From the sequence record PQ671645.1: a stretch of DNA of 64,000 bases; one strand, 5' to 3'. The translations under genes and the position numbers were made by a program. Positions within the stretch are counted from its first letter, which is position 1. The number at the start of each line of letters is the position of its first letter. Under the pieces are notes generated by a model. The model searched no databases, had not been told where the DNA came from, and saw only the letters and a list, made by a program, of their open reading frames with translations. Below, one piece after another: positions 1 through 64,000 of the stretch. This stretch comes from Escherichia phage DCP548.

Positions 1-762
1 AATCTTGAGGACGAACAAAACGAGTTCTCAACCAGTTAAATGGGTCTGTATCACGAGCTTTAATACAGTGCTGCATAGGATATCCGTTTAAGGATTTAGC
101 ATCATCAGCTGTAACATCAGTACTATGGAAAATATAGCAAGAGTCACGATAGCTACAATGTGTTGTATACCCTTTACCAGCATTAGAACAGAACTCATTT
201 ACAAGAACTTCAAATATTATATTGTTCTTATTACAAAACTCTGCTGCACGCTTCAGGAAAGAAACTGAACGGTTCTTATGAATTCCACAGCAGACCTTTT
301 TGATATTATATTGGTCGTGCAAGTATTTGATTTGAGTTACAGCATCGACATGTAGAATTGTTGAAACTTCAATCTCAATGTCTTTATTGACTTCACGAAC
401 AATTTCCATAACAACAGGGTTAGCGATAGTAATACGCCATACGCCTATTGACCAAAGATACTGAACATAATCCTGAATAGCTTTCTTCTTCCACTCAACT
501 AGTTCTCTTTTTGAACCAGGATTTATCGTGTTGAGTGTATAGTTAAAGCAAATACCTAATTCGTTACAACGTTTAACGTAATCTTCTAACATCTTTTTGT
601 CAACGTCAGGAAGCCTAAAATCAGGTCTGGCTGCTACAAAAGCCATTTCTCTTGTAGAGCCGTATACTTCATTTATCAAGCTATTAGGATAAGTTTTATT
701 GAGCTCTACGATTTTATCAAGAAGAGCTAAATCAAAATTCGTTCCGATTTTAAAGGTATTCA
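1..762 (-). CDS. U32-family-like protein, N-terminal 254 aa only (C-terminus lies beyond the window start)
   Basis: Minus-strand ORF from ATG at 762 running off the window edge. Motif pattern YTLNT ... EVSTILHVD ... C-x-n-GKGYTTHCSY resembles U32 (YhbU/RlhA/TrhP) proteins by memory. Confidence 0.45.
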
Positions 763-817
763 TTTTTGCATCTCGCGTTAATTGTTGCGATGGTTTTTGC
801 AGGTCTTACTTAAATTA

Positions 818-1219
818 TTATAGATTCGGTTTATATGATTTAAATGTTTCGAATTCGCCTTTATTCATAAGAGCTTTGAATTCGTCAGGACGCATAGCTT
901 TGTCGTCGATAATCCAATCATATACTGGTTTATGTGTTAGCAAATTATGGTACTTCAAGCCAATGTTTGCCAAGTTCTGAATCAGACTTGGGAGAATGTC
1001 AATTGCTATACGGCCAGGACCTACTGACTTCATACCGCGAGCAGTGTAAAGCGTTATTGTATGCCCTGCATCATACAGGGCATTAATGGCAGACACCATT
1101 TCGACGTCTGGTTTGAAGTTCACGTAATCACGATTGTTATTCCACTCTGTTATACAATCATCGACATCAAAACAAAGATTAAGCATGTTTTCTACACGGT
1201 GCATTAGATTCGTTCCCAT
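818..1219 (-). CDS. HAD-superfamily phosphatase (KdsC/GmhB-like sugar-phosphate phosphatase)
   Basis: 133 aa. Motif I CFDVDDCIT (DxD), conserved K, and DD motif (WIIDDKA). Confidence 0.55.
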   Translation of the reverse strand: MGTNLMHRVENMLNLCFDVDDCITEWNNNRDYVNFKPDVEMVSAINALYDAGHTITLYTARGMKSVGPGRIAIDILPSLIQNLANIGLKYHNLLTHKPVYDWIIDDKAMRPDEFKALMNKGEFETFKSYKPNL

Positions 1220-2889
1220 TGATGAGTGATATCGCCACCGATTGGACGATAGGAAACACCAGTTTCTTTATCAGTTAGTACCCATTTACCAGGATTTTTT
1301 GTAATCAGAGTAGCCGTTACAGGTTCTGCTACGTCATAACTAATAGAGCCGTCCTGAAGTACACGGCCCATGTTACGTAATTGCTTAGTCAGAAGTTCCA
1401 TACCTTTATAATATGCGGCTACCGCTTTAAGTGGATTATTCTTGAAATAACCACCTAATGCAATCCAGATAATTGCCACTGCCAAATGATGATACTCGTT
1501 AAACGAACTCATCTTTCCATATTTGTAAACTAATGGATTGATGTTAATAGTCACATTACAAGTTGTTTCATCAATAGTAAATTGCCCCCAGGTCGGATTA
1601 GCATTGAATTCATCATAACCTGAAACAGCATAAAGCACTTTAGCTTCATCATACAATTTTGGCCCATAAATCTTGGTTTCGCCAAAATATCCACGAGGGT
1701 CGATAAACTTGACTTCACCATTATCAGTAATCATAGTATTACTAAAGTTCGGGTCACCATGAATAACAGAGTACTGTCCCTGAGAACGGTTATGATAACG
1801 AATAAGGTGTTCTAAAGCTTGTTTCAGCATTGGCTTCAGACGCCCAATCTTAGTGTAGTTCACATGTGTGATTTTACCAAATGAATCAATCAATGGTTGA
1901 ATACTTTCACAACGATCAATAACTTTCGTATAGAACTCTTTAGTGAAATCACGACGAACAGTTTCAGGACTTACAAAATAAGTGTCTGTGCTGAATTTCA
2001 GTGCGTCTAAAATTGCATCAACAATTTGTGGACGAGCAAGACTTGATTTGGATTTAATATATTCAAATGCCGGCTTACCTTTAATGCGTTCCATTTCAAA
2101 GTTATTTTCATTAACAGAAACTAACTGAGGAACTGAATCTGATTTCACTTTAAGATACCATGAAATCTCATCTTTCTGAAGAGCTCGGCCCTGTTCGGTT
2201 AATGCGAATTTAGTTACAGTTTCTTCACCGATTTCAACTGCATTAAAACTACGATTAAGTTCACGAACTTCATGAGCCTTTTCAAGTTTAGGCATATCAC
2301 CTAAATCAATTAGATTCATAAGCTCTGATTTATTGAATGCGCTGCCGTAAAGGAATTCTACGAAATCACGTCCTTTGCAGTATTCATGAATTTCCTCATC
2401 AGTAGAACCCATATAGAATTCCCAGTCTTTGAACTGATAAATTCCTACAACATTACCACCTGTTGAACCTACGTTAGTGATATTTTCACCGTCGAAATTA
2501 TATCGACATTCGTCACCCTTAACATAGATTGCGTTAACATTCCAAGACCATGAACCAAAATCGGGAATAATATCACACCAGTTAACAATTACATTATGGC
2601 CGTCTAAATCTTTGTGCAATTTAGCAAGAGCATAAGCAGAACCATATGCTTCATCAACTGTACGAATAGTCACATTGAACCCTTCTTGCTCACAATAAGC
2701 TCGAACAGTTTCAGCAAATTTTGAATGAACTACTACAATAATTTCGTCTGCGCCAAGGTCAGAATAAATTGTATACAAATTGCTCAGAATAGTGTCTTGT
2801 TTATAGTTAACAAGCACCTTAGGAATATGATGCGTTATTGGATACAAACGAGTTGCCAGTCCAGCACCAAGAATAACAGCTTTTTTCAT
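1204..2889 (-). CDS. Bifunctional sugar-1-phosphate nucleotidyltransferase (N-terminal) / APH-ChoK-like kinase (C-terminal)
   Basis: 561 aa. N-terminal ILGAGLATRL nucleotidyltransferase signature; C-terminal HGDPNFSNTMI ... IDPRGYFG Brenner-type kinase motif. Confidence 0.6.
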   Translation of the reverse strand: MKKAVILGAGLATRLYPITHHIPKVLVNYKQDTILSNLYTIYSDLGADEIIVVVHSKFAETVRAYCEQEGFNVTIRTVDEAYGSAYALAKLHKDLDGHNVIVNWCDIIPDFGSWSWNVNAIYVKGDECRYNFDGENITNVGSTGGNVVGIYQFKDWEFYMGSTDEEIHEYCKGRDFVEFLYGSAFNKSELMNLIDLGDMPKLEKAHEVRELNRSFNAVEIGEETVTKFALTEQGRALQKDEISWYLKVKSDSVPQLVSVNENNFEMERIKGKPAFEYIKSKSSLARPQIVDAILDALKFSTDTYFVSPETVRRDFTKEFYTKVIDRCESIQPLIDSFGKITHVNYTKIGRLKPMLKQALEHLIRYHNRSQGQYSVIHGDPNFSNTMITDNGEVKFIDPRGYFGETKIYGPKLYDEAKVLYAVSGYDEFNANPTWGQFTIDETTCNVTININPLVYKYGKMSSFNEYHHLAVAIIWIALGGYFKNNPLKAVAAYYKGMELLTKQLRNMGRVLQDGSISYDVAEPVTATLITKNPGKWVLTDKETGVSYRPIGGDITHQWERI

Positions 2890-3070
2890 GTTGTGGTCCT
2901 CATTGGTAAGTAGGAGTATTGTACACTATTCTAGTTAAAGCATTCATACTTTGCTTGTAGTCCAATCATAATCCATCCAATTACAAGTGTTGGAATCATT
3001 ACCGGAGCCGTTAAGCTCCAGTAGATAGTCATGACAAGCATCAATAGTAAAAGTCCTATTGTTATTGCTT

Positions 3071-3706
3071 TCATTGTTCGCCTCGTAACATGGCACCTAG
3101 TGCACCGCCAGGGTGGAACTTAAGGAAATCATTAGAGGTAAATCCACGTTCAGACGAAAGGTTGATAGCAAACGTATCGATAAGCGCTAACAACAATGTA
3201 GTGGACATTGTCGGAGCTAAAGAGTTCTCGTCAACTTCTACAGCGATACCGGTACAGAACGTATAATCAAAAAGAGCTTCGTATTCTTGTGGAATGTCAG
3301 GGTTACAATGCAACAGAATCTGTTTGACGTTCGGACGAATCATTTTAAGATGCTTAGCCACGCCTATCATTTCTTCAGTTTTACCAGAACGACTAATATG
3401 AATCAACACATCATTAGGCGCAATGAATCCTGCATCACCGTGAGAATAATGCCCGGTGTTCAAGTACATACTCGGGATACCGAGTGAAGCAAATGTCTCA
3501 GAAGCTTTAGTTGCGATATTAGCGTTCTTACCAACACCTGTAATAATTACACGACTTTCATAATTACTAAGTCCAGGGCGTCGAAGAGTTTCTAGAATAG
3601 CATTATAACGAGCAGGGTTTTGACTAATTACTTTGGCCATAGCGGCCAAAGAAGAAGCTTGTTTTATGATTGCGTCAATAGCGATAGTAATAGGAGTAGT
3701 TTTCAT
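3071..3706 (-). CDS. D-arabinose-5-phosphate isomerase, SIS domain only (KdsD/GutQ/KpsF-like, no CBS pair)
   Basis: 211 aa. Block-for-block resemblance to the KdsD SIS domain: TFASLGIPS, HGDAGFI, ISRSGKTEE, LAPTMSTT, FHPGGALG. Confidence 0.7.
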   Translation of the reverse strand: MKTTPITIAIDAIIKQASSLAAMAKVISQNPARYNAILETLRRPGLSNYESRVIITGVGKNANIATKASETFASLGIPSMYLNTGHYSHGDAGFIAPNDVLIHISRSGKTEEMIGVAKHLKMIRPNVKQILLHCNPDIPQEYEALFDYTFCTGIAVEVDENSLAPTMSTTLLLALIDTFAINLSSERGFTSNDFLKFHPGGALGAMLRGEQ

Positions 3707-3746
3707 ATTTCTCTCATTTAATTAGTTTACCGTCCATGTCATTATA

Positions 3747-6458
3747 TCAAAAATCGAACATATCGAATAGAGATGCTTTCTTCTCGTAATCGAGTTTCGC
3801 TGCTGATGTGAATCCTTCAAGTGGTTTAATAAATGTCTTCTCAAGGAGAACAGTGTAGTCCATCCAATGAAGTACGTCGTCTTTAATTAAATCTGTGATT
3901 TCAGTACCAGAAGGCCATGCGATACATTTATCACCGAATGGGTTTCCTTCGCGTAAAGGCAGAACATATACTTTTTCACCTTCTACAACTTGCGGTGCAT
4001 CGATATTACCTTTGATAGCCCGGTTATACGTCAGAATTCCACGAATATGGAACGGGCATTTGGGACCAGGGAATCCACCTACATCATATTTAGCAATGTT
4101 ATTCGCAGAAGATACCGACGCGATGCTAATATAATTCAATTGACGGAATTCTTTTTCAAACTCTTTAAAATATTCTTGTAATGATTCTTCACCTTCTTGA
4201 AGCATACGACGAATACATTCTTTAAGAGCTTTCTGTACTGCTTTAGGAGTCGAAGATTTCTGAGTCTCTAGACCCATGATTTTGAGTTTAGGCTCAGCGT
4301 AACGAGTACCTTCCATATCCCACACGTTTAATGCATAACGTTTCTTACCAGTCCAGAATCCACCAATACCTTTAGAACCGAGTGGAGGACCAGCGATAGC
4401 TTCTCGGTCCATGAACATTAAGTGTTGTTTATTGTTCATGTATTCACACATTTCACGGAAACCTCTATCAATAGCTGGTTCCATACGTTCACGTGCAAAC
4501 TTATCTAAGAAGTCTACCCAATGGTTGGTATCACGGAATTTAGATTCACCAACCTTATCGATAATTTTATCAGCAGATACGTAAATAGAGTCTGTATCAC
4601 CATAAAGAACGAAAGCTTCACCTTCTGTGCCACAAACTTCATTCAGATATTCATTAACTTTACGTTCAATCCACTGTAAAGCCATTTGACCAAATGTTGT
4701 GATTGCAGTAGCATTACGCAAATCATAATAACGAAACCAAACGTTGCCAAGTGCACCATAAAGTGAGTTGATAAGCAATTTACGGTTAATTTGGGCAGTC
4801 ATACCTGCAACTTCAGTACGTTGAGCTCTAAACAACATTTCATTAAGAGATTTAGCAGACAACTTTTTAATCTTTTCTTTAATCTCATCGCTGAAGTCGA
4901 AACGATAATCAACATCTAATGGTTCGTCAACAGAAAGATTAGGATTATGCAATGCCTCTTTAATTATTTCACCATTACGTTGAGCTGCAAGCATGTAACC
5001 TTTATGTTCTTTACGTTGATTAAAGACCTTAGTGATTTCAGTTGGAACTACACCATCACGGTCTTTATAATACATCATGCCGTTAGGAGAACAACTGTAC
5101 ACATCAGAAGGACGTTCAGCAACAGCGTTAATATAATCATGCAATGGAGCTACTTTAAACGTTCCTGCTATTGTTTCTGGGCTAATATTCACTTGGCGAA
5201 TAATACTTGGATACAGAGATGTAAGGTCGAAACTCATTACATATTTGTATCGATTTGGAATAGGTTCCTTAACAAAAGCGCCGGGATAAGGTTGAACCGG
5301 GTGAGAACGACCTTGTGGAATCACCTTGTTCTGCTCTTTAAGGCTATTAAAAATAATAGCATCCCATGTTTTAATTGGGCTAAACACAGATTGAATCTGT
5401 ATCTTAGCATAATAACCCATGTCCAAACTCAAGTTGATGAACTGACGCTTAGCATCAATTTGCAATACACGATACACATCGATAATGTTATAAGAAATAT
5501 ATCGTTGGTGATTGCTTTCACGAAGCTTAGAAATAGGGCCGTCATATTTCAGTTTACCAACGTTCAATTCAAATTCTGAAATGTAATCCAGAGAATATGA
5601 CGGCTGATTGGTAAAAGAGAATTTTTTGTAAAGGTCAATGTAATCAAGAACAGAGATACCGAATAATGTAATGATTTCACGAGAACCATACATGTTTTCG
5701 ATAACTTTAACACGAGTTTTACGATGTGGTGATAAACGTTTCGCAGTAGATTCGCCAAAAATATTCTTGATTCGGTTATACACATATGGAATATCAAATG
5801 ACTCAACGTTCCATCCAGTCAAAATGACAGGAGTTTTCTGTTGCCAGAAGTTGAGATATTCCATCAACAATTCTTTTTCGTTATCGAACGGCATATAAAT
5901 GATTTTATCGATAATTTCGGATGGAACTTCATCACCGCCTTGTTCTTGAAGCTTAGCAGCGATTTCAATAGACCATTCTTCTACATTACCATATGGAGAA
6001 TTCAATAGATCAAATACGTAGAACCTGTCGTCAATTGAGTCATAATGGGTGATAGCATCAATCGGATGTTTTGCTTGTGACGGCTCAGGGAACCCATCTG
6101 GAGATGTTACTTCGATGTCGAAGTTAGCCACACGAATTTTTGTATGGTCGTATTTGATTTCATAGTTATAAGTGTCAGACAAATACGCCAATTTGAAATC
6201 GTCCATGCCAAGTGCTTCAAGTCCGATATCTTCCATGCGTTTAATCCATTGTGAGGCATCACGCATATTGGCGAACAACTTACGAGTACACGGCTTACCG
6301 TAGATATCGAAATATTTCGTAGCCTGACTTTCTGGACAATGAGCAAACAGTGATGGTTTATATTCTACTTCACGAGTACGTTCACGGCCGTTAGAATCGA
6401 TGTAACGTTCAAAAATTGAATCACCAATCTGTTCAACCGTTAAGTAAAATTCTTTCAT
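3747..6458 (-). CDS. 43: DNA polymerase (family B)
   Basis: 903 aa; recognisable T4/RB69 gp43 sequence with exonuclease and polymerase motifs (FDIE, YGDTDS). Confidence 0.97.
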   Translation of the reverse strand: MKEFYLTVEQIGDSIFERYIDSNGRERTREVEYKPSLFAHCPESQATKYFDIYGKPCTRKLFANMRDASQWIKRMEDIGLEALGMDDFKLAYLSDTYNYEIKYDHTKIRVANFDIEVTSPDGFPEPSQAKHPIDAITHYDSIDDRFYVFDLLNSPYGNVEEWSIEIAAKLQEQGGDEVPSEIIDKIIYMPFDNEKELLMEYLNFWQQKTPVILTGWNVESFDIPYVYNRIKNIFGESTAKRLSPHRKTRVKVIENMYGSREIITLFGISVLDYIDLYKKFSFTNQPSYSLDYISEFELNVGKLKYDGPISKLRESNHQRYISYNIIDVYRVLQIDAKRQFINLSLDMGYYAKIQIQSVFSPIKTWDAIIFNSLKEQNKVIPQGRSHPVQPYPGAFVKEPIPNRYKYVMSFDLTSLYPSIIRQVNISPETIAGTFKVAPLHDYINAVAERPSDVYSCSPNGMMYYKDRDGVVPTEITKVFNQRKEHKGYMLAAQRNGEIIKEALHNPNLSVDEPLDVDYRFDFSDEIKEKIKKLSAKSLNEMLFRAQRTEVAGMTAQINRKLLINSLYGALGNVWFRYYDLRNATAITTFGQMALQWIERKVNEYLNEVCGTEGEAFVLYGDTDSIYVSADKIIDKVGESKFRDTNHWVDFLDKFARERMEPAIDRGFREMCEYMNNKQHLMFMDREAIAGPPLGSKGIGGFWTGKKRYALNVWDMEGTRYAEPKLKIMGLETQKSSTPKAVQKALKECIRRMLQEGEESLQEYFKEFEKEFRQLNYISIASVSSANNIAKYDVGGFPGPKCPFHIRGILTYNRAIKGNIDAPQVVEGEKVYVLPLREGNPFGDKCIAWPSGTEITDLIKDDVLHWMDYTVLLEKTFIKPLEGFTSAAKLDYEKKASLFDMFDF

Positions 6459-6470
6459 TTAATTTCCTTT

Positions 6471-6486
6471 AGACGAGTTATTGTCT
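6471..6486 (-). promoter_or_regulatory. Putative gene 43 translational operator hairpin (4-bp stem, 8-nt loop AAUAACUC) just 5' of the SD
   Basis: Minus-strand agac-aataactc-gtct followed by aaaggaaattaa-ATG; the loop resembles the T4 gp43 autoregulatory operator as I remember it. Confidence 0.4.
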
Positions 6487-6489
6487 TTT

Positions 6490-6535
6490 GTTTGTTGATG
6501 AACTTATTATACTCCAAATGGGACCGAAGTCCCAT
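6490..6535 (-). promoter_or_regulatory. Early promoter-like -10 (GAGTATAAT) with adjacent 7-bp UUCG-tetraloop hairpin directly after the regA stop
   Basis: Minus strand reads atgggac-TTCG-gtcccat then ttggagTATAATaag upstream of gene 43. Confidence 0.45.
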
Positions 6536-6539
6536 TGCT

Positions 6540-6917
6540 TTAATTACCAATTGTATATTTTGCTTTCAAAGTCCAGTCATCTTTCTGTTTAAAAGAGATA
6601 ACACGGAAGTTATTAGTCAGGCCAAACAGATCTTCACGAGCAGAGTCTTCAATAACAATCAATCCCCAGTCTTCAAGCAACTGAGCAATCGAATCACGTC
6701 GCTGATAGTCTTCACCATCAATATCAACCTGACGTCCGTCCATACGCAGCATTTCTTTAAAGTGGACGATATAGTACTTACCTTGCTTTTGGAGGATATG
6801 ACAAGACTGGTAAAGGACTTTATCCTTGTTATTAGCGATGCCCATACGGGTCAAAGTCTCTTTGACTTTTAGAAAATCTTCAGGGTTCTTCAATTTAATT
6901 TCAATCATTTTTACCAT
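6540..6917 (-). CDS. regA: Translational repressor RegA
   Basis: 125 aa; close match to remembered T4 RegA ([23 protein letters not shown]). Confidence 0.9.
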
Positions 6918-7474
6918 TCCAATGCTAATTTTTTAAATTGTTTTTGTTCTTTCACATTTTTTGTAACTTCTTTGAGAAACTCATCAGTGACCATGGCCTT
7001 CAGTTCTTTAAGGACTATTGGCAACTTGTTATTTTTTTCAAGGAGCCGCTTATACTCGGTAGCATCATTCATGTTGATTGTGTAATGTTTCATCAACAGT
7101 TTGATAACTAGTAACTCTGAAGTGTCTTCGACTAGTTTAGCCCATTTAGAGAATCGACGACCACGCGGAATTGCCGCCATCATATAGTTGAAGTGCGCTT
7201 CATCACTTAATTCAGAACCGACTAAGTTCATCATGTAAACAGCTGGCATACATTCTGGGAACTGGGATAATGAGTTCTCAACCATAAATTTTGAGTAGTC
7301 AACCTGAGCAATTGACATAGATTTCTTTTCATTAATAGCATTAATGATTTTAAAGAATTCATTCTCAGGTTTTTCTTTAAACATATCAGCACATTTTTGA
7401 ATCGCATCAGCGTCATTAGACTTCCATGCAATTTGGTGCTCGTTAAGCTGGACGTCATCATCGAATAAGTTCAT
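6911..7474 (-). CDS. 62: Clamp loader small subunit
   Basis: 187 aa, between regA and 44 as in T4. Confidence 0.85.
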
Positions 7475-7475
7475 A

Positions 7476-8438
7476 TTATTTCCAAGTCAGTTCGCAGGTC
7501 AGTTGAAGAAGCATATACATAACATGTAATTCAATATTACTTGCTAATCCATGAAACTTATTGTTTTCGCCTGCAATTTCATAAAGCGAAATAATACTTT
7601 TACCAGGTGCAACTTGGTCATAACATTCTGAAACTAATTTATCGATGAACCATGAATAATCTGCGGCATATTTTGGAGCTAATGCACGAAGCTGTTTGAT
7701 ATCTTTGTTCTTCATTGCTTCTATGACATCAGAGACTGTGCCACGGTCATTAGTTACGATAGACAAAATACCCGCATCAAGAACACCTTTAGACGAGTAC
7801 TGGTCTAATTGACCGATTGTGCGACGAAAGTCCGGGAAGTTCTTTTTAACAAGAGCTGCAACAACTTTCATATCAACGATTTCGATATTTTCGTTCTTAC
7901 AGATTTCAACCATACGATGAATCATTTTCTTCATCATCGAGATTTTATCTTCTTCGGTTGGACGTCCGAATTCGATAACTCGACAACGACTACGTAATGG
8001 TTCAATAATTCCATCGATGTTGTTAGCAGTAATAACAATAGAGCAGTTACTAGAGAATTCTTCCATAAACGTACGAAGGTGACGTTGTGATTCGGCGAGG
8101 CCACTACGGTCAAATTCATCAATAACAATAACTTTAGGCTTGCCTTCCATTGAGACTGAACGAGCGAATGCGGTTAACGGACCACGCACAAAATCAATCT
8201 TACAATCAGAACCGTTGACAAACATCATTTCGGCATTGATATCATTACATAATGCTTTTGCTACTGTTGTTTTACCTGTGCCAGGAGAAGGAGAGTGCAA
8301 AATAATATGAGGAAGTTTTCCTTTAGATACTAAAGACTTGAATGTTTCATGGTCATACGCAGGCAGAATACATTCGTCAATGGAAGAAGGACGATATTTC
8401 TGTTCTAGAATGTGTTCTTTGGAATTGATAGTAATCAT
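7476..8438 (-). CDS. 44: Clamp loader large subunit (AAA+ ATPase)
   Basis: 320 aa; Walker [11 protein letters not shown]; T4 gp44-like N-terminus. Confidence 0.95.
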
Positions 8439-8513
8439 GTAATTTTCCTCATTATCATTAAACTGGAGGATTTCTCCTCCATAATAGTACTACATTAAAC
8501 GTAAAGCTTTGAC

Positions 8514-9215
8514 TTAGAAGTCGTGAGTAGAATCGGCTTCCATCGCAATAACATAACTTACTTGAGGGCTTTCAAACTTGGCTGCAACTTTATCACCAGC
8601 TCCCCACAACATTACTTTATAGTTACCTGGCTGGATTTTCATATTAGCCATATTGATTACGAAGTTAAAATTGTTAGAACCGTCATAATCGGTAAGAGTC
8701 AAAGAATACTTAGGACGGGTTAGTCCAGAATCTTCAACTTTATTATAGCCATTGATAACAATTTTACCATCTTTATTTGTAATAGCAATTGTATCAATCT
8801 GAAGACCACGTGAAACTCGAAGCAATTGTTGAAGGTCTTCGGCTTTAATTTCAGTAATCACAGAAGCCACTGGGAATTGAATTGGCTTATTAGGAAAAAC
8901 AATGGTGCTCTTGTCAGCGGCAGGCCAATAAACCGTGGAACGTGTATCTGCAATTTTAATATTGCCATCGGTGTGCATTGAAATTTCGGCATCATCAGAC
9001 ACTAGACTCAAAATGCTTAAGAAGCTATTCAAATCATAAAGTGCTACGTCAAAATCAATTTCATCAGAGATATTTGCTTCCGCATAAGTGGTGCCATTAA
9101 CTGCACGAGTCATAATAAATTTACCTTGACTCAGCAGAATGCCGGAGTTAATAGAGGCAAAGTTTTTCAGAATAGCGATAGTATCTTTAGACAGTTTCAT
9201 TTTATTTCCTTTCAA
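8514..9215 (-). CDS. 45: Sliding clamp
   Basis: T4 gp45-like sequence; the likely true start is the internal MKLSKD (about 9200). Confidence 0.93.
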   Translation of the reverse strand: MKGNKMKLSKDTIAILKNFASINSGILLSQGKFIMTRAVNGTTYAEANISDEIDFDVALYDLNSFLSILSLVSDDAEISMHTDGNIKIADTRSTVYWPAADKSTIVFPNKPIQFPVASVITEIKAEDLQQLLRVSRGLQIDTIAITNKDGKIVINGYNKVEDSGLTRPKYSLTLTDYDGSNNFNFVINMANMKIQPGNYKVMLWGAGDKVAAKFESPQVSYVIAMEADSTHDF

Positions 9216-9242
9216 GACAATTCAAAGTTTATAACAAATTTA

Positions 9243-9659
9243 TTATGCAGCAACCATTTGCTTTTTAATAGCTTCAGGCAGTGATTCAATATATTCTGGA
9301 ATTTTAGAAGCAACAATTTCGCCAGCTGCAATTAGCTGTTCGTCGGCATCAACACAGTAGAAATCTTCCAGACGCTCAGAACCATCTTTATCAAGAACGA
9401 TTTTTCCGCCGGCTTCAATAGAATCTTTATAGTGCTTACGCATCAGATGAATCCACATAACAGATACATCGTTATCAATAAAACCATAAATCATAAAACG
9501 AGTTTCTTGTGGCAAAGATTGGAGTTTTTTAGCACTTACGTCATCACAATGCAGGACCCATGCTTTACGAACACGATTATGGTTATGTGGGTTAGCGTCA
9601 GTACGGATAGAAGTAACTTTCAGATCAGCAGCAGTGAAACCTTTAGCAGTAGTAAACAT
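9243..9659 (-). CDS. rpbA: RNA polymerase-binding protein RpbA (by position)
   Basis: 138 aa immediately downstream of 45 as in T4. Confidence 0.55.
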   Translation of the reverse strand: MFTTAKGFTAADLKVTSIRTDANPHNHNRVRKAWVLHCDDVSAKKLQSLPQETRFMIYGFIDNDVSVMWIHLMRKHYKDSIEAGGKIVLDKDGSERLEDFYCVDADEQLIAAGEIVASKIPEYIESLPEAIKKQMVAA

Positions 9660-9671
9660 ATTATTTCTCTC

Positions 9672-9872
9672 TTATTCGTAGAAGTCGGTAACTGTCCATG
9701 CGGAATTGCGATTAGACATTATTTTATTATACTCATCTTTAAAAGCAGATTTGAGCATTTGTTCAGTAACAATATGTTCTTCACCTGAAAACGTATTGGT
9801 CAAAACATATTTTTTAATTTCAGGGACAACGAGAAGATGTTGGCCAGTTGAATACTCCATGTTGTTCTCCAT
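9672..9872 (-). CDS. Hypothetical small protein (45.2 position)
   Basis: 66 aa ORF, tightly packed between rpbA and 46. Confidence 0.4.
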   Translation of the reverse strand: MENNMEYSTGQHLLVVPEIKKYVLTNTFSGEEHIVTEQMLKSAFKDEYNKIMSNRNSAWTVTDFYE

Positions 9873-9914
9873 TTAATTTGATGTGGTCATTATAACCACA
9901 TCGTGTTAAAGCGT

Positions 9915-11603
9915 TTATGAAACAGTCATTACCGTAAATCGTCCAACTTTGCTCATTTGAAGATGTTGTCCATAAGCTTGTGGGTCATGGTCTCTATGAC
10001 TAATTATAAACACGTTTGCATCGGTTAGAGAGTTAAGAATTGTTGAAATAGCTTTAATACCTTCAGAATCAGTCGCGGAATCCATGACTTCGTCCATAAT
10101 TAATGTATTGATTCTAACACCAGAGACCTTTTCAGCAATATCTCGCCATGTAAACAACAATGCGATATCGATACGTGCCTTTTCACCTTGACTAAATGAA
10201 GCATAACTGAACTCTTCACGGCCACGTGATTTTATAGATTCATTGAATTCTTCGTCAATAGAAAACACGTAATCAGCTTCCATGATTTTAAGATAATGGT
10301 TAATCTGCTTGTTGAACAGAGGCACATATTTTTTAATGATAGCACCTTTAATACCAGAATCTTTTAACATATCTGTGATAATACCACGATGGTATTTTTC
10401 AAGAACGATATCAGATTTTGTTTTAATGATTTTATCAAGTTCTTTTTGAAGCAAAGCTATCTCATCAGCATGGTCGATAAATTCAGCTGAGGCTTGTTCT
10501 ATTGCAGCTTTAACTTTCTTAGCTTTATCAATAGTGGCAATCATTGCTTGTTTCTTGGTACGAATATCAGATGCAAGGTCCTGTTTAGTCTTAACATTAG
10601 CTCTATATTCGTCCACTAGGACACTCAGATTATCTCTGTGACATGTAAGTTGCTCGAATGAGTGATTACATTCATGAAGCTTATCGGTAATCTTAGAGAC
10701 AATAGGATCACCCTGGTGCAACTGCGATGCACAAGTAGGACATGTACCACCATCATGATACATCTTAATAACTTTGTTATACGAGTCGATTTTAGATTTA
10801 ATCAAGAATGCTTCTTGTCCTATCTTGTTGAATGCCTCAGTAGGGTCTTCGTCAAGAACGATATTAAGTAGTCGCTCATTAGCTTCTTCGATTTCTGCTT
10901 TTAATGAACGAGCTTCTTTGGCTAGGTCGTCATACATATTCTGTAGACGCGCTACATTATCACCAGATAATTTCTTTTGACGTTCGATATTCTCGTTATA
11001 AATCTTAATTTGTTGGATAACACCATCTTTCTTGGCATCGAGAACTTGTCCCTGTGAATTAAGTTCTCGAACTTGAGACTTATTGATTTTATCCATTTCA
11101 GCGAGTGTGCCAACTTCTAAAAGGTCTTCGACAAGTTTTCTGCGAGCAGGGGTGCTAAGAGCCATGAAAGGGGTATACCCTGCCGTCCCAAGCACAACGA
11201 TTTGTTTAAAAGACGCGTATGACATTCCGATGCTACGTTCAAATTCTTCTTGGAAGTCACGACTGCTGGCAGATTCATCAAGACGAACACCGTCAACGGA
11301 GATTTCGAAAATATTGGGCTTTTGGCCACGTTTAATGAAGTATTTTTTACCATCGAATTCCATCCAAAGCTCAACTAAGAGCTCTTTCTTGTTCGTGCTA
11401 TTAATGATTTGCCCTTTCTTAACATCACGAAATGGTTTACCGAAAAGTCCGAAAGTAATGGCTTCTAACATCGTAGATTTACCACCACCATTTTTACCAG
11501 TGATTAATGTCTTTTGGACTTTATCTAATTGGATGTCAATAGGATTCCCACCTACCGACATGATGTTTTGATAACGAACACGATTTAATTTAAATGATTT
11601 CAT
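9915..11603 (-). CDS. 46: Recombination endonuclease subunit (SbcC/Rad50-like ATPase)
   Basis: 562 aa; Walker A GKNGGGKST, long coiled coil, C-terminal Walker B/D-loop (LIMDEV). Confidence 0.92.
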   Translation of the reverse strand: MKSFKLNRVRYQNIMSVGGNPIDIQLDKVQKTLITGKNGGGKSTMLEAITFGLFGKPFRDVKKGQIINSTNKKELLVELWMEFDGKKYFIKRGQKPNIFEISVDGVRLDESASSRDFQEEFERSIGMSYASFKQIVVLGTAGYTPFMALSTPARRKLVEDLLEVGTLAEMDKINKSQVRELNSQGQVLDAKKDGVIQQIKIYNENIERQKKLSGDNVARLQNMYDDLAKEARSLKAEIEEANERLLNIVLDEDPTEAFNKIGQEAFLIKSKIDSYNKVIKMYHDGGTCPTCASQLHQGDPIVSKITDKLHECNHSFEQLTCHRDNLSVLVDEYRANVKTKQDLASDIRTKKQAMIATIDKAKKVKAAIEQASAEFIDHADEIALLQKELDKIIKTKSDIVLEKYHRGIITDMLKDSGIKGAIIKKYVPLFNKQINHYLKIMEADYVFSIDEEFNESIKSRGREEFSYASFSQGEKARIDIALLFTWRDIAEKVSGVRINTLIMDEVMDSATDSEGIKAISTILNSLTDANVFIISHRDHDPQAYGQHLQMSKVGRFTVMTVS

Positions 11604-11866
11604 ATGTATTCTCTTCGAATGAAGTCCTCTACATATTTTAACATGTCATCTCTATCAGCAAAATATTCATCTAGTTCTGCATACATAACAACACCTGGTG
11701 CGTACTCACAGGTAACATACATTGTTCCAAAGAAACGAGGAGTTGATTCCTCGTAATTCTCAGTCCATTCAACGACACCAATATAACCGTCACCAATACT
11801 AAATTCATGACGATGGATTTCATAATCAGTTTTCGTCATTATACGCATCCTTGATACATGCTTCAA
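11600..11866 (-). CDS. Hypothetical protein (46.1 position)
   Basis: 88 aa; stop overlaps the gp46 start. Confidence 0.4.
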   Translation of the reverse strand: MKHVSRMRIMTKTDYEIHRHEFSIGDGYIGVVEWTENYEESTPRFFGTMYVTCEYAPGVVMYAELDEYFADRDDMLKYVEDFIRREYI

Positions 11867-12083
11867 CCATTTTAAGAATAGAGCCAGGAGTATCGTTGTC
11901 CATTATATTAAAGCTAAATTCAATAGCCCAGTCGGTGCAGACATGAACTGCTTTAACTTCATTGCCTTCAACGCGTAATGGCTCAATCCAATACTTGATA
12001 GTGTTCTCGAATCCATCATCATCTTTAACGTCCATTTCAACTTCAAGCCTGAGTCCAGCATTGTTAAATTCATCTAAAGTCAT
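11826..12083 (-). CDS. Hypothetical protein (46.2 position)
   Basis: 85 aa ORF. Confidence 0.4.
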   Translation of the reverse strand: MTLDEFNNAGLRLEVEMDVKDDDGFENTIKYWIEPLRVEGNEVKAVHVCTDWAIEFSFNIMDNDTPGSILKMVEACIKDAYNDEN

Positions 12084-13099
12084 TGTGTTGCCTCAATATA
12101 AAGTTCGTTGGAATATTTGACCAGCGCTTCTCTGTCTTCGTCTGAGATATCTGGAATCGCGTCAATATATTCTTTAATGATATCTTGAAGTGATTTAATC
12201 TCGATTTCCTGGTCGTCATCAGATTCAACACTGTTATCAACTTTAGAAACCATACGAAGAGAGTGAACTACTTTTTCAAGTTCAGATTCAAACTTAGTCA
12301 ACTCTGAATCAATTTCTGATACTATAACACGTACGGCTAGATTAGTATAATCAGAATAATTGATTTTGCCTTTAAACGGATAAGTGATTCGTCGATGCCA
12401 TGTTGTTTCATTAGGAATAAATTCCATACGTTCAACATCGGTGTCAAATACCCAGAATCCGCGCGGGTCGTTTTCATCACCTGCAGTAAGGGTCCATGGT
12501 GTCCCAATATATTTGACGTTAGCAGCTTCAGAGATTGTGTGGAAGTGGCCAGACCAGACTTGTTTATAGGTCTTTAAGAAATCAGGTTCAAGCCCATGAG
12601 ACTTCATTCCTTTATAGAAATAAAAACCATTCAGTTCCCAGTGCCCAACACAAAAAGAAGCAGATGAAGTTTTGATATGTTCAAGAATTTCACCAGTATT
12701 TTCTTCGCACATCCAAGGAATTAAATCAATCAAACATCCGTCAAAATCTACTGTAGTAGGCTTATCGTATACTTTAACATTAGGATATTTAGCTAAAAGC
12801 TCAGTAGAAGCGTTTGGAGTTAAAGTATTTTTAAAGTGCATATCATGGTTTCCTACAACAGTATGTAGGGTAATACCAGCATCATCAAGCATTTGAACTA
12901 TTTCACGTGCGAACTCCATAGTTTTATGCGTGATTGCTTTTCGCACATCAAAAATATCGCCGTATTGAATCCATGTAGTAATTCCATTTTTCTTAGAATA
13001 TTCTATCGCCTGCTTAATTCCATCCAACTGAATGGATTGAACCCACTCATCATCGGCTTTAACACCTAAATGCCAATCACCTAAATTTAAAATTTTCAT
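12080..13099 (-). CDS. 47: Recombination endonuclease subunit (SbcD/Mre11-like phosphoesterase)
   Basis: 339 aa; calcineurin-like motifs (LGDWH, GDIFD, GNHD). Confidence 0.92.
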   Translation of the reverse strand: MKILNLGDWHLGVKADDEWVQSIQLDGIKQAIEYSKKNGITTWIQYGDIFDVRKAITHKTMEFAREIVQMLDDAGITLHTVVGNHDMHFKNTLTPNASTELLAKYPNVKVYDKPTTVDFDGCLIDLIPWMCEENTGEILEHIKTSSASFCVGHWELNGFYFYKGMKSHGLEPDFLKTYKQVWSGHFHTISEAANVKYIGTPWTLTAGDENDPRGFWVFDTDVERMEFIPNETTWHRRITYPFKGKINYSDYTNLAVRVIVSEIDSELTKFESELEKVVHSLRMVSKVDNSVESDDDQEIEIKSLQDIIKEYIDAIPDISDEDREALVKYSNELYIEATQ

Positions 13100-13143
13100 A
13101 TTATTTCCTCATTAGTTAATTCATTCTATCATCCGTTTATAAA

Positions 13144-13171
13144 GCAAAAAAAGGAACTCCGAAGAGTTCCT
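13144..13171 (-). terminator. Rho-independent terminator (8-bp stem, UUCG loop, U-run) on the minus strand
   Basis: Minus strand aggaactc-TTCG-gagttcct followed by ttttttt. Confidence 0.6.
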
Positions 13172-13343
13172 ATCCACATAGTACACCGTACAGAGGCTCA
13201 TTTGAACTTTTAAATCGAATGGGCTTGTATGTAATAGTTCCTTCGGCTTTAGCTTTATCATAAGACTCTTTAAAACGTCTCATTCTTTCTGCTTTGCCTT
13301 TACGGATTTTATCGAAATTTTCAGAAGTCGGGATGTTCGTCAT
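13170..13343 (-). CDS. Hypothetical small basic protein (57 aa, below the ORF-track cutoff)
   Basis: ATG-initiated ORF read by hand (MTNIPTSENFDKIRKGK...); ends at the terminator hairpin. Confidence 0.3.
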   Translation of the reverse strand: MTNIPTSENFDKIRKGKAERMRRFKESYDKAKAEGTITYKPIRFKSSNEPLYGVLCG

Positions 13344-13382
13344 GCATAAGCACCTCTCAGAAAATGCCTAAATCGATTTCTC

Positions 13383-13604
13383 TCATCGTTTCCACCATTT
13401 CTTAACTTGAAATGAATCGACCCACACGAGTTGTTTTGGGTCTGCCTTTACAATAGGCGGACAAATTTCTGTAATAGAACCGTCGTGATATTCCTTTTCG
13501 GAAATTTTAACACAAAGAGGACCTCCCAATTTAAGGGTGAATCCTGCGTTCAGATTAAGACGTTTAAACTTTGTTTGAACTAGCGCCATTAATGATGTCC
13601 TCAA
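13383..13604 (-). CDS. Hypothetical protein
   Basis: 73 aa ORF; start uncertain. Confidence 0.3.
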   Translation of the reverse strand: MRTSLMALVQTKFKRLNLNAGFTLKLGGPLCVKISEKEYHDGSITEICPPIVKADPKQLVWVDSFQVKKWWKR

Positions 13605-13887
13605 TAGCCTGACGAGTAGTAACCCACTGGATTTTAATTAACTTGTCATTATATGGTTGTCGTAGAATATCCCGAGATTTCTTAATAGCATATTCGTAAG
13701 CTTCGAAGTTGTTTTGAATTGCTGCTTCTTGAGCATGAGCATAAAGACGGTTTAGCTCAAAACGATTCTTTTTAAGAATCTTTTCGGATTTTTTACGTGC
13801 TTCAGCTTCATTTTTCTTTTGGATTTCTTGTAGCATTTTAGCTACTGCATCTTCTGCTTCTTTATTTTCAATAATCTCGGTAGTCAT
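13564..13887 (-). CDS. Hypothetical protein
   Basis: 107 aa charged helical ORF in the interval where T4 carries a-gt. Confidence 0.4.
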   Translation of the reverse strand: MTTEIIENKEAEDAVAKMLQEIQKKNEAEARKKSEKILKKNRFELNRLYAHAQEAAIQNNFEAYEYAIKKSRDILRQPYNDKLIKIQWVTTRQAIEDIINGASSNKV

Positions 13888-13888
13888 A

Positions 13889-14104
13889 TTATCTCATTAA
13901 ATTAAAATAAAAACGTCCATCCTCTTCAATACAGAACTCATACTCAACCGGAGTCCCATTTATCGAAAATGACACGTCATGTGGGTTCAAAGGGTCGATG
14001 TCAAAATTAATTTTAAATTCACGACCCAACAGTTTTACCAAATAAGGGATTGCTTCGTCAAAAGGTTCTTCTAAGTAGTTAGAGATGTCAATTGTCATCC
14101 TCAT
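13889..14104 (-). CDS. Hypothetical small protein
   Basis: ORF 13889..14182 trimmed to the internal Met because it overlaps gene 55. Confidence 0.3.
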
Positions 14105-14645
14105 ATAAAAAATCCAAACTAGGCGAATCGCTAACAACTTCCTTCTTTTCAGCCCCAGGAGCTTTATAAGCGGATTCTTCATAATGCGTCATTTTATCGT
14201 AGATGTCTTGAATAAACGTTTCATCTACCAACGCTACCATATCATCGTCATGACTGTCGTAGACGTTATGAACGAAGTAACTATATTTCTTTGCAACTTC
14301 CTTACGCTCTTTTTTGATACGTTGGACAAAAGCATTAAAACAAGCTCGAGTTATGTATGCATGTGGGTTATTGTACTTAGTTTCGTCGAAATTATGAAGT
14401 CCCTTAATAGAGGCTTCAATCCCATCTGCAATCATCTCCTGCTTCCAAGACTGGGTATATCCTGAAAAGTTGAAACGTTTGGACAGGCCTTCGGCGATAA
14501 GCATAATTGCTAAACCGATGGTATCATTCTGACGAATAATTTTGTTTGGGTCTTTATTATTTAAGAGCTCCTTTTTCCACTCGATTATAGCGGCGAGAAG
14601 CTCTTTATTATTCACATAGTTATTTTTAGGTTTTTGTTCAGTCAT
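14088..14645 (-). CDS. 55: Late-transcription sigma factor
   Basis: 185 aa; near-identical to remembered T4 gp55 ([52 protein letters not shown]). Confidence 0.95.
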
Positions 14646-14717
14646 AAGTACCTCTTAGCTCAATTCATAGGTCTATTATATCATAATATTTAGAGACCTA
14701 TCTTAAAGCACGAGATA

Positions 14718-14987
14718 CTATCGGAGCAAACAATAAGCCTGAAACACTTTTTCCATTAAACGTTTGAACTCATGGATATCGATATAAAGCTCAGTAAGAC
14801 CGGCATTATAAAGAAAATCTAAAAAGTTCTCATGTGTTTCGTTATAGTCGCCTTCGTTTAATTGAGATACATGAGTTTCCCAAAAACCAACACCTTTAAC
14901 GAATGGAAAATACGTGACTTTCATATATTCGTCAACATAAAATTCGCCCAGCTTTTCTTCAGTTATACTGATTCGAGTTAATTTCAT
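14718..14987 (-). CDS. Hypothetical protein (55.x region)
   Basis: 89 aa ORF. Confidence 0.35.
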   Translation of the reverse strand: MKLTRISITEEKLGEFYVDEYMKVTYFPFVKGVGFWETHVSQLNEGDYNETHENFLDFLYNAGLTELYIDIHEFKRLMEKVFQAYCLLR

Positions 14988-15211
14988 TCTAGTTCCTTTG
15001 CTGCTTCAAGAGCATCATCCAACGAATCAAATTGGTCAACGAAATCGATATTCAACGCATCGTCAGCCGTAGCATATAGCCACCATTGTTTGAATTCATA
15101 TTCTAGGATAAATCCAAGCCCTTCAATCTGAGAAAGACCTAGACTATTTGTACCAACTTCATAACCAGCTAGACGCAGGTCATTAATCAAAGTTTCTGTT
15201 AATACGCTCAT
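14984..15211 (-). CDS. Hypothetical protein
   Basis: 75 aa acidic ORF. Confidence 0.35.
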   Translation of the reverse strand: MSVLTETLINDLRLAGYEVGTNSLGLSQIEGLGFILEYEFKQWWLYATADDALNIDFVDQFDSLDDALEAAKELE

Positions 15212-15540
15212 TTTACCGCCTTAACAATTTTCAGGTCAACGAATTTTTTCTTACGTTGATTTTTCATACGACGGATAGTCTTTTCAGAGATTTCATGTTT
15301 CTGATAAGCTTTAGATTCAACACCAAATGCAGCAACGTCAAATTCAGAAAGAATATATTGTACTAGAATTTCACGAATAGAATTACGTCCAATTTTCTGG
15401 TCGTGTTTTTGCATAATTTCATAAAGACGGAATTCCCACGCGTCAAGGACTTGAGGAGTAACAATATTGCCGGATTCCAGAAGAGCAACAACTTTATCGA
15501 AAGCGAAAGAATTAACTACGTTTTTGATTTTAGTAGACAT
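15208..15540 (-). CDS. Hypothetical protein
   Basis: Start moved to the ATG with GAGGA SD (MSTKIKNVV...); the track start is an upstream extension. Confidence 0.4.
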   Translation of the reverse strand: MSTKIKNVVNSFAFDKVVALLESGNIVTPQVLDAWEFRLYEIMQKHDQKIGRNSIREILVQYILSEFDVAAFGVESKAYQKHEISEKTIRRMKNQRKKKFVDLKIVKAVK

Positions 15541-15557
15541 ATTATTTTCCTCGGTTA

Positions 15558-15605
15558 TTTTATTATCCAATGAGAGAATTATACTCTGCTCTCAAGAGTT
15601 TATAT
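15558..15605 (-). promoter_or_regulatory. Early sigma70-type promoter (A-rich UP, -35 TTTATA, 17-bp spacer, -10 TATAAT) with an inverted repeat flanking the -10
   Basis: Minus strand TTTATAaactcttgagagcagagTATAATtctctcattgg; about 40 nt nearly identical to 46262-46302. Confidence 0.5.
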
Positions 15606-15606
15606 A

Positions 15607-15846
15607 CTATTTTTTAAGCATGAAAAGTAAGTAATTTGTATCACGTGGAGTAATATCAACACCCATATCAAAGATGCCTTTATAGATTGGGTATTTATTT
15701 TCGGTTGTATCGAAGCTGAAACTATTTCCATCACAACTAACAGTAATAGCATCTGTTAAAATGTCATACTCAATCCTAACAATTGAATCCCCAATTTTAA
15801 CGTCGAGGTGTTTTTTGAATTTGATAAAATCTAATTCTTGGGCCAT
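15607..15846 (-). CDS. Hypothetical protein
   Basis: 79 aa ORF. Confidence 0.35.
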   Translation of the reverse strand: MAQELDFIKFKKHLDVKIGDSIVRIEYDILTDAITVSCDGNSFSFDTTENKYPIYKGIFDMGVDITPRDTNYLLFMLKK

Positions 15847-15911
15847 GATATTTTCCTCATTTTAAGACGATAGGAAGATAATAACATTCGTCTTCCTATC
15901 GTTGTATATTA

Positions 15912-16124
15912 TTAACCGAACTTTTTAGCGCCTTTCCAGCCTTCGTACATAGTTGCGCAAGTCAATAGCACAGCATGTTGACATTCTTTGTATTTGTAAA
16001 TCCAGAACCAACGTAAAAAGTCTTCATCCTCAACGCCGTTGAGTTTCATATTGGCAAAGAATTCGGCACGTTCTTCACGAAGTTGCCATGACACAATATT
16101 TTCAGGATTCATTTTGTGTTCCAC
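15912..16124 (-). CDS. Hypothetical protein
   Basis: 70 aa ORF. Confidence 0.35.
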   Translation of the reverse strand: MEHKMNPENIVSWQLREERAEFFANMKLNGVEDEDFLRWFWIYKYKECQHAVLLTCATMYEGWKGAKKFG

Positions 16125-16336
16125 GTCCCATTTTCATCGATGAACTTAATCCAGTCATTTACAGACCATTTAGTTGTATCACCCTTTGGATTAACATTTA
16201 AAGTATATAATCCCTGCTTAAAAAGCATTCGTTTGATATTCATAATTTCCTCAACTGTAACGATAACATTCGTTAGCTTTACGTTTGGCTTCAGTATGAG
16301 AAGTATTATAATCATAATCTTCTTTACTGTAAACAT
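16109..16336 (-). CDS. Hypothetical protein
   Basis: 75 aa ORF; the true start is probably the internal Met. Confidence 0.3.
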   Translation of the reverse strand: MFTVKKIMIIILLILKPNVKLTNVIVTVEEIMNIKRMLFKQGLYTLNVNPKGDTTKWSVNDWIKFIDENGTWNTK

Positions 16337-16571
16337 CTTTTTTCAACTTACGAACTTCTTTGCGAAGTTGTCGATTCATTTCGTTCTTGACTTCGGAATC
16401 AACGCCTTTCATACGTTTCCATTTATCTGAGCGGAAAATGTTTTCAACCATGTCTTTGTGGCTAACACCGTCAGGAGCTTTACGTTTACCAAAATAGTCG
16501 TAATCACGAACTTTCAAATCTTTACGACGATACGTTTTACCCATAAGTACCTCAGAGGTTGATTGATACAA
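16251..16571 (-). CDS. Hypothetical basic protein
   Basis: 106 aa, K/R-rich. Confidence 0.35.
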   Translation of the reverse strand: MYQSTSEVLMGKTYRRKDLKVRDYDYFGKRKAPDGVSHKDMVENIFRSDKWKRMKGVDSEVKNEMNRQLRKEVRKLKKDVYSKEDYDYNTSHTEAKRKANECYRYS

Positions 16572-16800
16572 TGCGTTTGATAAAATTCACTTCACTTACT
16601 GAAAGGTCTTTAAGACCGATTGATTCTAAACGCTGAGTAAGCGTCAACATTGGGATATAGTCCCAATGTGTTTTAGACGTTTGATAAGTATGGACGCCAT
16701 TAGCAATTTCAACATGCAAATCGGAAATGGTAACGAATACTGGACGCTCATCATTAACTTTAAGGGTTAGAACAACTTTCTTTGAATCTAAACTAATCAT
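16552..16800 (-). CDS. Hypothetical protein
   Basis: 82 aa ORF. Confidence 0.35.
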   Translation of the reverse strand: MISLDSKKVVLTLKVNDERPVFVTISDLHVEIANGVHTYQTSKTHWDYIPMLTLTQRLESIGLKDLSVSEVNFIKRIVSINL

Positions 16801-17099
16801 GGCTTAATTTCCTTCGCAATTGAACAGAAGATACCACGGTCACAAAGCATTTCACCAATTTCTGGATATTTGATCGAACGGTACCAAACATCCAGGCTTG
16901 AAACTCTGGTTATCTGTACTGCATTACCATTGACAGAATAGTACTGGTCAACCTTAATTTCTTTATCTTCAATTGTCATTTTATTTTCCTCTATAGTGGA
17001 TGGTTTAATCTTAACACATCTATTGAGGATGTAAACTGTTTTATGAAAATATTTTCGATTTGAGAGGGGCACAAGGAGATAGTGAAGTGAAGATTCCAA
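16797..17099 (-). CDS. Hypothetical protein
   Basis: 100 aa ORF. Confidence 0.35.
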   Translation of the reverse strand: MESSLHYLLVPLSNRKYFHKTVYILNRCVKIKPSTIEENKMTIEDKEIKVDQYYSVNGNAVQITRVSSLDVWYRSIKYPEIGEMLCDRGIFCSIAKEIKP

Positions 17100-17144
17100 T
17101 GGATTATATTAGAAATGAGATAAAGAAGACCAGGCGGCACCTGG

Positions 17145-17468
17145 TCAATCTTCTATGATATCGGAGTCATATCCTAATGAAATCAAGGACTTTTTAAACT
17201 CTGCAATATTCTTTTGTTTCTTATCATTTAAAAATATGACAGGATAACGAATATTAAGTGAAGTGAATCCTGCACGTTTAGCAAGAGATACGATTAAAGG
17301 ACGGTCATATTCAATCTTACCATTATTAGTGAGGACTTTATAAAATGTATAAGGAGCATTGAGCTCCTTTAAAAGTTTTGTAACAGTATAACATCCCGGA
17401 CAACGTCCTACTTCTTCAGGGATGCCATAAATTTCAATCTTGTTCTTTAAGTTCGAGTTTTGTTCCAC
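17145..17468 (-). CDS. nrdH: Glutaredoxin-like protein (NrdH-like)
   Basis: CPGC redox motif in a glutaredoxin-sized domain. The track ORF extends upstream into the neighbouring gene; the likely start is a GTG at 17468 with an AAGGA SD. Confidence 0.55.
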   Translation of the reverse strand: MEQNSNLKNKIEIYGIPEEVGRCPGCYTVTKLLKELNAPYTFYKVLTNNGKIEYDRPLIVSLAKRAGFTSLNIRYPVIFLNDKKQKNIAEFKKSLISLGYDSDIIED

Positions 17469-17751
17469 GAGAAATAATTCCTTGGTAAGCCCAATAAGGA
17501 GGATTAACAGAATCCTCGCCAGAGTTTTCTTCAGGAAAATAAACCTGGATAACAAATCCAGATTCATCAAAGGTAAAATAAACTGTAGGCAGTTCACCTA
17601 ACAATTCGGCACGAGCATTAATTTCTTCGAGATCTCGTTCACGTCCAGCCCAAAAACTAGGATTTAGATTACATTCGTAAAAATAATAGTCATTACCGAA
17701 CATATCAAAACCTTTCCAACTCTCTACCACATACCGCTCAAAACTAATCAT
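17434..17751 (-). CDS. Hypothetical protein
   Basis: 105 aa ORF. Confidence 0.4.
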   Translation of the reverse strand: MISFERYVVESWKGFDMFGNDYYFYECNLNPSFWAGRERDLEEINARAELLGELPTVYFTFDESGFVIQVYFPEENSGEDSVNPPYWAYQGIISRGTKLELKEQD

Positions 17752-17753
17752 AA

Positions 17754-17969
17754 TTAAGCCTTTTTATCAAGAACAGAATTCAGTTTATTAGTAATTTTGT
17801 CCAAACGTTCATTGAATTCGCTGGAGGATAAACCCTTTTCCGGAGAAATTAAACTAATCAAGAAAAATACAACAGTAAAAGGAATAAGAAAAATAGCTCC
17901 AACTGCCATAAACAAAAAGAACGTTACAGTTGTAAGAAAATCAGCTAAACCTTTACGAAATTTATACAT
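17754..17969 (-). CDS. Small membrane protein
   Basis: 71 aa with one long hydrophobic segment. Confidence 0.4.
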   Translation of the reverse strand: MYKFRKGLADFLTTVTFFLFMAVGAIFLIPFTVVFFLISLISPEKGLSSSEFNERLDKITNKLNSVLDKKA

Positions 17970-18079
17970 ATTTACCCTTAATTAACTAAGCATTGATAAA
18001 CACCAAACTATACTGCGAATAAAATTCTGGACCAAAACGAAAAATCATATCATTTATAGTATCCATAATGTAATTCAAT

Positions 18080-18550
18080 TTAATCATGTTTCCACACCCC
18101 ATCGGTATTTGACCAAAGTCGCTGATTATCTGATCCTCGCCACAGTTTTTTGGTCGGAAGATTTTTCTCATACTTCCCATCAATAATAACATCAACATAT
18201 TTAAGCATTTCTAGTTGTTTAATATCTTCAAACTTATATCCTGTCCACAACCAAATGCTTTTATTGGGATAAAGATTTTTTACTGTTTGAGCAATGCAAT
18301 GAACAACATCTCTGTTATCGGGATAGAGAGGGTCTCCTCCAGTTATAGTTAATCCTTCTATATAATCATTATTCAAACATTCAATTAATTGCTCTAGTGT
18401 TTCACCCGTGAATGGAATACCATTTCTAGCGTTCCATGTTGATTTATTATAACACCCTTCGCATTTATGCAAACAACCTGTAACGAAAAGAACGACCCTG
18501 CAACCAGGGCCATTCACAAAATCGCAAGGATAAAATCTATCATAATTCAT
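18080..18550 (-). CDS. nrdG: Anaerobic ribonucleotide reductase activating protein (radical SAM)
   Basis: 156 aa; CxxxCxxC cluster (GCLHKCEGC); T4 NrdG-like. Confidence 0.92.
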   Translation of the reverse strand: MNYDRFYPCDFVNGPGCRVVLFVTGCLHKCEGCYNKSTWNARNGIPFTGETLEQLIECLNNDYIEGLTITGGDPLYPDNRDVVHCIAQTVKNLYPNKSIWLWTGYKFEDIKQLEMLKYVDVIIDGKYEKNLPTKKLWRGSDNQRLWSNTDGVWKHD

Positions 18551-20364
18551 TGGTGTTTAACCCTATGCATGATTTCTTTATTTTTGCCGAGATTAAATCC
18601 GCGTTCGTTAGGATTTCCAAGATAACCGCATGTTCTTCTTATGGTGTTCATCTTTTTAGGGTCAGTTTCTCCACAAATAGAACAAACAAATCCGGTTTCA
18701 GTAGGAGTCATTTCATGAGTACTTCCACATGTAAAACATTTATCTACTGGCATATTAACACCAAAATAATCTAAATGTTGTGCAGCATAATCCCATACAG
18801 CCTCAAGACCTTTTAGGTTATTTTTCATATCAGGAAGTTCAACATAAGAAATATGTCCGCCAGTCGCAATGAAATGATATGGGGCTTCGCGAGAAATCTT
18901 TTCAAACGGAGTGATATTTTCTTCTACTGAAACATGGAAACTATTAGTGTACCAGCCTTTATCAGTAACATCTTTTACACTTCCATATTTCTCGGTATCA
19001 AGTTTACAGAAGCGATAGCACAGGTTTTCAGCAGGAGTAGAATACAAGCTAAAAGCAAAACCGGTTCTTTCAGTCCACTGCTTAAGACGAGCATTCATTT
19101 TGGTCAAAATTTCCTGTCCAATATCACGTCCGACAAGAATATTCAATTCGTGAATACCAATGTATCCTAAAGACACTGAACTTCTACCGTTTTTAAATAA
19201 CTCAATTATATCGTCATCAGGTTTAAGACGAACCCCAAATGCACCTTCTTGGTAAAGAATAGGAGCAACTGTTGCTTTAACACCTTTTAAAGAACTAATT
19301 CTACACATCAAGGCTTCAAAACACAGATCCATTCGTTCATTAAATAGCTCATCAAATTTCTGTTCATTGAATTGTGTTCCAATATAAGAATCTAACGCAA
19401 TACGAGGAAGATTCAGTGTTACAACACCAAGATTATTACGTCCATCAAGAATTTCATTTCCAGTCGAATCTTTCCATACACTCAAGAAACTACGACAACC
19501 CATTGGAGAAACAGGAATAGATGAACCAGTGATAGCTTTATTGTTCTTAACTGAAATAATATCAGGATACATTCTTTTGCTTGCACACTCTAGAGCAAGC
19601 TGCTTAATATCATAGTTCGGGTCGTCTTTATAAAGATTGACACCCTCTTCAATGAACATAACAAGTTTAGGGAAAATAGGAGTTATTCCATCACGACCAA
19701 GGCCTTTAATGCGGTTTTTAAGAATTGCTTTCTGAATAATTCGTTCAGTCCAGTCAGTTCCAGTACCAAATGTAATTGTTACAAAAGGCGTTTGACCGTT
19801 TGAGCTAAAAAGAGTATTTACTTCATACTCATAAGCTTGAAATGCATCGTATACGTCTTTTTCTGTTTTAGATTGGGCGTAATTCAACGCATCAGCGATT
19901 TGCCATTTTTCTGCATCCTCAATATGTTTTGCATAGGTGCGTTTAACATAAGGAGAAAGTACTTTATCTACATTAGCAAAAGTCGTTCCGCCGTACTGAT
20001 GTGAAGCAACCTGTGCGGTAATTTGTGCCATAATTGCAGTAGCAACACCAATCGATTTAGGCGTTTCAATTTGAGCATTGCCTAATTTAAATCCATTCTC
20101 AAGCATCCCCTTTAAATCGACTAAACAGCAATTAGTAAATGGAAGAGCAGGGGAATAATCAATATCATGGAAATGGATAATTCCGCTTTCATGTGCTTTC
20201 ATAATAAAAGACGGGACCATATTTTTGGCAATGTGCTTAGACACAATACCAGCCATAAGGTCCCGTTGAGTTGGAAAAACACGAGAATCTTTATTAGCAT
20301 TCTCGTTCAAAAGATCTTTATTAGTTTTATGAATTAATCCTTCAATTTCTTTTTCAATTTTCAT
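18547..20364 (-). CDS. nrdD: Anaerobic ribonucleoside-triphosphate reductase
   Basis: 605 aa; C-terminal glycyl radical motif RRTCGYLG and zinc ribbon CFTCGS...CSICG. Confidence 0.95.
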   Translation of the reverse strand: MKIEKEIEGLIHKTNKDLLNENANKDSRVFPTQRDLMAGIVSKHIAKNMVPSFIMKAHESGIIHFHDIDYSPALPFTNCCLVDLKGMLENGFKLGNAQIETPKSIGVATAIMAQITAQVASHQYGGTTFANVDKVLSPYVKRTYAKHIEDAEKWQIADALNYAQSKTEKDVYDAFQAYEYEVNTLFSSNGQTPFVTITFGTGTDWTERIIQKAILKNRIKGLGRDGITPIFPKLVMFIEEGVNLYKDDPNYDIKQLALECASKRMYPDIISVKNNKAITGSSIPVSPMGCRSFLSVWKDSTGNEILDGRNNLGVVTLNLPRIALDSYIGTQFNEQKFDELFNERMDLCFEALMCRISSLKGVKATVAPILYQEGAFGVRLKPDDDIIELFKNGRSSVSLGYIGIHELNILVGRDIGQEILTKMNARLKQWTERTGFAFSLYSTPAENLCYRFCKLDTEKYGSVKDVTDKGWYTNSFHVSVEENITPFEKISREAPYHFIATGGHISYVELPDMKNNLKGLEAVWDYAAQHLDYFGVNMPVDKCFTCGSTHEMTPTETGFVCSICGETDPKKMNTIRRTCGYLGNPNERGFNLGKNKEIMHRVKHQ

Positions 20365-20834
20365 TTTAAACTCTTTCTAAGCTGCTTTTTGAATGAAGCT
20401 ATTAATTGTGTTTTGGTATCAGATTCATTATATTCAAATCCTCTTTGAAGCATCTCAGCCATCATTTCCTCTTTACCTAGTCTTGAGAACTCTTTAGTTT
20501 TGTCTGGAACAAAATTAGGATGGATATTATTATCAGAATAATCTTGTTTCAAATAAGCAAGAAGAGCTTCAAGCCATTCGAGGTAGTCGACATCACGTCC
20601 TTTAAGACCGGAACGGTTGAACTTATGCTTCATTTGGCCTTCTGCTGCGTTGCACAGATTACAGAGTAATCCACGAACTCTACCGGCTTTTGGCCCGTTT
20701 AATTCATGGTCGTGGTCAAGATGGTTACCTTGAACATCAGGGTCTAATTCACGGTGGCAAATAGGACACTTACCATTCTGTGCATCATAAAATTTTTGTT
20801 TTTCTTCTTTGTATAATTTGCCAGATAATAACAT
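20361..20834 (-). CDS. 49: Endonuclease VII (Holliday junction resolvase)
   Basis: 157 aa; matches remembered T4 endo VII including the zinc-binding CPICH...CNLC. Confidence 0.92.
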   Translation of the reverse strand: MLLSGKLYKEEKQKFYDAQNGKCPICHRELDPDVQGNHLDHDHELNGPKAGRVRGLLCNLCNAAEGQMKHKFNRSGLKGRDVDYLEWLEALLAYLKQDYSDNNIHPNFVPDKTKEFSRLGKEEMMAEMLQRGFEYNESDTKTQLIASFKKQLRKSLK

Positions 20835-20872
20835 AATAAACCCTTACCATATTAGATAAGGGTATTTATAAT

Positions 20873-21052
20873 TTAATAAATGTTATAAAAGTCACGATGG
20901 AAACGTTTGTATTGGCGAATCATTCTTTTAGTAGGACGTGTTACCGAAATGATTGAAGTCCTCATGTTCGGATTGTTTGGAGCACCAATTATAACAAATT
21001 TCCAAGATTTTTGACCGTTTGTTCTTTCGCCAAAAAATAATGCAGTTTTCAT
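20873..21052 (-). CDS. Small basic protein (59 aa, below the track cutoff), paralog of 21477..21674
   Basis: Read by hand: C-terminus VTRPTKRMIRQYKRFHRDFYNIY aligns with TVRPTKRQLRKAKRSHRNFYREY of the 65-aa ORF. Confidence 0.35.
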   Translation of the reverse strand: MKTALFFGERTNGQKSWKFVIIGAPNNPNMRTSIISVTRPTKRMIRQYKRFHRDFYNIY

Positions 21053-21061
21053 AATAAGCCC

Positions 21062-21475
21062 TTAACTTAAACGTCTTTCTAAATATTCAATGTATTCCGC
21101 TGCGGCTTGCATCAGATTACCTTCATAACCGTCATTATTTTCTTGGGCGGCTAATTTAGCTAAAGCATAAGAAATACGTTCACCTTCGAATTCGCCAAGT
21201 CCACCATCACAAACTACTTGGTCAATTTCTTCGAGTTCATCTATTGAATGGGATTCCCAGAAGCACCAAAGAGAAGTATCACGGTCATAGATGCAAAGTT
21301 TCTCACCTGTGTTCAACATCACTTCGATAATGCCATGGTCGCCATAACCATCTTCGGTAGTAGTACCAATTACCTTGATGATCGTATCTTTCTTTAATTC
21401 AGGAAACTTATCTTGGAGTTCTTCGTCTTCTTTAACAATCTTGAACCATTTACCGCGAGTTTCAGAAATATTCAT
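21062..21475 (-). CDS. Hypothetical acidic protein
   Basis: Track ORF trimmed to the internal Met (MNISETRGKWF...) so it begins right after the upstream 65-aa gene. Confidence 0.4.
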   Translation of the reverse strand: MNISETRGKWFKIVKEDEELQDKFPELKKDTIIKVIGTTTEDGYGDHGIIEVMLNTGEKLCIYDRDTSLWCFWESHSIDELEEIDQVVCDGGLGEFEGERISYALAKLAAQENNDGYEGNLMQAAAEYIEYLERRLS

Positions 21476-21476
21476 A

Positions 21477-21674
21477 TCAATATTCTCTATAAAAGTTACG
21501 ATGGGAACGTTTAGCTTTGCGAAGCTGACGTTTAGTAGGACGAACTGTAAATGGTTGTCCAGAGAAAAAATTCGGATCGGTTTTAATAAGCAAATACCAA
21601 TCATGCTTGCCATTTTTTAATAAACGGTACAATAATTTAACTTGCATAATAATCTCTTCCCATTTCCATATCAA
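21477..21674 (-). CDS. Small basic protein, paralog of 20873..21052
   Basis: 65 aa with a conserved basic C-terminal motif. Confidence 0.4.
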   Translation of the reverse strand: MIWKWEEIIMQVKLLYRLLKNGKHDWYLLIKTDPNFFSGQPFTVRPTKRQLRKAKRSHRNFYREY

Positions 21675-21775
21675 TTAATTCATTTATTGAAGGTTCATCA
21701 TAACACGTTTCTTCGTCATTGTAAACTGTTTCGACGTCTGGCTCGACTGTCTCCCATCGAGCCGAATACCACGGT

Positions 21776-22132
21776 TTAACCCCGGAGTTTATTGAGCTCT
21801 TCATAATCAATCCAGGATTCTAGTCCGGATGGCAGGTCACATTCAATGTTCCACAGAAGCTCTTCAATGGCTTGCAGGCGATTATATTCTTCAACGGTAA
21901 TGGTAACCATTGGTGCAACCGGTTCTGCCTTTTTAACCATCATATCGTTCATCAGGACGTAAAGGTCATCACGAACGACAGTGTCGTTCCAACCCCATGA
22001 TTTGGCTTCGTAAGCTAATGATGAAGGGAGCACATTTAAAACTTCAATAATAGTTGGAGCATCAGGACCAAGTTCATTGGCACAAACTTCGTATACATCT
22101 TGGAAATCTTTAAGATTTAATGAATATGTCAT
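21776..22132 (-). CDS. Hypothetical protein
   Basis: 118 aa ORF. Confidence 0.4.
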   Translation of the reverse strand: MTYSLNLKDFQDVYEVCANELGPDAPTIIEVLNVLPSSLAYEAKSWGWNDTVVRDDLYVLMNDMMVKKAEPVAPMVTITVEEYNRLQAIEELLWNIECDLPSGLESWIDYEELNKLRG

Positions 22133-22392
22133 TTAAAATATTCTCGTAGTTGGTCAAATCCACCAATGTGACTTCCGTCAGGAGCAAACACTTGAGGCAT
22201 AGTCAATCCGACTTGTGATTCACGTCCAAGCTTAACCAGAAGCTCAGCAATTTTCTCATCGTCAAACACACCTTTTTCTGGCATAACATTAATGAATTCA
22301 AATGGCTGTTTCTTAACAGTCAGCAATCGTTTCGCATTATCACAATAAATGCATTTATGAATAGTAGAGTCATACCCGTACACTTTAAACAT
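22129..22392 (-). CDS. nrdC: Thioredoxin/glutaredoxin
   Basis: Near-identical to remembered T4 NrdC (MFKVYGYDS.IHKC.YCDNAKRLL...); start set at the MFKVYGYD Met. Confidence 0.92.
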   Translation of the reverse strand: MFKVYGYDSTIHKCIYCDNAKRLLTVKKQPFEFINVMPEKGVFDDEKIAELLVKLGRESQVGLTMPQVFAPDGSHIGGFDQLREYFK

Positions 22393-22798
22393 TATTTTTC
22401 CTTTCATCGATTAAATATGCAACGCCAAATACAATACATGTAATAAAACCTGTGATACAGATAGAAACCAACAACACTGTACCAAAGAACCAAATCAAGT
22501 TATCTTTAGTAGTTTGTTTGATATCCATCTCACGAATTTCTATAGCTATCGTATCACCTTTATTCAGAAGCGTATAAAACGATGGCGATACACGCCTGTC
22601 AAAAACTCGTCCTTGCTCATCTTTATAGACTGCAATAAATTCTAATTTAGAATATTTTCCTGTAGATTGGCCTGAGATTAATTCCACTACCTCCACAGGA
22701 ATTACTTTAGTTTCCATGTAAGTATTCTGGCTGTTCCAAATGAATGGAATAATAGTAAAAACTAAAGCTGCGATAAAACAACGAAGGCTATATCTCAT
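22385..22798 (-). CDS. Membrane protein
   Basis: 137 aa with N- and C-terminal hydrophobic segments. Confidence 0.4.
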   Translation of the reverse strand: MRYSLRCFIAALVFTIIPFIWNSQNTYMETKVIPVEVVELISGQSTGKYSKLEFIAVYKDEQGRVFDRRVSPSFYTLLNKGDTIAIEIREMDIKQTTKDNLIWFFGTVLLVSICITGFITCIVFGVAYLIDERKNNV

Positions 22799-23103
22799 TA
22801 TAATGTTCTCTCAAATTTGTGGAAGCATTTACGGCATTTCAATTTCAAGTTATCAGTGGTCCAGTTAACCAGTTGGACTTGGATAGTTCCACATTCCGGG
22901 CACGGATGTTTTGCTGCCGATTTGGCAGCATTTTCACGTCGTTCAACCATTTTCATTATTTCGTTCCATGCCGGAGGAACGAACTCTTCTTCAACGTGGA
23001 TTTTATCTCGCTGAACAAATTCAATCTTTGAACTATCGTCAATAAACTTAACCAAACCGTGATTAGTGTTCATATCAATATCCTCTAAAAGACGTAGTTT
23101 CAT
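22798..23103 (-). CDS. Zinc-ribbon protein
   Basis: 101 aa; CPECG...CRKC. Confidence 0.4.
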   Translation of the reverse strand: MKLRLLEDIDMNTNHGLVKFIDDSSKIEFVQRDKIHVEEEFVPPAWNEIMKMVERRENAAKSAAKHPCPECGTIQVQLVNWTTDNLKLKCRKCFHKFERTL

Positions 23104-24047
23104 TATAAAACCTCAATGGCATTTCGTAAACCATCAGCTTTTGCATTCAGAGCTTTTAATGATTTAGTTTGTTCTGCAATCTGGGCTTCGACTTCTTTCA
23201 GGCGAGATTTGAGATATTCGCGTTCTTCTCTTAAGTTATCAACTTTTTCTGCTTTAGGCTCTTTAATAGGCTTATACTCGTTAGGGTTCTTCAACTTAAT
23301 TTGAATGCGAGAACTGTATAACATTGAACCATTATCTTCGGTTTCATCATACATTTCTACCACGTCCATGATTCTTAACATCATGCGAAGTTTATAAGAC
23401 AGCGAACGAATGGTTTTGTTGTGCTTATTAATTTCTTCGGCTTTCATGGTACCGAGATTACGTGAGTAGTAATAAGGAACCTGGATATCAATTGATAACG
23501 ATGCGGTACCATTACCTGTTGGTTTGAACACTGCAGTAACCCAATCTTTAGCATGAACTGTATTTGTACGATCATCGCCACCTGTGAATAATTTACGTGA
23601 ATGTTTAAAAAGCATATTCACTTGGTTATTGAATTCACAAGCAAATTTATCAGCAAATTTAGTTTCAGGAATGGTAGATAACCAATCAGCCAAATGAGTC
23701 TTTTTAACATCATTAACAATAGTGAATTCAACCAAATCGGTTTTAGATGTCACAGATTTAATAAAGCTCGGCTTCATAAAGTTTTTAATGTTATCGCGAG
23801 CTACAGTAGAAGATAATAAACGAGAACGTTTGAACCATTGAAGCAGTGTCCCTAATGAATGAGAATATGCATTCTGAGTATCTTTACAGATATGATTTTC
23901 TTGGCCTGTGTATGTACCAAAATCGCGAAGAATACCACTTACTACAACTCGGTGTGGAACATCAAATCCTAATGAACCAGAAGCACGTTGGGCATGAACG
24001 TTAGCGATAAGACCTGCAAAATAATCAATGTAATGTGAACGTGTCAT
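23103..24047 (-). CDS. Hypothetical protein with C-terminal coiled coil
   Basis: 314 aa; first of three tandem genes of similar size. Confidence 0.4.
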   Translation of the reverse strand: MTRSHYIDYFAGLIANVHAQRASGSLGFDVPHRVVVSGILRDFGTYTGQENHICKDTQNAYSHSLGTLLQWFKRSRLLSSTVARDNIKNFMKPSFIKSVTSKTDLVEFTIVNDVKKTHLADWLSTIPETKFADKFACEFNNQVNMLFKHSRKLFTGGDDRTNTVHAKDWVTAVFKPTGNGTASLSIDIQVPYYYSRNLGTMKAEEINKHNKTIRSLSYKLRMMLRIMDVVEMYDETEDNGSMLYSSRIQIKLKNPNEYKPIKEPKAEKVDNLREEREYLKSRLKEVEAQIAEQTKSLKALNAKADGLRNAIEVL

Positions 24048-24109
24048 AATATTTTCCTCTCGTTAAGATAGAAAGATTATACTCCAACCATCCTTGGTTG
24101 TAAACTGAT

Positions 24110-25045
24110 TTATGATTTTAATGCATTCATTGCGTTAAAAAGTTTAGAGTACTGCAACTGGAGCTTGGTAACTACTTGTTGAGCATCACGAAGCTTAGCT
24201 TGTGCTTTGTCAAGTTCAACAGACAGTTGGTCCACAGTGGCTTTGATTTGATTATAATAGTAATCTTCGGCAGGAAGAAGACCGTTAGAGATTTCCAGTT
24301 TAGTCGACGGTGAAGTGTATATAGATGGAGCAGTAAAATATGCACCTTGAACTTCAGCATTGCCAATTGGGGTTGTAGTAATTGACGCTTCGAACGTTGC
24401 ATTTTCCTTTTTAAGATTTTGATAGTATTCAGAGTCTTTGTGCCACCATGGCGCAGGAACCTTTTTACCAATAGATACACGAGCCTGGATAGCGATATGA
24501 CCCTTATTCTTGATAGGGTTGATAATATTAAGCTCACGAGAATAAATTGCTTTAATCTGGTGGATATTATCACCTAACACTTCCAACGCTTGGTGGAATA
24601 CACGAGCAACGTTATCATTCTTAGGTTTATACGTAAGAGTGAACTCGTTCTCACTGATAACCATGATTTCTAACTTATCGTAAGTATATTTCAAATGTTT
24701 CATGTTAATTGCTTGAGGACGAATACGAGAAGCAATGGCCATCAGATTGTTAAGGTTATTCCTGAACTGCTTAGCGAAATATTGTCCTTCACCGCCAATA
24801 CAAAAATTACGAAGTTTCTGTTTGGCTAATAAACGGCTGAACTCACCATTTTTAATGAACTCTTTAACGGGTGTGTTAGTAACGCATTCAAATTGAGTAA
24901 ACTTACGAGAATTAATCCCATAATATGAACAGATTTCCTCAATCTCTTCAGGAGTCTTTACAGGCATACGGATAGGATTAGGTCCTGGGGTATATGCGTT
25001 CGAGGTAAATTCTTTGATAAGTTCTCTACGTGTAATAGAAGCCAT
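24110..25045 (-). CDS. Hypothetical protein with C-terminal coiled coil
   Basis: 311 aa; preceded by an early promoter cassette nearly identical to the one before 25101..26096. Confidence 0.4.
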   Translation of the reverse strand: MASITRRELIKEFTSNAYTPGPNPIRMPVKTPEEIEEICSYYGINSRKFTQFECVTNTPVKEFIKNGEFSRLLAKQKLRNFCIGGEGQYFAKQFRNNLNNLMAIASRIRPQAINMKHLKYTYDKLEIMVISENEFTLTYKPKNDNVARVFHQALEVLGDNIHQIKAIYSRELNIINPIKNKGHIAIQARVSIGKKVPAPWWHKDSEYYQNLKKENATFEASITTTPIGNAEVQGAYFTAPSIYTSPSTKLEISNGLLPAEDYYYNQIKATVDQLSVELDKAQAKLRDAQQVVTKLQLQYSKLFNAMNALKS

Positions 25046-25100
25046 TTTATATTCCTCATGTTGAAAAATTTATTATACTCCAACCATCCTTGGTTGTACA

Positions 25101-26096
25101 TCATTCCTTAAGAAGTTTTACTACCTGAATAAGATTAGCTCGTTCTGTTTTATTTTTACTGTTTAAGCCTGCTAATCGTGAGATTTCATCGTCAGTCTGT
25201 TGAATAGTTACATTAAGTTCGTTAATCAAAGCTTCAAAGTATTTGATTTGCTCAGCATGTTTTGATTCGAATTTCTGAACCGGAATAACGTCTTGGTTTA
25301 GTTCATCAATAAGGTCTTTAAGAGCATCTTCTTGGTTGATATCATATTCAACTTCTTTTATTTCTTCAACGAGCTCGTCTTTATATCTAACGTCTTTTAG
25401 TCCTGGTGCTGGTCCTGAAATCTCTTCTTTAAGAGTACAAACATATCCAATACGGTATCCAATGCTGTCTCGCTTGATATCAACTTCGTCAATAAATCCA
25501 CAATGTTTAAGACCAGAGCCGATTAGGTCAAAATATCCTTGACGTCGTCCTTCAAACGTTACACGAACTACTAAGACAGTTTTACCTGCGACCTTTTGAA
25601 GCTCACATTTATAAAAGTCTGTTGAACCTGAATAACGTGGATGAGTTTTAAAGTTCATCTGACGATCTAGGCCCATTTGTAAGCGTGCTGATACGGCCAT
25701 AAAACGTGTTTGATTCTCGTTAAGATGAGCAACAATCCATTTCAAAGGCATTTTACACTGTTCACGACCGAACAAATCAGTACGTCCTAGATTACGCAGG
25801 ATGTTGTTAGAGTTAATCATCGACAGAACGTTAAGTTTATTCAGCGCGCTGAAGATTCCATCGGCCATTGATTTTCCGTAACCTTTACACGCTTTAATAA
25901 GCGCTCGTGGTAGGTTAGTATAGATTTCAGACGGCATATGAAAATCAAATTTACTAGTCAGTAATTGATGAACTTGGATAGCAATTTGCTCATAATTAAG
26001 TGCTCTGCGATCATTATGGTCTTTAAACCACACTTTAATCTGTGAAGCACATAAACCGTTAATTTCATGTTTTACCGCATCAGATGTAATGCTCAT
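25101..26096 (-). CDS. Hypothetical protein with C-terminal coiled coil
   Basis: 331 aa. Confidence 0.4.
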   Translation of the reverse strand: MSITSDAVKHEINGLCASQIKVWFKDHNDRRALNYEQIAIQVHQLLTSKFDFHMPSEIYTNLPRALIKACKGYGKSMADGIFSALNKLNVLSMINSNNILRNLGRTDLFGREQCKMPLKWIVAHLNENQTRFMAVSARLQMGLDRQMNFKTHPRYSGSTDFYKCELQKVAGKTVLVVRVTFEGRRQGYFDLIGSGLKHCGFIDEVDIKRDSIGYRIGYVCTLKEEISGPAPGLKDVRYKDELVEEIKEVEYDINQEDALKDLIDELNQDVIPVQKFESKHAEQIKYFEALINELNVTIQQTDDEISRLAGLNSKNKTERANLIQVVKLLKE

Positions 26097-26158
26097 AACT
26101 ATTTCCTCAGATTGAATTGGAACTCAAAACCATTATAACCCGTCCTTGGGTAAAGCGT

Positions 26159-26686
26159 TTATGCGTGAACCGTCTTTAAACGTTCTTCAAATTTCCGAAG
26201 AGTACTAATACGTTCTGCTTTCTGTTTTGTATAGTTTGCAATACGTTCTGAAGTGAGAGCGTATCGTTCATTTACTGTTTCTTTCATGAAGTCAGGGATT
26301 TCACGAGAAGCTTTAATTTCGTCAAACTTGTCGAGTACTGCCTGGTCTTCAGCGATTAAATTTTCGTACATCTCGATATCTTTCTTGATAAACTCGATAT
26401 CTTCCTGGGTTACTTTGGATAAACGAGATGCTTTATCCTTTTTGTACTGCTCGTTAGTTTCACGAGACCAGAATAATGTACGTTTTTTGTTAGTGTTTTT
26501 GTAGACTTCCACAATTCCAACTGAATCGATGATAGCAATCCAATTCCAGCGAGATTTGAAAATCTGACCTCCGTCCACGGTAATCTCGTTACCATAAGCA
26601 ACGTCATTAAAGAACTTGCTTTGTGCTTCAGATTTAAATTTACCGTCGTTATAATTTACCAGGTTGAAAATATCTTTAGCGTTCAT
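26159..26686 (-). CDS. Hypothetical protein
   Basis: 175 aa ORF. Confidence 0.4.
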   Translation of the reverse strand: MNAKDIFNLVNYNDGKFKSEAQSKFFNDVAYGNEITVDGGQIFKSRWNWIAIIDSVGIVEVYKNTNKKRTLFWSRETNEQYKKDKASRLSKVTQEDIEFIKKDIEMYENLIAEDQAVLDKFDEIKASREIPDFMKETVNERYALTSERIANYTKQKAERISTLRKFEERLKTVHA

Positions 26687-26744
26687 GTTTTACCTCCAGT
26701 AGTTGATAGGTCTATAATAACATAACTATAGACCTTGTAAACAA

Positions 26745-27032
26745 CTAAAAGAAACTTTTTTCGGTATTTTTTCCACTGAACCAAACAGACTTCGGGATTT
26801 TTTGTAATTTTTCAGATTTAAGTTTCTCTTCCTGTTCTTTCTTATATACACCCTTGTCGTACTGGAGCATCTCTATGGCATTCTTTTGCAAATGATCTAA
26901 GGTAATTAAGGCTTTAGTTTTTCCTTTCAAGGAAGAGTCCTGGCGAACCTCCTCGCTATATTGCATCGTAGAACTAATCATACGATGAGCATAGAGTTCA
27001 ACTGCGGCTTTAATTTTTTGCATAAAATCCAT
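26745..27032 (-). CDS. Hypothetical protein
   Basis: 95 aa ORF. Confidence 0.35.
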   Translation of the reverse strand: MDFMQKIKAAVELYAHRMISSTMQYSEEVRQDSSLKGKTKALITLDHLQKNAIEMLQYDKGVYKKEQEEKLKSEKLQKIPKSVWFSGKNTEKSFF

Positions 27033-27170
27033 AACATATCCTCTTTGATTTGTACATCATTATTTTTAAATATTTCTATGCCCTCAGTAGGTTCCTAGTG
27101 TCCTTCTTTGAGGTAAGCCATATGATTATTCATCTTTATGGCTTTTGTTACCTCAGAACTTCCTATAAGC

Positions 27171-28172
27171 TTATTTCAGTAAAGTTACTTCAGAGATTTC
27201 CTCCCAACCATCTTTATCAGTTGAAATAAAATCTGCTACATAAAGAGCCGTACGTAATGATACATTGCGAAGACGAGATACGTTAGCCTTCATCCAGGAC
27301 AATGCTTTATACGTTTCTGCATCCGTCAGACCACGTTTCTGCATCATGTCAGTAGATAATATTACGTCTTCAACTCGAACCATAATCTCTTCATTAGAGT
27401 GTACTCCAAGATCGAGATACACTGAACGAGATACTAAAGCTTGAAGGTGTGGGGCAAGTTTCGAACCGCGTTCTAACTCTTTATCGATATCAACGTTTGT
27501 AATGAAAACGATAGTACCTTCAAACTCAAATTCTTTATCAATACCCTTATCATCGAGATAAGATGACGCAGTGCTCCAACAAACTTTGCGTTTATCTCCA
27601 GTATCTAATGCTGCTTTAAGAAGGTTCAAGATGTCCATATCTGAGAATACGTCAACGTCGTCGATTAAGAGAACGCTGTCTGCATCACGGTTGAGCCAAA
27701 GTTGTTCGTAAAGGCCAATACCAGAGATTTTACCATTAATGCTTTTGTATTTGATGAAACCATTATCATTAGCATTATTAAGTGCTTTATCCAGAGAATA
27801 CGTCTTACCAATACCAGCTGCACCTGAAATAATGAGTGAACGAATTTTGCCATCGATAATGCCATTCGTCATCATGTTCATTACTTTAAAGCGTTTGTTG
27901 ATACGAGTTTTCATATCTTCAGTGCTTTCAACAACTGCAACTGGTGACGTCTCAACTCCTTCCATTACGATGTCTGATTTGAAGACCCATACTCCACGTT
28001 CAGAACCATCAATCATAACGAAAATTTTACCATCACCTAAGTGGGAACATTCAGGATTAAGCTTTGCCGGGAACCAGGTCTTTGTGGCAACATAAGAACC
28101 AGAGATTTCGTTATTACGATAGATACCTTTTTTGATTTGAACGTTGAACATTTTATTCTCCAATTTACTCAT
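27171..28172 (-). CDS. P-loop NTPase (AAA-like ATPase)
   Basis: 333 aa; Walker A GAAGIGKT and Walker B LLIDDVD. Confidence 0.5.
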   Translation of the reverse strand: MSKLENKMFNVQIKKGIYRNNEISGSYVATKTWFPAKLNPECSHLGDGKIFVMIDGSERGVWVFKSDIVMEGVETSPVAVVESTEDMKTRINKRFKVMNMMTNGIIDGKIRSLIISGAAGIGKTYSLDKALNNANDNGFIKYKSINGKISGIGLYEQLWLNRDADSVLLIDDVDVFSDMDILNLLKAALDTGDKRKVCWSTASSYLDDKGIDKEFEFEGTIVFITNVDIDKELERGSKLAPHLQALVSRSVYLDLGVHSNEEIMVRVEDVILSTDMMQKRGLTDAETYKALSWMKANVSRLRNVSLRTALYVADFISTDKDGWEEISEVTLLK

Positions 28173-28268
28173 TTCGTTTCGATAGGTCTATAATAACATA
28201 TCCTAAAAGCATGTACACCACTTTTTTAAATATTTTAACCCCCTAAAGGGACCCGAAGGTCCCCACAT

Positions 28269-28535
28269 TTACTTATCGCACTTAGCAACATAATTAGGCA
28301 TATCACAGAATACGGAGCGAGTAACTACTCGGCCCTTTGACCATGCTTCAGTTGCTTGTCCGGCGGTGCTATTAATATAGCTTGATCTAATGTTCTCAAT
28401 ACCCTGAGAATGTGATGCATTTACCGAACCATTAGAAGGCCCAGAAGACTGGTTACCACCAGCTCCTGCACCCGTGGTAGCACCAACAGAGAATGCCATC
28501 ATTACTGCGAATAAACCAATTACTAATTTTTTCAT
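28269..28535 (-). CDS. Small secreted protein
   Basis: 88 aa; N-terminal signal peptide (MKKLVIGLFAVMMAFSVGA); G/S/N-rich. Confidence 0.4.
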   Translation of the reverse strand: MKKLVIGLFAVMMAFSVGATTGAGAGGNQSSGPSNGSVNASHSQGIENIRSSYINSTAGQATEAWSKGRVVTRSVFCDMPNYVAKCDK

Positions 28536-28566
28536 ATTTACCTCAAGTTAATGGTTATTTATCTAC

Positions 28567-29556
28567 TTATTTATAGTAAGAATTATGATTTTCGAGATAG
28601 ACTTGTTCAAGGAAATCATCCCAGAAACTCATATCTACTTTTTGTTGCATACCGTTCTTGGCAGCTTGTTCTGACGCATGTTCAACTTGGTCGACGATAT
28701 CTTCTAGGAATTCTTGTACAGTTTTAAACGTATGTTTACCGAGCTTAACATCGAGAATAAATGGAGCATCCTGAAGTGGGTAAACCAGGTCGCCGGTTTT
28801 ATAAATTTCTAATAGTTGAAGTCCACCACGACATGCATGACTCAATGCTTTCCAATCAATACCTTCGTTAGCTTCTGCCTTACGAGCACGTTCGCCATAG
28901 TTCTCTTCTAGTTTAACCAGGATGGCATTGAACTCTTTATTGGTTAATGTGTCTTGGAATTTACGGTCTAACAGATTATAGAATGTTTGCTTACCTGTTT
29001 TCTCGTTTTCGGTTTCAACCCATGAAGCAAATTCACCTACAGGCAGAACATTCTTCATATGTGATAAACGAATTACTGCACCATTATCAAAGTATTGTCC
29101 CCATTCATTAGAACGTTTAAGGGCTTGACGAAGAACAGCCAGTCGAGAACCCTTGACACCGTATTTAGAAGCTTGCTTACGGACATACCCTAAATAAGAT
29201 TTCATGTTAGTGGTATAGAAACGAGACCTGTTATCTTGAATATACTTCCATACATCAGGCAAATCAGATTTAACTACTAAACTTGGTGGAGTGTGAAGCA
29301 TATCTAATGCGACGGTTTCACCATCTGCAGCTAATTTAAAGAAATATTTGAGACTATACAACTCGTGGTCCACGTCGTCTTTTGTATTCTTAGAAGATGT
29401 GTTATTCGTGTTCTTGCTCATATGTTCTTTAACGTTACCGGTCAAAATATCACGAGCATGAGGGACATAAATTTCTTTAAAATCGACGTCAGATTCAGGA
29501 GTAGACGTTCCATAAAGGTGGCTACCAAAGTAGCCTTTCATAATTGTTTTCATCAT
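28567..29556 (-). CDS. Nucleotidyltransferase-fold protein (Pol-beta-like minimal NTase motif)
   Basis: 329 aa; N-terminal GS-x10-DVD signature (YFGSHLYGTSTPESDVDF). Confidence 0.45.
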   Translation of the reverse strand: MMKTIMKGYFGSHLYGTSTPESDVDFKEIYVPHARDILTGNVKEHMSKNTNNTSSKNTKDDVDHELYSLKYFFKLAADGETVALDMLHTPPSLVVKSDLPDVWKYIQDNRSRFYTTNMKSYLGYVRKQASKYGVKGSRLAVLRQALKRSNEWGQYFDNGAVIRLSHMKNVLPVGEFASWVETENEKTGKQTFYNLLDRKFQDTLTNKEFNAILVKLEENYGERARKAEANEGIDWKALSHACRGGLQLLEIYKTGDLVYPLQDAPFILDVKLGKHTFKTVQEFLEDIVDQVEHASEQAAKNGMQQKVDMSFWDDFLEQVYLENHNSYYK

Positions 29557-30026
29557 TTAGCCTTATATTCAAGAGTAGGACAGACTTTTTCTTTACGAGC
29601 TTTAAGGTATTCGCCTATTAATGATTTCTTACGTTCAATAGGTTCAAGTCCATTTTTAATTCGTTCTTGGTTTTGTGCAATGAGCTCAATTTCTTTATAA
29701 TATTTTCTGTCGTTATATTTGTCTAACAACCAAGACGGACCAATTACCAACCCGGTAGCAATAAAAGCCATGACTGCTACCATTAAAATGCCTACGCCAA
29801 TTGAGGCCGGAACTAATGTCCATAGACTACTAAAAACAAAGAATTTAGTTAAAATTTCCTGGCCAATGATTGTGACTGCTGCTAAAATCGCAAATCCAAT
29901 AATTGAAACAGCCAATACCGGGATTAGCGTTTTCCAAAAATAAGCACACAACGTTTTCGGACGATTCCATGTACTATTGAACGCGGCATAAATTTTAAAG
30001 TGCCAAGAGTTTTCATTGATAATCAT
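29553..30026 (-). CDS. Membrane protein
   Basis: 157 aa with several hydrophobic helices. Confidence 0.4.
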   Translation of the reverse strand: MIINENSWHFKIYAAFNSTWNRPKTLCAYFWKTLIPVLAVSIIGFAILAAVTIIGQEILTKFFVFSSLWTLVPASIGVGILMVAVMAFIATGLVIGPSWLLDKYNDRKYYKEIELIAQNQERIKNGLEPIERKKSLIGEYLKARKEKVCPTLEYKAK

Positions 30027-30035
30027 AATAATTCC

Positions 30036-30578
30036 TTATTTCAAAGTCGGGATAATAGAATCAAGATAAGCTTTAAGAGCAACTGCTTCATCTTTGTCTA
30101 ATGTAACGATATGTTGACGAAGGTCATCAATTTGACGAATAACTACGACATCACCATCTTCATAAGAAGGATTAACGCCTAGGACTGTTGTATAGTTAGG
30201 GCGGTCCTGATTTGTAATAAAAGCATTACGGCATTTAGCCCATTGAAGTTTGGCCTTTTTGGCTGTTTCAGATTCCATTAATTCTTTCACCTTAGTGACG
30301 AATGTTTTCCAATTATTAATAGAAAAACATTCGTCTTCAGTTTCGATATTAACCCCACTATAAAGTCCATGATAAAAACGAACTTGAAGGTCTTCGTTAA
30401 TGTTAATTACAGATGCATGACCCGGTGGATTGAGTTTCAAAATCTTGTCCAGTTCCATAGGAAGAATAGTAGCAGCATCATCTTCTTGTGTCAGAACATA
30501 CACATAACCACGTTTTTCAATACATAAATCACCAAACAACTCGGTTGTTTCAATTACAGTTTTCATATTATTCACCAA
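30036..30578 (-). CDS. Hypothetical protein
   Basis: 180 aa ORF. Confidence 0.4.
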   Translation of the reverse strand: MVNNMKTVIETTELFGDLCIEKRGYVYVLTQEDDAATILPMELDKILKLNPPGHASVININEDLQVRFYHGLYSGVNIETEDECFSINNWKTFVTKVKELMESETAKKAKLQWAKCRNAFITNQDRPNYTTVLGVNPSYEDGDVVVIRQIDDLRQHIVTLDKDEAVALKAYLDSIIPTLK

Positions 30579-30747
30579 TTAAAGTTTCAACAAAATTCAC
30601 CAAAGCATTCTGGCAAGCATCAACCTGATTTTCATAAAAGTCTTCGTTATCATTTACCGCATGATAAGCTACATCATTCAAATCTGAATCGGCTTCACGT
30701 AAGTCACGGATAAGGTCCATCAATTTATTAGCTTGTTCACGGGTCAT
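30567..30747 (-). CDS. Hypothetical acidic small protein (about 59 aa, below the track cutoff)
   Basis: Hand-read ATG ORF (MTREQANKLMDLIRDL...); coordinates approximate. Confidence 0.25.
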
Positions 30748-30911
30748 TTTACCATACTCGTTTCAATAAGATTCACTATGCCGTTTACCATGTTATAAGT
30801 AAACATCGGATAATTGTATTGTACTACAACATAAGCGATAAGCAAAAGTTTCATTTTGTTCTCCATTTGTTTTGGTAGGATTACTATATCATAGTCCTAC
30901 CAAGACGTAAA

Positions 30912-31202
30912 CTACCGATTATGTTTTAAAATACTATAAAGAGCTTCTACTTGGCTTGCATCCAGGTAAATAACATCATCATCTTGCTCAATGGAAATTC
31001 CGCCAGTATTACCTTCAACGAAATTACATTCGCATACTTCAACGGTGCGATATACATCACCAACTGGATGCTCAGGCTCCAGAACAATCACACCATCTTC
31101 AGAACAACCGCTTGGGTCATATAACATTACAGTTTCCTCGCCAACCATGAAAAGAATAAACCAATTAAAACAGGTCCTACAGCCATTGTTAACCAAGCCC
31201 AA
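30912..31202 (-). CDS. Cys-rich small protein, paralog of 31219..31437
   Basis: Shared core MLYD-x-GxSEDGV(I/L)-L-PE and CxxC pairs. Confidence 0.4.
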   Translation of the reverse strand: MGLVNNGCRTCFNWFILFMVGEETVMLYDPSGCSEDGVIVLEPEHPVGDVYRTVEVCECNFVEGNTGGISIEQDDDVIYLDASQVEALYSILKHNR

Positions 31203-31218
31203 GGTTCAAGATAATAAA

Positions 31219-31437
31219 TCATCTCATGCTCCTGTGCCAACAGTTTCTTGGTTCACGTTTAAAAATTTCATCATGCATTGATTGACAACCAACACAATAT
31301 ATCACCACCATATCATCATCTTCAGCGCTTTCAGGTAAAAGTTCAAGTACACCGTCTTCAGATTTTCCAGTATAATCGTAAAGCATAATATCCTCACATA
31401 ATCTCGTTAACATACATTTGCAATTCGGTGTGGGCAT
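31219..31437 (-). CDS. Cys-rich small protein, paralog of 30912..31202
   Basis: 72 aa; same core motif. Confidence 0.4.
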   Translation of the reverse strand: MPTPNCKCMLTRLCEDIMLYDYTGKSEDGVLELLPESAEDDDMVVIYCVGCQSMHDEIFKREPRNCWHRSMR

Positions 31438-31642
31438 CTGCCATCTTTTTCATAGCTCTGTTAATGTCGATGTCTCCATCTTCGCAACCATGAGCATTTT
31501 CCCAATCAGATACCGCATTAGCGTACTCTTCAATCAAAAACATTAACTTAGAAATTTTTTCTTTACGTGACATAACGTTCTCCTCTAGTAAGTAAGGACT
31601 ACTATAACACAACCTAAGGAAAAGTAAACTGATAGATGCCAA
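31394..31642 (-). CDS. Hypothetical protein
   Basis: 82 aa ORF. Confidence 0.35.
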   Translation of the reverse strand: MASISLLFLRLCYSSPYLLEENVMSRKEKISKLMFLIEEYANAVSDWENAHGCEDGDIDINRAMKKMADAHTELQMYVNEIM

Positions 31643-31667
31643 AAAGCCCCAACCTTTCGGAAGGGGC
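31641..31667 (-). terminator. Rho-independent terminator (GC stem GCCCC/GGGGC plus U-run)
   Basis: Minus strand gcccc-ttccgaaaggtt-ggggc then ttttt, right after the rI stop. Confidence 0.6.
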
Positions 31668-31674
31668 TAGTAAA

Positions 31675-31977
31675 TTAGATAGATGTAGGCTCTAATTTTA
31701 TTTTCATGAACTCGGCAAATTGTCTGGCAGTTTTTATGCCTTGTTCATGACATTCAAATGCATCATCACAGGGGCTATTTTTGTAATGCTTTGCCATATA
31801 CTTATAGAATTTTTCAGAATTCTCTACATTTTGAATTTCAAACAAAGTATATACGTTTTTAATCCCTGATTCCATAAAGTTATCAAAATATGGGTCGGTG
31901 TACGCAGTACCAACGATAGGAGTTGTTGCTGCAAAAAACCCCAGCATCGCCATGACAGCTATCGCTCTTAAGGCCAT
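31675..31977 (-). CDS. rI: Lysis inhibition regulator rI
   Basis: 100 aa; signal-anchor N-terminus and DPYFDNFMESGIKNVY...C..AFEC, matching remembered T4 rI. Confidence 0.85.
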   Translation of the reverse strand: MALRAIAVMAMLGFFAATTPIVGTAYTDPYFDNFMESGIKNVYTLFEIQNVENSEKFYKYMAKHYKNSPCDDAFECHEQGIKTARQFAEFMKIKLEPTSI

Positions 31978-31989
31978 ATAGGCCTCCTG

Positions 31990-32202
31990 TTAATTTTGGC
32001 CAGTATTTATTTTTCGCCTTTGGACGGCCTTAACATCTGTGAGGTATTTTTCCAGCTTGCGCTTGCGTGTATAATCAGCTTTAGAACCAGTTTGACGGAT
32101 ATCCTCGTTTAAATGAGAAATAGAATGTCCTAATTCTCTTCGGATTTCATCCAATTGGGCTACAGTAAGATTACGAAGTTGTCTTTCGTTTAATTGCTGC
32201 AT
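31990..32202 (-). CDS. Hypothetical protein (rI.1 position)
   Basis: 70 aa ORF. Confidence 0.4.
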
Positions 32203-32229
32203 ATATACCTCTTGGTTAGATATTAGTAT

Positions 32230-32811
32230 TTATAACAACCCTGTCAAATCATTCCAATGCTTCCGGCATAATGACACATATCTATCAGTATCACCAATTT
32301 CAATTTGACTGCCATCTGTAATTGGAAGTCCGTCTTCCGTGACTCTAGCTACCATTGTGGCCTTTTTACCACAATGACAGACACCTTTAAGTTCAACAAG
32401 CTTATCGGCAATAGCCATTAATGCTTGAGAACCTTCAAATAGATTACCTTTAAAATCTGTTCGTAGTCCATATGCCATTACCGGCACATTGTATACGTCA
32501 ACAATACGACTAAGTTGATACACCTTTTCAGTAGTTAAGAATTGAGCTTCGTCAACAAATACACAATGAATATCCTTTTGTGCTGCAGCCCATTTATAGA
32601 ATTCAAAGATATCCATGTCTTTTGTAATTATATTGGCGTCCTGACGAATACCAATACGAGAGACTATTTCACCTTTTGAATCGCGAGTATCAATAGCCGG
32701 TTTAAGAACTAATACACCCATGCCACGTTCTTTATAGTTATGTGCGGCAGTAAGTAATGAAGCAGACTTACCAGCGTTCATAGCGGCATATGTAAAAATT
32801 AAACTAGCCAT
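32230..32811 (-). CDS. tk: Thymidine kinase
   Basis: 193 aa; P-loop MNAGKS and C-terminal zinc motif CHCGKKA...C; T4 Tk-like. Confidence 0.95.
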   Translation of the reverse strand: MASLIFTYAAMNAGKSASLLTAAHNYKERGMGVLVLKPAIDTRDSKGEIVSRIGIRQDANIITKDMDIFEFYKWAAAQKDIHCVFVDEAQFLTTEKVYQLSRIVDVYNVPVMAYGLRTDFKGNLFEGSQALMAIADKLVELKGVCHCGKKATMVARVTEDGLPITDGSQIEIGDTDRYVSLCRKHWNDLTGLL

Positions 32812-32820
32812 AAGAGTCCC

Positions 32821-33003
32821 TTATAGTGAATTCACGTAGTCAATGAGTTCTTGTTCTTTCCTGTCAAATGATTCCAACAATGTTTGATATTCTTCATCCG
32901 TCAAAGGAGCATATTCATCGTACGCATTGGTGGCTGCTTGCTCATCCAATAGGTCATGGATAAGTTCGAACAGTTTAGCTTTCTCTTCTTTAGTTAATTT
33001 CAT
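32821..33003 (-). CDS. Hypothetical acidic protein
   Basis: 60 aa ORF. Confidence 0.35.
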   Translation of the reverse strand: MKLTKEEKAKLFELIHDLLDEQAATNAYDEYAPLTDEEYQTLLESFDRKEQELIDYVNSL

Positions 33004-33212
33004 TTAGGTTCACCTTCTTTAACGAAATCCGGGTAAGGGTAAAATCCTGAGTAAAACCCTTCACCTTTATGATTGCTACAACCTTTGTTCGAACAGTAAC
33101 ACCAATAATCAAAATCACAAGCCATTTCGTCATTGCATAAAGCAAAAACTACAGGCCATTCGCATTTTTCGCATTTAGCACCTGTAAGAATTTTTGTTTG
33201 ACTCATAACCAT
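33000..33212 (-). CDS. Cys-rich (probable zinc-binding) small protein
   Basis: 70 aa; CEKCEW...C...C.C...C. Confidence 0.4.
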   Translation of the reverse strand: MVMSQTKILTGAKCEKCEWPVVFALCNDEMACDFDYWCYCSNKGCSNHKGEGFYSGFYPYPDFVKEGEPK

Positions 33213-33430
33213 GTCACCTTTAAGCAGTATTCTTCTACATGCTGTTTACGACCTTTCTTATCAATAAAGGTATATTCAACGAATGTTCCGATGTAGTCTT
33301 TATCTACATCATGTGGACTATTAATTGGACATTTGGTACGACAAATGCGTTCCCATTGACGAATAATTACTACCTTATTCTTTGGGTCATATGGATGTGG
33401 ATAATGTATATTCATAATAACGGTTCCCAA
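33203..33430 (-). CDS. Hypothetical protein
   Basis: 75 aa ORF. Confidence 0.35.
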   Translation of the reverse strand: MGTVIMNIHYPHPYDPKNKVVIIRQWERICRTKCPINSPHDVDKDYIGTFVEYTFIDKKGRKQHVEEYCLKVTWL

Positions 33431-33909
33431 TCAACAATCACAATTTCTAGTTTAGTGGAATACGTATCTAAAATCTCTTCGATGACATCCCAGTTTCCAC
33501 CACCGATACCTGCACCAATTCTTGGCATATAAATTACAGGCTTTGTTATCTTATTCTTTCCGAATTCATTTAATTCTATTATACAATTCATTAAAGCAGA
33601 GTACTCAAAATTAGGTCCCGGCTCAAACTGCGTATAAAGATTAAAGCAATAAGCTTTATGGGTCTTAAAATATTTTTCATAAACCGAATAAGTCCCGAGT
33701 TTAGACTTGTCTCCGAATTCGGTTTGAAGTTTATCGGCTTCTAAAATTTTTGGATAAGCCTTTGCTAATTGTCCTGCCACACCAGCGCCCATTGTATGAA
33801 AACAATTACACCCATGAGCAATATTATTACCTTTAGAAAACAGGGCGACAATATCGCCCTTGATATAGTTTTTAATCACTTGCTGCAAGTCCTCTATTAT
33901 AAGAGTCAA
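33412..33909 (-). CDS. Possible macro-domain (ADP-ribose binding/hydrolase) protein
   Basis: 165 aa; NIAHGCNC...MGAGVAGQLAKAYP resembles the macro-domain NAAN...GGGVAGAI segment. Weak, pattern-based. Confidence 0.35.
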   Translation of the reverse strand: MTLIIEDLQQVIKNYIKGDIVALFSKGNNIAHGCNCFHTMGAGVAGQLAKAYPKILEADKLQTEFGDKSKLGTYSVYEKYFKTHKAYCFNLYTQFEPGPNFEYSALMNCIIELNEFGKNKITKPVIYMPRIGAGIGGGNWDVIEEILDTYSTKLEIVIVDWEPLL

Positions 33910-34219
33910 CTAGACGGTCCACCATAGAATTGCATGCTGCCTTATCTTTAGGTTCCGCCACCGAGCATTCTAATATTTGCCATTTTTTATAGTATCTTTT
34001 AATTAAGGTAGACGCCTTGAACCTACTAGACGCCCCATCTTTTTCTCCGTCTTTATACGCATATAACAATTTTTGTGAAAAATCTACTTTACACTCTTGA
34101 CTTTTACCACAATAATCAGACGCCGTTCTGTTTGTATACTCCGTTACATCAGTATATGTAGTATTAGCAAGAGCGTTAAATGAAACCAAGCTAACTATTA
34201 AAGCCAACATTTTGGTCAT
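33872..34219 (-). CDS. Small secreted protein
   Basis: 115 aa; signal peptide MTKMLALIVSLVSFNALA. Confidence 0.4.
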   Translation of the reverse strand: MTKMLALIVSLVSFNALANTTYTDVTEYTNRTASDYCGKSQECKVDFSQKLLYAYKDGEKDGASSRFKASTLIKRYYKKWQILECSVAEPKDKAACNSMVDRLVDSYNRGLAASD

Positions 34220-34758
34220 TCTTTTATTTCCAGTAGTTTATTTGATTTAAGGTAATTAGCCTTTTCTAGGACTTCAGAAGCATATTTACTTCCAGCACTT
34301 GTCTTCCATCCCGCATTATATGAGGATATAGCTTTTCTTATATCCCCGTTATGTATATTTAACCAATAAGAAAATTCGATATAAGCCCATCTGGCTGAAT
34401 TAGACCGCTTAGATAGCATTTTCTTAATTTGGGCATCAGTCATATTGTAACCAAGCTGGTTAATTCTTGCCCTCATTGTTGGTAGATAATTTTGGAACAT
34501 TCCATACGCATGGTGACCTTTCTTATCTTTAAGATTAATACCGGCAGATGATTCTTGCCATAGTATTGCGGCCATTATGTATCCAAGTCCTTTCTTATGC
34601 ATATTTTCATGCGTTTTAAATTTTCCATCCTTAGAAAACTGTTCCCCAAACTGATAAGCATAATTCAAGTTATCGAGTTGGACATTACTAAAAGTATGCT
34701 CGGAGCTATGTGCTGATAATGAAAGAGCAAATAGACCAGCGAGTAGTGCTTTTCTCAT
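34216..34758 (-). CDS. Secreted lytic transglycosylase-like protein (SLT domain)
   Basis: Signal peptide plus SLT motifs QESSAG, AYGMFQ, YNAGW. Confidence 0.5.
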   Translation of the reverse strand: MRKALLAGLFALSLSAHSSEHTFSNVQLDNLNYAYQFGEQFSKDGKFKTHENMHKKGLGYIMAAILWQESSAGINLKDKKGHHAYGMFQNYLPTMRARINQLGYNMTDAQIKKMLSKRSNSARWAYIEFSYWLNIHNGDIRKAISSYNAGWKTSAGSKYASEVLEKANYLKSNKLLEIKE

Positions 34759-34766
34759 GTTTACCT

Positions 34767-35225
34767 CTAGATTTTAATCACTGCTTTAGAAGCTTTTCCG
34801 GGTAGTCGTTTACTGTTAATAATAGCCATTCTGCATTGAAGAGTCTTCATTTTGAATGCTGGATTTTCGCGACAAACTGTAAGTCCTAACCAAAGATTTC
34901 CATCAGTTATTTCTAAACGGCCTGGGCGATATTCGACACCTTCGACAAAATCTTCATCAACATCTGGACGTGCTGGCATTGATAAAAATTCTGCAACTTC
35001 TTTAACATGATTTTTTACTTTACGAAATAATTCAAAAACGTAATTCTCATCTATTTCTCTCTGGATGGCACGATCTAAGAGATGTTGAGAATACTTGATA
35101 TGAAAGCCTGGTAGTCCAAGAGACTTTGCAGCATCTTTTATACTGGCATTTATTTTGCGGAACTCCGTTTCAAAGATTCGACGGAGTTTATTACGGCGGA
35201 TAAAAACGTCTGAATTGATAGTCAT
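34767..35225 (-). CDS. regB: Site-specific endoribonuclease RegB
   Basis: 152 aa; close match to remembered T4 RegB. Confidence 0.9.
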   Translation of the reverse strand: MTINSDVFIRRNKLRRIFETEFRKINASIKDAAKSLGLPGFHIKYSQHLLDRAIQREIDENYVFELFRKVKNHVKEVAEFLSMPARPDVDEDFVEGVEYRPGRLEITDGNLWLGLTVCRENPAFKMKTLQCRMAIINSKRLPGKASKAVIKI

Positions 35226-35234
35226 TTTGATTTC

Positions 35235-35280
35235 TCCTCTAGTTGACAGGTCTATAGTAACACAACTAGAGGAGAAGTAA
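35235..35280 (-). promoter_or_regulatory. Early promoter with 14-bp inverted repeat (promoter-stem-loop cassette) upstream of regB
   Basis: Minus strand GTTTAC-ttctcctctagttg-tgtTACTATAGAcctgt-caactagaggagaa-ATG. Confidence 0.45.
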
Positions 35281-35281
35281 A

Positions 35282-35581
35282 CTACTCTTTGAAAGGAATT
35301 AACTTTTTAACTGCTTTAGATACTTCGTCACGAACCTGATGGAAGTTCTTGAGCTGTTCAAGGCGTTGTTCGTAATACGCAATCTCATCTTCTTCAAGAC
35401 AATCGTCAGCGTCTTCTTTCAGATATGCCTTGTACTCATTAAAGAGGGCCCATAGGCGGTTCTCAAAGTCATCAAGGCTTTGAATTTTCTTGTGCTTCGG
35501 AACAAGGCCAAAAGGATTGCTTTCAGTTATGCGTCTAGATGATTCATAATGAGTTCCAAAGCCTGATAGGATTTGAGCCAT
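35282..35581 (-). CDS. Hypothetical protein (vs.3/vs.4 region)
   Basis: 99 aa acidic helical ORF. Confidence 0.4.
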
Positions 35582-35847
35582 TAGTATTTTTCCTCAGGTC
35601 GAAATACTGCACGACAGGCCCACATGCTGGCTTCTTTTAGATGTTGCTTAGCATACTTAAGAGCCTGCACTGCATCCATATCTTCTTTGGTTTGTTGCTC
35701 TGATTCATTTTCTTTCAAGATATATGCTTCTTCAATCAGAGCATCAAACATCAATCCAAGACGGACTTCTGCGTCTTTAATAGCGTTCACTTTACTGATT
35801 TTATCATCGGTATGTGGCTTGTAGCCTTTGATGTCTTCAATCGACAT
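35581..35847 (-). CDS. Hypothetical protein (vs.x region; Acb2/Vs.4 candidate by size and position only)
   Basis: Track ORF trimmed to the internal Met ([10 protein letters not shown]...), about 88 aa. Confidence 0.3.
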
Positions 35848-36061
35848 AAGGAATTTCCTCATAGGTGGCAAGGTCATATTCGACCAATTGGATAGGCTCA
35901 TTAATACCATATCCGCGTACAGTGATATCGGTTGACGGATATTTTCCAGTAATATCACCCGTTCTAAATGCTTCAATGAATGATTGCTCGCCTGAGCAAC
36001 CAAACCAGGCGGCAAAACATTTTAAAACATCTTCAGACCCTTCTATAATCAATTTAGCCAT
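35837..36061 (-). CDS. Hypothetical protein
   Basis: 74 aa ORF. Confidence 0.35.
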   Translation of the reverse strand: MAKLIIEGSEDVLKCFAAWFGCSGEQSFIEAFRTGDITGKYPSTDITVRGYGINEPIQLVEYDLATYEEIPYVD

Positions 36062-36423
36062 TATAGACTCTCAGTAAAGGTACGAGCGATAACGTCGCGC
36101 TGCTGTTCCGGAGTCAGAGAGTTAAAGCGAACTGCATAACCGGATACACGGATGGTCAGCTGCGGATATTTTTCCGGATGCTTAACTGCATCTTCCAGAG
36201 TTTCGCGACGCAGAACGTTAACGTTCAGGTGTTGACCACCTTCAATTTTAACTTTAGGTTGATGTTCAATTTCAATTTCACGAGCATGCAAACCGTAGAA
36301 AATTTCCGGGTCTACAATAGCATCTTCTTTAAAAGTCTTAGAGACAATAATCCGGGCTTGAGTACCGTCTTCAAAATAAATAGTGCCTTTATGTGCACCT
36401 TCAAGAATTTGATATGCTTTCAT
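36061..36423 (-). CDS. grcA: Autonomous glycyl radical cofactor (GrcA/YfiD-like; T4 Y06I-type)
   Basis: C-terminal about 60 aa essentially identical to the E. coli GrcA C-terminus ([59 protein letters not shown]); N-terminal half is phage-specific. Confidence 0.85.
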
Positions 36424-36429
36424 ATAACC

Positions 36430-36738
36430 TCAATTAGAAAATAAATTTATCCAAGATTTTTCTTTAATCAAAAATGGGTCGGAATTAAACGCCATTAAAC
36501 TTTGAGTGATTAATCCCTTAAATGGCCCATCAATAAATTCCATTTTGAAATGCGGAATACTAGTCATCAACTGTGCATTAGGAGCGGTACAAAGAACCTG
36601 CTGCCCTGCGAACGGACCTTTAGTCAAACGATATCGTTTAGGTTTAAAATGGTAAATCTCATAATTTTCTACAAGAGCCCTTTTATTGCATACTGGGCTG
36701 CTATAACAATACTCAAAAACTTCAATAGTTGTCATCAT
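36430..36738 (-). CDS. Hypothetical protein
   Basis: Track ORF trimmed to the internal Met. Confidence 0.35.
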   Translation of the reverse strand: MMTTIEVFEYCYSSPVCNKRALVENYEIYHFKPKRYRLTKGPFAGQQVLCTAPNAQLMTSIPHFKMEFIDGPFKGLITQSLMAFNSDPFLIKEKSWINLFSN

Positions 36739-37274
36739 TGCATTCCAATCACAAAAAATTGAGGACGAGCAATACCACCGATGCAATATTTGCTTTTGCA
36801 ACAGTGTTGGACTGTTTTAATATGGATGTCGTAAATCTTATCCATATCAGGAGCTTTAATAGGCTCGTCAATTATGTACAGAATACGAGAAAGTGTTAAT
36901 CCACGGAATTTATGTCCTTCATTACCAATAAAACTACGGACAGAATCAGTAAATAAACGGAATCGAATATCATCGCTAGAATATCGAGAAAATTCTTTTT
37001 CAATGTTGCCAGCAGAAATTTTAGCATAAGCTGAAGTATTAGAAAGAACAATAACCGTTCCGCCATCATACAACCAATTAGCAGCAAAATTAGTCACAGC
37101 AATTGATTTACCGGATTGTCTGCCACCGTCTAAACGAAGTGTACAGTACTGCTTGAGTACGTCTTCAAATGGTGGGGCATAACCGTTCTTACAAATTTCT
37201 TCTACTCTAGCATCAGAATGGTGTGTAAAAGCATTCATCAGGGATAGATAAGGTCCAGTTAAAAATGTTCTCAT
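36735..37274 (-). CDS. Hypothetical protein with P-loop-like motif
   Basis: GGRQSGKS Walker-A-like motif; start set at the MRTFLTG Met. Confidence 0.4.
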   Translation of the reverse strand: MRTFLTGPYLSLMNAFTHHSDARVEEICKNGYAPPFEDVLKQYCTLRLDGGRQSGKSIAVTNFAANWLYDGGTVIVLSNTSAYAKISAGNIEKEFSRYSSDDIRFRLFTDSVRSFIGNEGHKFRGLTLSRILYIIDEPIKAPDMDKIYDIHIKTVQHCCKSKYCIGGIARPQFFVIGMQ

Positions 37275-37446
37275 ATTATTTCTCTTAAGGTTTGGGCCAT
37301 TCCGTGGCACATGTTAGGTCCTTCGACTCGCTATGTAAACCCATTACCGCATTGCGCTCGACCTTATTACAGGTTGGAAAAGGTACATCACTCAGAGGAC
37401 TCGACGTTCATAAGGAGAGGTTGCGTTTCCCTTTATTAGGCAAGAA

Positions 37447-37776
37447 TTATACTCTAGGCTTTTGAGCTTGTTTGGTATTGGATTCCCATGCGGCTTTGGT
37501 AATTTTGTTAGCGGCATAACCAAAGGCATTAGATAGAACACCTTTAGAGTTGAATACATCCAATCCAATAAGTACACCGGCCGCGTTAAATTTAGGAGCA
37601 AAGTATGCATTAGTTTTAGAAAGAGCTTTTTTCAATTCAGGGTCTTGAACCAAACCATCAAAAACGCCTTTACTATTTACTTTATATGTTACTTTGGGAT
37701 TTTTACCTTCTTCGATAGCAGCTTTCTGTTCCGCAGATAATGTAACTTCAGTGATAAACTCTTGATACGTTTTCAT
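37447..37776 (-). CDS. Capsid internal protein (CTS-bearing; ipII/ipIII-type)
   Basis: N-terminal capsid targeting sequence MKTYQEFITE with a prohead-protease L/I-x-E site. Confidence 0.6.
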   Translation of the reverse strand: MKTYQEFITEVTLSAEQKAAIEEGKNPKVTYKVNSKGVFDGLVQDPELKKALSKTNAYFAPKFNAAGVLIGLDVFNSKGVLSNAFGYAANKITKAAWESNTKQAQKPRV

Positions 37777-37801
37777 TTTGTTCCTATTGTTTTAATTTAT
37801 G

Positions 37802-38116
37802 TTATTCTTTAGGGAAGTTTTTAGAGTATGCATCATAAAGTTTATTACCAATACGGCGGAAGACTTTAGCTGCAAAACGGTTTTCAGGGTTTTTAATCAT
37901 GATTTGCATCATGTAAGTTCCTGCATCCGAAAGAGCTTCTTCATAGTACCCATTAATTTCTTTAAGAGTCCTACGTTTACCACCAGGACCATCAACAGTA
38001 ATTTTCCATTTACCTGTAGAAGTGCGGCTCGGTGGCTCAACTTGTTCAATCCAAATATAACCACCTTCAACGCGTTGGTTGGCGGATTCTGCAATAAATT
38101 CTTTATACGTTTTCAT
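37802..38116 (-). CDS. Capsid internal protein (CTS-bearing)
   Basis: N-terminal MKTYKEFIAES. Confidence 0.6.
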   Translation of the reverse strand: MKTYKEFIAESANQRVEGGYIWIEQVEPPSRTSTGKWKITVDGPGGKRRTLKEINGYYEEALSDAGTYMMQIMIKNPENRFAAKVFRRIGNKLYDAYSKNFPKE

Positions 38117-38180
38117 TTTTTGTTTCCTTGTTTGTTTTGATAGAGTAATTATACCATATTAATACTTAAGCGTAAACAAT

Positions 38181-38441
38181 TTAAGCTTTACCGCCAGAAA
38201 TAATTCCGAAGTTGTTAAAATCGTATCCAATATCGTCAACATCTACTTTAGGACTTACTACAACATAAGCAATTTCACTACGTTTTGCATAGGTGTTGAT
38301 TTCTTTACCATCGCCACCTAAGAAAGAATACCCATTACGTTTTAATGAGCCAAAGTCTTCCGCATCACCAATGAAAGCTTTAACTTTAAATTTGGGGTCT
38401 TTGGCATCTGCTTCAGTGATAAATTCTTGATACATTTTCAT
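38181..38441 (-). CDS. Capsid internal protein (CTS-bearing)
   Basis: N-terminal MKMYQEFITEA. Confidence 0.55.
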   Translation of the reverse strand: MKMYQEFITEADAKDPKFKVKAFIGDAEDFGSLKRNGYSFLGGDGKEINTYAKRSEIAYVVVSPKVDVDDIGYDFNNFGIISGGKA

Positions 38442-38447
38442 TTTTCC

Positions 38448-38861
38448 TTAGTAAATTGATTTACCATAGTATTTGTACCAAGTCGGACGTTGAGCAATTT
38501 TTTCGTCTAAGCGTGCTTGACTTATCGCAATGGACGCTTCGGACGGGACATAATTATTACGAAATTCGGCAGGGATGTCGGAAATATCCTGGACAGTCGT
38601 GTCCTTGATTTTGAAACCACGTTTCAAGCATTCGGCGATTAGCTCGATTTGACGTAAACGTAAAAATTCGAGTTTGTCGTAAAAGAATGTTACGTGACCT
38701 GTGCCTAAGATAAATGTTGGAGAGATTTTAAAATCCTTGACACGTTTACCATTTTGAACATGTTTACGGACTGCACCAAATACGCGTGGTAATTCACGAT
38801 ACTCGGCCATAAGATGTTGGTCAGTCAGTTCAGAAACAAGTGTTAAATTGATACGAGTCAT
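38448..38861 (-). CDS. denV: Endonuclease V (pyrimidine dimer DNA glycosylase)
   Basis: Near-identical to remembered T4 endo V ([34 protein letters not shown]). Confidence 0.95.
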
Positions 38862-38919
38862 AATTTCCTCCAAGTAGTTGATGAATGTATAGTATCAAAA
38901 CCCTTGGAGGAAGTAAACA

Positions 38920-39201
38920 CTATTTTTCTGAAGCGCCTGAAATATATTTTTCAAGACGTTGTTTCATCAGCGAGCCGTTCTTAGCGATTTCTTCCGGTTT
39001 ATCGCACATACGTAACAAGGCTTCAAGCTTAGCGATATCGCTGGTACGTTCAAATTTGCGAGTATCTATCTTACTAGCAAGTTCAGAAATACGTGCTAAT
39101 AGACTTTCGGCTTCAACCAAAGCTGCACCTAACTTAGTTGCAAATGTGTCAGTAGCTTCGTTAAGAATAGATTCTGATAAAAATTCACTATATGTTTTCA
39201 T
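38920..39201 (-). CDS. Capsid internal protein (CTS-bearing)
   Basis: Internal Met begins [11 protein letters not shown]; the track start is an upstream extension. Confidence 0.5.
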
Positions 39202-39686
39202 ATATACGCTTTCCAAGTTCCTGTTTTAAATGTTGAGATTACGCGTTTCGCGCGATTAGGTGTCTGACGATACCATTTAGATTGTGCTAGATTTACTGCC
39301 GCTTCATCCCAACGTTTCTGTTGAAGCATACGAAGAGAATTAGTAAAACCAGCGACGCCTGCTACACCCATTTGGAAGACCATATTGACCAATGCACATC
39401 GACGAACCGCATCTAAAGAATCATATACCGGTTTAAGTTTAACATTACCCAAGATTCCGCGAACAGCTTTATCAACGTCTTCGTTAAATAACTTTTCAGC
39501 CTCATCAAGGGTAATTGTACCGTTGCATTTACGCCCGATCATTCTGTCAAGTTCAGCTTTAGCTACAGCTAAAGACGGGTTCTTTGTTACTAAATGACCT
39601 ATGCCAATTGTCCAAAAGCCTTCAGTGTCTTTGTATAAAGTCAGTCTAAGACCTTCGTCATTACGAAGCATTTCAAATATATTCAT
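39198..39686 (-). CDS. e: Lysozyme (endolysin, T4 e-type)
   Basis: [27 protein letters not shown]; close match to T4 lysozyme. Confidence 0.95.
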
Positions 39687-39720
39687 AATACCTCCCACGT
39701 TTATAGGAGGTATTTATTAC

Positions 39721-40179
39721 TTATAGGATGGTAGTGAGCACCTTATATAATGATTTGCCCATTACATATTCCCACTGAGAAGGTTTAATTAAAGCGAATG
39801 CATCAAATTCAGGAATCTGTCGTCCGTCTGGGAACGTATGATAGGAATTACAAACACTGTTTCTGAATTGCTCGTGCTCTACAGGGATGGTATATAGGAA
39901 CAGATGAATATTCTTATTGTCTGAGTAATGATGTTCACCTAGGTCTTTCAGGAAGGCGGGGTCATATTGTGTAAACCCAGTTTCTTCTTCGCATTCACGA
40001 ATAGCGGCTTCGATAGGAGATTCACCGGGCTCGACACGACCTTTAGGAATATCCCAGCGATGAGCTAATGCACCTTTAGGACGAGAACCAGTTACACGCC
40101 CCATGAATAATTCTTTATCTTCGGTAAGGAAAATAATACCAGCTGATAATTCTTTCACTTTATTTTTCTTACTCATCAT
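39721..40179 (-). CDS. nudE: Nudix hydrolase
   Basis: Nudix box GRVEPGESPIEAAIRECEEETG; downstream of e as in T4. Confidence 0.8.
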   Translation of the reverse strand: MMSKKNKVKELSAGIIFLTEDKELFMGRVTGSRPKGALAHRWDIPKGRVEPGESPIEAAIRECEEETGFTQYDPAFLKDLGEHHYSDNKNIHLFLYTIPVEHEQFRNSVCNSYHTFPDGRQIPEFDAFALIKPSQWEYVMGKSLYKVLTTIL

Positions 40180-40405
40180 CTCGGTCCCATGATTTGGCCA
40201 TTAATTCGGACATAAATTCTTCAATGCGCGTTTCTTTAGATGGACTTTCACTATTAGAGACCGCAAGTTTGTAATCTGCAATAGGACAGAACATATCAAG
40301 GTCCATATTAAGGTCGTCTTTGATTTTTTCTTCTGACACATCTTTATCGTATGTGTACAGATAACTATCACATGATTCTGATTTAATGTAAATTGCTATA
40401 CTCAT
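40169..40405 (-). CDS. Hypothetical acidic protein
   Basis: Start at the internal ATG (MSIAIYIK) with SD. Confidence 0.35.
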   Translation of the reverse strand: MSIAIYIKSESCDSYLYTYDKDVSEEKIKDDLNMDLDMFCPIADYKLAVSNSESPSKETRIEEFMSELMAKSWDRDDE

Positions 40406-40893
40406 CTCAAATTCCTGCATTCGGTAATAAAACGTTCAACTTCATTATTCTTGGCTTTTATCTTGTCTTTATGTTCTTGTAAACTACTTTTAATAAGATT
40501 AATAATGATGCCTACAGTACCTCCACCAATTATACCGCCAATTATACTTACGATAGTAGATGCTAATAAGATAGCAATAATATCAACAAAACCGAAAGAA
40601 CTCACCTTAGTACTAAAAAACCACACTGATGGTACAAATATAATCCATCCTGTTATCCATTGACACTTATTGAAAAACTTTTCAAGCTCAGCTTGAGTTG
40701 TTCGTATTACTTCATCGATAGGTTGATAACCATTAATATGTCTGTTCACGATAATACCTGCTGGCTGGTCGATTTTAAATTCTTGGCAAATACGTTTCAC
40801 TAAGTAGGATGGACATCCTGTCCAATCCACTGAATAGTACGAAATACCTTCATTGCCGTCGTCAATATTAGACCAATATGTTTTGTTAATCAT
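40402..40893 (-). CDS. Membrane protein with C-terminal ERFITECR tail
   Basis: 163 aa; N-terminal soluble part, two hydrophobic helices, conserved C-terminal motif. Confidence 0.4.
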   Translation of the reverse strand: MINKTYWSNIDDGNEGISYYSVDWTGCPSYLVKRICQEFKIDQPAGIIVNRHINGYQPIDEVIRTTQAELEKFFNKCQWITGWIIFVPSVWFFSTKVSSFGFVDIIAILLASTIVSIIGGIIGGGTVGIIINLIKSSLQEHKDKIKAKNNEVERFITECRNLR

Positions 40894-41579
40894 TACCAGC
40901 CTTCCATAGGGAATTCCAGATAAACTTGAGCGTTGACACGAATTTCGTTGGTAATCTTTTTAACTCGGTCTGTATTACGAGATACACGTCCGAACCAACG
41001 CCATCCATTACTAATTGCACGAGAACCAGTGTGCCATGTTTGCCAATCAAACTGAAGAAGAGTACGGTCTGGAGCTTCCCATTTCTCTAGTTCGCCTTTT
41101 TCGATTTTTTCGAGGACTTCTTTGTGCCACTGGCGATAGATAAGTTCGCCATCAGGAATCTGACTGAACTCTGCAGTTCCTGTTGCAAAATGAGTAGGAC
41201 ACACATCAGCGTTAACAAGACCAAGAATATGTTCAGAATGGTAACGAGGGTTGTCATAATCAGGTTGTCCTGCAGTAATAAAGTGTTGACCAACCGGAAT
41301 ATCCGGGCGTGGTACATCATCATGGTGATAACCTGGGATAGCAGGGTACCAACCGGGCATCAGCATGTGGACTCGTGAATCAAATACAACCTGGTCGGTG
41401 TTCCAATCATCAGGCAAGTTCATGATGAAGCTGCGAGTAATAGGACCACCGTTATTATAAGCAAATTCTAAACTACAGTTGAAGAACATAGGCTCGTTTT
41501 TAATCTGGTCATTTTTAATCGCATGAGCAAAACCACCTACTGCACGAGCTTGACTATTAAACACTTTAGAACTATTCAT
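40893..41579 (-). CDS. Hypothetical protein; possible Fe(II)/2OG-dioxygenase-like fold (weak)
   Basis: Start moved to the ATG with SD (MNSSKVF...). HHDD ... H ... R pattern is only suggestive. Confidence 0.35.
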   Translation of the reverse strand: MNSSKVFNSQARAVGGFAHAIKNDQIKNEPMFFNCSLEFAYNNGGPITRSFIMNLPDDWNTDQVVFDSRVHMLMPGWYPAIPGYHHDDVPRPDIPVGQHFITAGQPDYDNPRYHSEHILGLVNADVCPTHFATGTAEFSQIPDGELIYRQWHKEVLEKIEKGELEKWEAPDRTLLQFDWQTWHTGSRAISNGWRWFGRVSRNTDRVKKITNEIRVNAQVYLEFPMEGW

Positions 41580-41580
41580 A

Positions 41581-41886
41581 TTATTTTCCTCGACATTCTT
41601 TAACAAAATTTTCTAAATCTGTTGATTCAATAGCTTTTTTACGAGCTTCAGCGTGTTCTTCTTCAGTTAATCTACGTTTAAACTTGACCCAAACATTATG
41701 GTCGAAACCTGTTGTCGCGTATAATAACAGAGCACCAACGAATAACAAAAACGGTGATAAAAATACACAACCAGGAACACCGTCCATGCCATAGGCCTTT
41801 TGTAATACTGCAACAGAAAGCACAGCATAAAAAGGTGATGTAAGTATCGTTAAAAGGCCAATTCGGTTGGTTTCGGATAATTTCAT
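41581..41886 (-). CDS. Small membrane protein with C-terminal ENFVKECR tail
   Basis: Start at the ATG with GAGGAG SD (MKLSETN...); the track start is GTG inside the upstream promoter cassette. Confidence 0.4.
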   Translation of the reverse strand: MKLSETNRIGLLTILTSPFYAVLSVAVLQKAYGMDGVPGCVFLSPFLLFVGALLLYATTGFDHNVWVKFKRRLTEEEHAEARKKAIESTDLENFVKECRGK

Positions 41887-41902
41887 AATATTCTCCTCAT
41901 GT

Positions 41903-41940
41903 TTAATAGGACTACTATAACATAGTCCTATCAGTTTGTA
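41903..41940 (-). promoter_or_regulatory. Early promoter with embedded 9-bp perfect stem-loop (PeSL-like cassette)
   Basis: Plus strand ataggacta-ctataaca-tagtcctat followed by tgtacac; in sense orientation -35 GTACAA/TTTACA-like and -10 TTATAG within the loop. Confidence 0.45.
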
Positions 41941-41943
41941 CAC

Positions 41944-42162
41944 TTATTTTGACATTTCTTCGATGTCACGACGATACCCATCACGAACTTCACGAAGAGC
42001 TTCAAGGCCACACATAGGCTCGATACCAGTAATGTGAACTTGATTAATCTGATACTCTACATCTTCTAACTGAGCGAAAACATAACGACGTTCTGCTTCA
42101 CAACCAGGTTTAGCTTTACCGAAACGTTTATTCAAAGTAGTCATTTTTATATCTCCATTCAC
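41944..42162 (-). CDS. Hypothetical protein
   Basis: 72 aa ORF. Confidence 0.35.
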   Translation of the reverse strand: MNGDIKMTTLNKRFGKAKPGCEAERRYVFAQLEDVEYQINQVHITGIEPMCGLEALREVRDGYRRDIEEMSK

Positions 42163-42224
42163 TCATTTGTTTTGATAGGTCTATAGTATCAACAACTACA
42201 GACCTTGTAAACTGTTTTGTGAAA

Positions 42225-43181
42225 TTATTTGAAAGGTTTTACCATATGAAAGTTTTGTTTGAAACGCTTGACGTAATCGTCGTGTCCTAAGCTTTGGTAC
42301 ATACTTACTACTTTGCTATAATTTTCCCAAGCGAACTCACGGAACCATCCTGATGTGATTGATGTACAGACCTTTTCAAGGGCCATCATAAAACTATCAC
42401 GTGGATGGATTTTAAAGTCGTTAGGAATCTGTGAACGTTCAAGAGCTAATACACAAGCTTCTTCATATACACCGGCTAATTTGACCATTTCTGGTAACGA
42501 TTCGAACTTCTCGCGTGAGGTCATGACTTCAGAACCGTCTTTCATATAAAATGTATACGCTGGACGGTCTGTTAGTGCAATGGCTTCATGAATAGTATCA
42601 TGGTCATACGTATAGATGTCATCTTTAAAGAACGCACTTTTAGAAGTGTCAAGAACTGGGTGAGCATAGTTCAAGGTTTCTTTCTGGCGTTTTAGCATAA
42701 TTTCAGTAAGTTCATCGTTCAGTGTAACACCTTTACCACGAAGATACTGAATATGGTTCATAGTCTTTAAAAAGAATGGATTATTTTTCTTGAAACGATG
42801 AGACATCTTAATTGCAAGACATATCTCAGGAGTTGCCCAATAAAACCCGTTCAAACGGTCTTTAGACAAATTTTTCTTGGCGTATTTTAAAAGGTCATAA
42901 GAAGACGTGAAATCTTCAGGAGTGAGTTCACCGACTAATTCACGGACATTAGTGATTGCCGGAACAATATATGCTTCAAAATGAGTTTCGCGTCCATTAT
43001 GGAAGCATTTGAAAACTTGGACATCAGGGTTATCTTGATGAACATATACACCCATCATTTGATTTTTGAATGCATTCCAAGAACCTTGGTCCGCAATAAA
43101 GTCCCAATCGCTATTTTTGATAGCGCTAGAATCAATAAGACCATGATAGTGAAGTGCACGAGAACCAATAACTAACATCAT
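42225..43181 (-). CDS. Nucleotidyltransferase-fold protein
   Basis: 318 aa; N-terminal IGSRALHYHGL-x8-DWDF (GS ... DxD minimal NTase motif). Confidence 0.4.
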   Translation of the reverse strand: MMLVIGSRALHYHGLIDSSAIKNSDWDFIADQGSWNAFKNQMMGVYVHQDNPDVQVFKCFHNGRETHFEAYIVPAITNVRELVGELTPEDFTSSYDLLKYAKKNLSKDRLNGFYWATPEICLAIKMSHRFKKNNPFFLKTMNHIQYLRGKGVTLNDELTEIMLKRQKETLNYAHPVLDTSKSAFFKDDIYTYDHDTIHEAIALTDRPAYTFYMKDGSEVMTSREKFESLPEMVKLAGVYEEACVLALERSQIPNDFKIHPRDSFMMALEKVCTSITSGWFREFAWENYSKVVSMYQSLGHDDYVKRFKQNFHMVKPFK

Positions 43182-43205
43182 AATATTTTCCTCGGATTAA
43201 TTAAC

Positions 43206-43445
43206 TTAAATTTCACGACATGCGATATTATATTCATCCCAGAGGTCGTCATGTGAAGCCTCTACCAATGGAACGATTGTACCGTTTATGTCTTCATTAT
43301 AAGGGCAAATTGTACAGTGCGCATCTTCGAATCGGATGCCTTTGTGTTCAGATTTTTTATAACGCATATCAAATATCTTTGCAAACTTTTCACGAGTAAT
43401 AGTTTTAGCAACTACTTCGGTTCCGATACTTTCGTAATAAATCAT
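43206..43445 (-). CDS. Hypothetical Cys-containing small protein
   Basis: Start set at the ATG with GGAG SD (MIYYESIG...). Confidence 0.35.
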   Translation of the reverse strand: MIYYESIGTEVVAKTITREKFAKIFDMRYKKSEHKGIRFEDAHCTICPYNEDINGTIVPLVEASHDDLWDEYNIACREI

Positions 43446-43473
43446 TGTAGACTCCATTTAATTTGATAGGGCT

Positions 43474-43503
43474 ACTATAACATAGCCCTATCTTGTTGTA
43501 AAC
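43474..43503 (-). promoter_or_regulatory. Early promoter (-35 TTTACA, 17-bp spacer, -10 TATAGT) with 9-bp stem-loop
   Basis: Stem atagggcta/tagccctat differs from the 41903 copy by a compensatory base-pair change. Confidence 0.5.
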
Positions 43504-43507
43504 TGTT

Positions 43508-43705
43508 TTAGCAAGAATAACTAGATGATACCCAGCCTTGAACAGTAATACTATTATTTGATAACGAGATTGCGTCCTGGAGATTCAGACCCGCATTATC
43601 TTCAATCCACAATGTAACTTCTTCACGCTCTTCGGTTGCAATCTGGAACAGGTTTTCCAGGGCAGCTACTGCCGTACGTACAGCACAATCTAATTCACGA
43701 GACAT
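43508..43705 (-). CDS. Small protein with C-terminal GWVSSSYSC motif (paralog family member)
   Basis: 65 aa. Confidence 0.4.
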   Translation of the reverse strand: MSRELDCAVRTAVAALENLFQIATEEREEVTLWIEDNAGLNLQDAISLSNNSITVQGWVSSSYSC

Positions 43706-43714
43706 ATGATTTCC

Positions 43715-43987
43715 TTAACAAGTGTGAGAAGATGCAACCCAACCACCATCTTCAAGGCTCAAGTTGTAGTCGTATTGGTAAACGTCAGCCCATTCAGCAT
43801 AACCGTTTTTTGTACAACGTTCAAGATCGGCTTTAAGATGTCCTGGTGAATGATAGGTTCCACCCATGCCATAAGCTGGATACAAGTCGAATGTTGTGTT
43901 TTGTTTATCAGCAATTTCTTTGGCAGCCTCAATAGCTGCATAGATTTTTGCTACGGCTTCAGCCAGTTCGGTTTGTTCTTTAGACAT
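43715..43987 (-). CDS. Small protein with C-terminal GGWVASSHTC motif (paralog family member)
   Basis: 90 aa. Confidence 0.4.
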   Translation of the reverse strand: MSKEQTELAEAVAKIYAAIEAAKEIADKQNTTFDLYPAYGMGGTYHSPGHLKADLERCTKNGYAEWADVYQYDYNLSLEDGGWVASSHTC

Positions 43988-43996
43988 AATGATTCC

Positions 43997-44302
43997 TTAG
44001 CACAACGCAGAAGACGAAACCCAAGCACCTTCAGTAATAATGTAACCATTACCTTCACGCTTAACATCGCCACCATTATTTTCAATTTCATCTTTCATCC
44101 ACTGGGATACGATTTCACCCTTAGGATAATAAGTACGACCACTACCATAATCACCTACAGAAAATGATACGGCATATTGGTCTGCGATCTTTGTTGCTTC
44201 TTCTTCGATACGTTCAGCTTGATTCAGAAGTTTATAAATTGCATCTGAAGCGGATTTGGCATCATTAAACTCTGGTACTTTAATTTCAATAATCTTACTC
44301 AT
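43997..44302 (-). CDS. Small protein with C-terminal GAWVSSSALC motif (paralog family member)
   Basis: Start at the ATG with AAGGA SD (MSKIIEIKV...). Confidence 0.4.
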   Translation of the reverse strand: MSKIIEIKVPEFNDAKSASDAIYKLLNQAERIEEEATKIADQYAVSFSVGDYGSGRTYYPKGEIVSQWMKDEIENNGGDVKREGNGYIITEGAWVSSSALC

Positions 44303-44657
44303 TTCTACATTCCTTAATAAAGTTTTCGATTGTTTCATTTTCACGTCTAGCTAGGAGTTCATTATAACTAATCATTTGAGAAGCGTAAACCTTTTTATTT
44401 TTCTTGTTATGGTTTATAAAATCGTAGTAAAAATAGACTACAGTACAAAAGGATGCGATGGATGCAAAGGCTTGGGTATACCTTAAGTCCTGCCATTGGT
44501 CTGTGAATCCACCAGTGTTCCCTATAAATCCTAACACAACGCCGTCAATAAGAAATCCAACTAATCCAAAGGCAAATCCCATGCCAATACTCATAATAAA
44601 AATTAGAATGTTCTCACCAAGAGAAGGCCATACGGTTAAGAGTTGAGGCTTTTGCAT
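44295..44657 (-). CDS. Membrane protein with C-terminal ENFIKECR tail
   Basis: 120 aa; hydrophobic helices; conserved tail. Confidence 0.4.
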   Translation of the reverse strand: MQKPQLLTVWPSLGENILIFIMSIGMGFAFGLVGFLIDGVVLGFIGNTGGFTDQWQDLRYTQAFASIASFCTVVYFYYDFINHNKKNKKVYASQMISYNELLARRENETIENFIKECRNE

Positions 44658-45031
44658 CTTATTTCCTTAACAAATTCCATAGCTTCTTCATATTCATACT
44701 TTTTAACAGCTTCATCATACTGAGCTTGGGCTTTTGCGCACTGAACTTTCCATTCTCTTAATCGGGCTCTGTGATGACGTCCTTGGTACCAATATCCCAC
44801 CCAGTTAATAGGCATTAATAAAAACGGTACAATAAGTGGTGCGACGAACATTAATGAAAATGCTGCATCAGACGATATAACTTTATTGGAATCTAAAATA
44901 GCTCCTATAATCATAAAGATTAAAAATGCTAAAGCTAAAATAGGACCAAACAACACTTCATTAGGAATTAATTTACGTTTGTATTCGTATGCCCAGGGCT
45001 TAATTGGCATGTATAGGGTTGGCTTTGACAT
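44636..45031 (-). CDS. Membrane protein with C-terminal EFVKEIRCK tail
   Basis: Start at the internal ATG (MSKPTLYMP...). Confidence 0.4.
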   Translation of the reverse strand: MSKPTLYMPIKPWAYEYKRKLIPNEVLFGPILALAFLIFMIIGAILDSNKVISSDAAFSLMFVAPLIVPFLLMPINWVGYWYQGRHHRARLREWKVQCAKAQAQYDEAVKKYEYEEAMEFVKEIRCKSLNS

Positions 45032-45617
45032 ATTCTCTACATTCCATAATAAATTGCTCAAGGATTAAATTGTTAGTGAAATTAGGACTAACAACCATGG
45101 TTTCATAAAGCGCATCAATAGCACTTAAAGCATCAACTCTCTTAAGCAAAGGCTTGCCTTCATACATAGTTTCAGAATCGACGATTAAAGTGAAGTAGTA
45201 TTTTTTATTATTGACCAGAACTTCTGTATCAATATAAAACATGTTAGACCTTAAAAGCTTGTCTCTAAAGCCTACGTAATCATCTGAACGTTCACTGATA
45301 TAGTCCCATTCAGTGTTTAAACAACAAACAGACCATGTAGGAGCAACGAAATCAGTGAATCTAATATCATGGTCTGCAACTAGTTTAGCAATAGCTCCGA
45401 TATCATGAATCATAATACCTGGGGCTAATAAAGATTTTCGGTTATTTGCATATTCAGTTGTCTCATAAGAAGACGACCAGTACCATTTACGTCCAGTTGC
45501 AACATATCGTAATGAATCAACTAAAGACGTAGGTGGATTTACCTTATCTCGGAACTCTTCGAACATTGAGTCAATATCATTATTTTGGTTTCGCATGTTA
45601 ACTCCTTTATTATCCAA
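45000..45617 (-). CDS. Hypothetical protein with C-terminal EQFIMECR tail
   Basis: 205 aa, soluble. Confidence 0.4.
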   Translation of the reverse strand: MDNKGVNMRNQNNDIDSMFEEFRDKVNPPTSLVDSLRYVATGRKWYWSSSYETTEYANNRKSLLAPGIMIHDIGAIAKLVADHDIRFTDFVAPTWSVCCLNTEWDYISERSDDYVGFRDKLLRSNMFYIDTEVLVNNKKYYFTLIVDSETMYEGKPLLKRVDALSAIDALYETMVVSPNFTNNLILEQFIMECREYVKANPIHAN

Positions 45618-45645
45618 AAGGAGGACCGGAGTCCTCCGTATTATT

Positions 45646-46239
45646 TTATTTCAAAGAGTTAATATATTCTTGTACATCAGCAGAAGTGGTTTCGACACCA
45701 GCCGGAGTGCCATTGAACGTTTCAACACGAGTCAGAGTGTCTTCGATATCAACCTTAGTCAGTGCAGCGATTTCAATTACATCATCAGCCGTAGAGATAC
45801 CAAGGGCATTGGCTGCTCGAGTTTCACGAATGTATTCGAGTTTGATTGCCAGATTCTGACGAGCATCATCAAGTTCAACCACCTTACGAGCAATTTCAAT
45901 TCGCATAGCGGCATACCCGTCAGCTTTTGTATTAAGTTGTTCGGCAGTTCGACGATACAGAAGACCAAGCTTAGCATGCATGGTAACATCTTGTCCTTCA
46001 GCCAGGAGCTTACGAATTTCACGTTCCTTAGAAGCGGCTTGCTTGTTCTTTTCATTAACAAGTTCGCGAATACGTTTTTCTTCATTAATAGATTTAACAG
46101 AAGCCGTTTTTAGTTCTTTGATTTGGGTAATCAACTTATCTGCAGCTGCGTTATACTGTTCTTCGACAGTCAGATTTTTAGCCATAGCAGTACCCAGTTT
46201 AGTGCGGATGAATTCAACAAGTTTTTTCAGTGTGTTCAT
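45646..46239 (-). CDS. Coiled-coil protein (possible PspA/IM30-like; weak)
   Basis: Start at the ATG with AAAGG SD ([10 protein letters not shown]...); helical heptad-rich sequence. Confidence 0.35.
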
Positions 46240-46261
46240 ATTATTACCTTTCAATTGGTGG

Positions 46262-46302
46262 TTTATTATCCAATGAGAGCATTATACTCTGCTCTCAAGA
46301 GT
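46262..46302 (-). promoter_or_regulatory. Early promoter (-35 TTTACA, 17-bp spacer, -10 TATAAT); near-identical copy of the 15560 element
   Basis: Minus strand aaaaaataaTTTACAaactcttgagagcagagTATAATgctctcattgg. Confidence 0.55.
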
Positions 46303-46309
46303 TTGTAAA

Positions 46310-46537
46310 TTATTTTTTAATCAAATTGACATAAAACTCGGCGTCTTCCGGGTGCATGCCTTCACAGTATTCTTCAACCATGAACTTCTTAACAGCTTCA
46401 TAAGGACCACTCAGATTAAGCTCAGTTGTCCAGAACTTGGAATCTTGGACTGAATCGATACGAACTTCAGGGTGTCGGTTGCGAATAACTTCTTCGGTGT
46501 ATTCATAATCAACGACATCAATACTAACTTTAGCCAT
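46310..46537 (-). CDS. Hypothetical protein
   Basis: 75 aa ORF. Confidence 0.35.
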   Translation of the reverse strand: MAKVSIDVVDYEYTEEVIRNRHPEVRIDSVQDSKFWTTELNLSGPYEAVKKFMVEEYCEGMHPEDAEFYVNLIKK

Positions 46538-46583
46538 TTTGTTTTCCTCTTGATTTGATAGGACTACTATAACATAAACTTAC

Positions 46584-46811
46584 TTAGATGTAAATTATTT
46601 CAACGTCACCTTTAGCTGCTTTATAACCTTCAGCCCAAGATACAACAGAGTTTTTATCTGAGGATTCAAATTCAGGCATTGGACTTTCACCAATATTCAC
46701 ACAGTATGTTTCTTCATTTTCATCGAACCAAATAATTAAAGTAGTCATTTTGTTTACTCCTCTGTAGTTGATAAGTCTATAGTAACACCGTCCTTGGCGT
46801 TTGTACATCAT
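46584..46811 (-). CDS. Hypothetical protein
   Basis: 75 aa ORF. Confidence 0.35.
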   Translation of the reverse strand: MMYKRQGRCYYRLINYRGVNKMTTLIIWFDENEETYCVNIGESPMPEFESSDKNSVVSWAEGYKAAKGDVEIIYI

Positions 46812-47311
46812 TTATTTTTAATTTTGCAAATTTTTTCTGCTTCAGCAATTGCAGCGTCAATGATGCTTTGTGCAATTTTATTACTAGTTGACCTGGCAAT
46901 CACACTAAGAACAATTTCTTTTTCTTCACCACCCCAACCCCAAGTCCTTTGTTCGTGGGTACCTTTAACTACAGCTGAAACTTCAACAGAACGTCCACCA
47001 TCAGAAGTTTTAACATCTACAACCCAATCACCATCTTTCTCTTCTACCCTTGATTTATCCCAAGAAATACTAATATATGATTCACTGTCAATAGAAGTCG
47101 CCGGGTTTTTCTCTACCGTAAGACCTTCACTTTCCAGCCATTCAATAGTATTTGCGCATAAATCAGAAGAACACCTCATCGGAAACCGGCAAGATTTTTC
47201 ACCTTTAGATGCTGCATCGTACATCTTTTCTAAAATACGCTTTTGCACGTTTTTAAAAATAGTTTCAGCGGATTCTTCGGATTTTTTATTCAGTTCAGTA
47301 TAAAGACTCAT
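46808..47311 (-). CDS. Hypothetical protein
   Basis: 167 aa ORF. Confidence 0.4.
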   Translation of the reverse strand: MSLYTELNKKSEESAETIFKNVQKRILEKMYDAASKGEKSCRFPMRCSSDLCANTIEWLESEGLTVEKNPATSIDSESYISISWDKSRVEEKDGDWVVDVKTSDGGRSVEVSAVVKGTHEQRTWGWGGEEKEIVLSVIARSTSNKIAQSIIDAAIAEAEKICKIKNK

Positions 47312-47401
47312 AACATTTTCCTCTGTGGTTGATAAGTCTATAGTATCATGTTCTTAGAAGAAGTAAACATCTTTATGAAATATTTTTATGCCCTAGATAC
47401 C

Positions 47402-47428
47402 AAAAAGCCCCAACCGTAAGGAAGGGGC
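47402..47428 (-). terminator. Rho-independent terminator (GCCCC/GGGGC stem plus U-run)
   Basis: Second copy of the 31641 hairpin family. Confidence 0.6.
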
Positions 47429-47434
47429 ATTCTA

Positions 47435-47899
47435 TTATTTAATTTGTTTAGCAGACCAGATACGGTCTTTAATAAGTTTTTGGATATCTTCAACATACTC
47501 AAGGCTATGAGCGTGAGGATTATCTTTGAAGCTATGTGCTCGGGCCAGTTTCTGGCCTTCTGTTTTGATTACTAAAAGCTCTTTAAGAATTGCTTCATAC
47601 TTAGAAATAATTCCTTTGGCGATATTTTTTTCTTGAGCGGCTTTAGGGTCCGCTTTTGGCGCAGGTGCTTTACCTGTAGCTTTCTGGAACAATTCACCTG
47701 ATGCAGCTAGGCTTTTAAAAACTCGGCTAACAGTATTAGCATTAGTAAAACCTTCGGCTTTAAAATCTCTAATAAAACGGAAACGTTCTTCATCAGAGGC
47801 GTCTTTGTAAGAATATTTACCTGCTTGAATTGCTGCAATCGCAGCGGCTTTTACATCTGAACTAGATTGTTCAGTCAAAAATTCAGCGTATGATTTCAT
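47435..47899 (-). CDS. Capsid-targeted protein (CTS-bearing; candidate injected effector)
   Basis: N-terminal MKSYAEFLTEQ; 154 aa. Confidence 0.5.
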   Translation of the reverse strand: MKSYAEFLTEQSSSDVKAAAIAAIQAGKYSYKDASDEERFRFIRDFKAEGFTNANTVSRVFKSLAASGELFQKATGKAPAPKADPKAAQEKNIAKGIISKYEAILKELLVIKTEGQKLARAHSFKDNPHAHSLEYVEDIQKLIKDRIWSAKQIK

Positions 47900-47943
47900 G
47901 TTGCTTTTCCTAAGTTAATTAACTTATCTATTTATTATTATGC

Positions 47944-47972
47944 AAAAAAAGCCCCAACCTTTCGGAAGGGGC
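47944..47972 (-). terminator. Rho-independent terminator (GCCCC/GGGGC stem plus U-run)
   Basis: Third copy of the hairpin family; closes the structured RNA region at 47973-48284. Confidence 0.6.
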
Positions 47973-48284
47973 TATGCCTTGCGGCAACCTTGTCGGGGTT
48001 CCACCTGCTAAGGCAAGTGTTTGTACGAAACGCCGGGATTCGAACCCGGTTATTAAGCAGTTGACGCTACTCAATATTTTTAAAAGGCCATATCTCGACC
48101 ATATCCGAACGTTCCGTCAAAAACGCTACTCGGCTTACGGCAAAGATATTTCCTCGAATCGATAATTCTGTGCGCCGTTTCTGCTGTGATGTAAGGGGAT
48201 ATTAACAAATCGTAAAGATTTATTAAGACCAGTCCTTACGCAGGGAACATCAGTCCGACGACTTACCGGTAGCGACCCGGCTTC

Positions 48285-48677
48285 TTATTTTGGCATATCA
48301 TCAATTTGCTCTCGACGCCGACGCCATAGATTAATCGCTTCATAAACACATTCTGCGTTTGGTATATGACGGCAATAATATAATGATTCGCGTTTCTGGA
48401 ACCGATGTTGTAATGGAATTTCGTTTAAAAGGTCTTTACGATCAAAGTATTCAAAACTAGTTAACCCAGAACGATTTTTAAGGAACTTCCAATGGCCAAA
48501 TTCATTTTGGAAATAAACGTAATCAGCGTGTTGATATAACGAATTAATCAACCGGTCGGAAATAACTGTATCCTGTTCATTAAAATAAAACGTTAAATCA
48601 TGAACTACCAGATAAATATTACCTTTCATATTTTCCTCACTTAAAGTTGGTCGAGACAGAAGGATTCTAACCTTCAC
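48285..48677 (-). CDS. Hypothetical protein
   Basis: 130 aa; the likely true start is the internal Met (MKGNIYLVV...). Confidence 0.35.
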   Translation of the reverse strand: MKVRILLSRPTLSEENMKGNIYLVVHDLTFYFNEQDTVISDRLINSLYQHADYVYFQNEFGHWKFLKNRSGLTSFEYFDRKDLLNEIPLQHRFQKRESLYYCRHIPNAECVYEAINLWRRRREQIDDMPK

Positions 48678-48708
48678 CTTTAACCTTAGAATGATTATAT
48701 GCTATCCA

Positions 48709-49377
48709 TTACACTATAGAAGCAATTAAATTGTTTACTTTATCATCTTTATAAACTTCAGAATAGTGGAGTTCATAAATTTCCCAGCCCAGGGATTTTA
48801 TAATATCATGTCTTTCCTGATAATATGGGGCCAGAATTTTCTTGTTATGATCGGAGTAATGTTGGTTACCGTTAACTTCAATAATTATTTTCTTATCCAT
48901 CAAAGCAATGTCACAGGAATATGCTCTATTTTTAACAGGTTGATATTCCTCAACAAATTGTATATTTGCTTCTATTAATTTATTTTTCAAAAATTCGCAC
49001 GGAACAGATTTGAATTTTGAATTCTTTTTCCAAGGGTGTTTATCTGGATTTTCCTTTAACCAGGTCTTCCGGGCTGCTGATATCTTTTGTTTGGATTCAG
49101 ACGAATGCTTTCGTCCTGTGCCTGCAGCAGACAATTTTTCTCTTGTTTCTTCAGAAACAACTAAAGAAATGCCCTTCTTTTTGGCAACCATGAATTGATT
49201 TAAATTACCAGATTCTTTGCGTGCTTTATTCATAGCAGCGACTGCATTTTTAGAACCCTCTTTATAAGAGGCGAGTTTTGGATTTTCAGAACACCATCTG
49301 GTATGACTTGCCATCCATCCCTTTGGTTTATCAGAAATATCAAATTCTTTATTGCAGTGTTTGCAGATGCTCATCAA
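48709..49377 (-). CDS. Putative free-standing homing-type endonuclease (zinc finger, NUMOD3-like repeats, Vsr/DUF559-like PD-(D/E)xK domain)
   Basis: N-terminal CKHC...HTRWC; repeats SEETREKLSAAGTGRK and SESKQKISAARK; C-terminal IIIEVNGNQHY. Confidence 0.45.
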   Translation of the reverse strand: MMSICKHCNKEFDISDKPKGWMASHTRWCSENPKLASYKEGSKNAVAAMNKARKESGNLNQFMVAKKKGISLVVSEETREKLSAAGTGRKHSSESKQKISAARKTWLKENPDKHPWKKNSKFKSVPCEFLKNKLIEANIQFVEEYQPVKNRAYSCDIALMDKKIIIEVNGNQHYSDHNKKILAPYYQERHDIIKSLGWEIYELHYSEVYKDDKVNNLIASIV

Positions 49378-49433
49378 AATACTCCTATTATATTATAAGA
49401 GTATTTATAATTGAATAGAGCACCGTTCTAAGT

Positions 49434-49508
49434 TGGTGACCCTGGCTGGTTTCGATCCAGCTACCTATCAGTTATGAGCTGACAGCTCTCCCATTGAGCT
49501 ACAGGGCC
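49434..49508 (-). tRNA. tRNA with anticodon CAU (Met, or Ile if lysidine-modified), CCA encoded
   Basis: Hand-folded cloverleaf: acceptor GGCCCTG/CAGGGTC, D-stem GCTC/GAGC, anticodon stem GTCAG/CTGAT with loop CTCATAA, T-stem GCTGG/CCAGC, 3' ACCA. T-loop ATCGAAA is atypical. Confidence 0.7.
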
Positions 49509-49587
49509 TAAATAACTTTCTATTATGAAAGGCACTTTAGAGCACCTTTGGTAATAGAGGGTATGAATTAATAATAACACATAATTC

Positions 49588-50103
49588 TTAAAGCAAATCA
49601 ATCATTTTAACAGTTGGCAAAACGATTTCTTCTTCAATATAAGCAAATTCAACACGTTCAACTACACGCAAGAAATCATAATCATAATATTCAGAAGCAT
49701 GGCCGAGAATATCAATAAGGCCTTGGGATACCTCATCACCTTTCACAAAGAACAGGTCGAATACGCGGGCTTCGTCTTCTTCGGATTTATTACCGAGGTC
49801 GACTTCAATATCAAAGACCTTTTTAATGAATTCTGGATAAAGCTGGTCTGAGAACAGCCCTTCAACCAAGTATTCATAGATTAAAAGCGAGCAATCACTG
49901 AATGGTGTATTACCACAATAACGTTCGGCTTTGGTGCTAGAATGACGGCTCTTAAATTTCTTCAAGAGATATTTAAACTGTTGGAGCTCATGCTCTTCCA
50001 CTTCAAACAATGTTTTGGTTTTATAGTTGTCACCATCATTTTCATAGGTAGTGACATCAATTACGTAGCCCTTAGGAATTGTACTGCCTAAACGAATATT
50101 CAT
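49588..50103 (-). CDS. Hypothetical acidic protein
   Basis: 171 aa ORF. Confidence 0.4.
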   Translation of the reverse strand: MNIRLGSTIPKGYVIDVTTYENDGDNYKTKTLFEVEEHELQQFKYLLKKFKSRHSSTKAERYCGNTPFSDCSLLIYEYLVEGLFSDQLYPEFIKKVFDIEVDLGNKSEEDEARVFDLFFVKGDEVSQGLIDILGHASEYYDYDFLRVVERVEFAYIEEEIVLPTVKMIDLL

Positions 50104-50107
50104 TTAC

Positions 50108-50398
50108 TCACCGTACCATATTAATGTAGTTATATTCAATGCAACGTAATTTCAAAGGGTTCTTGAAAATATCATATTCAAGAGGACCTTTTTCTGTTTC
50201 AATAAAGAAATCAAAGTTCACACTATTAAATTTGCGGTCTTCCCAAAGTAATTTAACCTGTGAAGATGAACGGTCGACGTAAACCTTTTCAACTTCAAAG
50301 TGGGTCAAAATACCATAGTAATCGACTAGTGCTTTAGCTGCAGCTCGGTCGCTTTCATATCCATTCTCAACGGATTTTACCTTAGCATAAAGAATCAT
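50108..50398 (-). CDS. Hypothetical protein
   Basis: 96 aa ORF. Confidence 0.35.
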   Translation of the reverse strand: MILYAKVKSVENGYESDRAAAKALVDYYGILTHFEVEKVYVDRSSSQVKLLWEDRKFNSVNFDFFIETEKGPLEYDIFKNPLKLRCIEYNYINMVR

Positions 50399-50775
50399 GA
50401 ATGTTCCACCATTTCAAAGGTATGAGCATCAACAATATGATACCAGTCAAAATTTTCTTCTGCGTTTTTATAAATTTCGCGAAGAGCCTCAACAGTTTTT
50501 CCTGTAGCAACAAGGTCGTCAATACCACCAAGAGGATAACAGTCATAACCAGCAAACAGAAGGAAATTAATAGTTTCTGTAGGTTCTGGATGCAGAACTC
50601 CGTTATCGTCTACCACTTCAAAGAAAGTGTAAGAAGGAGTACAAGTTTTAATCCAGGCCCATGCTTGAGCTGCTGAATCAAATGGCCTGCGTATCAAACG
50701 ACAATCAGGGTCTTTAGAAGGATTTGCTTCAAAATCAGCATATACGTGATATTTCATTTTACTCACCTTTTGCAA
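50395..50775 (-). CDS. Hypothetical protein
   Basis: 126 aa ORF. Confidence 0.4.
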   Translation of the reverse strand: MQKVSKMKYHVYADFEANPSKDPDCRLIRRPFDSAAQAWAWIKTCTPSYTFFEVVDDNGVLHPEPTETINFLLFAGYDCYPLGGIDDLVATGKTVEALREIYKNAEENFDWYHIVDAHTFEMVEHS

Positions 50776-50956
50776 TTTTATCCATAACGATAGCGATTAA
50801 GCCGATTAGAAATGCTACTACCAATGAGATAGAGTTTTCAGTTGTTGTCAGTAGTCCACAAATGAATCCTACAAACATCGAAAAACTAAAAGCCATTGAA
50901 GCAATTACTACAGCAACATTACGAATCAGTTCAGCGCGTTTCATTTTATTCTCCAT
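50759..50956 (-). CDS. Small membrane protein
   Basis: 65 aa, two hydrophobic helices. Confidence 0.4.
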   Translation of the reverse strand: MENKMKRAELIRNVAVVIASMAFSFSMFVGFICGLLTTTENSISLVVAFLIGLIAIVMDKIAKGE

Positions 50957-51012
50957 TTACTCATTTGTTTTGATAGGACTACTATAACATAGTCCTATCA
51001 TCATGTAAACTA

Positions 51013-51276
51013 TTAAATACCAGCTTCGCGTTTAACATAATCGACGTAAGCTTGGATAGCTTTCTTGCTGGTAATTTTTACCTGACCACGACCATTGCCT
51101 TCTTTAGAGTTTTTCTTAACAACTACATTACCATCTTTAACACCCCATACATGGACGTAAGTACCGATGTTTCGGTCGTAGAACATTGCATGGTCGTTGT
51201 TGTAAGAGAATGATTCGTAGTTCTCTGTCAGAGTAGAAGATTGAGATTCGGCGATAAATTCTTTATAGGTTTTCAT
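51013..51276 (-). CDS. ipI: Capsid internal protein (ipI position, CTS-bearing)
   Basis: N-terminal MKTYKEFIAES; directly upstream of 57B as ipI is in T4. Confidence 0.55.
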   Translation of the reverse strand: MKTYKEFIAESQSSTLTENYESFSYNNDHAMFYDRNIGTYVHVWGVKDGNVVVKKNSKEGNGRGQVKITSKKAIQAYVDYVKREAGI

Positions 51277-51353
51277 TTTATTTCCTTGAGGCTGTTTATT
51301 TGATAGGATGATAGTAACACACCATCATCCTTATGTAAACTGTTTTGTGAAAA

Positions 51354-52039
<686 letters not shown>

Positions 52040-52043
52040 TTTA

Positions 52044-52778
52044 TTACCTTAAGATTGTTTCAATTTTAGAATAAAGCTCTTCTAAAGAGCCGTCGTTTGT
52101 AATAACTAAATCGCCTTCTTCAATAGGCAACCCAGCTTCTGTAATATGTTTATCAACGGATTCCGTACCAGAGCGAACCACATGAATAACTGTAGCACCC
52201 ATCGCTCTAGCGGTTTCCATTTCATGGACTTGGCGTGTATCGGTTACAACATAGTAATCGAAATCACTTCCAATATAATCCATATAGTTTAATGCAAAAA
52301 GTTTAACCCAATACATACGGTCAAATAAATTAACGACAACATCCGTACCGAGGGCTTGCATAAGACGGCGGATTGACCATGTGTCGTTGATATTATTTAT
52401 AGCTTCACGCAGGGCTTCGTATGGTTTAATATCTAGATATGAATATCCACCTTCTAACGATGATAATACTTTAACATTATTAATTGGTAAATATTGACTT
52501 TGTAAATAAATTAGCGCTTCTTCCAATAATTCAATAACATCCAACTTATTGAGATTTAATGGCGTTTCACGGTCGTATCCAATGCCTTCAAAGTATTCGT
52601 ATTTCAACTCTGTGAATACATCAGGATTTTCAGCATGCCTACGTCCCCAGGCTATTGCTAGAGCGTCTTTAATTGGATATGCTAATTGGTATTTTACGGA
52701 TTTAAAGTTTGAATTGATGTAATCAGCAGTAGTGTCTTTACCACTACGTTTGATGCCACTTAAAAAGATTAGCTCCAT
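52044..52778 (-). CDS. 1: Deoxynucleoside monophosphate kinase
   Basis: 244 aa; P-loop GIKRSGKDT and RLMQALGTD; T4 gp1-like. Confidence 0.93.
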   Translation of the reverse strand: MELIFLSGIKRSGKDTTADYINSNFKSVKYQLAYPIKDALAIAWGRRHAENPDVFTELKYEYFEGIGYDRETPLNLNKLDVIELLEEALIYLQSQYLPINNVKVLSSLEGGYSYLDIKPYEALREAINNINDTWSIRRLMQALGTDVVVNLFDRMYWVKLFALNYMDYIGSDFDYYVVTDTRQVHEMETARAMGATVIHVVRSGTESVDKHITEAGLPIEEGDLVITNDGSLEELYSKIETILR

Positions 52779-52831
52779 AGGTTTTCCTCATATAATTTAT
52801 GAGTGATTATAACATACGGAGCTAGAAGCGA

Positions 52832-53422
52832 TTAACGCAAGGAAGGGTGTCTAGAAATGGATTTAGATTCGACCGCTTGACGTGGTTGTTGAGATACAAT
52901 GACTTCACCATCCTTTTCTATCGTCATATACGCGTAGTGAATAGTTGCTACGCACGTAACGGCAGGGTCAGAGTCTTCGGTGTAACTAAATTCGATTTCA
53001 CTCAAATCAGAAATCCATGGTTTATAGAAATTCGCCGTCAAAACTACTTCTGTCTTATTGTTGTTTAAAATGTGCAAAGTAACAAACTCAGGACCATCGG
53101 AGTGGGCCGTATTATGTCCGGTTATATAGTTATTAGTGCTGAGCATCCATTTATACATGTTCATCCAGGACGTCATGTCTTCATCAACTATAAATCGTAC
53201 AACAAAAGGGTCGTATTCAAATGTGGTGCCTGCACGCATTGCACGTCCTAACCCCATTGTGCCTGTCACAGTTTCAACAACAGGAATTCTCACACCTGGC
53301 AATGGAGCCGTTTGGGCATTGAGCACAAAACCTGACGTTCGTGTACTATCCGGGATATCCACAACAAAGTTTGTTATATTTGTTTGGTTAAAAATCTGTC
53401 TCGCTGGACGAGTCATAAGCAC
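52832..53422 (-). CDS. 3: Tail completion / sheath stabilizer protein
   Basis: 196 aa at the gene 3 position between 1 and 2. Confidence 0.75.
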   Translation of the reverse strand: MLMTRPARQIFNQTNITNFVVDIPDSTRTSGFVLNAQTAPLPGVRIPVVETVTGTMGLGRAMRAGTTFEYDPFVVRFIVDEDMTSWMNMYKWMLSTNNYITGHNTAHSDGPEFVTLHILNNNKTEVVLTANFYKPWISDLSEIEFSYTEDSDPAVTCVATIHYAYMTIEKDGEVIVSQQPRQAVESKSISRHPSLR

Positions 53423-53518
53423 CTCAAAAACGCTTTAATAAAAATGCAGTATAATGGTTTTAGGTCTCTTCCATTAATCTGGTTCAACAGAATATCAGAA
53501 GAACGGAAGAGAATAGAA

Positions 53519-54340
53519 TTAAGATTTCCAAACAGTATTCGCAGAGAAACGTTTTCCTTTTGACATAAACTGCTGAGTAGGTAACATGATTATGTTAGCC
53601 CAGTCTTTAGGAGCTATTTCTGTTATTGTTCCTCTAATGTGGCCTGGCAGGTATGCTTTAATCATTTTGTCAGCACCTTGAAATCCTTTCACCTTGCTCC
53701 AGTCTATCTTCAACTTTGTGTTATTAGTAATAGTAGTTGTGCTAGCATATTGCTTCAGCAATTCTTCAAGAAACTGTTGACGTGCTTTAGGTGGGATATA
53801 GTGCAAGTTTAACCCATACATCAAATTATGTTTACCTAATCCTAAATAAATAATCAAAGGATATCTGTCCCAGTATGGCAGAGTATCCTTATGTTTAGCA
53901 TCATACACGTAAGTATAAATTTTGCCTGGCGTAGGCTTGACTACTTTATGACCTTTTACACTTTTCTTAATTGTTTCAACAAACCACTTAGATGATTTGT
54001 TGTTTACTGCTGCGCCTTCATTTCTAATCTTTTCTCGTATTGAACTGCGAAACGAGTTTATCATCAGAAGTTGACGTTCTTGCTTATTGAGTTTATTTTT
54101 AGGTTTAGATTCAAGCGTTTCAATTTTCTGTGCAGTCTTAATAGATGATGCATATCTAGACATTGCAGATGTAAACGACGAGTATTTTATTCCTTTTGAT
54201 TCTGCAAATGCTTTTGCAGTGATTCCTTTCTCTTTAGCTTTCTTGTATTCTAATCCTATCTCAATCCATTTTCTTTCATTCATAGACTGAGCAATCTTAG
54301 GGGCTTGTACGCCTTCAGATATAATTTGGAATATGCTCAT
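53519..54340 (-). CDS. 2: DNA end protector protein
   Basis: 273 aa at the gene 2 position (T4 gp2 is about 274 aa). Confidence 0.8.
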
Positions 54341-54342
54341 AA

Positions 54343-54792
54343 TTACCCCTTGTATCCGAGTTTCCTAAGTCCGTCTTCGGTTAGAACTCGAAATTTTATA
54401 TTTCTCTTTTCAGCAACAGCTGAGGCAGCTTTCCATTTATCACAGTTCACAGACCACGTGTAGATTTCATTCATATAACGTTTCTTAGCCGCAGTTGTAA
54501 GATTCGCCGGTTTAATAGGTGGCTGAGTTTCTTTCTTTGGTTTTATTTCTACAAAGAACTCTTGACCTGATGCATCTTTCATCCATATGTCCATATAGTA
54601 TCGACGTTTCTTACCTTCAGCATTACAAAAATATGGAATTACTGCTGTTTCACTACCCCATGCAATAATTTCTGGATTTTTATCTAACCATTCGAAAAAG
54701 AATTTTTCCCAGTTTGAACGATACGTTATTTTGGTATGGTCTCCACGGTATTTTTTTAAATTTTTTGGGACCCATTTACCAGAGTAGGCCAT
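54343..54792 (-). CDS. 4: Head completion protein
   Basis: Start at [11 protein letters not shown] as in T4 gp4; the track start is an upstream extension. Confidence 0.9.
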
Positions 54793-54803
54793 GTTGTCCT
54801 CCT

Positions 54804-54811
54804 TATAAATA
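54804..54811 (+). promoter_or_regulatory. Late promoter TATAAATA for gene 53
   Basis: Exact T4 late promoter consensus about 43 nt upstream of the gene 53 start. Confidence 0.6.
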
Positions 54812-54818
54812 GTATTAT

Positions 54819-54826
54819 TATTTATA
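54819..54826 (-). promoter_or_regulatory. Late promoter TATAAATA (minus strand) for gene 4; divergent from the gene 53 promoter
   Basis: Plus-strand tatttata is the reverse complement of the consensus, about 28 nt upstream of the gene 4 start. Confidence 0.5.
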
Positions 54827-54853
54827 CCAATTTCATATTGGAAGGAGACTATC

Positions 54854-55429
54854 TTGTTATTTACATTCTTCGACCCAATAGGATATAGTGCTAAAACAGT
54901 TAATAAGAACGCACCTACTATTCCTATGACAGACATATTTCGTAACTATAAAGAGTACTTTAAGCGTGTTGCTGCCAATTATAGATTACGTTCTTATTAT
55001 ATTAAAGGCTCTCCGCGTCCTGAAGAACTAGCAAATATAATTTATGGCAACCCTCAATTATACTGGGTCCTTTTGATGTGTAATGACAACTATGATCCGT
55101 ATTATGGTTGGATTACATCTCAGGAAGCAGCGTATCAAGCTTCTATTCAGAAATATGCTAATGCTGGCGGTGACCAAATTCTTTATCATATTAACGAGAA
55201 CCGTGAGAAATTTTACAATTTGGTTTCATATCCGGACGAGCCTTTAGTGTGGTACGATAAAGGTGATGAAGCTCGTAAGTATCCGCAATATAAAGGACCT
55301 TTAGCTGCAGTAGATACTTATGAAGCGGCAGTATTAGATAATGAAAAACTTCGTAAAATAAAAATTGTTGCAAAAGAAGATATAAACTCGTTTATCACAG
55401 ATTTGATTCGTGAGATGGAGATTGCATAA
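54854..55429 (+). CDS. 53: Baseplate wedge protein
   Basis: 191 aa; T4 gp53-like (MLFTFFDP...YYIKGSPRPEELAN). Apparent TTG start with GGAGG SD. Confidence 0.9.
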   Translation: MLFTFFDPIGYSAKTVNKNAPTIPMTDIFRNYKEYFKRVAANYRLRSYYIKGSPRPEELANIIYGNPQLYWVLLMCNDNYDPYYGWITSQEAAYQASIQKYANAGGDQILYHINENREKFYNLVSYPDEPLVWYDKGDEARKYPQYKGPLAAVDTYEAAVLDNEKLRKIKIVAKEDINSFITDLIREMEIA

Positions 55430-57162
55430 TGGAAATGATTAGCAGTAGCCTTAATTGGTTCGTGGGTGTTGTCGAGGACAGAATGGACCCGTTAAAACAA
55501 GGGCGAGTTCGAGTTCGAGTCGTTGGTCTTCATCCAGCGCAGAGAACACAAGGTGATGTACAAGGTATTCCTACAGAAAAACTTCCATGGATGACTGTTA
55601 TTCAACCTATTACGTCTGCATCAATGTCAGGTATTGGTGGTTCTGTTACAGGTCCTGTTGAAGGAACTCGAGTATATGGTCATTTCTTAGACAAATGGAA
55701 AACAAACGGGATTGTACTTGGTACATACGGCGGAATAGTACGTGAAAAGCCTAATAGACTTGAAGGTTTTTCAGACCCGACAGGCCAGTATCCGCGACGT
55801 TTAGGTAATGATACGAACGTACTAAACCAAGGTGGTGAAGCTGGTTATTATTCGAACTCTAACGTAATTCAAGATAACAACTTGGATTATGGTATAAACC
55901 CAGACGATACAGATTTAGCAAATATTCCAGAAGATGATGACCCTAATTTTACAATAACAGAAATGTTACGTCGTGACGAAGGTCTTCGTGATAAAGTGTA
56001 TTGGGACCATCTCGGGTATCCTACAGTAGGTATTGGACACCTTATCGTAATGGAAAAGACCCGAGATATGTCTCGAATTAATAAATTGTTATCTGATCAA
56101 GTAGGGCGTGAAGTAACAGGAAATCCGGGAACTATTACATTAGAAGAAGCAACAGCGTTATTTGAGAAAGACCTTGCTAAGATGCAGAAAGACATTCGTT
56201 CTAATTCTAAAGTAGGTCCTGTTTATGCTAAAATGAACAGATCTCGCCAAATGGCATTAGAAAACATGTGCTTCCAAATGGGCGTTGGTGGTGTAGCAAA
56301 ATTCAATACTATGCTTAAAGCAATGGCCGAAGGTGATTGGAAAACTGCATACAAATCTGGGCGCGATTCATTATGGTTCCAACAGACTAAAGGACGCGCT
56401 TCACGTGTAACAACAATTATTTTAACCGGTAACATGGAATCATATGGCGTTCCTGTTAAAACACCACCTTCACCAGGAGTTGGTGCTGATTTAGTTACCA
56501 GAAATACCGATCCAGAAGACCCAGCTGGTCCTCCTGTTCCATTAGATTCACGTATCCTTTTTAAAGAACCGGAATCAAGTTATCGTGGTGAGTATCCATA
56601 CGTTCATGCTATGGAAACAGAAAGCGGTCACATCCAAGAATTTGACGATACTCCAGGTAATGAACGTTATCGCTTAGTTCATCCAACAGGGTCATATGAG
56701 GAAGTTTCTCCGTCTGGGCGTCGTACTCGTAAAACTGTAGAAGACCTTTTTGACATCACTAATGGTGATGGGAACTTCTTGATTTCCGGTGATAAACTTG
56801 TTAACGTTGGTGCTAATGAAATATATTATAACATGGCCGACCGCCTCCATCAAATAGACGGCAATGACACAATCTTTATTCGTGGTAACCAAGCTAAAAC
56901 TGTTGAAGGCGATGGAACTCTTTACGTTAAGGGTAATATCAAAATAGTTGTTGACGGAAATGCAGATATTCTTGTTAAAGGCGATGCTAAAACTCAGGTC
57001 GAAGGGAATCATGATTACACCGTCAACGGAAACGTTAAATGGACTGTTAATGGTAATGTTGATATGACTGTTGCCGGGGATTGGGCAGAAACAATGTCTA
57101 CAATGAGCTCAGTAGCTTCAGGACAATACACTGTTGACGGATCTCGTATTGATATTGGGTAA
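55429..57162 (+). CDS. 5: Baseplate hub / tail-associated lysozyme
   Basis: 577 aa; OB-fold N-terminus, lysozyme domain (DEGLRDKVYWDHLGYPTVGIGHL), C-terminal beta-helix repeats (VxGxxxxxV). Confidence 0.95.
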   Translation: MEMISSSLNWFVGVVEDRMDPLKQGRVRVRVVGLHPAQRTQGDVQGIPTEKLPWMTVIQPITSASMSGIGGSVTGPVEGTRVYGHFLDKWKTNGIVLGTYGGIVREKPNRLEGFSDPTGQYPRRLGNDTNVLNQGGEAGYYSNSNVIQDNNLDYGINPDDTDLANIPEDDDPNFTITEMLRRDEGLRDKVYWDHLGYPTVGIGHLIVMEKTRDMSRINKLLSDQVGREVTGNPGTITLEEATALFEKDLAKMQKDIRSNSKVGPVYAKMNRSRQMALENMCFQMGVGGVAKFNTMLKAMAEGDWKTAYKSGRDSLWFQQTKGRASRVTTIILTGNMESYGVPVKTPPSPGVGADLVTRNTDPEDPAGPPVPLDSRILFKEPESSYRGEYPYVHAMETESGHIQEFDDTPGNERYRLVHPTGSYEEVSPSGRRTRKTVEDLFDITNGDGNFLISGDKLVNVGANEIYYNMADRLHQIDGNDTIFIRGNQAKTVEGDGTLYVKGNIKIVVDGNADILVKGDAKTQVEGNHDYTVNGNVKWTVNGNVDMTVAGDWAETMSTMSSVASGQYTVDGSRIDIG

Positions 57163-57165
57163 TAT

Positions 57166-57681
57166 ATGGCACAAATACTTCCTTTAAATACCGACTTAGG
57201 AGAAGACATGGAAGGGGCGTCTATTGACGTCCTTTTTACTCCACAGTTAGAAACAACCGAAACTTTAGTGTCAATAAATATAACAGATTATGAACAGACA
57301 CAAGGCATTACGGTAGATGGTAATCGTTTATATGGAACATATGAAAGTGTGTTTAGCTTTTCTTCGGATGCATTGAAATACCGATTAAATGATGATTTTG
57401 AAACCGCATCTTCATGGGATGATTTACCAAAAGATGAATCCACACAGTTATATTTGTGGAGAGCTCCTCAGAATCTTCGTAAAGTGTTTAGTTATACGGT
57501 TGAAATGATTTATAACCACCAAGAAGAAAGTTCATCAGGCGGTTCTAGAAGTGACTCTGGTACAGAACCTCCACCGGCTCCAGTACAAAAAACTCTTACT
57601 AAGGTTTATACAAAAACTATAGTAGGAAATTGGAGCAAATGGGCTCATCAATTACGAAACTATGTTTATGCGAGGCCGTGA
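57166..57681 (+). CDS. 5.1: Baseplate-associated protein
   Basis: 171 aa between 5 and 5.4. Confidence 0.6.
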
Positions 57682-57683
57682 AA

Positions 57684-57977
57684 ATGTCTGGCTTAAGTTA
57701 CGACAAGTGCGTTACAACAGGTCATGAAGCATGGCCTCCTACTGTAATAAATGCTTCCCAATCTAAAGTGTTCACCGGCGGTATTCCTGTTCTTGTGGCA
57801 GGAGACCAAATAACACCTCATACAGAAATTAAAAAACCATACGAGACTCATGGAGGTGTTACTGAACCTCGTACATCTAAAGTATACGTCACCGGTAAAA
57901 AGGCCGTTCAAATGGCCGACCCAATTTCATGCGGGGATACTGTTTCTCAGGCCTCGTCAAAAGTCTTTATAAAATAG
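57684..57977 (+). CDS. 5.4: PAAR-like spike tip protein
   Basis: Start at MSGLSYDKC; about 97 aa matching remembered T4 gp5.4. Confidence 0.85.
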
Positions 57978-57985
57978 GAATTAAA

Positions 57986-59959
57986 ATGGCAAACACTCCT
58001 GTAAATTATCAATTAACCCGAACAGCGAATGCTATTCCCGAGATTTTTATCGGGGGCACATTTGCCGAAATCAAACAGAACATTATCGAATGGCTTAATG
58101 GGCAGAATGAATTTCTTGATTATGATTTTGAAGGTTCACGCTTAAACGTATTGTGCGACCTTTTAGCATATAACACTCTTTACATCCAACAGTTCAGTAA
58201 TAGTGCAGTGTATGAAAGTTTTATGCGTACTGCAAACTTGCGTAGTTCTGTTGTACAAGCGGCTCAAGATAACGGATATCTGCCTTCATCTAAATCAGCA
58301 GCACAAACCGAAATTATGCTCACATGTACGGATGCATTAAATAGAAACTATATCACCATTCCACGTGGCACTCGTTTCTTAGCATACGCTAAAGATACTT
58401 CTGTTAACCCGTATAACTTTGTTTCTACTGAAGACGTCATTGTAGTTAAAGACAAAAATAACCAATATTTTCCACGTCTTCGATTAGCTCAAGGACGTAT
58501 TGTTCGCACTGAATTAACATTTGATAAATTAAAACCTATCATTATTCGTGATAAGAATATTGACCGTAATTTGGTTAAGTTGTATGTTGACGGAGCAGAA
58601 TGGATTAACTGGACTCGTAAGTCGATGGTTCACGCTGGTTCTACGTCAACAATCTATTATATGCGTGAAACAGTTGATGGGAACACCGAATTTTATTTTG
58701 GTGAAGGCGAAATCTCTATTAACACGTCAGAAGGTGCGTTAACGTCTAACTATATTGGTGGCCTTAAACCTGTTCAGGGTTCTAAAATCGTAATTGAGTA
58801 TATTTCTACTAATGGCGCAGATGCTAACGGTGCCGTAGGATTTTCTTATGCTGATACATTAGCTAATATCACGGTAATCGATATTAACGAGAACCCTAGC
58901 AATAACCCAGACTTTGTTGGGGCTGACGGTGGTGGTGACCCTGAAGATATTGAACGTATCCGCGAATTAGGCACAATTAAACGCGAAACTCAACAACGTT
59001 GTGTAACCGCTTCCGACTATGACACATTCGTTTCTGAGCGGTTTGGTTCTATTATTCAAGCGGTTCAAACATTCACAGATTCATCTAAACCAGGGTACGC
59101 ATATATTGCTGCTAAGCCTAAATCTGGATTGTATTTGACTTCTGTTCAACGTGATGATATCAAAAACTATTTAAATGATTATAACTTAGGGACTATTACA
59201 CCTGTTGTTATTTCGCCTGATTATTTGTTTATCAAAATGAATATCAAAGTTACATACGCGTTGAATAAACTCCAAGAATCAGAACAATATCTTGAAGGGC
59301 AGATTATTAATAAAATAGACCGTTATTATATTGAAGATGTAGAAATTTTTAACTCATCGTTTGCAAAATCTAAAATGCTAACTTATGTCGATGATGCAGA
59401 TATTTCTATTATTGGTTCTTCTGCTACTATTCAAATGGTTCGCGAAGTACAAAACTTCTATAAAACGCCTGAGGCCGGTATTAAATACAATAATCAGATT
59501 AAAGATAGATCGATGGAATCTAATATATTCTCGTTTGATTCGCACAGACCTAATCCAGAAAATGCAAACGAAACTATTAAATACGGTGTTCGCATAGTAT
59601 CTTCTGACCGTAATGACCGTGGCATAGGTCAAGTTATTATTGGTCCATTTGCAGAAGGTGATGTTGTTGAAAACGAAAATATACAACCTTATACAGGTAA
59701 TGATTTTAATAAACTTACTGTTACTGACGGACGAAACAAATACTATTCAATTGGTGAAGTGAATTATCCTGCCGATTCGATTTATTGGAACATTGCTAAA
59801 ATTGACCTCACTTCAGACCGTTTTGAAGTTCAAACAATTGAACTTTATTCCGACCCTGCAGATGATATTATTTTTACAAAGGATGGTTCTTTAATCGTAT
59901 TCGAAAATGACTTACGTCCTCAGTACTTAACTATAGATTTGGAGCCTATTTCACAATGA
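57986..59959 (+). CDS. 6: Baseplate wedge protein
   Basis: Start at MANTPVNYQLTRTANAIPE as in T4 gp6. Confidence 0.9.
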   Translation: MANTPVNYQLTRTANAIPEIFIGGTFAEIKQNIIEWLNGQNEFLDYDFEGSRLNVLCDLLAYNTLYIQQFSNSAVYESFMRTANLRSSVVQAAQDNGYLPSSKSAAQTEIMLTCTDALNRNYITIPRGTRFLAYAKDTSVNPYNFVSTEDVIVVKDKNNQYFPRLRLAQGRIVRTELTFDKLKPIIIRDKNIDRNLVKLYVDGAEWINWTRKSMVHAGSTSTIYYMRETVDGNTEFYFGEGEISINTSEGALTSNYIGGLKPVQGSKIVIEYISTNGADANGAVGFSYADTLANITVIDINENPSNNPDFVGADGGGDPEDIERIRELGTIKRETQQRCVTASDYDTFVSERFGSIIQAVQTFTDSSKPGYAYIAAKPKSGLYLTSVQRDDIKNYLNDYNLGTITPVVISPDYLFIKMNIKVTYALNKLQESEQYLEGQIINKIDRYYIEDVEIFNSSFAKSKMLTYVDDADISIIGSSATIQMVREVQNFYKTPEAGIKYNNQIKDRSMESNIFSFDSHRPNPENANETIKYGVRIVSSDRNDRGIGQVIIGPFAEGDVVENENIQPYTGNDFNKLTVTDGRNKYYSIGEVNYPADSIYWNIAKIDLTSDRFEVQTIELYSDPADDIIFTKDGSLIVFENDLRPQYLTIDLEPISQ

Positions 59960-62900
59960 CAGTAAAAGCGCCAGCAGTCACAAGTCTCAGAATATCCAAG
60001 TTGTCCGCTAACCAAGTTCAAATACGCTGGGATGACGTTGGTGCTAATTTCTACTATTTCGTAGAAATCGCTGAGACTAAAACGGCGGACGGTGGAATAA
60101 TTCCCCCTGCCAGCTACAGATGGATAAATTTAGGATATACTCCTAATAGCAACTGGTTCGAAAATAGCTTAGACCCATTAACTTCTTATATTATTCGTGT
60201 ATCAACTGCCGCTGAAGGCTTTGAGAGATCTGATTGGGTATATACCGAAATATTTGAATCATTTCAGACTAACGCGTATACATTTCAACATATGATTGAA
60301 ATGCAATTGGCTAACACTTTTATTAGAGAAAAATTTACAAATAACAACATGGCTTATGTCGATTTTAATAACGACACTATAATGGCAGCTCTAATGAATG
60401 AATCGTTCCAATTTAGCCCTGCTTATGCGGATATTTCATCTATTAAAAATTTCATTATTGGCGAAAATGAGTATCATGAAATTCAAGGTTCGATTCAACA
60501 GGTGTGTCATGATATAAACCGTGTTTATTTGATGGAATCCGAAGGAATTCTTTATTTGTTTGAACGGTATCAGCCTGTGGTTAAAGTCTCTAATGATAAG
60601 GGACAAACCTGGAAATCGGTTAAATTGTTTAATGACCGTGTAGGGTACCCTGTATCAAGAACAGTGTATTACCAGACAGATTACACCACGTATGTTCTTG
60701 GGTATGATAAATTATTTTACGGCCGTAAATCAACTGACGTTCGTTGGTCTGCTGATGATGTGAGATTTAGTTCTCAAGATATAACATTTGCTAAAATTGG
60801 TGACCAGTTAAATTTAGGATATGATGTAGAAATATTTGGTAACTATGCATCATTACCTGCTAACGTATCACGTATTGCAGAAGCTATCGTTTGCAATGAC
60901 GATTATGTATACGTTGCTGCTCGAGATAAAGTTCGTTTTATTAAAACTAGTAATGCCCCTATTGATTCAGACCCGTTATCTCCGACGTATTCCGAACGTT
61001 TGTTTGAACAAGAAACATTTAACATCACAGGTAACCCTAAGGCAGTTTGCTATAAAATGGATTCTGTCGGTGGTAAAATATTTGCACTGATTATCGGTGA
61101 AGTTGTTAATCTTAATGACGACCCGAGGACCACTCCTATTGTCGATTCTGCTGATAAGGGTGTTTATGTTCTAGACCATGATGCTGGCACATTTAAACGT
61201 GTGTTTGGTAATACTGAAGAAGAACGCCGTCGTATTGAACCAGGGTACACCAGTATGTCTACTGATGGTGTTGAGTTATCTATTTCATCTAGTAATTTTA
61301 AATTTTTAGAATCGGATATTGTTGATGACCCAAAAACACAAATCAAGTACGGTTTAATCGGTGCTGTTAAATATGAGTATCCTCGCGAATGGTTGGCTGA
61401 TAAACATTATCATATGATGGCATTTATTTCAACTGAAGACTCTCAATGGGAATCGTTCACTCCTCAACCAATGGAATACTATGCTGAGCCATTCTTTAGT
61501 TATTCTAGAAAGTCTGGTACTCGTTGTTGGATTAATAACTCAGACAAGGCCGTTGTAATTTATTCTGATTTACTTTACACTAAGGTTATTGAGAATCATC
61601 CACTTAGTTCTTCAGACCGTGAAGTTCATGAATATTGGAAGGACGGTGACTGTACAATAGTGATGCCTAACGTAGATTTCACCGGATTTAAAAAATATGC
61701 ATCTGGCATGATTTTCTATAAAGCATCAGGTGAGATTATTTCTTATTATGACTTTAGTTACCGTGTTAGAGATAATGTTTCTATAATTTGGAAGCCTACT
61801 AATATATTCTTAACAGCATCGTTACAAAACCAAGAAAAAGATACCACATGGACTCCTGTAGAAGAGACTGGTATCGCGGACCCAGATTTACGACCATTGC
61901 TCACTACAATGATGCCAGAGTCTTATCTTTTAGATAATACAAACTTCGAAGCATTCTGCGAGGCTTATATTCAGTATCTTTCTGACGGTTATGGGACACA
62001 TTATAACAACCTTTTAAATCTTATTAAAAATCAATATCCACGCGAAGAACATGCGTGGGAATATTTATGGTCTGAGATTTATAAACGAAACATTTACTTA
62101 AACGCTGAAAAACGCGATTTAGTGTCTCGTTTCTTTGAATCAAGAAGTTATGACTTCTATTCAACTAAAGGAACTGAAGCATCATATAAATTCTTGTTTA
62201 AAGTGCTTTATAACGAAGATGTTGAAATTGAAATTGAATCTAGTTCCGGGACCGAATATGATATCATCATTGAATCTGATTCGTTGACAGAAGATTTGGT
62301 CGGACAAACCATATACACCGCTACAGGACGTTGTAATGTGACGTATATCGAGAGAAGTTACTCTAAAGGTAAATTACAATGGACCGTAACAATTCACAAC
62401 CTCTTAGGTCGTTTAATCCAAGGACAGGAAGTTAAAGCTGAAAGACTCCCTGGTTTTGAAGGTGAAATTGTTCGCGGTATTAAAGGTAAAGAGCTTTCTC
62501 AGAACAACATCGATTACATAAATCGTGGTAGAGCATACTACGTAATGAAGATTAAATCTAAACTTCCGTCATCTCGTTGGAAATCAGACGTATTACGTTT
62601 TGTTCATCCGGTTGGATTTGGATTTATCGCAATTACCCTTCTCACAATGTTTATTAACACCGGATTAACACTTAAACATGTTGAAACCATTATTAATAAA
62701 TATAAAAACTATAAGTGGGATTCTGGATTACCGACTAAATATGCAGACCGAGTGGCTAAATTAGACCCACAAGGAAATGTTGAGTTTGACCCTATTACAG
62801 GTAAAGCGATATATGAAATAGGCCCTATGGCTGGTCAAGATTATCCATTGCCTGAAGATTATAACGCTGAAAACAATAACTCTGTATTTCAAGGTCAACT

Positions 62901-63054
62901 TCCATCGGAACGTCGTAAACTGATGAGCCCATTATTTGATGCGTCCGGAACAACATTCTCTAGATTTAGAGATTTGGTTGAACAACGGTTAATCGATAAT
63001 GTAGGAAATCCAAGAGACCCCGTGAATCCACCACAGGTTAAATTAGATGAATGA
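59956..63054 (+). CDS. 7: Baseplate wedge protein
   Basis: 1032 aa, the same length as T4 gp7; follows gp6. Confidence 0.9.
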   Translation: MTVKAPAVTSLRISKLSANQVQIRWDDVGANFYYFVEIAETKTADGGIIPPASYRWINLGYTPNSNWFENSLDPLTSYIIRVSTAAEGFERSDWVYTEIFESFQTNAYTFQHMIEMQLANTFIREKFTNNNMAYVDFNNDTIMAALMNESFQFSPAYADISSIKNFIIGENEYHEIQGSIQQVCHDINRVYLMESEGILYLFERYQPVVKVSNDKGQTWKSVKLFNDRVGYPVSRTVYYQTDYTTYVLGYDKLFYGRKSTDVRWSADDVRFSSQDITFAKIGDQLNLGYDVEIFGNYASLPANVSRIAEAIVCNDDYVYVAARDKVRFIKTSNAPIDSDPLSPTYSERLFEQETFNITGNPKAVCYKMDSVGGKIFALIIGEVVNLNDDPRTTPIVDSADKGVYVLDHDAGTFKRVFGNTEEERRRIEPGYTSMSTDGVELSISSSNFKFLESDIVDDPKTQIKYGLIGAVKYEYPREWLADKHYHMMAFISTEDSQWESFTPQPMEYYAEPFFSYSRKSGTRCWINNSDKAVVIYSDLLYTKVIENHPLSSSDREVHEYWKDGDCTIVMPNVDFTGFKKYASGMIFYKASGEIISYYDFSYRVRDNVSIIWKPTNIFLTASLQNQEKDTTWTPVEETGIADPDLRPLLTTMMPESYLLDNTNFEAFCEAYIQYLSDGYGTHYNNLLNLIKNQYPREEHAWEYLWSEIYKRNIYLNAEKRDLVSRFFESRSYDFYSTKGTEASYKFLFKVLYNEDVEIEIESSSGTEYDIIIESDSLTEDLVGQTIYTATGRCNVTYIERSYSKGKLQWTVTIHNLLGRLIQGQEVKAERLPGFEGEIVRGIKGKELSQNNIDYINRGRAYYVMKIKSKLPSSRWKSDVLRFVHPVGFGFIAITLLTMFINTGLTLKHVETIINKYKNYKWDSGLPTKYADRVAKLDPQGNVEFDPITGKAIYEIGPMAGQDYPLPEDYNAENNNSVFQGQLPSERRKLMSPLFDASGTTFSRFRDLVEQRLIDNVGNPRDPVNPPQVKLDE

Positions 63055-64000
63055 TTCAAGTGTTATCTATCGTGCAATAGTTACATCAAAATTTAGAACA
63101 GAGAAAATGCTGAATTTTTATAATTCAGTTGGGGATGGAGATGATAAGAACTCCATTTATATTACGTTTGGACGTTCAGAGCCTTGGGCGTCAAATGAAA
63201 ATGAGGTGGGCTTCGCCCCACCTTATCCTACAGATTCTGTTCTTGGTGTTACTGATATGTGGACCCATATGATGGGCACCGTTAAAGTTTTACCTTCAAT
63301 GTTAGATTCTGTTATTCCTAGACGTGATTGGGGAGATGTGCGATATCCAGACCCTTACACGTTTAGAATTAACGATATAGTCGCATGTAATACTGCTCCG
63401 TACAACGCGACAGAAGTTGGAGCTGGTTGGTTAATTTACCGTTGTTTAGATGTCCCTGACGTAGGGCTCTGTTCAATAGAATCTTTAGATAATAAAGATG
63501 AATGTCTTAAATTAGGTGGTAAATGGACCCCGTCTGTTCGTTCTATGTCTCCTCCTGAAGGCAGAGGCGATGCTAATGGGGTTATAGAAACCGGTGATGG
63601 ATATATTTGGGAATATCTTTATGAGATTCCTGCCGATGTGTCAATTAACCGTTGCACTAACGAATATCTTGTAGTTCCATGGCCGGAAGAAATTAAAGAA
63701 GACCCCACCCGTTGGGGATATGAAAATAACTTAACTTGGCAACAAGATGACTACGGCTTGATTTATCGTGTTAAAGCTAATACAATGCGGTTTAAAGCAT
63801 ATTTTGATTCTGTTTATTTCCCTGAGGCAGCTTTGCCTGGTAATAAGGGTTTTAGACAGATATCAATTATCGCAAACCCGTTAGAAGCTAAGAAAAATCC
63901 AAACGACCCTAATGTTAAAGCAGAAAAGGATTATTACGACCCTAGAGACCTGCAACGTCATTCTGGTGAAATGATTTATATGGAAAACCGCCCACCTGTT
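63051..64000 (+). CDS. 8: Baseplate wedge protein, N-terminal part (runs past the window end)
   Basis: Hand translation from ATG 63051 (MNDSSVIYRAIVTSKFRTEKMLNFYNS...) matches the T4 gp8 N-terminus. Confidence 0.9.

Follow-up and report, generated by a model that had tools for sequence, protein, structure and literature searches.

The locus and its three genes

The window, that is, the whole 64,000-nucleotide stretch of Escherichia phage DCP548 that was analysed (PQ671645.1), shares 99.4% identity with Escherichia phage HY126 and belongs to an RB69-like T-even (T4-type) coliphage, whose nrdC-rI block is home to the genes w314, w311 and w331 (Table 1). A preliminary description made from the sequence had proposed three consecutive genes of 314, 311 and 331 aa in the nrdC-rI block of a T4-like phage. 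This placement was right, and all three open reading frames were confirmed on the minus strand, each with a GAGG-type ribosome-binding site ahead of it. Because dN/dS is 0.04-0.27 for the three genes within Mosigvirus-type relatives, we regard them as real genes under purifying selection; at the same depth, there is no gene-wide sign of positive selection (dN/dS < 0.3). Gene structure and purifying selection are established by the present analysis. Such hypothetical genes have long been annotated in this well-known phage group; the three are ordinary examples and do not constitute a new kind of system.

Each gene has a counterpart in T4, and the genome order is alike. The w314 protein is 57% identical to T4 NrdC.3 (UniProt P39254), matches NrdC.4 weakly and is assigned to PHROG 1435, and a Pfam search with it found no family. 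A phmmer search with w314 against 1.84 billion representative proteins returned only three clusters, so there are no outside relatives to bridge its homology. The w311 protein is 23% identical to T4 NrdC.5 over 307 residues (BLASTP, E 4e-7) and matches Pfam DUF7235 (PF23882) with 376.8 bits at a cut-off of 30, residues 15-310 of the protein covering positions 1-307 of the 307 in the model. DUF7235 is not matched by w314 or w331. The family HMM of DUF7235/nrdC.5 scores T4 NrdC.5 at 3e-24, and the RB69 copy of w311 carries the annotation NrdC.5. The w331 protein is 29% identical to T4 NrdC.6 (E 1e-18; 29-33% across comparisons), and every one of its 108 homologues is labelled PF26899. Profile searches of NCBIfam, PADLOC and PDB sequences gave no match, and Pfam gave DUF7235 only. 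T4 has in addition NrdC.4, which the present phage lacks, and the reference T4 NrdC.6 has lost by a frameshift the helical tail that w331 retains. NrdC.3, NrdC.4 and NrdC.6 of T4 are uncharacterised proteins of the nrdC-mobD region.

Two of the genes had been described as following near-identical promoter cassettes, and this was borne out: exactly two copies of the 26-nt string TTATACTCCAACCATCCTTGGTTGTA are present, spanning 24077-24102 and 25073-25098, where chance would give 0. The duplicated cassette is established here, and its two copies read as putative T4-early-type (sigma-70) promoters ahead of w314 and w311. The w314 cassette is the best sigma-70-like match on the coding strand of 22000-29000 (11/12), the w311 cassette matches at 10/12, and both rank within the best four there. 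Since promoter-like sites in the region are in total as numerous as shuffling predicts, the case for promoters is made by the quality of the two sites, their position and their exact duplication. A G before the w314 cassette gives GTTTAC, which we take to be the T4 early -35 form. In T4, JS10 and Mosigvirus-type phages, array members are likewise preceded by the CCAAGGATGG promoter spacer. Upstream of w331, cGCTTTA, 13 nt and TATAAT, read from the sequence, make up a candidate MotA-box-like promoter; MotA-dependent middle promoters of T4 have a TGCTTtA box that lies 11-13 bp ahead of a TAnnnT -10 element, and the putative w331 site may be of this kind. The same arrangement occurs after nrdC.8 in T4, ACG-C40, JS10 and Pinarejo.

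Table 1. Coordinates of genes, promoter-like sites and protein segments in the window
Feature	Coordinates	Strand	Basis or remark
w314, NrdC.3-type array member	23103..24047	-	ORF, 314 aa
w311, NrdC.5-type member, Pfam DUF7235	24110..25045	-	ORF, 311 aa
w331, NrdC.6-type member, PF26899 in precomputed tables	25101..26096	-	ORF, 331 aa
Putative promoter cassette upstream of w314	24076..24104	-	TTTACA-N17-TATAAT, spacer ACCAAGGATGGTTGGAG; exact 26-nt repeat
Putative promoter cassette upstream of w311	25072..25100	-	TGTACA-N17-TATAAT, spacer of the w314 cassette; second exact 26-nt copy
Middle-promoter-like site upstream of w331	26132..26156	-	GCTTTA (MotA-box-like), 13 nt with CCAAGGACGG, TATAAT
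Conserved helical core of w314, aa 66-153	23589..23852	-	LQWFKRSRLLSSTVARDNIKNF ... FADKFACEFNNQVNMLFKHSRKL; opens the aligned stretch between supergroups
Conserved helical core of w311, aa 58-108	24722..24874	-	VKEFIKNGEFSRLLAKQKLRNFC ... FAKQFRNNLNNLMAIASRI; hhalign to w314 and w331 cores
Conserved helical core of w331, aa 78-141	25674..25865	-	FSALNKLNVLSMINSNNILRNLGR ... LNENQTRFMAVSARL; hhalign; pLDDT 80-92
Heptad-repeat C-terminal tail of w314, aa 267-314	23106..23249	-	Heptad scan, charge
Long C-terminal helix of w311, aa 259-311	24113..24271	-	Single helix 259-310, pLDDT 75-88; heptad scan
Helical C-terminal tail of w331, aa 281-331	25104..25256	-	Helices 281-307 and 313-330; heptad scan 281-310

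The three genes are very distant paralogues

Pairwise BLASTP among w314, w311 and w331 found no similarity. Profile-profile comparison with hhalign connected nrdC.3 to nrdC.4 (97.3%, P 2e-11) and nrdC.4 to nrdC.5 (88.4%, P 3e-6), and Karamvirus relatives to nrdC.6 (90.1%) and to Klebsiella-phage relatives (95.3%). With small alignments, nrdC.5 was joined to nrdC.3/4 at 92.6%, and the links to nrdC.6 were weak yet colinear. Two supergroups were then compared, a merged nrdC.3/4/5 profile and a merged profile of nrdC.6 with its Enterobacter (Karamvirus) and Klebsiella phage relatives, and they aligned at 97.0% (P 8.7e-11) over 200 columns. After removal of the coiled-coil tails, the comparison still gave 96.8% (P 2.2e-10) over 122 colinear columns. 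Reversed or column-shuffled profiles reached only P 0.12-0.98. Each subfamily also matched the opposite supergroup, the P values running from 2e-8 (nrdC.3 profile against the nrdC.6 supergroup, 95.3%) to 5e-6 (nrdC.6 profile against the nrdC.3/4/5 supergroup, 86.1%). Single HMMs cross the same divide: that of nrdC.3/4/5 finds a Klebsiella phage protein at 5e-7, and that of Karamvirus finds T4 NrdC.5 at 2e-4. The nrdC.5-nrdC.6 score did not improve when hhalign was given secondary structure taken from AF2. The neighbouring gene families, nrdC.2, nrdC.7, nrdC.8, nrdC.9, an 88-aa ORF and a 118-aa ORF, were rejected as family members, their profile comparisons giving P 0.15-0.8.

These results establish that w314, w311 and w331 are very distant paralogues within one phage-specific superfamily, whose T4 members are nrdC.3, nrdC.4, nrdC.5 and nrdC.6. 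The preliminary description had guessed at a diversified family and had proposed pairwise profile comparison, structure prediction and a presence/absence survey as checks; the guess is supported by the profile-profile homology, its persistence without tails and the clean controls. That the three are instead unrelated ORFans, alike in length and helical tails by chance and linked by an artefact of coiled-coil composition or forced alignment, would agree with the BLASTP null, with weak single-family comparisons such as nrdC.5-nrdC.6 (P 0.01) and with their three different PHROGs and two separate Pfam families, but this very improbable reading is largely refuted by the tail-less signal, by the behaviour of reversed, shuffled and flanking profiles, by the match of every subfamily to the opposite supergroup at P <= 5e-6 and by the identical predicted order of secondary-structure elements in the w311 and w331 models.

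Conserved core and tail, variable remainder

The AF2 models of w311 (pLDDT 54) and w331 (pLDDT 70, pTM 0.58) both contain a helical N-domain, a beta-hairpin/helix/beta-hairpin, a disordered linker and a long C-terminal helix, and no solved structure resembling either model was found. The globular N-terminal region attributed to each protein in the preliminary description is confidently modelled in w331, but for w311 the model is of poor quality except at residues 90-190 and in the tail. A word-index search started from the nrdC.5 alignment missed the T4-type proteins; the alignment behind the w311 model therefore stayed shallow, which is the probable cause of its low confidence. In each protein, the core would consist of two helices carrying a motif of roughly F/L-K-x-S/G-x-L-S-R-x-x-A-x-x-x-L-x-N-F, followed by N-x-x-x-L-L-A-x-A-x-R-L.

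The acidic coiled-coil C-termini of about 50 residues reported earlier stand as heptad-repeat helical tails of about 45-55 residues, but they are not acidic, the net charge of the last 55 residues being +1, +1 and -1 for w314, w311 and w331. A crude scoring of a/d positions in 28-residue windows (threshold 0.6) detected heptad periodicity in all three tails (w314 267-312, w311 260-311, w331 281-310), the windows merging into stretches of 30-52 residues; the coiled-coil pattern sought was one of hydrophobic residues over four or more heptads of a proline-free helix. Judging from this crude score and from the long helices in the monomer models, the C-terminal helix of about 50 residues most likely drives oligomerisation.

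Core and tail remain higher in identity than the variable parts, which drop to 6-24%. The w314 core is among the better-conserved parts in comparison with NrdC.3 (59% identity) and is the best-conserved part in comparison with NrdC.4 (31%), and the w314 tail is 70% identical to that of T4 NrdC.3. Between w331 alleles, the core is 40-47% identical and the tail 56-59%, whereas the flanks of the core are only 6-23% identical. The N-terminus and the beta/linker regions of w311 are 16-24% identical to those of T4 NrdC.5, which is near random. The three array proteins as wholes are 57%, 23% and 29% identical to T4 (w314, w311, w331), in contrast to 77-92% for the flanking nrdC, nrdC.8, nrdC.10 and nrdC.11. 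Presence across related phages varies: the array has one to four members and leaves deletion remnants, one of which, in ACG-C40, shares 82% identity with residues 245-314 of w314. The copy-number variation is established by the present analysis, which also gives the predicted architecture.

A candidate role against host immunity

NrdC.5 is the sole superfamily member with a studied function. According to Srikant et al. 2022 (PMC9391042), expression of T4 NrdC.5 restores plating on cells with ECOR17 dsr1. The w311 protein matches DUF7235, the family of T4 NrdC.5, end to end and aligns with the T4 protein over 307 residues; it resembles the T4 protein in its genome place, in being described as an early gene and in a C-terminal helix that ends in L-x-N-A-x-N-A-L, but it is shorter by 29 residues, and two insertions of T4 NrdC.5 are missing from it. 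To w314 and w331, T4 NrdC.5 is a more distant paralogue of the same superfamily. Because they are paralogous to T4 NrdC.5, which switches off Dsr1, w314, w311 and w331 are good anti-immunity candidates. We lean towards the view that the tandem array of diverged paralogues acts early and neutralises host abortive-infection or immune proteins by binding; both the anti-defence role of the three proteins and the inhibition by binding are what we infer. The two early-type and one middle-type promoter-like sites suggest that the proteins would be made ahead of the late proteins. Stoichiometric binding would then neutralise the host proteins, as T4 NrdC.5 may do with the SIR2 NADase Dsr1. In such a mechanism, the conserved core and tail would serve as the scaffold, and the choice of the host protein or variant that is bound would fall to the N-terminus, the beta module and the linker, which diverge fast. 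At 23% identity to T4 NrdC.5, with variable regions near random, w311 may have a different target or no such activity.

Direct binding of Dsr1 by NrdC.5 is assumed by analogy with DSAD1 of SPbeta-like phages, which binds and blocks the sirtuin NADase DSR2. The analogy to the presumed action of NrdC.5 is functional: DSAD1 differs in coming from another phage group, in targeting DSR2 instead of DSR1 and in having a structurally established mechanism. Closer in the genome, gp49.2 is an anti-OLD protein (PMC13096335) and NrdC.1 an anti-Septu protein (bioRxiv 2025.11.20.689424). Like the array, they come from the same variable early-gene block (the T-even 49-nrdC region) and have no known domains; these small to medium-sized proteins came to light because plating on defended hosts was lost or gained. 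Unlike the array proteins, they are much smaller, and their sequences are unrelated. No homologue of either was found by BLASTP in the 12 ORFs of 21776-29556 that were compared with T4.

A possible, though less probable, alternative is that the array encodes one family of accessory early proteins with a role other than counter-defence, such as host physiology remodelling, nucleic acid or nucleoid binding, or exclusion of competing phages, the anti-Dsr1 activity of NrdC.5 being a lineage-specific speciality. The N-terminal parts of the three proteins are basic (pI 9.4, 9.4 and 8.1 for w314, w311 and w331), dN/dS is low, none of the known defence or anti-defence models matches w314, w311 or w331, and a function is known for one superfamily member only. 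However, that sole experimental datum is anti-defence, the anti-defence genes gp49.2 and NrdC.1 lie nearby, and copy-number variation, allelic jumps and dispensability on laboratory hosts suit host-range genes better than genes of core takeover. Viable genome-reduced T4 mutants have indeed lost the nrdC.1-6 fragment (PMC9825161). This loss of the T4 counterparts, together with the early- and middle-type promoter-like sites, also led us to reject a structural or scaffold role, for which the weak Phage_scaffold and SMC-like tail matches were sub-threshold, composition-level coiled-coil matches.

It is unlikely that the array represents a panel of alleles directed at Dsr1, in which all copies act on Dsr1-type SIR2 NADases or on proteins with the Dsr1/Avs7 sensor and differ in the sensor variant recognised. 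Membership of w311 in the NrdC.5 family and the core and tail common to the paralogues would fit such a panel, as would the many variants to be matched, since the Dsr1 sensor domain is common to thousands of diverse defence proteins (PMC13581612). Nevertheless, the paralogues are less than 20% identical outside the core, seemingly more divergence than target variants need, and NrdC.5 alone was enough in the T4 test, for which the accessible text leaves the nrdC.3, nrdC.4 and nrdC.6 content of the escape clone unstated.

T-even phages are both model and therapy phages, and the determinants of infection of natural strains are still largely unknown. If nrdC.3, nrdC.4, nrdC.5 and nrdC.6 form one diversified family, its uncharacterised paralogues, including the three described here, become testable counter-defence candidates. 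Under the favoured reading of the array as neutralising host immune proteins, the pattern of conserved core and tail against variable regions indicates where target specificity should lie, and it offers a handle on how NrdC.5 blocks the NAD-depleting Dsr1 defence. More speculatively, and with considerable doubt, NrdC.3-6 and their look-alikes in T4-like phages of Enterobacter, Klebsiella, Pectobacterium, Serratia and Acinetobacter may form one modular anti-immune-sensor platform, with hypervariable surfaces on a helical core and an oligomerising tail. Promoter-linked tandem duplication would then create sets of inhibitors in which every member fits another host immune protein, for example one of the many with the Dsr1/Avs7 capsid-sensing domain. 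If this is true, the array would be a major determinant of host range in Straboviridae, one that has gone unrecognised so far.

The look-alikes are proteins of about 300-350 aa that Foldseek found in T4-like phages of these five host genera. An IMG/VR scan with the nrdC.5 alignment yielded four loci only, and a 308-aa protein of Yersinia phage fPS-65, another Foldseek match, is not shown as NrdC.3 in the cluster listing. The link to the Acinetobacter phage proteins is structural only, sequence profiles giving it no support; it includes two adjacent genes of Acinetobacter phage Ac42, Ac42p118 and Ac42p119, which are Foldseek matches for both the w311 and the w331 models.

Three divergent genes and one superfamily

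The preliminary description had reported three consecutive genes and suggested that they form a diversified family. All three ORFs are present on the minus strand and are named here w314, w311 and w331 by protein length (see the table). They are hypothetical genes, annotated long since, in a well-known phage group. The window derives from a T-even-type phage; across 23000-26200, Escherichia phage HY126 is 99.4% identical, and JS09, APCEc01 and other RB69-like phages show 96-99% identity. A GAGG-type ribosome-binding site precedes each gene. Among Mosigvirus-type relatives, dN/dS was 0.04-0.27 for the three genes, w311 being the least constrained, compared with 0.01-0.09 for nrdC.10, nrdC.11 and nrdD; we therefore regard them as functional genes under purifying selection.

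T4 NrdC.3 is 57% identical to w314, with NrdC.4 as a weak second match; NrdC.5 is 23% identical to w311 over 307 residues (E 4e-7), and NrdC.6 29% (BLASTP) or 33% (tblastn) to w331. For the flanking nrdC, nrdC.8, nrdC.10 and nrdC.11, the identities to T4 are 92%, 83%, 78% and 78%. Pfam DUF7235 covers the full length of w311 (377 bits), the RB69 counterpart of which is annotated NrdC.5, and PF26899 was found on 108/108 w331 homologues in precomputed tables. There is no Pfam family for w314, and its relatives formed only three clusters among 1.84 billion representative proteins (phmmer). The three proteins fall into three different PHROGs, each of unknown function, and sequence searches of NCBIfam, PADLOC and PDB gave no match.

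Pairwise BLASTP found no similarity among the three, and single-linkage BLAST clustering over several phages produced three groups (nrdC.3 with nrdC.4, nrdC.5, and nrdC.6). Profile comparison found family links where BLASTP was blank. With small alignments, hhalign connected nrdC.5 with nrdC.3/4 (92.6%, E 5e-7) and gave only weak matches to nrdC.6, yet the same motifs were aligned. Larger family alignments linked nrdC.3 with nrdC.4 (97.3%, P 2e-11), nrdC.4 with nrdC.5 (88.4%, P 3e-6) and nrdC.3 with nrdC.5 (68.8%, P 4.5e-5). As bridges to nrdC.6, we took the corresponding stretches from Klebsiella, Enterobacter and Acinetobacter phages, located with nrdC.11 as the anchor. With three more Karamvirus alleles added, a four-sequence Karamvirus profile matched both nrdC.6 (90.1%, P 1.6e-6) and the Klebsiella phage protein (95.3%, P 2e-8). 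The merged profile of nrdC.3, nrdC.4 and nrdC.5 (43 sequences) then aligned with that of nrdC.6, Karamvirus and Klebsiella (38 sequences) over 200 colinear columns at full length (97.0%, P 8.7e-11) and over 122 columns without the coiled-coil tails (96.8%, P 2.2e-10). Each subfamily also matched the opposite supergroup by itself (P 2e-8 for nrdC.3, 1e-7 for nrdC.4, 4e-6 for nrdC.5 and 5e-6 for nrdC.6). Reversed or column-shuffled profiles gave P 0.12-0.98, and nrdC.10, nrdC.11 and small neighbouring genes P 0.15-0.8. The superfamily HMMs matched w314, w311 and w331 and no other ORF in the 64-kb window. At the level of sequence profiles, the three proteins are thus established as remote homologues, in support of the family reading, and nrdC.3, nrdC.4, nrdC.5 and nrdC.6 constitute one superfamily, which is the useful new point.

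Table. Array genes, promoter-like sites and other features in the window or in comparison regions (own numbering)
Feature	Sequence	Position	Strand	Description
w314	window	23103-24047	-	ORF, 314 aa; NrdC.3 counterpart
w311	window	24110-25045	-	ORF, 311 aa; NrdC.5 match
w331	window	25101-26096	-	ORF, 331 aa; NrdC.6 match
w314 promoter-like site	window	24077-24102	-	(G)TTTACA-N17-TATAAT on coding strand
w311 promoter-like site	window	25073-25098	-	TGTACA-N17-TATAAT on coding strand
w331 promoter-like site	window	upstream of w331	-	cGCTTTA-N13-TATAAT, read from sequence
Distant promoter-like site	window	46768-46810	-	same spacer core (GTACAAACGCCAAGGACGGTGTTACTATAG); far from nrdC block
118-aa ORF	window	21776-22132		no T4 match
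nrdC.7 homologue	window	22385-22798	-	137 aa; predicted membrane protein
NrdC.8 homologue	window	26159-26686	-	175 aa; 83% identical to T4; ends in heptad-like helix 146-174
88-aa ORF	window	28269-28535	-	between nrdC.10 and nrdC.11
nrdC.6	T4 (L001)	11997-12894		275 aa
NrdC.3-type gene	HY126 (L002)	6104-7063		annotated 224 aa, 'thioredoxin'; open frame 319 codons
Array remnant	ACG-C40 (L003)	7790-8219		two overlapping 76-codon frames
nrdC.6 remnant	Pinarejo (L005)	7989-8141		last 47 codons; unannotated; upstream of nrdC.5
Ac42p118, Ac42p119	Acinetobacter phage Ac42 (L013)	33054-35058	-	318 and 348 aa; adjacent; heptad-like helical tails on both

Architecture and predicted structures

All three C-terminal tails, described earlier as coiled coils, show heptad periodicity, but they are balanced in charge rather than acidic (net charge +1, +1 and -1 for w314, w311 and w331), and the N-terminal parts are basic. 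In the AlphaFold2 model of w331 (30-sequence alignment; pLDDT 70, pTM 0.58), residues 3-141 form a confidently predicted helical domain (pLDDT 80-92), followed by strands 162-169 and 172-179, helix 186-198, and strands 205-209 and 216-221; residues 225-257 are disordered, and two helices (281-307 and 313-330) lie at the C-terminus. The w311 model (26 sequences) is poor overall (pLDDT 54), with helices to 108, strands 125-131 and 134-139, helix 144-163, strands 171-180 and 183-191, a low-confidence segment (194-258) and a single long helix (259-310, pLDDT 75-88); with that reservation, its order of elements is that of w331. Between alleles, the helical core and tail are most conserved (40-70%), with identity dropping to 6-24% in the N-terminus, beta module and linker.

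Foldseek against BFVD matched the w331 model with nrdC.6 proteins and with uncharacterised proteins of ~300-335 aa from T4-like phages of Enterobacter, Pectobacterium, Klebsiella, Serratia and Acinetobacter (E 2e-8 to 4e-4). The w311 model matched RB69 NrdC.5, 330-375-aa proteins of Serratia, Erwinia and Citrobacter phages, and E5EYP1 and E5EYP0, the last being matched by both models. Because lengths and the adjacency of the UniProt accessions agree, we identify these two entries with Ac42p119 and Ac42p118, adjacent genes of phage Ac42. Sequence profiles do not back the distant links, the Ac42 pair included, which in these models are structural only; the Ac42 pair suggests that the tandem-array habit may reach distant Straboviridae. 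The NrdC.8 homologue was rejected as a family member (hhalign P 0.4-0.6).

Array variation and predicted promoters

Array content differs among related phages. T4 and two IMG/VR Tequatrovirus contigs carry nrdC.3,.4,.5 and.6; the window phage, HY126 and two IMG/VR contigs nrdC.3,.5 and.6; JS10 nrdC.4,.5 and.6; Pinarejo nrdC.3,.4 and.5 with an nrdC.6 tail remnant; ACG-C40 nrdC.6 with a fused remnant (nrdC.5 start, nrdC.3 end); and Karamviruses, like Klebsiella phage Roth68, a single member. By tblastn, w311 was found in 132 records, only Mosigvirus-type, w314 in 653 (three allele classes) and w331 in 741 (two main classes). The reference T4 nrdC.6 has lost its tail through a 3'-end frameshift (295-296 aa in ACG-C40, JS10 and others); the lost tail (FRLSGLSSKAKSEREKLIKIVDLLKS) is readable in another frame immediately upstream of nrdC.5. 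In ACG-C40, most of nrdC.5, nrdC.4 and nrdC.3 is deleted, leaving the NrdC.5 N-terminus and the last 70 residues of NrdC.3, 82% identical to w314 residues 245-314. The loss of nrdC.6 in Pinarejo, down to its tail, is a further independent one.

The repeat of the putative promoter cassette noted previously was borne out, its 26-nt string occurring exactly twice in the window (0 expected by chance). Both sites rank within the top four sigma-70-like matches on the coding strand of the nrdC-block region, the w314 site being best overall. The number of such sites is not above that in shuffled sequence, so it is the quality and position of the two sites and their exact duplication that speak for promoters. 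The putative w331 site resembles the T4 consensus of MotA-dependent middle promoters. The spacer core CCAAGGATGG recurs in T4, JS10, ACG-C40, Pinarejo and Mosigvirus-type contigs, either ahead of array genes or at the predicted promoter following nrdC.8, and has only one further promoter-like occurrence in the rest of the window. This recurrence would be consistent with gene and promoter having been duplicated together, or with a predicted promoter specific to the locus having been conserved.

The array is flanked, counting both sides, by nrdD, endonuclease VII, nrdC, nrdC.8, nrdC.10 and nrdC.11. The N-terminus of the 88-aa ORF (MKKLVIGLFAVMMAFSVGA...) resembles a signal peptide, and the ORF also contains a Gly/Ser-rich stretch; BLAST matched it with nothing in the T4 nrdC region. 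In many records every nrdC.x gene carries the label 'thioredoxin', an artefact of naming.

A putative role against host immunity

One family member has a published counter-defence role, and the window set consists of divergent members. A T4 clone from which a deletion had removed nrdC.5 no longer plated on ECOR17 or on MG1655 with ECOR17 dsr1, and expression of nrdC.5 by itself brought plating back (PMC9391042). Dsr1 is a SIR2-domain protein, and its sensor domain, shared with Avs7, recognises the phage major capsid protein (PMC13581612). In viable genome-reduced T4 mutants, the nrdC.1-6 stretch is among the large fragments lost (PMC9825161), and the products of two genes adjacent to the array region, 49.2 and nrdC.1, inhibit OLD (PMC13096335) and Septu (bioRxiv 2025.11.20.689424), respectively. 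From these observations, together with homology and evolutionary pattern, we infer that the array encodes inhibitors of host immunity. The proteins would be made early and, as oligomers, inhibit immune proteins of the host; core and tail might form the scaffold and the variable regions confer specificity; w311 would be the candidate for a Dsr1-type target. Full-text literature under the names nrdC.3-nrdC.8 yielded no function for nrdC.3, nrdC.4 or nrdC.6 and no description of the four as one family. With the superfamily recognised, three or four former orphan genes in each phage become specific candidates for counter-defence.

Compared with T4, the window phage is without nrdC.1 and nrdC.4; among the 12 ORFs of 21776-29556, BLASTP found no homologue of either, of gp49.2 or of gp49.3. 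The nrdC.7 homologue adjoins nrdC and occupies the T4 position of nrdC.1. T4 nrdC.8 transcripts are lower in DRT1-expressing cells (2026 paper, PMC13275509).

Follow-up and report, generated by a model that had tools for sequence, protein, structure and literature searches.

The window analysed here, a 64,000-nucleotide stretch of Escherichia phage DCP548 (PQ671645.1), comes from a T4-like phage of the Mosigvirus type, and the 2.5 kb surrounding its vs.6 gene are 97% identical to vB_EcoM_G53, ATK47 and mar005P1. The gene order vs.8-vs.7-vs.6-vs.5-regB is shared by the window and its annotated relatives, with denV also close by, and the same arrangement is found in T4 (NC_000866, 63557–63919). 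Judging by this synteny and by the 113 of 120 amino acids (~94%) at which the window and T4 proteins are identical, vs.6 is the ortholog of T4 Y06I, an autonomous glycyl radical cofactor; RefSeq already annotates the gene as GrcA in both T4 and ATK47. The features considered below, given in window coordinates, are:

36061–36423, minus strand: vs.6 coding sequence, 120 aa (open reading frame; Pfam, TIGR04365 and 6OWR matches; synteny), ortholog of T4 vs.6/Y06I by the comparison above
36246–36423, minus strand: 5′ half of vs.6, gene nt 1–178 (residues 1–59 and base 1 of codon 60), of phage type and homologous, though diverged, to the GrcA N-terminal half (from GC content, pS/dN and hhalign)
36071–36245, minus strand: host-identical putative conversion tract, gene nt 179–353 (codon 60 position 2 to codon 118 position 2), 175/175 to K-12-type E. 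coli grcA
36061–36070, minus strand: phage-type tail comprising the third base of codon 118, codons 119–120 and the TAA stop (GAG AGT CTA against GAA AGC CTG in E. coli)
36139–36141, minus strand: Gly95 codon within the motif RVSGYAV, predicted glycyl radical site, equivalent to GrcA G102 and PflB G734 (from alignment to GrcA and 6OWR)
36428–36431, minus strand: GAGG, putative Shine-Dalgarno sequence found by inspection, 4 nt 5′ of the vs.6 ATG and overlapping the vs.7 TGA stop (36430–36432)
35837–36061, minus strand: vs.5, 74 aa, downstream neighbour, whose start overlaps the vs.6 stop (TAATG) (open reading frame; synteny)
36430–36738, minus strand: vs.7, 102 aa, upstream neighbour (open reading frame; synteny)
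18547–20364, minus strand: nrdD, anaerobic (class III) ribonucleotide reductase, a second glycyl radical enzyme, for context only (PF13597, E = 2.5e-170; PF01228; synteny with ATK47)
18080–18550, minus strand: nrdG, radical-SAM activase of NrdD, for context only (PF13353, PF04055)

A Pfam search with the vs.5 and vs.7 proteins returned no family. The single tRNA gene that ARAGORN reports in the 64 kb is a tRNA-Met (CAT) at 49434–49508 on the minus strand.

A spare-part cofactor gene

The vs.6 product has the layout of a small stand-alone cofactor, with a variable N-terminal half followed by a C-terminal glycyl radical domain within its 120 residues. The Gly_radical family PF01228 matches residues 60–101 (profile positions 65–106 of 106; E = 2.1e-18), and the structure of YfiD (PDB ID: 6OWR) aligns with residues 21–120 (E = 1.8e-42). 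The GrcA profile TIGR04365 (spare_glycyl) covers residues 18–120 with 158.6 bits (E = 8.1e-47), a score below the equivalog cut-off of 170 bits, so we place the protein in an ortholog group of phages that belongs to the functional family, and not among the bacterial GrcA equivalogs; the shortfall probably reflects the diverged N-terminal half. The glycyl radical domains of PflB and TdcE have the same fold and motif as the vs.6 protein, and residues 696–759 of PflB align to phage residues 57–120 (E = 3e-26).

YfiD/GrcA and Y06I are known as “spare part” cofactors (Wagner et al. 2001; Bowman et al. 2019; Andorfer et al. 2021, PMC8683613). According to the summary of Wagner et al. (2001) in PMC8683613, both T4 Y06I and YfiD, when radical-loaded by the activase of pyruvate formate-lyase (PFL), bind oxygen-cleaved PFL and restore its activity in vitro, in agreement with the statement in the first-pass annotation of this DNA that the T4 homolog rescues oxygen-damaged enzyme. 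Residues 1–60 of YfiD are disordered, yet they are needed for binding to cleaved PFL and for efficient activation, while residues 61–127 make up the structured radical domain (PMC8683613). The radical site in GrcA is G102, and the G102 radical abstracts a hydrogen from C419 of PflB (PMC12338860).

Like YfiD, the window protein is predicted from the alignment to consist of two parts, a variable N-terminal half and a structured C-terminal half. Its C-terminal 60 residues are identical to those of E. coli YfiD/GrcA, including the radical glycine of RVSGY (60/60, vs.6 residues 61–120 against GrcA residues 68–127), whereas its N-terminal half is 7 residues shorter than that of GrcA and ~31% identical to it. 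Its function would be that of Y06I, with the radical carried on Gly95, as suggested by the 94% identity of the two phage proteins.

Extent and composition of the host-like segment

The first-pass annotation had proposed that the 3′ half of this glycyl radical gene is identical to that of the host and visibly richer in GC than the DNA around it, and both observations hold when the gene is aligned to E. coli grcA. The last 183 nt of vs.6 are identical at 179 positions to grcA of E. coli strain 1190, and within them gene nt 179–353 match a K-12-type allele (strain ER1709) at 175/175 and the strain 1190 allele at 174/175. Between this tract and E. coli grcA dS is 0 over 43 synonymous sites. Immediately 5′ of gene nt 179 the identity to E. 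coli grcA is lost (pS 0.81, which is saturated; dN 0.67), placing the breakpoint at gene nt 178/179, or GrcA residue 67/68, close to the domain boundary of YfiD (residues 60/61). The GC content is 50% in the 3′ half (GC3 43%) compared to 34% in the 5′ half (GC3 20%) and 37.2% in the window as a whole, and a sliding scan of the 64 kb has its maximum at 36066–36240, the tract being in the top 0.06% (z = 3.35) of all segments of 175 nt. Neither the identity nor the composition is thus that of a divergent homolog set in matching flanks. When the window was compared by megablast to 5,426 complete E. coli genomes, positions 36053–36245 were the only part that matched. Other GC peaks of the window are nearly as high (0.50, at 47967–48141, 39933–40107, 28313–28487 and 41263–41437), and these have no megablast match in the 5,426 genomes.

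Phage lineages that lack the tract are 70–84% identical at the nucleotide level to host grcA over the same segment, and by our own arithmetic a perfect run of 175 nt at 80% identity has a probability of ~1e-17; together these values exclude chance. We also considered pflB and tdcE as donors and rejected both, as they are only ~79% identical to the tract at the nucleotide level, and the donor is therefore grcA. Most E. coli genomes match the vs.6 query at 2–3 places by blastn and at 1–2 by megablast, with at least one genome having 21–22. Direct inspection found grcA and pflB among these matches, and the third place is presumably tdcE.

At its 3′ end the tract stops 10 nt before the end of the stop codon, leaving a tail that differs from E. 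coli at 3/3 synonymous sites, that is phage-type in Tequatro-, Mosig- and Jiaodavirus, and whose TAA overlaps the ATG of vs.5. Beyond the tract, the DNA downstream of vs.6 bears no resemblance to the host locus. The GAGAG within the tail is a possible ribosome-binding site of vs.5; T4 has GAAAG at this place.

Donor alleles and the number of exchanges

In the tract segment, the dS of E. coli grcA is 0.42 to Citrobacter, 1.24 to Salmonella and 1.39 to Yersinia while the protein barely changes, showing that synonymous sites here are free to drift. The phage tract is nearer to E. coli grcA than is the grcA of any other sampled bacterial genus, and in a neighbour-joining tree of the tract (built without bootstrap) those of Tequatrovirus and Mosigvirus nest inside E. 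coli. Both the tree and the distance matrices computed separately for the 5′ half and the tract group the tract with hosts and the rest of the gene with phages. On these comparisons the tract is a recent copy of E. coli grcA, the donor allele being of the K-12 type.

The same tract is present at ≥95% identity in ~640 independent phage records, including the T4 reference. We sampled six Escherichia grcA sequences for polymorphism, and the sites that vary among E. coli strains proper (192 A/G, 219 C/T and 282 C/A) are polymorphic for the same bases in phages. The allele of E. coli strain 779 (282A) is matched at 175/175 by at least five phage records and that of strain MIN6 (192G), again at 175/175, by at least nine others. 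The tracts of RB51 and of the phage loci L096 and L098 correspond to the 1190 allele and that of the window to the K-12 allele, giving four E. coli alleles with exact counterparts in phages, across phage genera. This recurrence within E. coli rests on three polymorphic sites, and parallel mutation together with recombination among phages could mimic part of it.

Several individual phages add detail. The vs.6 gene of T4 (L177:1558–1920) has one non-synonymous change, R73H (CGT to CAT), inside an otherwise host-identical tract, which reaches nt 356, three bases further 3′ than that of the window. The Yersinia phages PYps32T and PYps47T (H118, H119) and the Hafnia phage IsaacDaniel (H134) have tracts that are 175/175 identical to E. 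coli alleles. Yersinia grcA is only ~84% identical over the segment, and the tracts of these Yersinia- and Hafnia-named Tequatroviruses may report a recent E. coli or Shigella host. Between the window and RB51, a Tequatrovirus, dS is 0.023 in the tract and 0.40 in the 5′ half of vs.6, compared to 1.2 in vs.7 and 1.6 in vs.5. Accordingly, vs.6 as a whole may have been exchanged among phage genera at a later time than the genes beside it.

A further set of donors is found for Jiaodavirus, where the 5′ half of vs.6 is 36% GC and the 3′ half 55–57%, and where the protein reads LLDAVEH, the Klebsiella-group GrcA signature, at the site that is LEDAVKH in E. coli. Our first host panel, the 80 GTDB species closest to E. 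coli GrcA, did not include K. pneumoniae, and its members are only 89–91% identical to the Jiaodavirus tracts. These values first suggested an old event, a reading overturned by the exact donors that emerged from a scan of metagenomes. The scan used a degenerate pattern for the LLDAVEHPEKYPQ signature and returned 73 loci. Its commonest host allele is found on 20 chromosomal contigs and encodes exactly the GrcA of K. pneumoniae, and an allele on 2 contigs encodes exactly that of Raoultella, the host taxa being assigned by exact protein identity to named database entries and not by contig taxonomy. On the host contigs, which are 54–56% GC, ung adjoins grcA, whereas the phage contigs L194 and L189 are 40% GC and align to Jiaodavirus flanks. 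Over gene nt 181–338, L194 matches the K. pneumoniae-type allele at 158/158 positions, and over gene nt 190–344 L189 matches the Raoultella-type allele at 155/155. The two contigs differ at 3 of 178 positions in the 5′ half and at 12 of 149 in the tract, the latter being the distance between the two host alleles themselves. Phage JEC has a three-site haplotype (225T-234T-237C) in common with another Klebsiella allele, and the tract of phage PSE-D1 looks like a mosaic of two. Taken with the E. coli phages, exact matches to donors of three genera and to four E. coli alleles indicate more than one exchange. The ends of the tract also vary by event (5′ at nt 179, 181 and 190; 3′ at nt 338, 344, 353 and 356), as is expected of independent recombination events limited by local homology.

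The searches also returned three kinds of locus that are best set apart. A typical enterobacterial grcA lies on “plasmid unnamed4” of Klebsiella sp. WOUb02 (L023, 275 kb), which could be a chromid or a mis-assigned replicon. Another enterobacterial grcA, in a contig of Vagococcus sp. WN89Y (L032), an assembly labelled as a Firmicute, could be contamination. Several of the IMG/VR contigs L164–L173 have an ORF of up to 260 aa with a PflB/TdcE-like C-terminus and 48–52% GC, and resemble pieces of a host pfl gene, or DNA next to a prophage, more than they do a phage GrcA gene.

Several histories could place host-like DNA in a phage gene. The first-pass annotation had taken vs.6 for a chimera built from a captured host fragment, that is, one piece of host grcA fused to an unrelated, phage-specific N-terminal ORF, and the sharp break in identity and GC at gene nt 178/179 and the poor plain pairwise alignment of the N-terminal halves would fit such an event. 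The N-terminal half is indeed phage-type in composition, but it is not unrelated to the host protein, since hhalign matches the phage and host GrcA N-terminal halves with a probability of 93.3% (E = 2.7e-7, 48 columns, 31% identity) and the TIGR04365 match begins at residue 18. With a dN/dS of ~0.14 between the window and RB51, this half is under purifying selection. Moreover, full-length homologs of the same length with a diverged 3′ half are found in six other lineages (Karamvirus, Slopekvirus, Pseudotevenvirus, Krischvirus, Aeromonas phages and T5-like phages), where that half is 70–84% identical to any host grcA and shows little or no GC step. The homology of the N-terminal halves and these diverged genes elsewhere argue that the phage family owned the whole gene long ago. 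As the tract also ends before the stop codon, with no host flank captured alongside, and has had at least three donor genera at the same site, we consider capture and fusion very unlikely; on the alignments, vs.6 is instead better described as the product of gene conversion of a resident phage homolog. That extreme purifying selection, reaching synonymous sites through codon bias or RNA structure, has preserved host identity in an anciently acquired gene would agree with the near-invariance of the C-terminal 60 residues across Enterobacteriaceae and phages, and grcA is a highly expressed, codon-biased gene. Such selection is at odds with the synonymous divergence of the segment among hosts, with the 70–84% identity seen in the other phage lineages and with phage tracts that each match an individual allele from E. 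coli, K. pneumoniae or Raoultella. We give this reading hardly any credence, as it is already refuted by the dS between hosts and by the pair L194/L189.

The number of conversions is a finer question. There might have been one per host genus, subsequently spread by recombination between phages, with the polymorphisms shared with E. coli arising by parallel mutation. T-even phages recombine readily with each other, the Tequatro- and Mosigviruses have the 5′ breakpoint at nt 179 in common, the lower dS of the vs.6 5′ half relative to its flanks (0.40 against 1.2–1.6) hints at phage-phage exchange, and just three sites tie E. coli alleles to those of phages. However, each of the three sampled E. 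coli polymorphisms, one of them a C-to-A transversion, is found with identical bases in phages, the matches to four host alleles are exact over 175 nt, the JEC haplotype and the mosaic-like PSE-D1 tract also speak against so few events, and the breakpoints differ between events at both ends of the tract. So few events are, in our judgement, unlikely, though this is the most credible of the alternatives. Transfer in the opposite direction, from phage to host, or an artefact of assembly or contamination, can be practically dismissed, given that the tract has the GC and codon usage of the host, that host grcA sits in a conserved ung-grcA context with divergence that follows host taxonomy, and that the tract recurs in so many independent phage records, T4 among them. 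Recurrent conversion itself is well supported by these sequence comparisons, and we think it very probable that host grcA has repeatedly replaced the 3′ tract of vs.6, in itself a known phage spare-part gene. Some of the conversions could date from laboratory propagation and not from nature.

Possible mechanism and significance

Under the reading of repeated replacement, a full-length grcA homolog would have been long resident in the phage lineage, its 5′ half drifting to phage composition while 150–175 nt of its 3′ half were overwritten again and again by the grcA of the current host. The route might be homologous recombination or templated repair with fragments of host DNA during infection. 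The near-invariant C-terminal 60 residues would keep nucleotide similarity high enough for recombination to start, and a converted tract, being perfectly homologous to the host, would make further conversion easier.

During infection, oxygen would cleave the host PflB at its radical glycine, and the host activase PflA would then install a radical on Gly95 of the phage protein. The PFL repaired in this way would keep fermentative energy flowing and might also sustain formate, a possible reductant for the anaerobic ribonucleotide reductase that the phage itself encodes (nrdD/nrdG in the window). T4 NrdD belongs to the NrdD1 subtype, which we take to be the formate-using one. Formate can directly serve as a ribonucleotide reductase reductant (PMC5704485). 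PFL rescue may thus feed phage dNTP synthesis at low oxygen.

The conversions within a host species are synonymous, so the process could be neutral. Between hosts, residues 77/81 are E/K in E. coli phages and L/E in Klebsiella and Raoultella phages, two amino acid changes that set Klebsiella-type tracts apart from the E. coli type and through which host matching would be possible. It is conceivable, if somewhat doubtful, that the tract is a hot spot that adaptively matches the protein to the PFL and PflA of the local host and records the last host species or allele.

The closest known analogue is the psbA mosaics of cyanophages, where intragenic recombination between host and phage produces patchy GC (Zeidner et al. 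2005; Sullivan et al. 2006, both as cited in PMC3900582). As in psbA, a host-derived metabolic gene of T4-like phages has host-GC patches and takes part in exchange between host and phage pools, and in vs.6 too a patch of host composition lies in a gene of phage composition. Unlike psbA, the patch in vs.6 is a single defined tract with reproducible ends that is letter-perfect to present-day host alleles, and independent replacements have drawn on at least three host genera, in enterobacterial T-even phages that degrade host DNA. In the literature searched, whose coverage was incomplete, we found no description of recurrent host-to-phage conversion, or of a mosaic origin, for vs.6/Y06I/grcA; the papers that came up on these genes and proteins were biochemical. 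What is already known is the function of vs.6; what is new is the recurrent overwriting of its tract by the host.

Strictly lytic phages that destroy the DNA of their host nevertheless carry perfect copies, 155–175 nt long, of present-day host alleles. In vs.6, the best-studied phage family thereby offers a clean case of gene conversion from host to virus that is still going on and can be approached by experiment. Such tracts call for care in annotation and host prediction, where a pipeline might mistake them for contamination or for a sign of lysogeny. The tract is also a possible natural marker of the recent host of a phage. If the more tentative idea of adaptive matching is true, the phage protein would keep fitting the PFL and PflA of its local host, and the tract would tell which host species, down to the allele, the phage lineage had last replicated in.

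Follow-up and report, generated by a model that had tools for sequence, protein, structure and literature searches.

The internal proteins (Ips) of T-even phages are a diverse set of defence proteins that have only the capsid targeting sequence (CTS) in common (PMC3012670). T4 has three, as an earlier note on the DNA studied here correctly stated. Each of them (Ip1, Ip2 and Ip3) blocks a different variant of the type IV restriction enzyme GmrSD (PMC12373910). The CTS of T4 IPII and IPIII is MKTYQEFIAE, and IPI begins with MKTFKEF and is cut after ITE19. In IPIII, residues 4 and 7 are reported to govern capsid targeting and residues 8 and 10 to govern processing (review PMC9026906); the same review credits Mullaney & Black 1996 with directing foreign proteins into T4 heads by 10 residues alone. 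Repoila, Tetart, Bouet & Krisch 1994 (EMBO J 13:4181) are reported to have described diverse T-even Ips (Ip4-Ip12) whose number, order and identity vary within hyperplastic ip regions. When Ip4-10 were tested against 15 GmrSD groups, no reproducible inhibition was reported. Bas37_0260, a CTS protein of Tequatrovirus KarlGJung, blocks McrBC (HIDEN-SEQ preprint, bioRxiv 10.1101/2025.11.20.689424). This protein shows that Ip targets reach beyond GmrSD.

Phages also package and inject anti-defence or takeover proteins of other kinds, including the T4 ADP-ribosyltransferase Alt, DarA and DarB of P1 and the ejection proteins of phiKZ and SPN3US. In T4 Alt and in SPN3US, propeptides are cut off by the prohead protease (PMC9026906). 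These systems follow the same capsid-loading strategy as the proteins described below but use other targeting signals and carry much larger cargoes, some of them enzymes, whereas the DCP548 proteins are small and have no recognisable domain.

We analysed a 64,000-nt stretch of Escherichia phage DCP548 (PQ671645.1; hereafter the window), which is Mosigvirus (RB69-like) sequence at ~98% identity. The window does not include the genes for the gp21-type protease or the gp22/67/68 scaffold core; in the genome of ST0, which is ~98% identical to the window, the head maturation protease (gp21), the scaffold genes and Alt are all present. Mosigvirus DNA contains arabinosylated cytosines and is a substrate of GmrSD-family enzymes (PMC6024577, PMC13390438), whereas the cytosines of T4 are glucosylated. 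Our literature search found no Mosigvirus virion proteome.

Six minus-strand ORFs in the window, here called A to F, open with MK[TSM]Y.EF[IL].E (Table 1). Residue frequencies predict 0.011 chance matches to the core pattern MK.Y.EF in a six-frame translation of the window; 6 were found, all of them at ORF starts. M1, K2, Y4, E6 and F7 are present in 6/6 ORFs, and Y4, F7, [IL]8 and E10 are invariant across the set. Residues 8-10 form an L/I-x-E triplet, the predicted gp21 cleavage motif, which reads ITE, IAE, ITE, LSE, LTE and IAE in A to F; the residue following the predicted cut is V, S, A, S, Q and S, respectively. The earlier note had listed six ORFs of this type, four of them around denV and two at 47435-47899 and 51013-51276, and all six are real. 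Its coordinates stand except for the start of ORF D, which it had placed at 39216, an upstream in-frame TTG.

Orthologues with 32-50% identity in the mature part still carry the decapeptide: MKTYQQFITE in an A-like protein of Dhakavirus PSD9 (32%), MKTYNEFITE in a B-like protein of Karamvirus CC31 (50%) and MKTYQTFITE in a D-like protein of RZ (47%). E-like proteins have MKSYTQFLNE in wV7 and MKFKEFLAE in a Klebsiella phage. The six ORFs resemble the T4 internal proteins in CTS type, in small size and in their non-conserved cargo, and five of them (A to D and F) lie at the same two loci (denV-e and 57B-trna.4). Together, these sequence features support the identification of the six ORFs as predicted capsid-targeted internal proteins of the T4 type.

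Table 1. Candidate internal-protein ORFs, neighbouring genes and promoter features in the window (cleavage sites and mature parts are predicted)
Feature	Coordinates	Strand	Details
ORF A	37447..37776	-	109 aa; CTS MKTYQEFITE at 37747-37776; mature part 99 aa, pI 9.7
ORF B	37802..38116	-	104 aa; CTS MKTYKEFIAE; mature part 94 aa, pI 9.6
sigma-70-type promoter before ORF B	38148..38176	-	TTTACG, 17-nt spacer, TATAAT; TG before -10; 10/12 matches
ORF C	38181..38441	-	86 aa; CTS MKMYQEFITE; mature part 76 aa, pI 5.2
denV, pyrimidine-dimer glycosylase	38448..38873	-	Pfam Pyr_excise 3.6e-14; RB69 annotation; context gene inside locus
ORF D	38920..39201	-	93 aa; predicted site LSE; mature part 83 aa, pI 6.3
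e, T4-type lysozyme	39198..39698	-	Pfam Phage_lysozyme 2e-14; context gene
ORF E	47435..47899	-	154 aa; CTS MKSYAEFLTE; mature part 144 aa, pI 9.6
ORF F	51013..51276	-	87 aa; CTS MKTYKEFIAE; mature part 77 aa, pI 9.2; predicted mature N-terminal peptide from residue 11, SQSSTLTENYESFSYNNDHAMFYDR
cassette head of F	51277..51345	-	GTTTAC, 17-nt spacer, TACTAT (promoter-like), 12-bp hairpin across -10, CTATCAAA, AAGGAAA ribosome-binding site
57B = Acb1 (anti-CBASS 2H phosphoesterase)	51354..51809	-	Pfam Acb1 1.3e-58; flanks ip1 locus

ORFs A to D, together with denV and e, occupy the position of T4 ipII and ipIII, as judged by synteny with T4 and RB69. ORF A is the orthologue of RB69ORF123c and matches the function-unknown family phrog_3966; its tblastn matches span 90 phage records and, among the matches listed, are annotated as hypothetical in all but one. 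ORF B shares 71-72% identity over 94-104 aa, including the full mature length, with 'Ip10' of Shigella phage SP18, a protein whose record notes a similarity to Ip10 of phage Pol. On this similarity, ORF B is assigned to the Ip10 family, one of those in the published GmrSD test, and it is the only one of the six so assigned. It was found in 189 records, Karamvirus CC31 included; RB69 carries it as RB69ORF124c, frameshifted at the 3' end.

The counterpart of ORF C (215 records) is RB69p125, annotated as an internal head protein. ORF C matches phrog_2667, likewise labelled 'internal head protein' (5.6e-22), as does Ip7 of Shf125875 (4e-42), yet C and Ip7 have no BLASTP similarity, and in the case of A and B shared PHROG membership is driven by the CTS. 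ORF D (496 records) matches phrog_3499, also 'internal head protein' (2.1e-46), and has a second L-x-E site (ILNE) after the CTS. Homologues of D, 47% identical, are found at the ip1 locus of Tequatrovirus and Gaprivervirus, where MKTYQTFITE or MKTFKEF is kept. For C and D, the internal head protein label is already present in the records.

ORF F is the sole gene of the classical ip1 locus in DCP548, in the position of T4 ipI beside 57B by synteny with T4 and RB69. Since 57B is Acb1, the ip1 locus adjoins a known anti-defence gene. Unlike RB69 and other Mosigvirus, which keep ipI, DCP548 lacks ipI, ipII and ipIII altogether, and relatives carry Ip7 where DCP548 has F. Window positions 51254-51900 are 99% identical to the ip1 head and 57B of O157tp3, and positions 50900-51341 correspond to the F gene of that phage; the ip1 body is absent, and the junction falls inside the head/CTS. 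ORF F matches phrog_13302 and is present in only 35 phage records, and an exhaustive HMMER search with its cargo returned just 4 matches among 1.84 billion representative proteins. Its structure model (pLDDT 52.6) was too poor for a fold search. A version of the F cargo that lacks the CTS lies in the early region, between gene 52 and motA, of Dhakavirus IME08/IME341, and in P0017.

ORF E lies apart from the two classical ip loci that the Ip literature treats, in a third one flanked by the e.x genes and the tRNA gene. The same locus in Tequatrovirus Bas37 also carries CTS ORFs. ORF E matches phrog_2280 (unknown function) and was found in 510 records, with ~77%-identical copies in many Tequatrovirus, and is annotated as hypothetical in all matches listed; it was not found in T4 62-77 kb. 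An AF2 model of ORF E (pLDDT 74) is all-helical with two domains, and a Foldseek comparison with the PDB gave no fold match (best E = 0.57, TM = 0.31). In the records examined, A, E and F are named only as hypothetical and have no Ip name.

The earlier note had described the mature parts as unrelated to each other, and pairwise BLASTP bore this out (all E > 0.2). Against T4 IPI*, IPII and IPIII, the mature parts gave no BLASTP or tblastn match at E <= 1e-3; the T4 proteins fall into PHROGs 4363, 7857 and 5341, and the DCP548 ORFs into 3966, 2667, 3499, 2280 and 13302. Apart from the labels given above, the PHROG matches yield family numbers only. Homologue searches were shallow, with 10, 3 and 2 clusters. 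None of the six had a significant match in Pfam, in NCBIfam or among PDB sequences. Bas37_0260 is likewise a small CTS protein; its gene lies at the ipI locus and carries the cassette head described below for B, F and T4 ipI, but it belongs to phrog_8111 and has no homology to any of the six. The grouping of A and B in phrog_3966 raised the possibility that these two form one family; we rejected it after profile-profile comparison (hhalign) of the mature alignments gave a probability of 0.2%.

The six ORFs are patchily distributed: among 50,697 phage records, the rarest occurs in 35 and the commonest in 510. The content of ip loci varies between close relatives. In the RB69 record, 127c has no CTS, owing to a -1/+1 frameshift pair, and 123c carries E10A, with both ORFs still open. 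One Gaprivervirus has five CTS genes in one locus. The set in DCP548 is expanded relative to T4, as the earlier note had proposed, but phages of other T-even genera match or exceed this number, and six internal proteins are not unusual. Ip4-Ip12 represent the same phenomenon, with ORF B as the Ip10 orthologue.

Upstream of the ATG, ORFs B and F have a promoter-leader module in common that spans about 90 nt and includes the ribosome-binding site. The ORF B promoter can be aligned to the 'cassette head' (promoter plus leader) of genes at the ip1 locus, and T4 ipI has this same head. The hairpin in the cassette head of F has a predicted stability of -15.4 kcal/mol (z = -3.5). RNAalifold predicted no structure on the aligned cassette heads, although single-sequence folds do show hairpins; we attribute this to hairpins lying in different registers. 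Both promoters are of the early sigma-70 type. In a promoter scan, no exact T4 late promoter, TATAAATA, was found directly upstream of any of the six ORFs. Copies with 1 mismatch precede only E and e, and at e a late-promoter-like AATAAATA is found 20 nt upstream of the gene. Given early-type promoters at B and F and no perfect late promoter, late expression must use read-through or variant promoters.

We consider it likely that the six genes encode internal proteins of the T-even type that are packaged through the CTS, cleaved, injected and probably active against host defences, in a cassette-like arrangement. The decapeptide would tether the proteins to the scaffolding core while the prohead assembles, and a gp21-type prohead protease would cut after Glu10, with a second cut possible at the second L-x-E site in D and in E orthologues. 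The mature protein (76-144 aa) would stay among the packaged DNA and be ejected with it into the next host, so that it would be present before any phage gene expression. Each unrelated cargo would most likely block one host nuclease or other defence that attacks arabinosylated-cytosine DNA. B and F, at least, each appear to travel with a head made up of promoter, leader and CTS, and recombination between copies of such heads could add or remove cargoes. Packaging, cleavage and injection of the six are suggested by analogy with experiments on T4. Their anti-defence role and targets are proposed more cautiously, by analogy with the action of T4 Ip1-3 on GmrSD and of Bas37_0260 on McrBC, since none of the six is homologous to these Ips, the ones with a known target.

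Historically, packaged Ips have been seen above all as generic filler, or as basic counter-ions, for condensed DNA, with no specific host target and with a diversity that reflects weak constraint. The basic mature parts of A, B, E and F (pI 9.2-9.7) fit a DNA-counterion role and count against our main explanation to that extent. Solid-state NMR has further shown IP lysines touching DNA phosphates in T4 heads (PMC3012670), and Ip4-10 showed no detectable GmrSD target in the published test. On the other hand, C is acidic and D near neutral (pI 5.2 and 6.3), and every Ip with a reported target, namely Ip1, Ip2, Ip3 and Bas37_0260, has a specific one. Orthologues of the six are 30-80% identical across genera and keep many invariant positions, which implies more constraint than a filler requires. 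We therefore regard a purely structural role as unlikely. We judge it about as improbable that certain of these proteins, B and F above all, are something other than virion cargo, or something more than that: each would be expressed immediately after infection from a sigma-70-type promoter of its own and act in the cytoplasm, and the decapeptide would have come with the cassette head and matter little. The promoters at B and F are strong and of early type, a consensus late promoter is missing upstream, and RB69 127c and 123c remain open after loss or alteration of the CTS. The F cargo that exists without a CTS in the Dhakavirus early region is a further point in this direction and another counter-point to the explanation we prefer. 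However, IPI is described in the literature as processed, packaged and injected although T4 ipI has the same promoter head; Bas37_0260 also uses this head, and its authors treat the motif as a packaging signal. The peptide is also conserved at the amino-acid level through synonymous changes.

The same conservation bears on whether the N-terminal similarity is a functional peptide at all, or an artefact of a common translation-initiation region or promoter cassette, the outcome that the earlier note had named as a refutation. B, F and ip1-locus genes of other phages do have ~90 nt of upstream sequence in common, and for B and F this part of the objection holds. A, C, D and E, in contrast, carry the peptide behind DNA that is unrelated among the four: A starts 25 nt after ORF B, C begins 6 nt past the denV stop codon, and the ATG of D overlaps the e stop codon (ATGA). 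Codons within the decapeptide vary synonymously among the ORFs (ACG/ACA/ACC/TCA, GAG/GAA, ATC/ATT/TTA/TTG) while residues 1, 2, 4, 6, 7, 8 and 10 hold. In a DNA-pattern scan of IMG/VR, residue 3 was T or S in 82/102 and residue 11 was S or A in 69/102 of the matches listed; the pattern does not constrain either position, and we read the excess as non-random. The targeting of foreign proteins to T4 heads by the ten residues, as reviewed in PMC9026906, also speaks for a functional peptide, and we consider an artefact very improbable. Our preferred reading remains that the six are packaged and injected internal proteins.

The IMG/VR CTS scan, a sample rather than a census, recovered at least 120 loci. 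In this sample the decapeptide heads at least ~65 unrelated cargo clusters. The tagged cargoes include a SAM-lyase family, a LigT/Acb1-like 2H phosphoesterase and an ADP-ribosyltransferase, on environmental contigs from distant T4-like phages; on several such contigs the replication genes are just 25-45% identical to those of DCP548.

A more speculative reading, which we hold only tentatively, is that the CTS serves as a portable 'inject me' tag across the T4 superfamily, through which counter-defence proteins that would otherwise act in the cytoplasm are loaded in advance and strike first, and that the six cargoes include inhibitors of defences beyond GmrSD and McrBC. This idea draws on the occurrence of the F cargo in both tagged form (Mosigvirus ip1 locus) and untagged form (Dhakavirus early region) and on the diversity of IMG/VR cargoes behind the decapeptide.

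The class, the loci, their variability and the likely role of these proteins have all been published, the idea dating from 1994, so the observation is correct but ordinary and adds little as a discovery. Its use lies in the cargoes themselves. No phage product meets the host earlier than the injected Ips, and in T4 each of the three neutralises a single variant of a modification-dependent nuclease. Because Mosigvirus carries a different DNA modification and DCP548 has no characterised Ip, the six cargoes are ready candidates for inhibitors of defences that are still unmatched, and such a list of candidate inhibitors would be useful for host-range prediction in phage therapy.

A six-frame search of the 64-kb window with MK.Y.EF, a pattern for the capsid targeting sequence (CTS, the N-terminal decapeptide of T4 internal proteins, or Ips), returned six matches against 0.011 expected from residue frequencies. 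All lie on the minus strand at an ORF start (A to F, see table), and each decapeptide closes with [I/L]-x-E, the prohead-protease site, as the earlier note had claimed. Position 39216, where the note ended the cluster, is a TTG lying in frame upstream of D; the CTS of D begins with an ATG at 39201 whose bases overlap the lysozyme stop codon (ATGA). Relaxed CTS patterns gave no extra candidates within the window. Since a scan of the ~98%-identical genome ST0 outside the window equivalent found no additional CTS ORFs, phages of this type probably carry these six and no others.

Coordinates of the features discussed (in the window unless a record is named)
Feature	Coordinates	Strand	Length	Decapeptide
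ORF A	37447-37776	minus	109 aa	MKTYQEFITE
ORF B	37802-38116	minus	104 aa	MKTYKEFIAE
ORF C	38181-38441	minus	86 aa	MKMYQEFITE
ORF D	38920-39201	minus	93 aa	
ORF E	47435-47899	minus	154 aa	MKSYAEFLTE
ORF F	51013-51276	minus	87 aa	MKTYKEFIAE
NUMOD3 ORF	48709-49377		222 aa	
tRNA-Met	49434-49508			
Head hairpin	51296-51345			
Head hairpin, O157tp3 (L003)	5032-5081			
Head hairpin, L004	11899-11948			
Head hairpin, Bas37 (L133)	5807-5856			
Head hairpin, L002	5135-5184			
ORF127c, RB69 (L001)	4621-4902			MKTYMNFYQN
ORF124c, RB69 (L001)	3546-3818			
ORF123c, RB69 (L001)	3148-3477			
bas37_0244 and bas37_0243, Bas37 (L133)	1029-2191		187 aa (0243)	MKTYAEFLTE (0243)
E-like protein, RCIP0032 (L010)	1477-2010			MKFKEFLAE
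Split C-like gene, Lutter (L012)	1961-2222			
Untagged F-like cargo, IME08 (L011)	~1996-2204			
Tagged IMG/VR locus, L014	235-759			
Tagged IMG/VR locus, L017	3988-4524			
Tagged IMG/VR locus, L118	2774-3727			
Tagged IMG/VR locus, L053	648-1832			

Y4, F7, [I/L]8 and E10 are invariant across A to F; for IPIII, positions 4 and 7 are reported to govern targeting and positions 8 and 10 processing (PMC9026906). The decapeptide is kept in orthologues whose mature parts (the residues after it, or cargo) have diverged to 32-50% identity, orthologue tags being MKTYQQFITE (PSD9), MKTYNEFITE (CC31), MKTYQTFITE (RZ), MKSYTQFLNE (wV7) and MKFKEFLAE (a Klebsiella phage). In the RB69 record, a -1/+1 frameshift pair replaces CTS residues 5-12 of ORF127c, the 3′ end of ORF124c is frameshifted, and the cleavage site of ORF123c is altered (E10A); these lesions reflect either natural tag decay or errors in an old sequence.

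The earlier note's worry that the shared N-termini are a translation-initiation artefact has a real basis for B and F because they have in common a conserved head (promoter, leader and ribosome-binding site) of ~90 nt, laid out as GTTTAC, 17 nt, TA..AT, CTATCAAA, GGAAA, ATGAAAAC.TA.AAAGAATTTAT. This type of head also precedes T4 ipI, Bas37_0260/0261, Shf125875 Ip7 and O157 typing phage 3 (O157tp3) Ip1/F. However, the artefact cannot account for A, C, D and E, whose upstream DNA is unrelated: the start of A lies 25 nt beyond B and that of C 6 nt beyond denV, D and e overlap, and a leader of its own precedes E. Across A to F, the codons of the decapeptide show synonymous differences.

Most heads tested from the ip1 locus, beside 57B, contain a strong hairpin with the -10 hexamer in its loop or upper stem. 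Five of six fold at -14.6 to -18.9 kcal/mol (z -2.8 to -5.8); the sixth, that of O157tp3 Ip1, folds weakly (-8.9 kcal/mol, z -1.3). Stem sequence varies by cassette with self-complementarity kept, and the head of B is without the hairpin. The structure may matter in read-through transcripts.

RB69 and other Mosigvirus genomes match the A-D cluster at 97.7-98.6% identity, and the gene order, vs.8–A–B–C–denV–D–e–nudE, is that of RB69 (RB69ORF123c, 124c, 125c, denV, 127c, e). The equivalent T4 interval is denV–ipII–ipIII–e, and T4 ipI sits between trna.4 and 57B; F directly follows 57B, the anti-CBASS nuclease Acb1 (Pfam, 1.3e-58), and thus has the position of T4 ipI. E occupies a third place, between e.x genes and a tRNA gene. 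Tequatrovirus Bas37 has an E homologue (bas37_0244) and then a second CTS ORF (bas37_0243), and the Klebsiella T4-like phage RCIP0032 has an E-like protein with a tag one residue shorter; the third-locus genes of all three phages are labelled 'hypothetical'. The single tRNA gene detected in the window encodes tRNA-Met and adjoins an ORF that combines a NUMOD3 motif with a C-terminus resembling DUF559/RAP nucleases, likely a homing endonuclease. Related Mosigvirus genomes have tRNA-Arg, sometimes tRNA-Asn, annotated there, and are ~85% identical over this stretch.

Across 50,697 phage records, the cargoes occur in 90 (A), 189 (B), 215 (C), 496 (D), 510 (E) and 35 (F), all T4-like. Among close relatives, the ip1 locus holds Ip1 and Ip7 in Shf125875, Ip1 and F in O157tp3, and F alone in the window. 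The segment 51254-51900 of the window matches the O157tp3 ip1 head and 57B at 99% identity, and 50900-51341 matches O157tp3 F. Upstream of F (51254-51345 vs O157tp3 5013-5455), the 99% match takes in the promoter and leader of ip1 together with the initial 23 nt of its CTS; the body of ip1 is lacking, with the junction inside the repeated head/CTS, followed by F. At the sequence level, this is consistent with recombination between cassette heads, as loss here or gain in O157tp3. The set is 'expanded', the earlier note's word, relative to T4 but not to Gaprivervirus RZ (whose ip1 locus by itself holds five CTS ORFs), SP18 (three after denV) or Bas37 (at least four in 28 kb). In Tequatrovirus Lutter, a C-like gene is annotated as two short 'internal head protein' ORFs, one of 43 aa and a second piece, and looks like a pseudogene of this Ip family broken by a frameshift.

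The mature parts are indeed unrelated to each other, as had been proposed: with the ten residues removed, no A-F pair reached BLASTP E < 0.2, nor did any match to T4 IpI, IpII or IpIII, and tblastn found no ipI, ipII or ipIII in the window. PHROGs' single family for A and B was rejected; hhalign of the mature-part alignments gave 0.2% probability, so it is the CTS that accounts for the grouping. Searching A to F against Pfam, NCBIfam and PDB sequences gave no significant match. B is orthologous to Ip10 (71-72% identity with that of SP18), RefSeq and PHROGs both label C and D 'internal head protein', and among the records listed A, E and F go by 'hypothetical protein', save one A-like entry, 'RNA polymerase ADP-ribosylase'. 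The AlphaFold model of E is moderate and all-helical with no fold match; that of F was unusable. The F cargo (66% identity) also occurs as a 72-73 aa protein without a CTS (MKTLNINSFFYN...), between gene 52 and motA in Dhakavirus IME08, where it is unannotated, and as proteins P0015 and P0017; it therefore exists tagged and untagged.

Reading these candidates as internal proteins is the established interpretation, carried over from a class described since 1994 as diverse defence proteins with only the CTS in common (PMC3012670). By analogy, A to F very probably use the CTS to enter the head and are trimmed by the prohead protease. We put only a little above an even chance the further suggestion that some or all of them specifically inhibit modification-dependent nucleases or other defences. 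Ip1, Ip2 and Ip3 inhibit one GmrSD variant each, 'at least 10' Ips are noted, and ip4-10 gave no reproducible hit against 15 GmrSD groups (Silas et al. 2025, PMC12373910). The CTS protein Bas37_0260, unrelated in sequence to any of A to F, inhibits McrBC (bioRxiv 10.1101/2025.11.20.689424). Cytosines in Mosigvirus DNA are arabinosylated, and GmrSD-family enzymes cut this DNA (PMC6024577, PMC13390438); RB69 depends on an IPI homologue, which the window phage, unlike RB69, does not have. One main rival is a non-specific DNA-counterion role; mature pI is 9.7 (A), 9.6 (B), 9.6 (E) and 9.2 (F), and 5.2 (C) and 6.3 (D). The other is early cytoplasmic action of B and F, which have early-type promoters; a promoter scan found no exact T4 late promoter upstream of any of A to F. 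To the known Ip class, the six ORFs add three unannotated families (A, E and F) and a third locus.

A search of IMG/VR with a degenerate DNA pattern for the CTS retrieved at least 120 loci. Among the matches listed, at least 102 CTS-like peptides stand at real ORF starts, with at least 65 unrelated cargo clusters, and residue choice where the pattern sets no constraint is non-random (T/S at residue 3 in 82/102, S/A at residue 11 in 69/102). Many listed contigs carry replication-gene-sized ORFs, taken as gp43-47 and gp55 by size only, that are 25-45% identical to those of the window phage. Tagged cargoes among these matches include an S-AdoMet lyase family (at least 15 members, 1.4e-15), an ADP-ribosyltransferase (1.8e-17), a LigT/Acb1-like 2H phosphoesterase (1.7e-8, weakly Acb1-like), DUF6267 and a cytidylyltransferase-like protein; on one contig (L053), three tagged ORFs lie in tandem. 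If the tags work as in T4, injected enzymatic counter-defences would be widespread across the T4 superfamily.

Follow-up and report, generated by a model that had tools for sequence, protein, structure and literature searches.

Tail-bearing genes of the window

The stretch of DNA analysed here (64 kb in total, hereafter the window) belongs to a Mosigvirus, an RB69-like phage of the T4 type. Five of its open reading frames (ORFs), all on the minus strand, end in variants of one short peptide, and they are the very ORFs, with the same ends, that the original prediction had listed. Four are orthologues of T4 e.2, e.3, e.4 and e.5, and the fifth codes for an additional small membrane protein (gene 2) with no counterpart in T4. 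The features of these genes, of their motifs and of the Shine-Dalgarno sequences (SDs) at their junctions are as follows, TM standing for transmembrane.

40402-40893, minus strand: gene 1, full-length orthologue of T4 e.2, 163 aa, PHROG 2203
40414-40431, minus strand: gene 1 motif, TTT ATT ACC GAA TGC AGG (F-I-T-E-C-R)
40413-40416, minus strand: SD AGGA of the gene 1 junction, made of the Arg codon and the following base; next ATG at 40405
41581-41886, minus strand: gene 2, 101 aa, two TM helices, tail LENFVKECRGK, PHROG 9798
41590-41607, minus strand: gene 2 motif, TTT GTT AAA GAA TGT CGA (F-V-K-E-C-R)
41587-41591, minus strand: SD GAGGA of the gene 2 junction, across the Arg and Gly codons; next ATG at 41579, 2 nt past the stop
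44295-44657, minus strand: e.3 orthologue, 120 aa, two TM helices, tail IENFIKECRNE, PHROG 2330
44304-44321, minus strand: e.3 motif, TTT ATT AAG GAA TGT AGA (F-I-K-E-C-R)
44311-44315, minus strand: SD AAGGA of the e.3 junction, from the Lys and Glu codons; next ATG at 44302
44636-45031, minus strand: e.4 orthologue, 131 aa, two TM helices, variant tail ending in MEFVKEIRCKSLNS, PHROG 2604
44657-44674, minus strand: e.4 variant motif, TTT GTT AAG GAA ATA AGA (F-V-K-E-I-R), then TGC (Cys)
44664-44668, minus strand: SD AAGGA of the e.4 junction; e.3 ATG at 44657
45000-45596, minus strand: e.5 orthologue, 198 aa, soluble, tail ending in LEQFIMECREYVKANPIHAN
45036-45053, minus strand: e.5 motif, TTT ATT ATG GAA TGT AGA (F-I-M-E-C-R)
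About 41900-41942: PeSL-like element
About 42183-42211: PeSL-like element
About 43465-43502: PeSL-like element

The product of gene 1 consists of an N-terminal soluble domain, two predicted TM helices and a basic tail ending in VERFITECRNLR; the annotation of phage 55 places a ribosome-binding site (RBS) at the same position as the SD of this junction. The e.4 ATG lies at 45031, so that e.5 and e.4 overlap in different frames over the final 32 nt of e.5. The tails are C-terminal, as had been proposed, but the peptides originally quoted were truncated, the motif lying 2, 2, 3, 6 and 11 residues before the stop. The fourth tail, that of e.4, is related to the others, albeit as a variant in which Ile replaces the Cys and a Cys follows two residues later. 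The coordinates also bear out, in all five cases, the proposed overlap of the tail with the SD and start of the next gene, the first base of the Phe codon being 26, 28, 19, 17 and 22 nt from the next ATG in the order listed.

Apart from their tails the carriers appear unrelated, in agreement with the original prediction. The five proteins fall into five different PHROGs and, in all-against-all BLASTP, the best-scoring alignment of every pair among the four proteins with an E-C-R tail is the 9-16-aa tail itself, while the variant e.4 tail aligns only with that of gene 2. With regard to Pfam, PF26876 (the T4 e.5 family) is found on all 14 homologues that are 46-94% identical to the window e.5, as precomputed hits of the database that concern the whole e.5 protein and not the motif; a search of the five window proteins with a set of models excluding PF26876 gave no match.

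Distribution and conservation of the tail

The strict pattern F[IV].EC[RK] has four matches in the six-frame translation of the window, compared with a mean of 0.1 in shuffled sequences, and all four lie in long coding-strand ORFs at most 11 aa from the stop; a chance origin of the window tails is excluded. When the core F-(I/V)-x-x-C-R was searched in 32 loci (697 ORFs, 90,941 aa), 73 matches fell within the last 26 residues and six elsewhere. The core tail ends about 21-26 sequence-unrelated families in nine T-even-type phage groups (26 BLASTP clusters, of which the doubtful cluster 25 was dropped, or 21 groups by profile comparison without the tails). As these counts derive from shallow alignments, and the small membrane proteins evolve fast, some of the families may be very diverged paralogues. 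Beyond the window, carriers are present in T4, JS98/VR5, CC31/PG7, Klebsiella phage Marfa, Pectobacterium phage PM2, Yersinia phage fHe-Yen9-01, Enterobacter/Kosakonia phages and Aeromonas phage 44RR2.8t. All tail families map to the variable region between e.6 and nudE, and the sole match outside this region in the window and 149 kb of T4 is a chance match in thymidine kinase. Our literature search found no earlier description of the shared tail.

The consensus reads hydrophobic(-3)-E(-2)-N/D(-1)-F-(I/V)-x-x-C-R-(G/K/R), followed by 0-15 further residues. The flanking preferences, which lie outside the search pattern, concern a hydrophobic residue at -3 (22 of 25 families), Glu at -2 (12 of 25) and Gly, Lys or Arg at +1 (18 of 25). 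The Glu of E-C-R occurs in 8 of the 25 families only, and Y, S, D, G, M, N and R are also found at that position. In e.4-type tails the Cys is replaced by I, S, M, V or A, and Cys chemistry may therefore be dispensable. The carriers are early proteins and comprise two types, soluble proteins resembling e.5 and small proteins of the inner membrane for which two TM helices are predicted. The tail is short and conserved, at a terminus that is variable or disordered in other respects and on proteins without further relationship, and it thereby qualifies as a short linear motif.

Across about 25 families, the first two codon positions hardly vary at F, I/V, C and R, while third positions show a random-like identity of 0.36-0.50. 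Arg is encoded by AGA (20), CGT (16), AGG (9), CGA (7), CGC (5) and CGG (2), and Cys by TGT (33) and TGC (28). The comparison of synonymous and non-synonymous change in the tail codons that had been suggested as a check gave, between orthologues, 81 synonymous and no non-synonymous changes at F, C and R, against 87 and 265, respectively, in the flanks. These three residues are invariant even in families with just 8-9% invariant columns. Furthermore, when family members were gathered by body similarity, independently of the motif, the three without it (out of 75) were all frameshifted fragments, and no intact orthologue lacking the motif was found. Of the possibilities first raised (a shared peptide module, a conserved nucleotide element, or both), these data speak for the module, and we are confident that the tails are a genuine short linear peptide motif kept by protein-level selection, rather than an RBS element.

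Gene junctions and alternative explanations

That the tails overlap the ribosome site of the following gene nevertheless raises the question of whether these bases serve its initiation or coupling, as SD, enhancer or repressor operator, with the peptide as a by-product. Besides the overlap at all five window junctions, such an RBS-linked element would account for the SD overlapping the 18-nt core at 34 of 62 distinct junctions, and for the spelling of Lys-Glu as AAG-GAA, which supplies the SD AAGGA, when the start is 17-22 nt away and as AAA-GAA when it is at least 28 nt away, a contrast that involves few independent cases. The position of the motif relative to the next gene is, however, loose: across families the Phe codon precedes the next start by 19-121 nt, in either frame, and not at the fixed spacing of about 5-10 nt typical of a coupling element, and the SD uses codons x1-x2, or the Arg and +1 codons, or lies outside the motif. 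In four families the tail is followed by a 29-79-nt spacer and no coupled gene. The motif is always in the reading frame of the upstream gene, and its conservation is restricted to coding positions, with only codon positions 1 and 2 kept and Arg written as both AGR and CGN, where a nucleotide element would be conserved independently of frame. Moreover, folding of the junction RNAs is no stronger than that of shuffled sequences (z -1.5 to +1.7), with no hairpin at the five junctions, an Rfam search gave no match, and a purine-rich SD cannot explain F-I and C. Tail/RBS overlap is in fact the norm in so compact a genome, being present at 53 of 99 junctions; it arises incidentally from the very close packing of the genes, and the purine-rich motif codons (K-E, R-G, R-K, R-R) frequently, though not invariably, double as SD. 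An RBS-linked origin of the motif is thus most improbable, and of the proposal that peptide and nucleotide element are both conserved, only the choice of Lys-Glu codons according to SD distance is retained, weakly. Homologues that kept the nucleotides while shifting frame freely had been named as the observation that would reveal a DNA motif; we observed that homologues keep the peptide while nucleotides, spacing and frame drift, and the outcome therefore falls in the reverse direction. Likewise, there is very little to recommend a nascent-chain regulatory peptide of the SecM, MifM or VemP type, in which the motif would pause the ribosome until membrane insertion relieves the arrest, thereby controlling the next gene. 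The tails resemble these arrest peptides in being conserved, placed within a few residues of the stop, adjacent to the downstream RBS and often on membrane-engaging proteins with N-terminal TM segments, but no hairpin sequesters the downstream RBS, and a ribosome paused on C-R would mask a start only 4-13 nt away. In addition, soluble carriers and carriers without a coupled downstream gene exist, and the downstream genes are mutually unrelated.

The remaining alternatives concern the origin of the tail or another use of the peptide. The gp21 protease of T4 follows the cleavage rule (L/I)-x-E, and the tail might be a C-terminal version of this site or of the capsid-targeting sequence (CTS) carrying E-F-(I/L)-x-E. 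Internal-protein-like genes with MKTYSEFL or MKSYAEFL N-termini adjoin the region, the window tails read F-I-x-E before the Cys, and N-F-I-x-E partly resembles E-F-I-x-E. The T4 CTS, M-K-x-Y-x-E-F-(I/L)-x-E, is nevertheless N-terminal, borne by soluble head proteins and removed by gp21, whereas the motif is at the wrong terminus, has an invariant Cys-Arg but no conserved Glu at the putative cleavage site, and sits mostly on proteins with two TM helices, unable to enter the prohead core; a capsid-targeting or prohead-protease signal has hardly any credibility. PeSL cassettes, which combine a promoter and a stem-loop at gene boundaries of hyperplastic regions in T4-type phages, have been proposed to mediate modular shuffling (PMC2839356, PMC4122927), and the tail with the downstream RBS could, in a similar manner, be a junction cassette spread by illegitimate recombination or gene conversion. 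Both are short conserved boundary sequences in the same kind of region, and PeSL-like elements lie close by. Furthermore, the T4 e.3 and e.2 tails have TGCAGGAAA(A)TTAAA(A)TGA in common, a 25-nt identity is seen between the e.5/e.4 junctions of T4 and the window despite only 47% identity between their e.5 proteins, and a close relative is left with a 33-codon e.3 remnant bearing tail and RBS. However, a PeSL is a non-coding DNA/RNA signal between transcription units, while the motif is coding, conserved at the amino-acid level only and located inside operons. None of the five junctions has an intergenic early promoter, with its -35 and -10 boxes, and an adjacent stem-loop, the gene 1 junction showing one weak promoter-like match (9/12, 40392-40364) about 10 nt downstream, within the next gene. 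Between families, the random-like third positions and the differing Arg codon families indicate that the tails have no DNA in common. When IMG/VR was scanned by exact pattern for DNA encoding ENFIKECR, the matches were gene 2 and e.3 orthologues and chance hits only, and in no instance did identical tail DNA adjoin a different body; the 25-nt identity sits in the two-frame stretch, and the 81:0 ratio requires selection on the protein. Spread as a recombination linker is accordingly improbable. Common descent alone, by which the carriers would be paralogues that arose in tandem from one to three ancestral genes (for a two-TM tail protein, a soluble protein akin to e.5 and a second, small soluble one) and diverged so strongly that only the tail can still be recognised, is unlikely too, albeit with appreciably more in its favour. 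The genes are arranged in tandem, one architecture (two TM helices and a charged tail) recurs, and profiles without the tails link e.5 with cluster 0 (94-95%), e.3 with cluster 15 (93%), cluster 19 with 20 (94%) and cluster 17 with 24 (94%). Yet 21 groups remain unlinked, PHROGs, a clustering by remote homology, separates the five window proteins, and the soluble (90-290 aa) and two-TM proteins are alike in the tail alone. Common descent addresses the origin of the tail and still requires a functional constraint on it, and is thus compatible with a peptide motif under selection.

A candidate docking or assembly helix

Since the tail is conserved as protein and not as ribosome-site DNA, it probably ties its carriers to one partner or one complex. 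In such a scheme, the motif would form one face of an amphipathic alpha-helix, in which positions -3, 0, +1 and +4 make an i, i+3, i+4, i+7 stripe followed by basic residues. In line with this, the hydrophobic moment is greater at 100 degrees than at 160 degrees in four of the five window tails, and residues 177-192 of e.5 are helical in an AlphaFold2 model of low confidence (mean pLDDT 59). According to the positive-inside rule, the membrane proteins would expose their basic tails to the cytoplasm. There, the helix could serve docking or assembly, either by recruiting a fast-turning-over set of proteins to a single common phage or host partner, or by bundling co-translated proteins together. 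Docking or assembly is the most likely function of the motif, yet we put it forward as a tentative candidate, whereas the overall reading of a peptide motif with a docking or assembly role is, on balance, slightly favoured.

Short C-terminal docking motifs on unrelated proteins are exemplified by the gp45-clamp-binding tails of T4 gp43, gp33 and gp55, and by the C-terminal peptide of FtsZ. Like these, the phage tail is a short, hydrophobic and predicted helix-forming peptide with an i, i+3, i+4 pattern on unrelated carriers; the known docking tails converge on a single partner, as the phage tails may do. The sequences differ, F-I-x-x-C-R contrasting with L-D-F-L-F/Y or I-P-A-F-L-R-K, and the carriers are in this case non-essential ORFans. 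A parallel for the proposed function is offered by the N-terminal CTS, which alone is conserved among the otherwise diverse T-even internal proteins (IPI, IPII, IPIII, Alt) (PMC3012670); as with the phage tail, a short terminal peptide is the sole constant part of fast-evolving phage proteins, encoded in the same genome neighbourhood. With regard to a partner, e.6, although the obvious syntenic candidate, is not obligatory, as CC31 keeps four motif genes without an adjoining e.6, and no Karamvirus-type e.6 was present among 1,102 e.6-bearing records.

A recurrent C-terminal tail between e.6 and nudE

The 40.1-45.7 kb region shares 97% identity with Escherichia phage HY126 and about 95-96% with APCEc01, JS09 and other Mosigvirus (RB69-like) phages, and its genes lie throughout on the minus strand. 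Comparison of syntenic loci identified the e.6-nudE interval as a hyperplastic region, with a gene content that varies between phage groups. The gene names used here were assigned by comparison with the annotated T4 genome. For the five motif genes, the tail is given up to the stop codon, followed by the distance from the first base of the Phe codon to the next start.

Genes of the e.6-nudE interval
45646-46239, minus strand: e.6, upstream neighbour, 88% identity to T4 e.6
45000-45596, minus strand: e.5; LEQFIMECREYVKANPIHAN; 22 nt
44636-45031, minus strand: e.4; MEFVKEIRCKSLNS; 17 nt
44295-44657, minus strand: e.3; IENFIKECRNE; 19 nt
41581-41886, minus strand: gene 2, small membrane protein absent from T4; LENFVKECRGK; 28 nt
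40402-40893, minus strand: gene 1, full-length e.2 orthologue; VERFITECRNLR; 26 nt
39721-40179: nudE, downstream

The original prediction had five ORFs terminating with an F-(I/V)-x-E-C-R tail at the ribosome-binding site (RBS) of the following gene. All five ORF ends were confirmed, and the overlap of each tail with the next Shine-Dalgarno (SD) sequence and ATG is seen at every one of the five junctions; RBSs are annotated at the same places in phage 55, a curated relative. The motif is indeed present in the quoted tails, but it lies 2-11 residues before the stop rather than at the very end, and the fourth tail, that of e.4, is a variant (FVKEIRCK). A six-frame translation of the 64 kb contains four matches to F[IV].EC[RK], against 0.1 in shuffled sequences, all four near the ends of real minus-strand genes. 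In an all-against-all BLASTP comparison, any two of the four ECR-tail proteins have the tail as their top-scoring alignment, while the e.4 variant gives a tail alignment with gene 2 only.

With regard to the protein bodies, Pfam and NCBIfam scans gave no match for the five motif proteins and e.6, although a Pfam family, PF26876, is listed for e.5 in the database, and a PDB search returned no solved relative of e.6. The five proteins fall into five separate PHROGs, which are unannotated families, except for a generic 'membrane protein' label on gene 1.

T4 e.2 as annotated (102 aa) represents only the N-terminal portion of an approximately 165-195-aa protein (locus L033, 18472-18960, minus strand); its transmembrane (TM) segment and its C-terminus, ending FIEMPWRLRRQQKIFDEKKYAQNLNNFITECRKLK, are encoded in two further frames that extend as far as the start of nudE, and these out-of-frame segments match the intact orthologues in VR5, JS98 and the window. 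Frameshifting, a sequencing error or pseudogene formation could explain the break. A 45-aa T4 ORF ending NNFITECRKLK before nudE was considered as a recombination relic and rejected, being the C-terminus of this frameshifted e.2. The e.5 and e.4 genes overlap by 32 nt read in two frames (45000-45031 in the window, 68662-68693 in T4), and 25 identical nt (GGAATGTAGAGAATATGTCAAAGCC) are common to T4 and the window at this junction, despite an identity of only 47% between the two e.5 proteins. In phage 55, e.4 is annotated from a later start (MPIK); given T4 and the sequence conservation, we would favour MSKP. Lastly, e.3 is largely lost in a close relative with proteins 95-100% identical (L002, 3287-3373; L045, IMGVR_UViG_2974739009), where a 33-codon remnant ending SQMISYNELLARRENETIENFIKECRK retains the tail and the RBS of the next gene.

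Peptide motif or nucleotide element

The tail had been proposed to be a peptide module, a conserved nucleotide element of translationally coupled junctions, or both. Between families, nucleotide identity is high at the codon positions that specify the residue and random-like at third positions.

Between-family nucleotide identity at the codons of the motif (positions 1, 2 and 3)
F codon: 1.00, 0.85, 0.43
I/V codon: 0.56, 1.00, 0.42
C codon: 1.00, 1.00, 0.50
R codon: 0.50, 0.92, 0.36

The Cys is encoded by TGT (33) or TGC (28), and the Arg by AGA (20), CGT (16), AGG (9), CGA (7), CGC (5) or CGG (2). Residue bias extends to positions outside the search pattern: numbering the motif Phe as 0, of 25 families 22 have L/F/V/I at position -3, 12 have E at -2, 12 have N/D at -1 and 18 have G/K/R directly after the Arg. 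Comparisons of orthologues revealed 81 synonymous and no non-synonymous differences in the F, C and R codons, versus 87 synonymous and 265 non-synonymous at the flanking and x positions. When family members were re-collected by body similarity alone, which removes ascertainment bias, the motif was missing in only three of 75, all of them frameshifted fragments. Where families have no more than 8-9% invariant columns, F, C and R stay invariant in an otherwise unconserved tail.

The geometry of the junctions is, in contrast, not fixed. The distance from the Phe codon to the next start ranges from 19 to 121 nt, and the frame is +1 at 34 junctions and +2 at 28. Of 62 distinct junctions, 34 have an SD that overlaps the 18-nt core, at two different sites, either in codons x1-x2 (AAGGA or GAGGA) or in the Arg and following codons (AGGA, CGAGG or AGAGG). 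In four families, a 29-79-nt spacer follows the motif gene, and in Aeromonas phages it holds an early-promoter-like sequence. The five window junction RNAs folded no better than shuffles, and an Rfam search gave no match. Since 53 of the 99 same-strand junctions in the window have a gap of at most 12 nt, an overlap between a gene's tail and the following RBS is the rule rather than a special feature.

The comparison of homologues that had been suggested for separating a protein motif from an RBS-linked one therefore speaks for the protein, and the nucleotide-element reading is not supported, given the varying spacing and frame. As to a combination of both, only a trace of dual use is visible, in the choice of Lys-Glu codons: AAG-GAA occurs with the start 17-22 nt away and AAA-GAA with at least 28 nt, in a handful of independent cases. 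In compact genomes, an amino-acid motif at the end of a gene can thus pass for an RBS element, both constraints sharing the same codons.

Spread of the tail among T-even-type phages

Thirty syntenic IMG/VR loci were fetched via a neighbouring 318-aa protein, scans of IMG/VR with e.5 or gene 1 alone having returned near-identical relatives only. Each enterobacterial group possesses three to seven ORFs ending [F/W]-[I/V]-x-x-C-R-(G/K/R).

Tails in other phages (to the stop codon; dots, sequence continues)
Pectobacterium phage PM2: FIKNCRR, FIKSCRK
Klebsiella phage Marfa: WIKGCRK, WVKGCRK, FIKHCREAVNG, FIKYCRGKHVS
CC31 and PG7: FINDCRKARK, FITECRGKNEIQS, FISRCRIKR, FIRMCRKN...
Yersinia phage fHe-Yen9-01: FIDQCRR..., FISECRGR, FVTYCRGNK
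JS98 and VR5: FIEECRK, FIKECKS
Aeromonas phage 44RR2.8t: FVDYCRRTASKK, on the gene adjoining e.6
T4: EKFVKECREYVKAITIPSK (e.5), KEFVIDCRKIK (e.3), MKFVKESRCKSQS (e.4), NNFITECRKLK

The 697 ORFs of the loci contain 73 copies of the core pattern in their final 26 residues and six copies elsewhere. About half of the carriers are proteins of 84-197 aa with two predicted TM helices, and the remaining ones are soluble (90-290 aa). Outside the region, the sole C-terminal match in the window and 149 kb of T4 is YVSLCRKHW in thymidine kinase (window 32230, T4 59763, both minus strand), which we treat as a chance match of a loose pattern in a conserved enzyme. An internal ALENFIKECRGL was also noticed in a 114-aa protein, 42 residues before its stop and adjoining a 249-aa ORF (viral contig L046, 11803-12147; also L047 and L048); it may be fortuitous or represent this helix in a different setting.

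The carriers formed 26 BLASTP clusters, including one (cluster 25) dropped as a doubtful match, and profile-profile comparison with the tails removed left 21 groups. That the carriers are very diverged paralogues is partly true, this comparison having joined the pairs e.5/cluster 0, e.3/cluster 15, cluster 19/cluster 20 and cluster 17/cluster 24, but common descent would still need a constraint on the tail. A recombination linker, in the manner of the promoter-early plus stem-loop (PeSL) cassettes (PMC2839356, PMC4122927), finds some support in the similar DNA of the T4 e.3 and e.2 tails and in the e.3 remnant that kept tail and RBS. It is contradicted by the random-like third codon positions and by an exact DNA-pattern scan of IMG/VR for ENFIKECR, which gave no sign of tail shuffling: the matches were orthologues, the wrong frame of a 761-aa gene, the inside of a large ORF and the 114-aa protein mentioned above, and in no case was the same tail DNA found on a different body.

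Two further readings concern known types of peptide signal. An arrest peptide of the SecM/MifM type lacks the hairpin in the five folded junction RNAs, and does not fit the soluble and uncoupled carriers. A capsid-targeting signal or gp21 site fails, since terminus and topology are wrong and the Glu is not conserved. With regard to a partner, e.6 is the constant neighbour and is found in 1,102 phage records; CC31, however, has four motif genes with no e.6 beside them, and it has no Karamvirus-type e.6 among those records. A guess that e.6 acts as a PspA-like receptor was dropped, having no supporting sequence evidence and with CC31 retaining motif genes without e.6.

A putative docking helix and other elements of the region

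Counted from Phe, positions -3, 0, +1 and +4 form an i, i+3, i+4, i+7 stripe, followed by Arg and usually a basic residue or Gly, which suggests one face of an amphipathic helix. In the AlphaFold2 model of e.5, residues 177-192 are helical, the model being poor (mean pLDDT 59, 13-sequence alignment). Membrane carriers harbour 25-45 highly charged, basic residues between TM2 and the tail, so, by the positive-inside rule, their tails are probably cytoplasmic, like soluble e.5. The e.4-type variants (FVKEIRCK, FVKESRCK, FIKNMRGK, FLKEIRK, FIKNVRRK, FIESARKK) retain F, I/V and R but replace Cys with I, S, M, V or A; rather than providing a reactive thiol, this position may therefore serve mainly as a small or hydrophobic contact.

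The tail is most economically read as a helix for docking or assembly, and we rate the motif among the terminal targeting or docking peptides common to unrelated phage proteins. About twenty families, from Escherichia, Klebsiella, Enterobacter, Pectobacterium, Yersinia and Aeromonas phages, carry this one strictly conserved C-terminal peptide, which, judged from sequence, would imply convergence on one partner or complex. The tail would bring fast-evolving early proteins to that partner or, alternatively, bundle co-translated products together. We can propose, tentatively and at distinctly less than even confidence, a portable C-terminal 'address tag', an amphipathic helix with invariant Cys-Arg by which rapidly diversifying T-even early proteins, both small inner-membrane and e.5-like soluble ones, would be plugged into one conserved hub of host or phage origin. 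In these phages, the N-terminal capsid-targeting sequence (CTS) offers a precedent: it unites diverse internal proteins and has been described as the only conserved feature of these highly diverse proteins (PMC3012670); an address tag, if true, would be its cytoplasmic and membrane counterpart.

The carriers are without exception annotated as hypothetical proteins or membrane proteins, and no account of a shared C-terminal motif was found in open-access papers, where gene-name searches (e.3 to e.6) proved noisy or empty. The variable regions of T4-type phages contain hundreds of ORFan genes thought to serve host adaptation or counter-defence. A 10-residue peptide would serve as one common bait, in pull-downs or in structure prediction, that could assign a pathway to all families at once, and an address tag would represent a new phage SLiM-hub system and one experimental handle on some twenty ORFan families.

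Other elements were noticed in the region. Three tandem minus-strand ORFs (43508-43705, 43715-43987, 43997-44302; PHROG 4882 once, PHROG 899 twice) share the ending G-W-V-(S/A)-S-S-x-x-C, whose Cys is the last residue, and related phages have two to six such tandem genes (for example WVSSSSEC, WFTSSMSC, WYPSSC, WLSSSDMC, NSSRC); this is a second, distinct C-terminal signature. Early-promoter-like hexamers (TTTACA/TGTACA, 17 nt, TATAGT/TACTAT; minus strand) at about 41900-41942, 42183-42211 and 43465-43502 match the promoter/stem-loop PeSL cassettes of T4-type variable regions (PMC2839356, PMC4122927) and divide the region into separate units; the stem-loop overlapping 43465-43502 was confirmed by a terminator scan, the other two being recognised by eye only. 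Across 41881-42235, one single 66-aa gene (41944-42144) and its flanks share 91-95% identity with Tequatrovirus phages, in which the gene adjoins the thioredoxin gene, and a match of this kind is lacking for the remainder of the region. The segment resembles a cassette between PeSL-like elements that has recently been exchanged laterally. Between the e.6 stop and the e.5 start, a GC-rich hairpin followed by a T-run (GGAGGACTCCGGTCCTCC TTTTGG; 45620-45637, minus strand) resembles an intrinsic terminator, though the genes appear co-oriented in one block. The region is flanked by internal-protein-like ORFs with capsid-targeting-like N-termini (38920-39216 and 47435-47899, minus strand), and in related phages several internal-protein-like genes with unrelated bodies adjoin e and denV.
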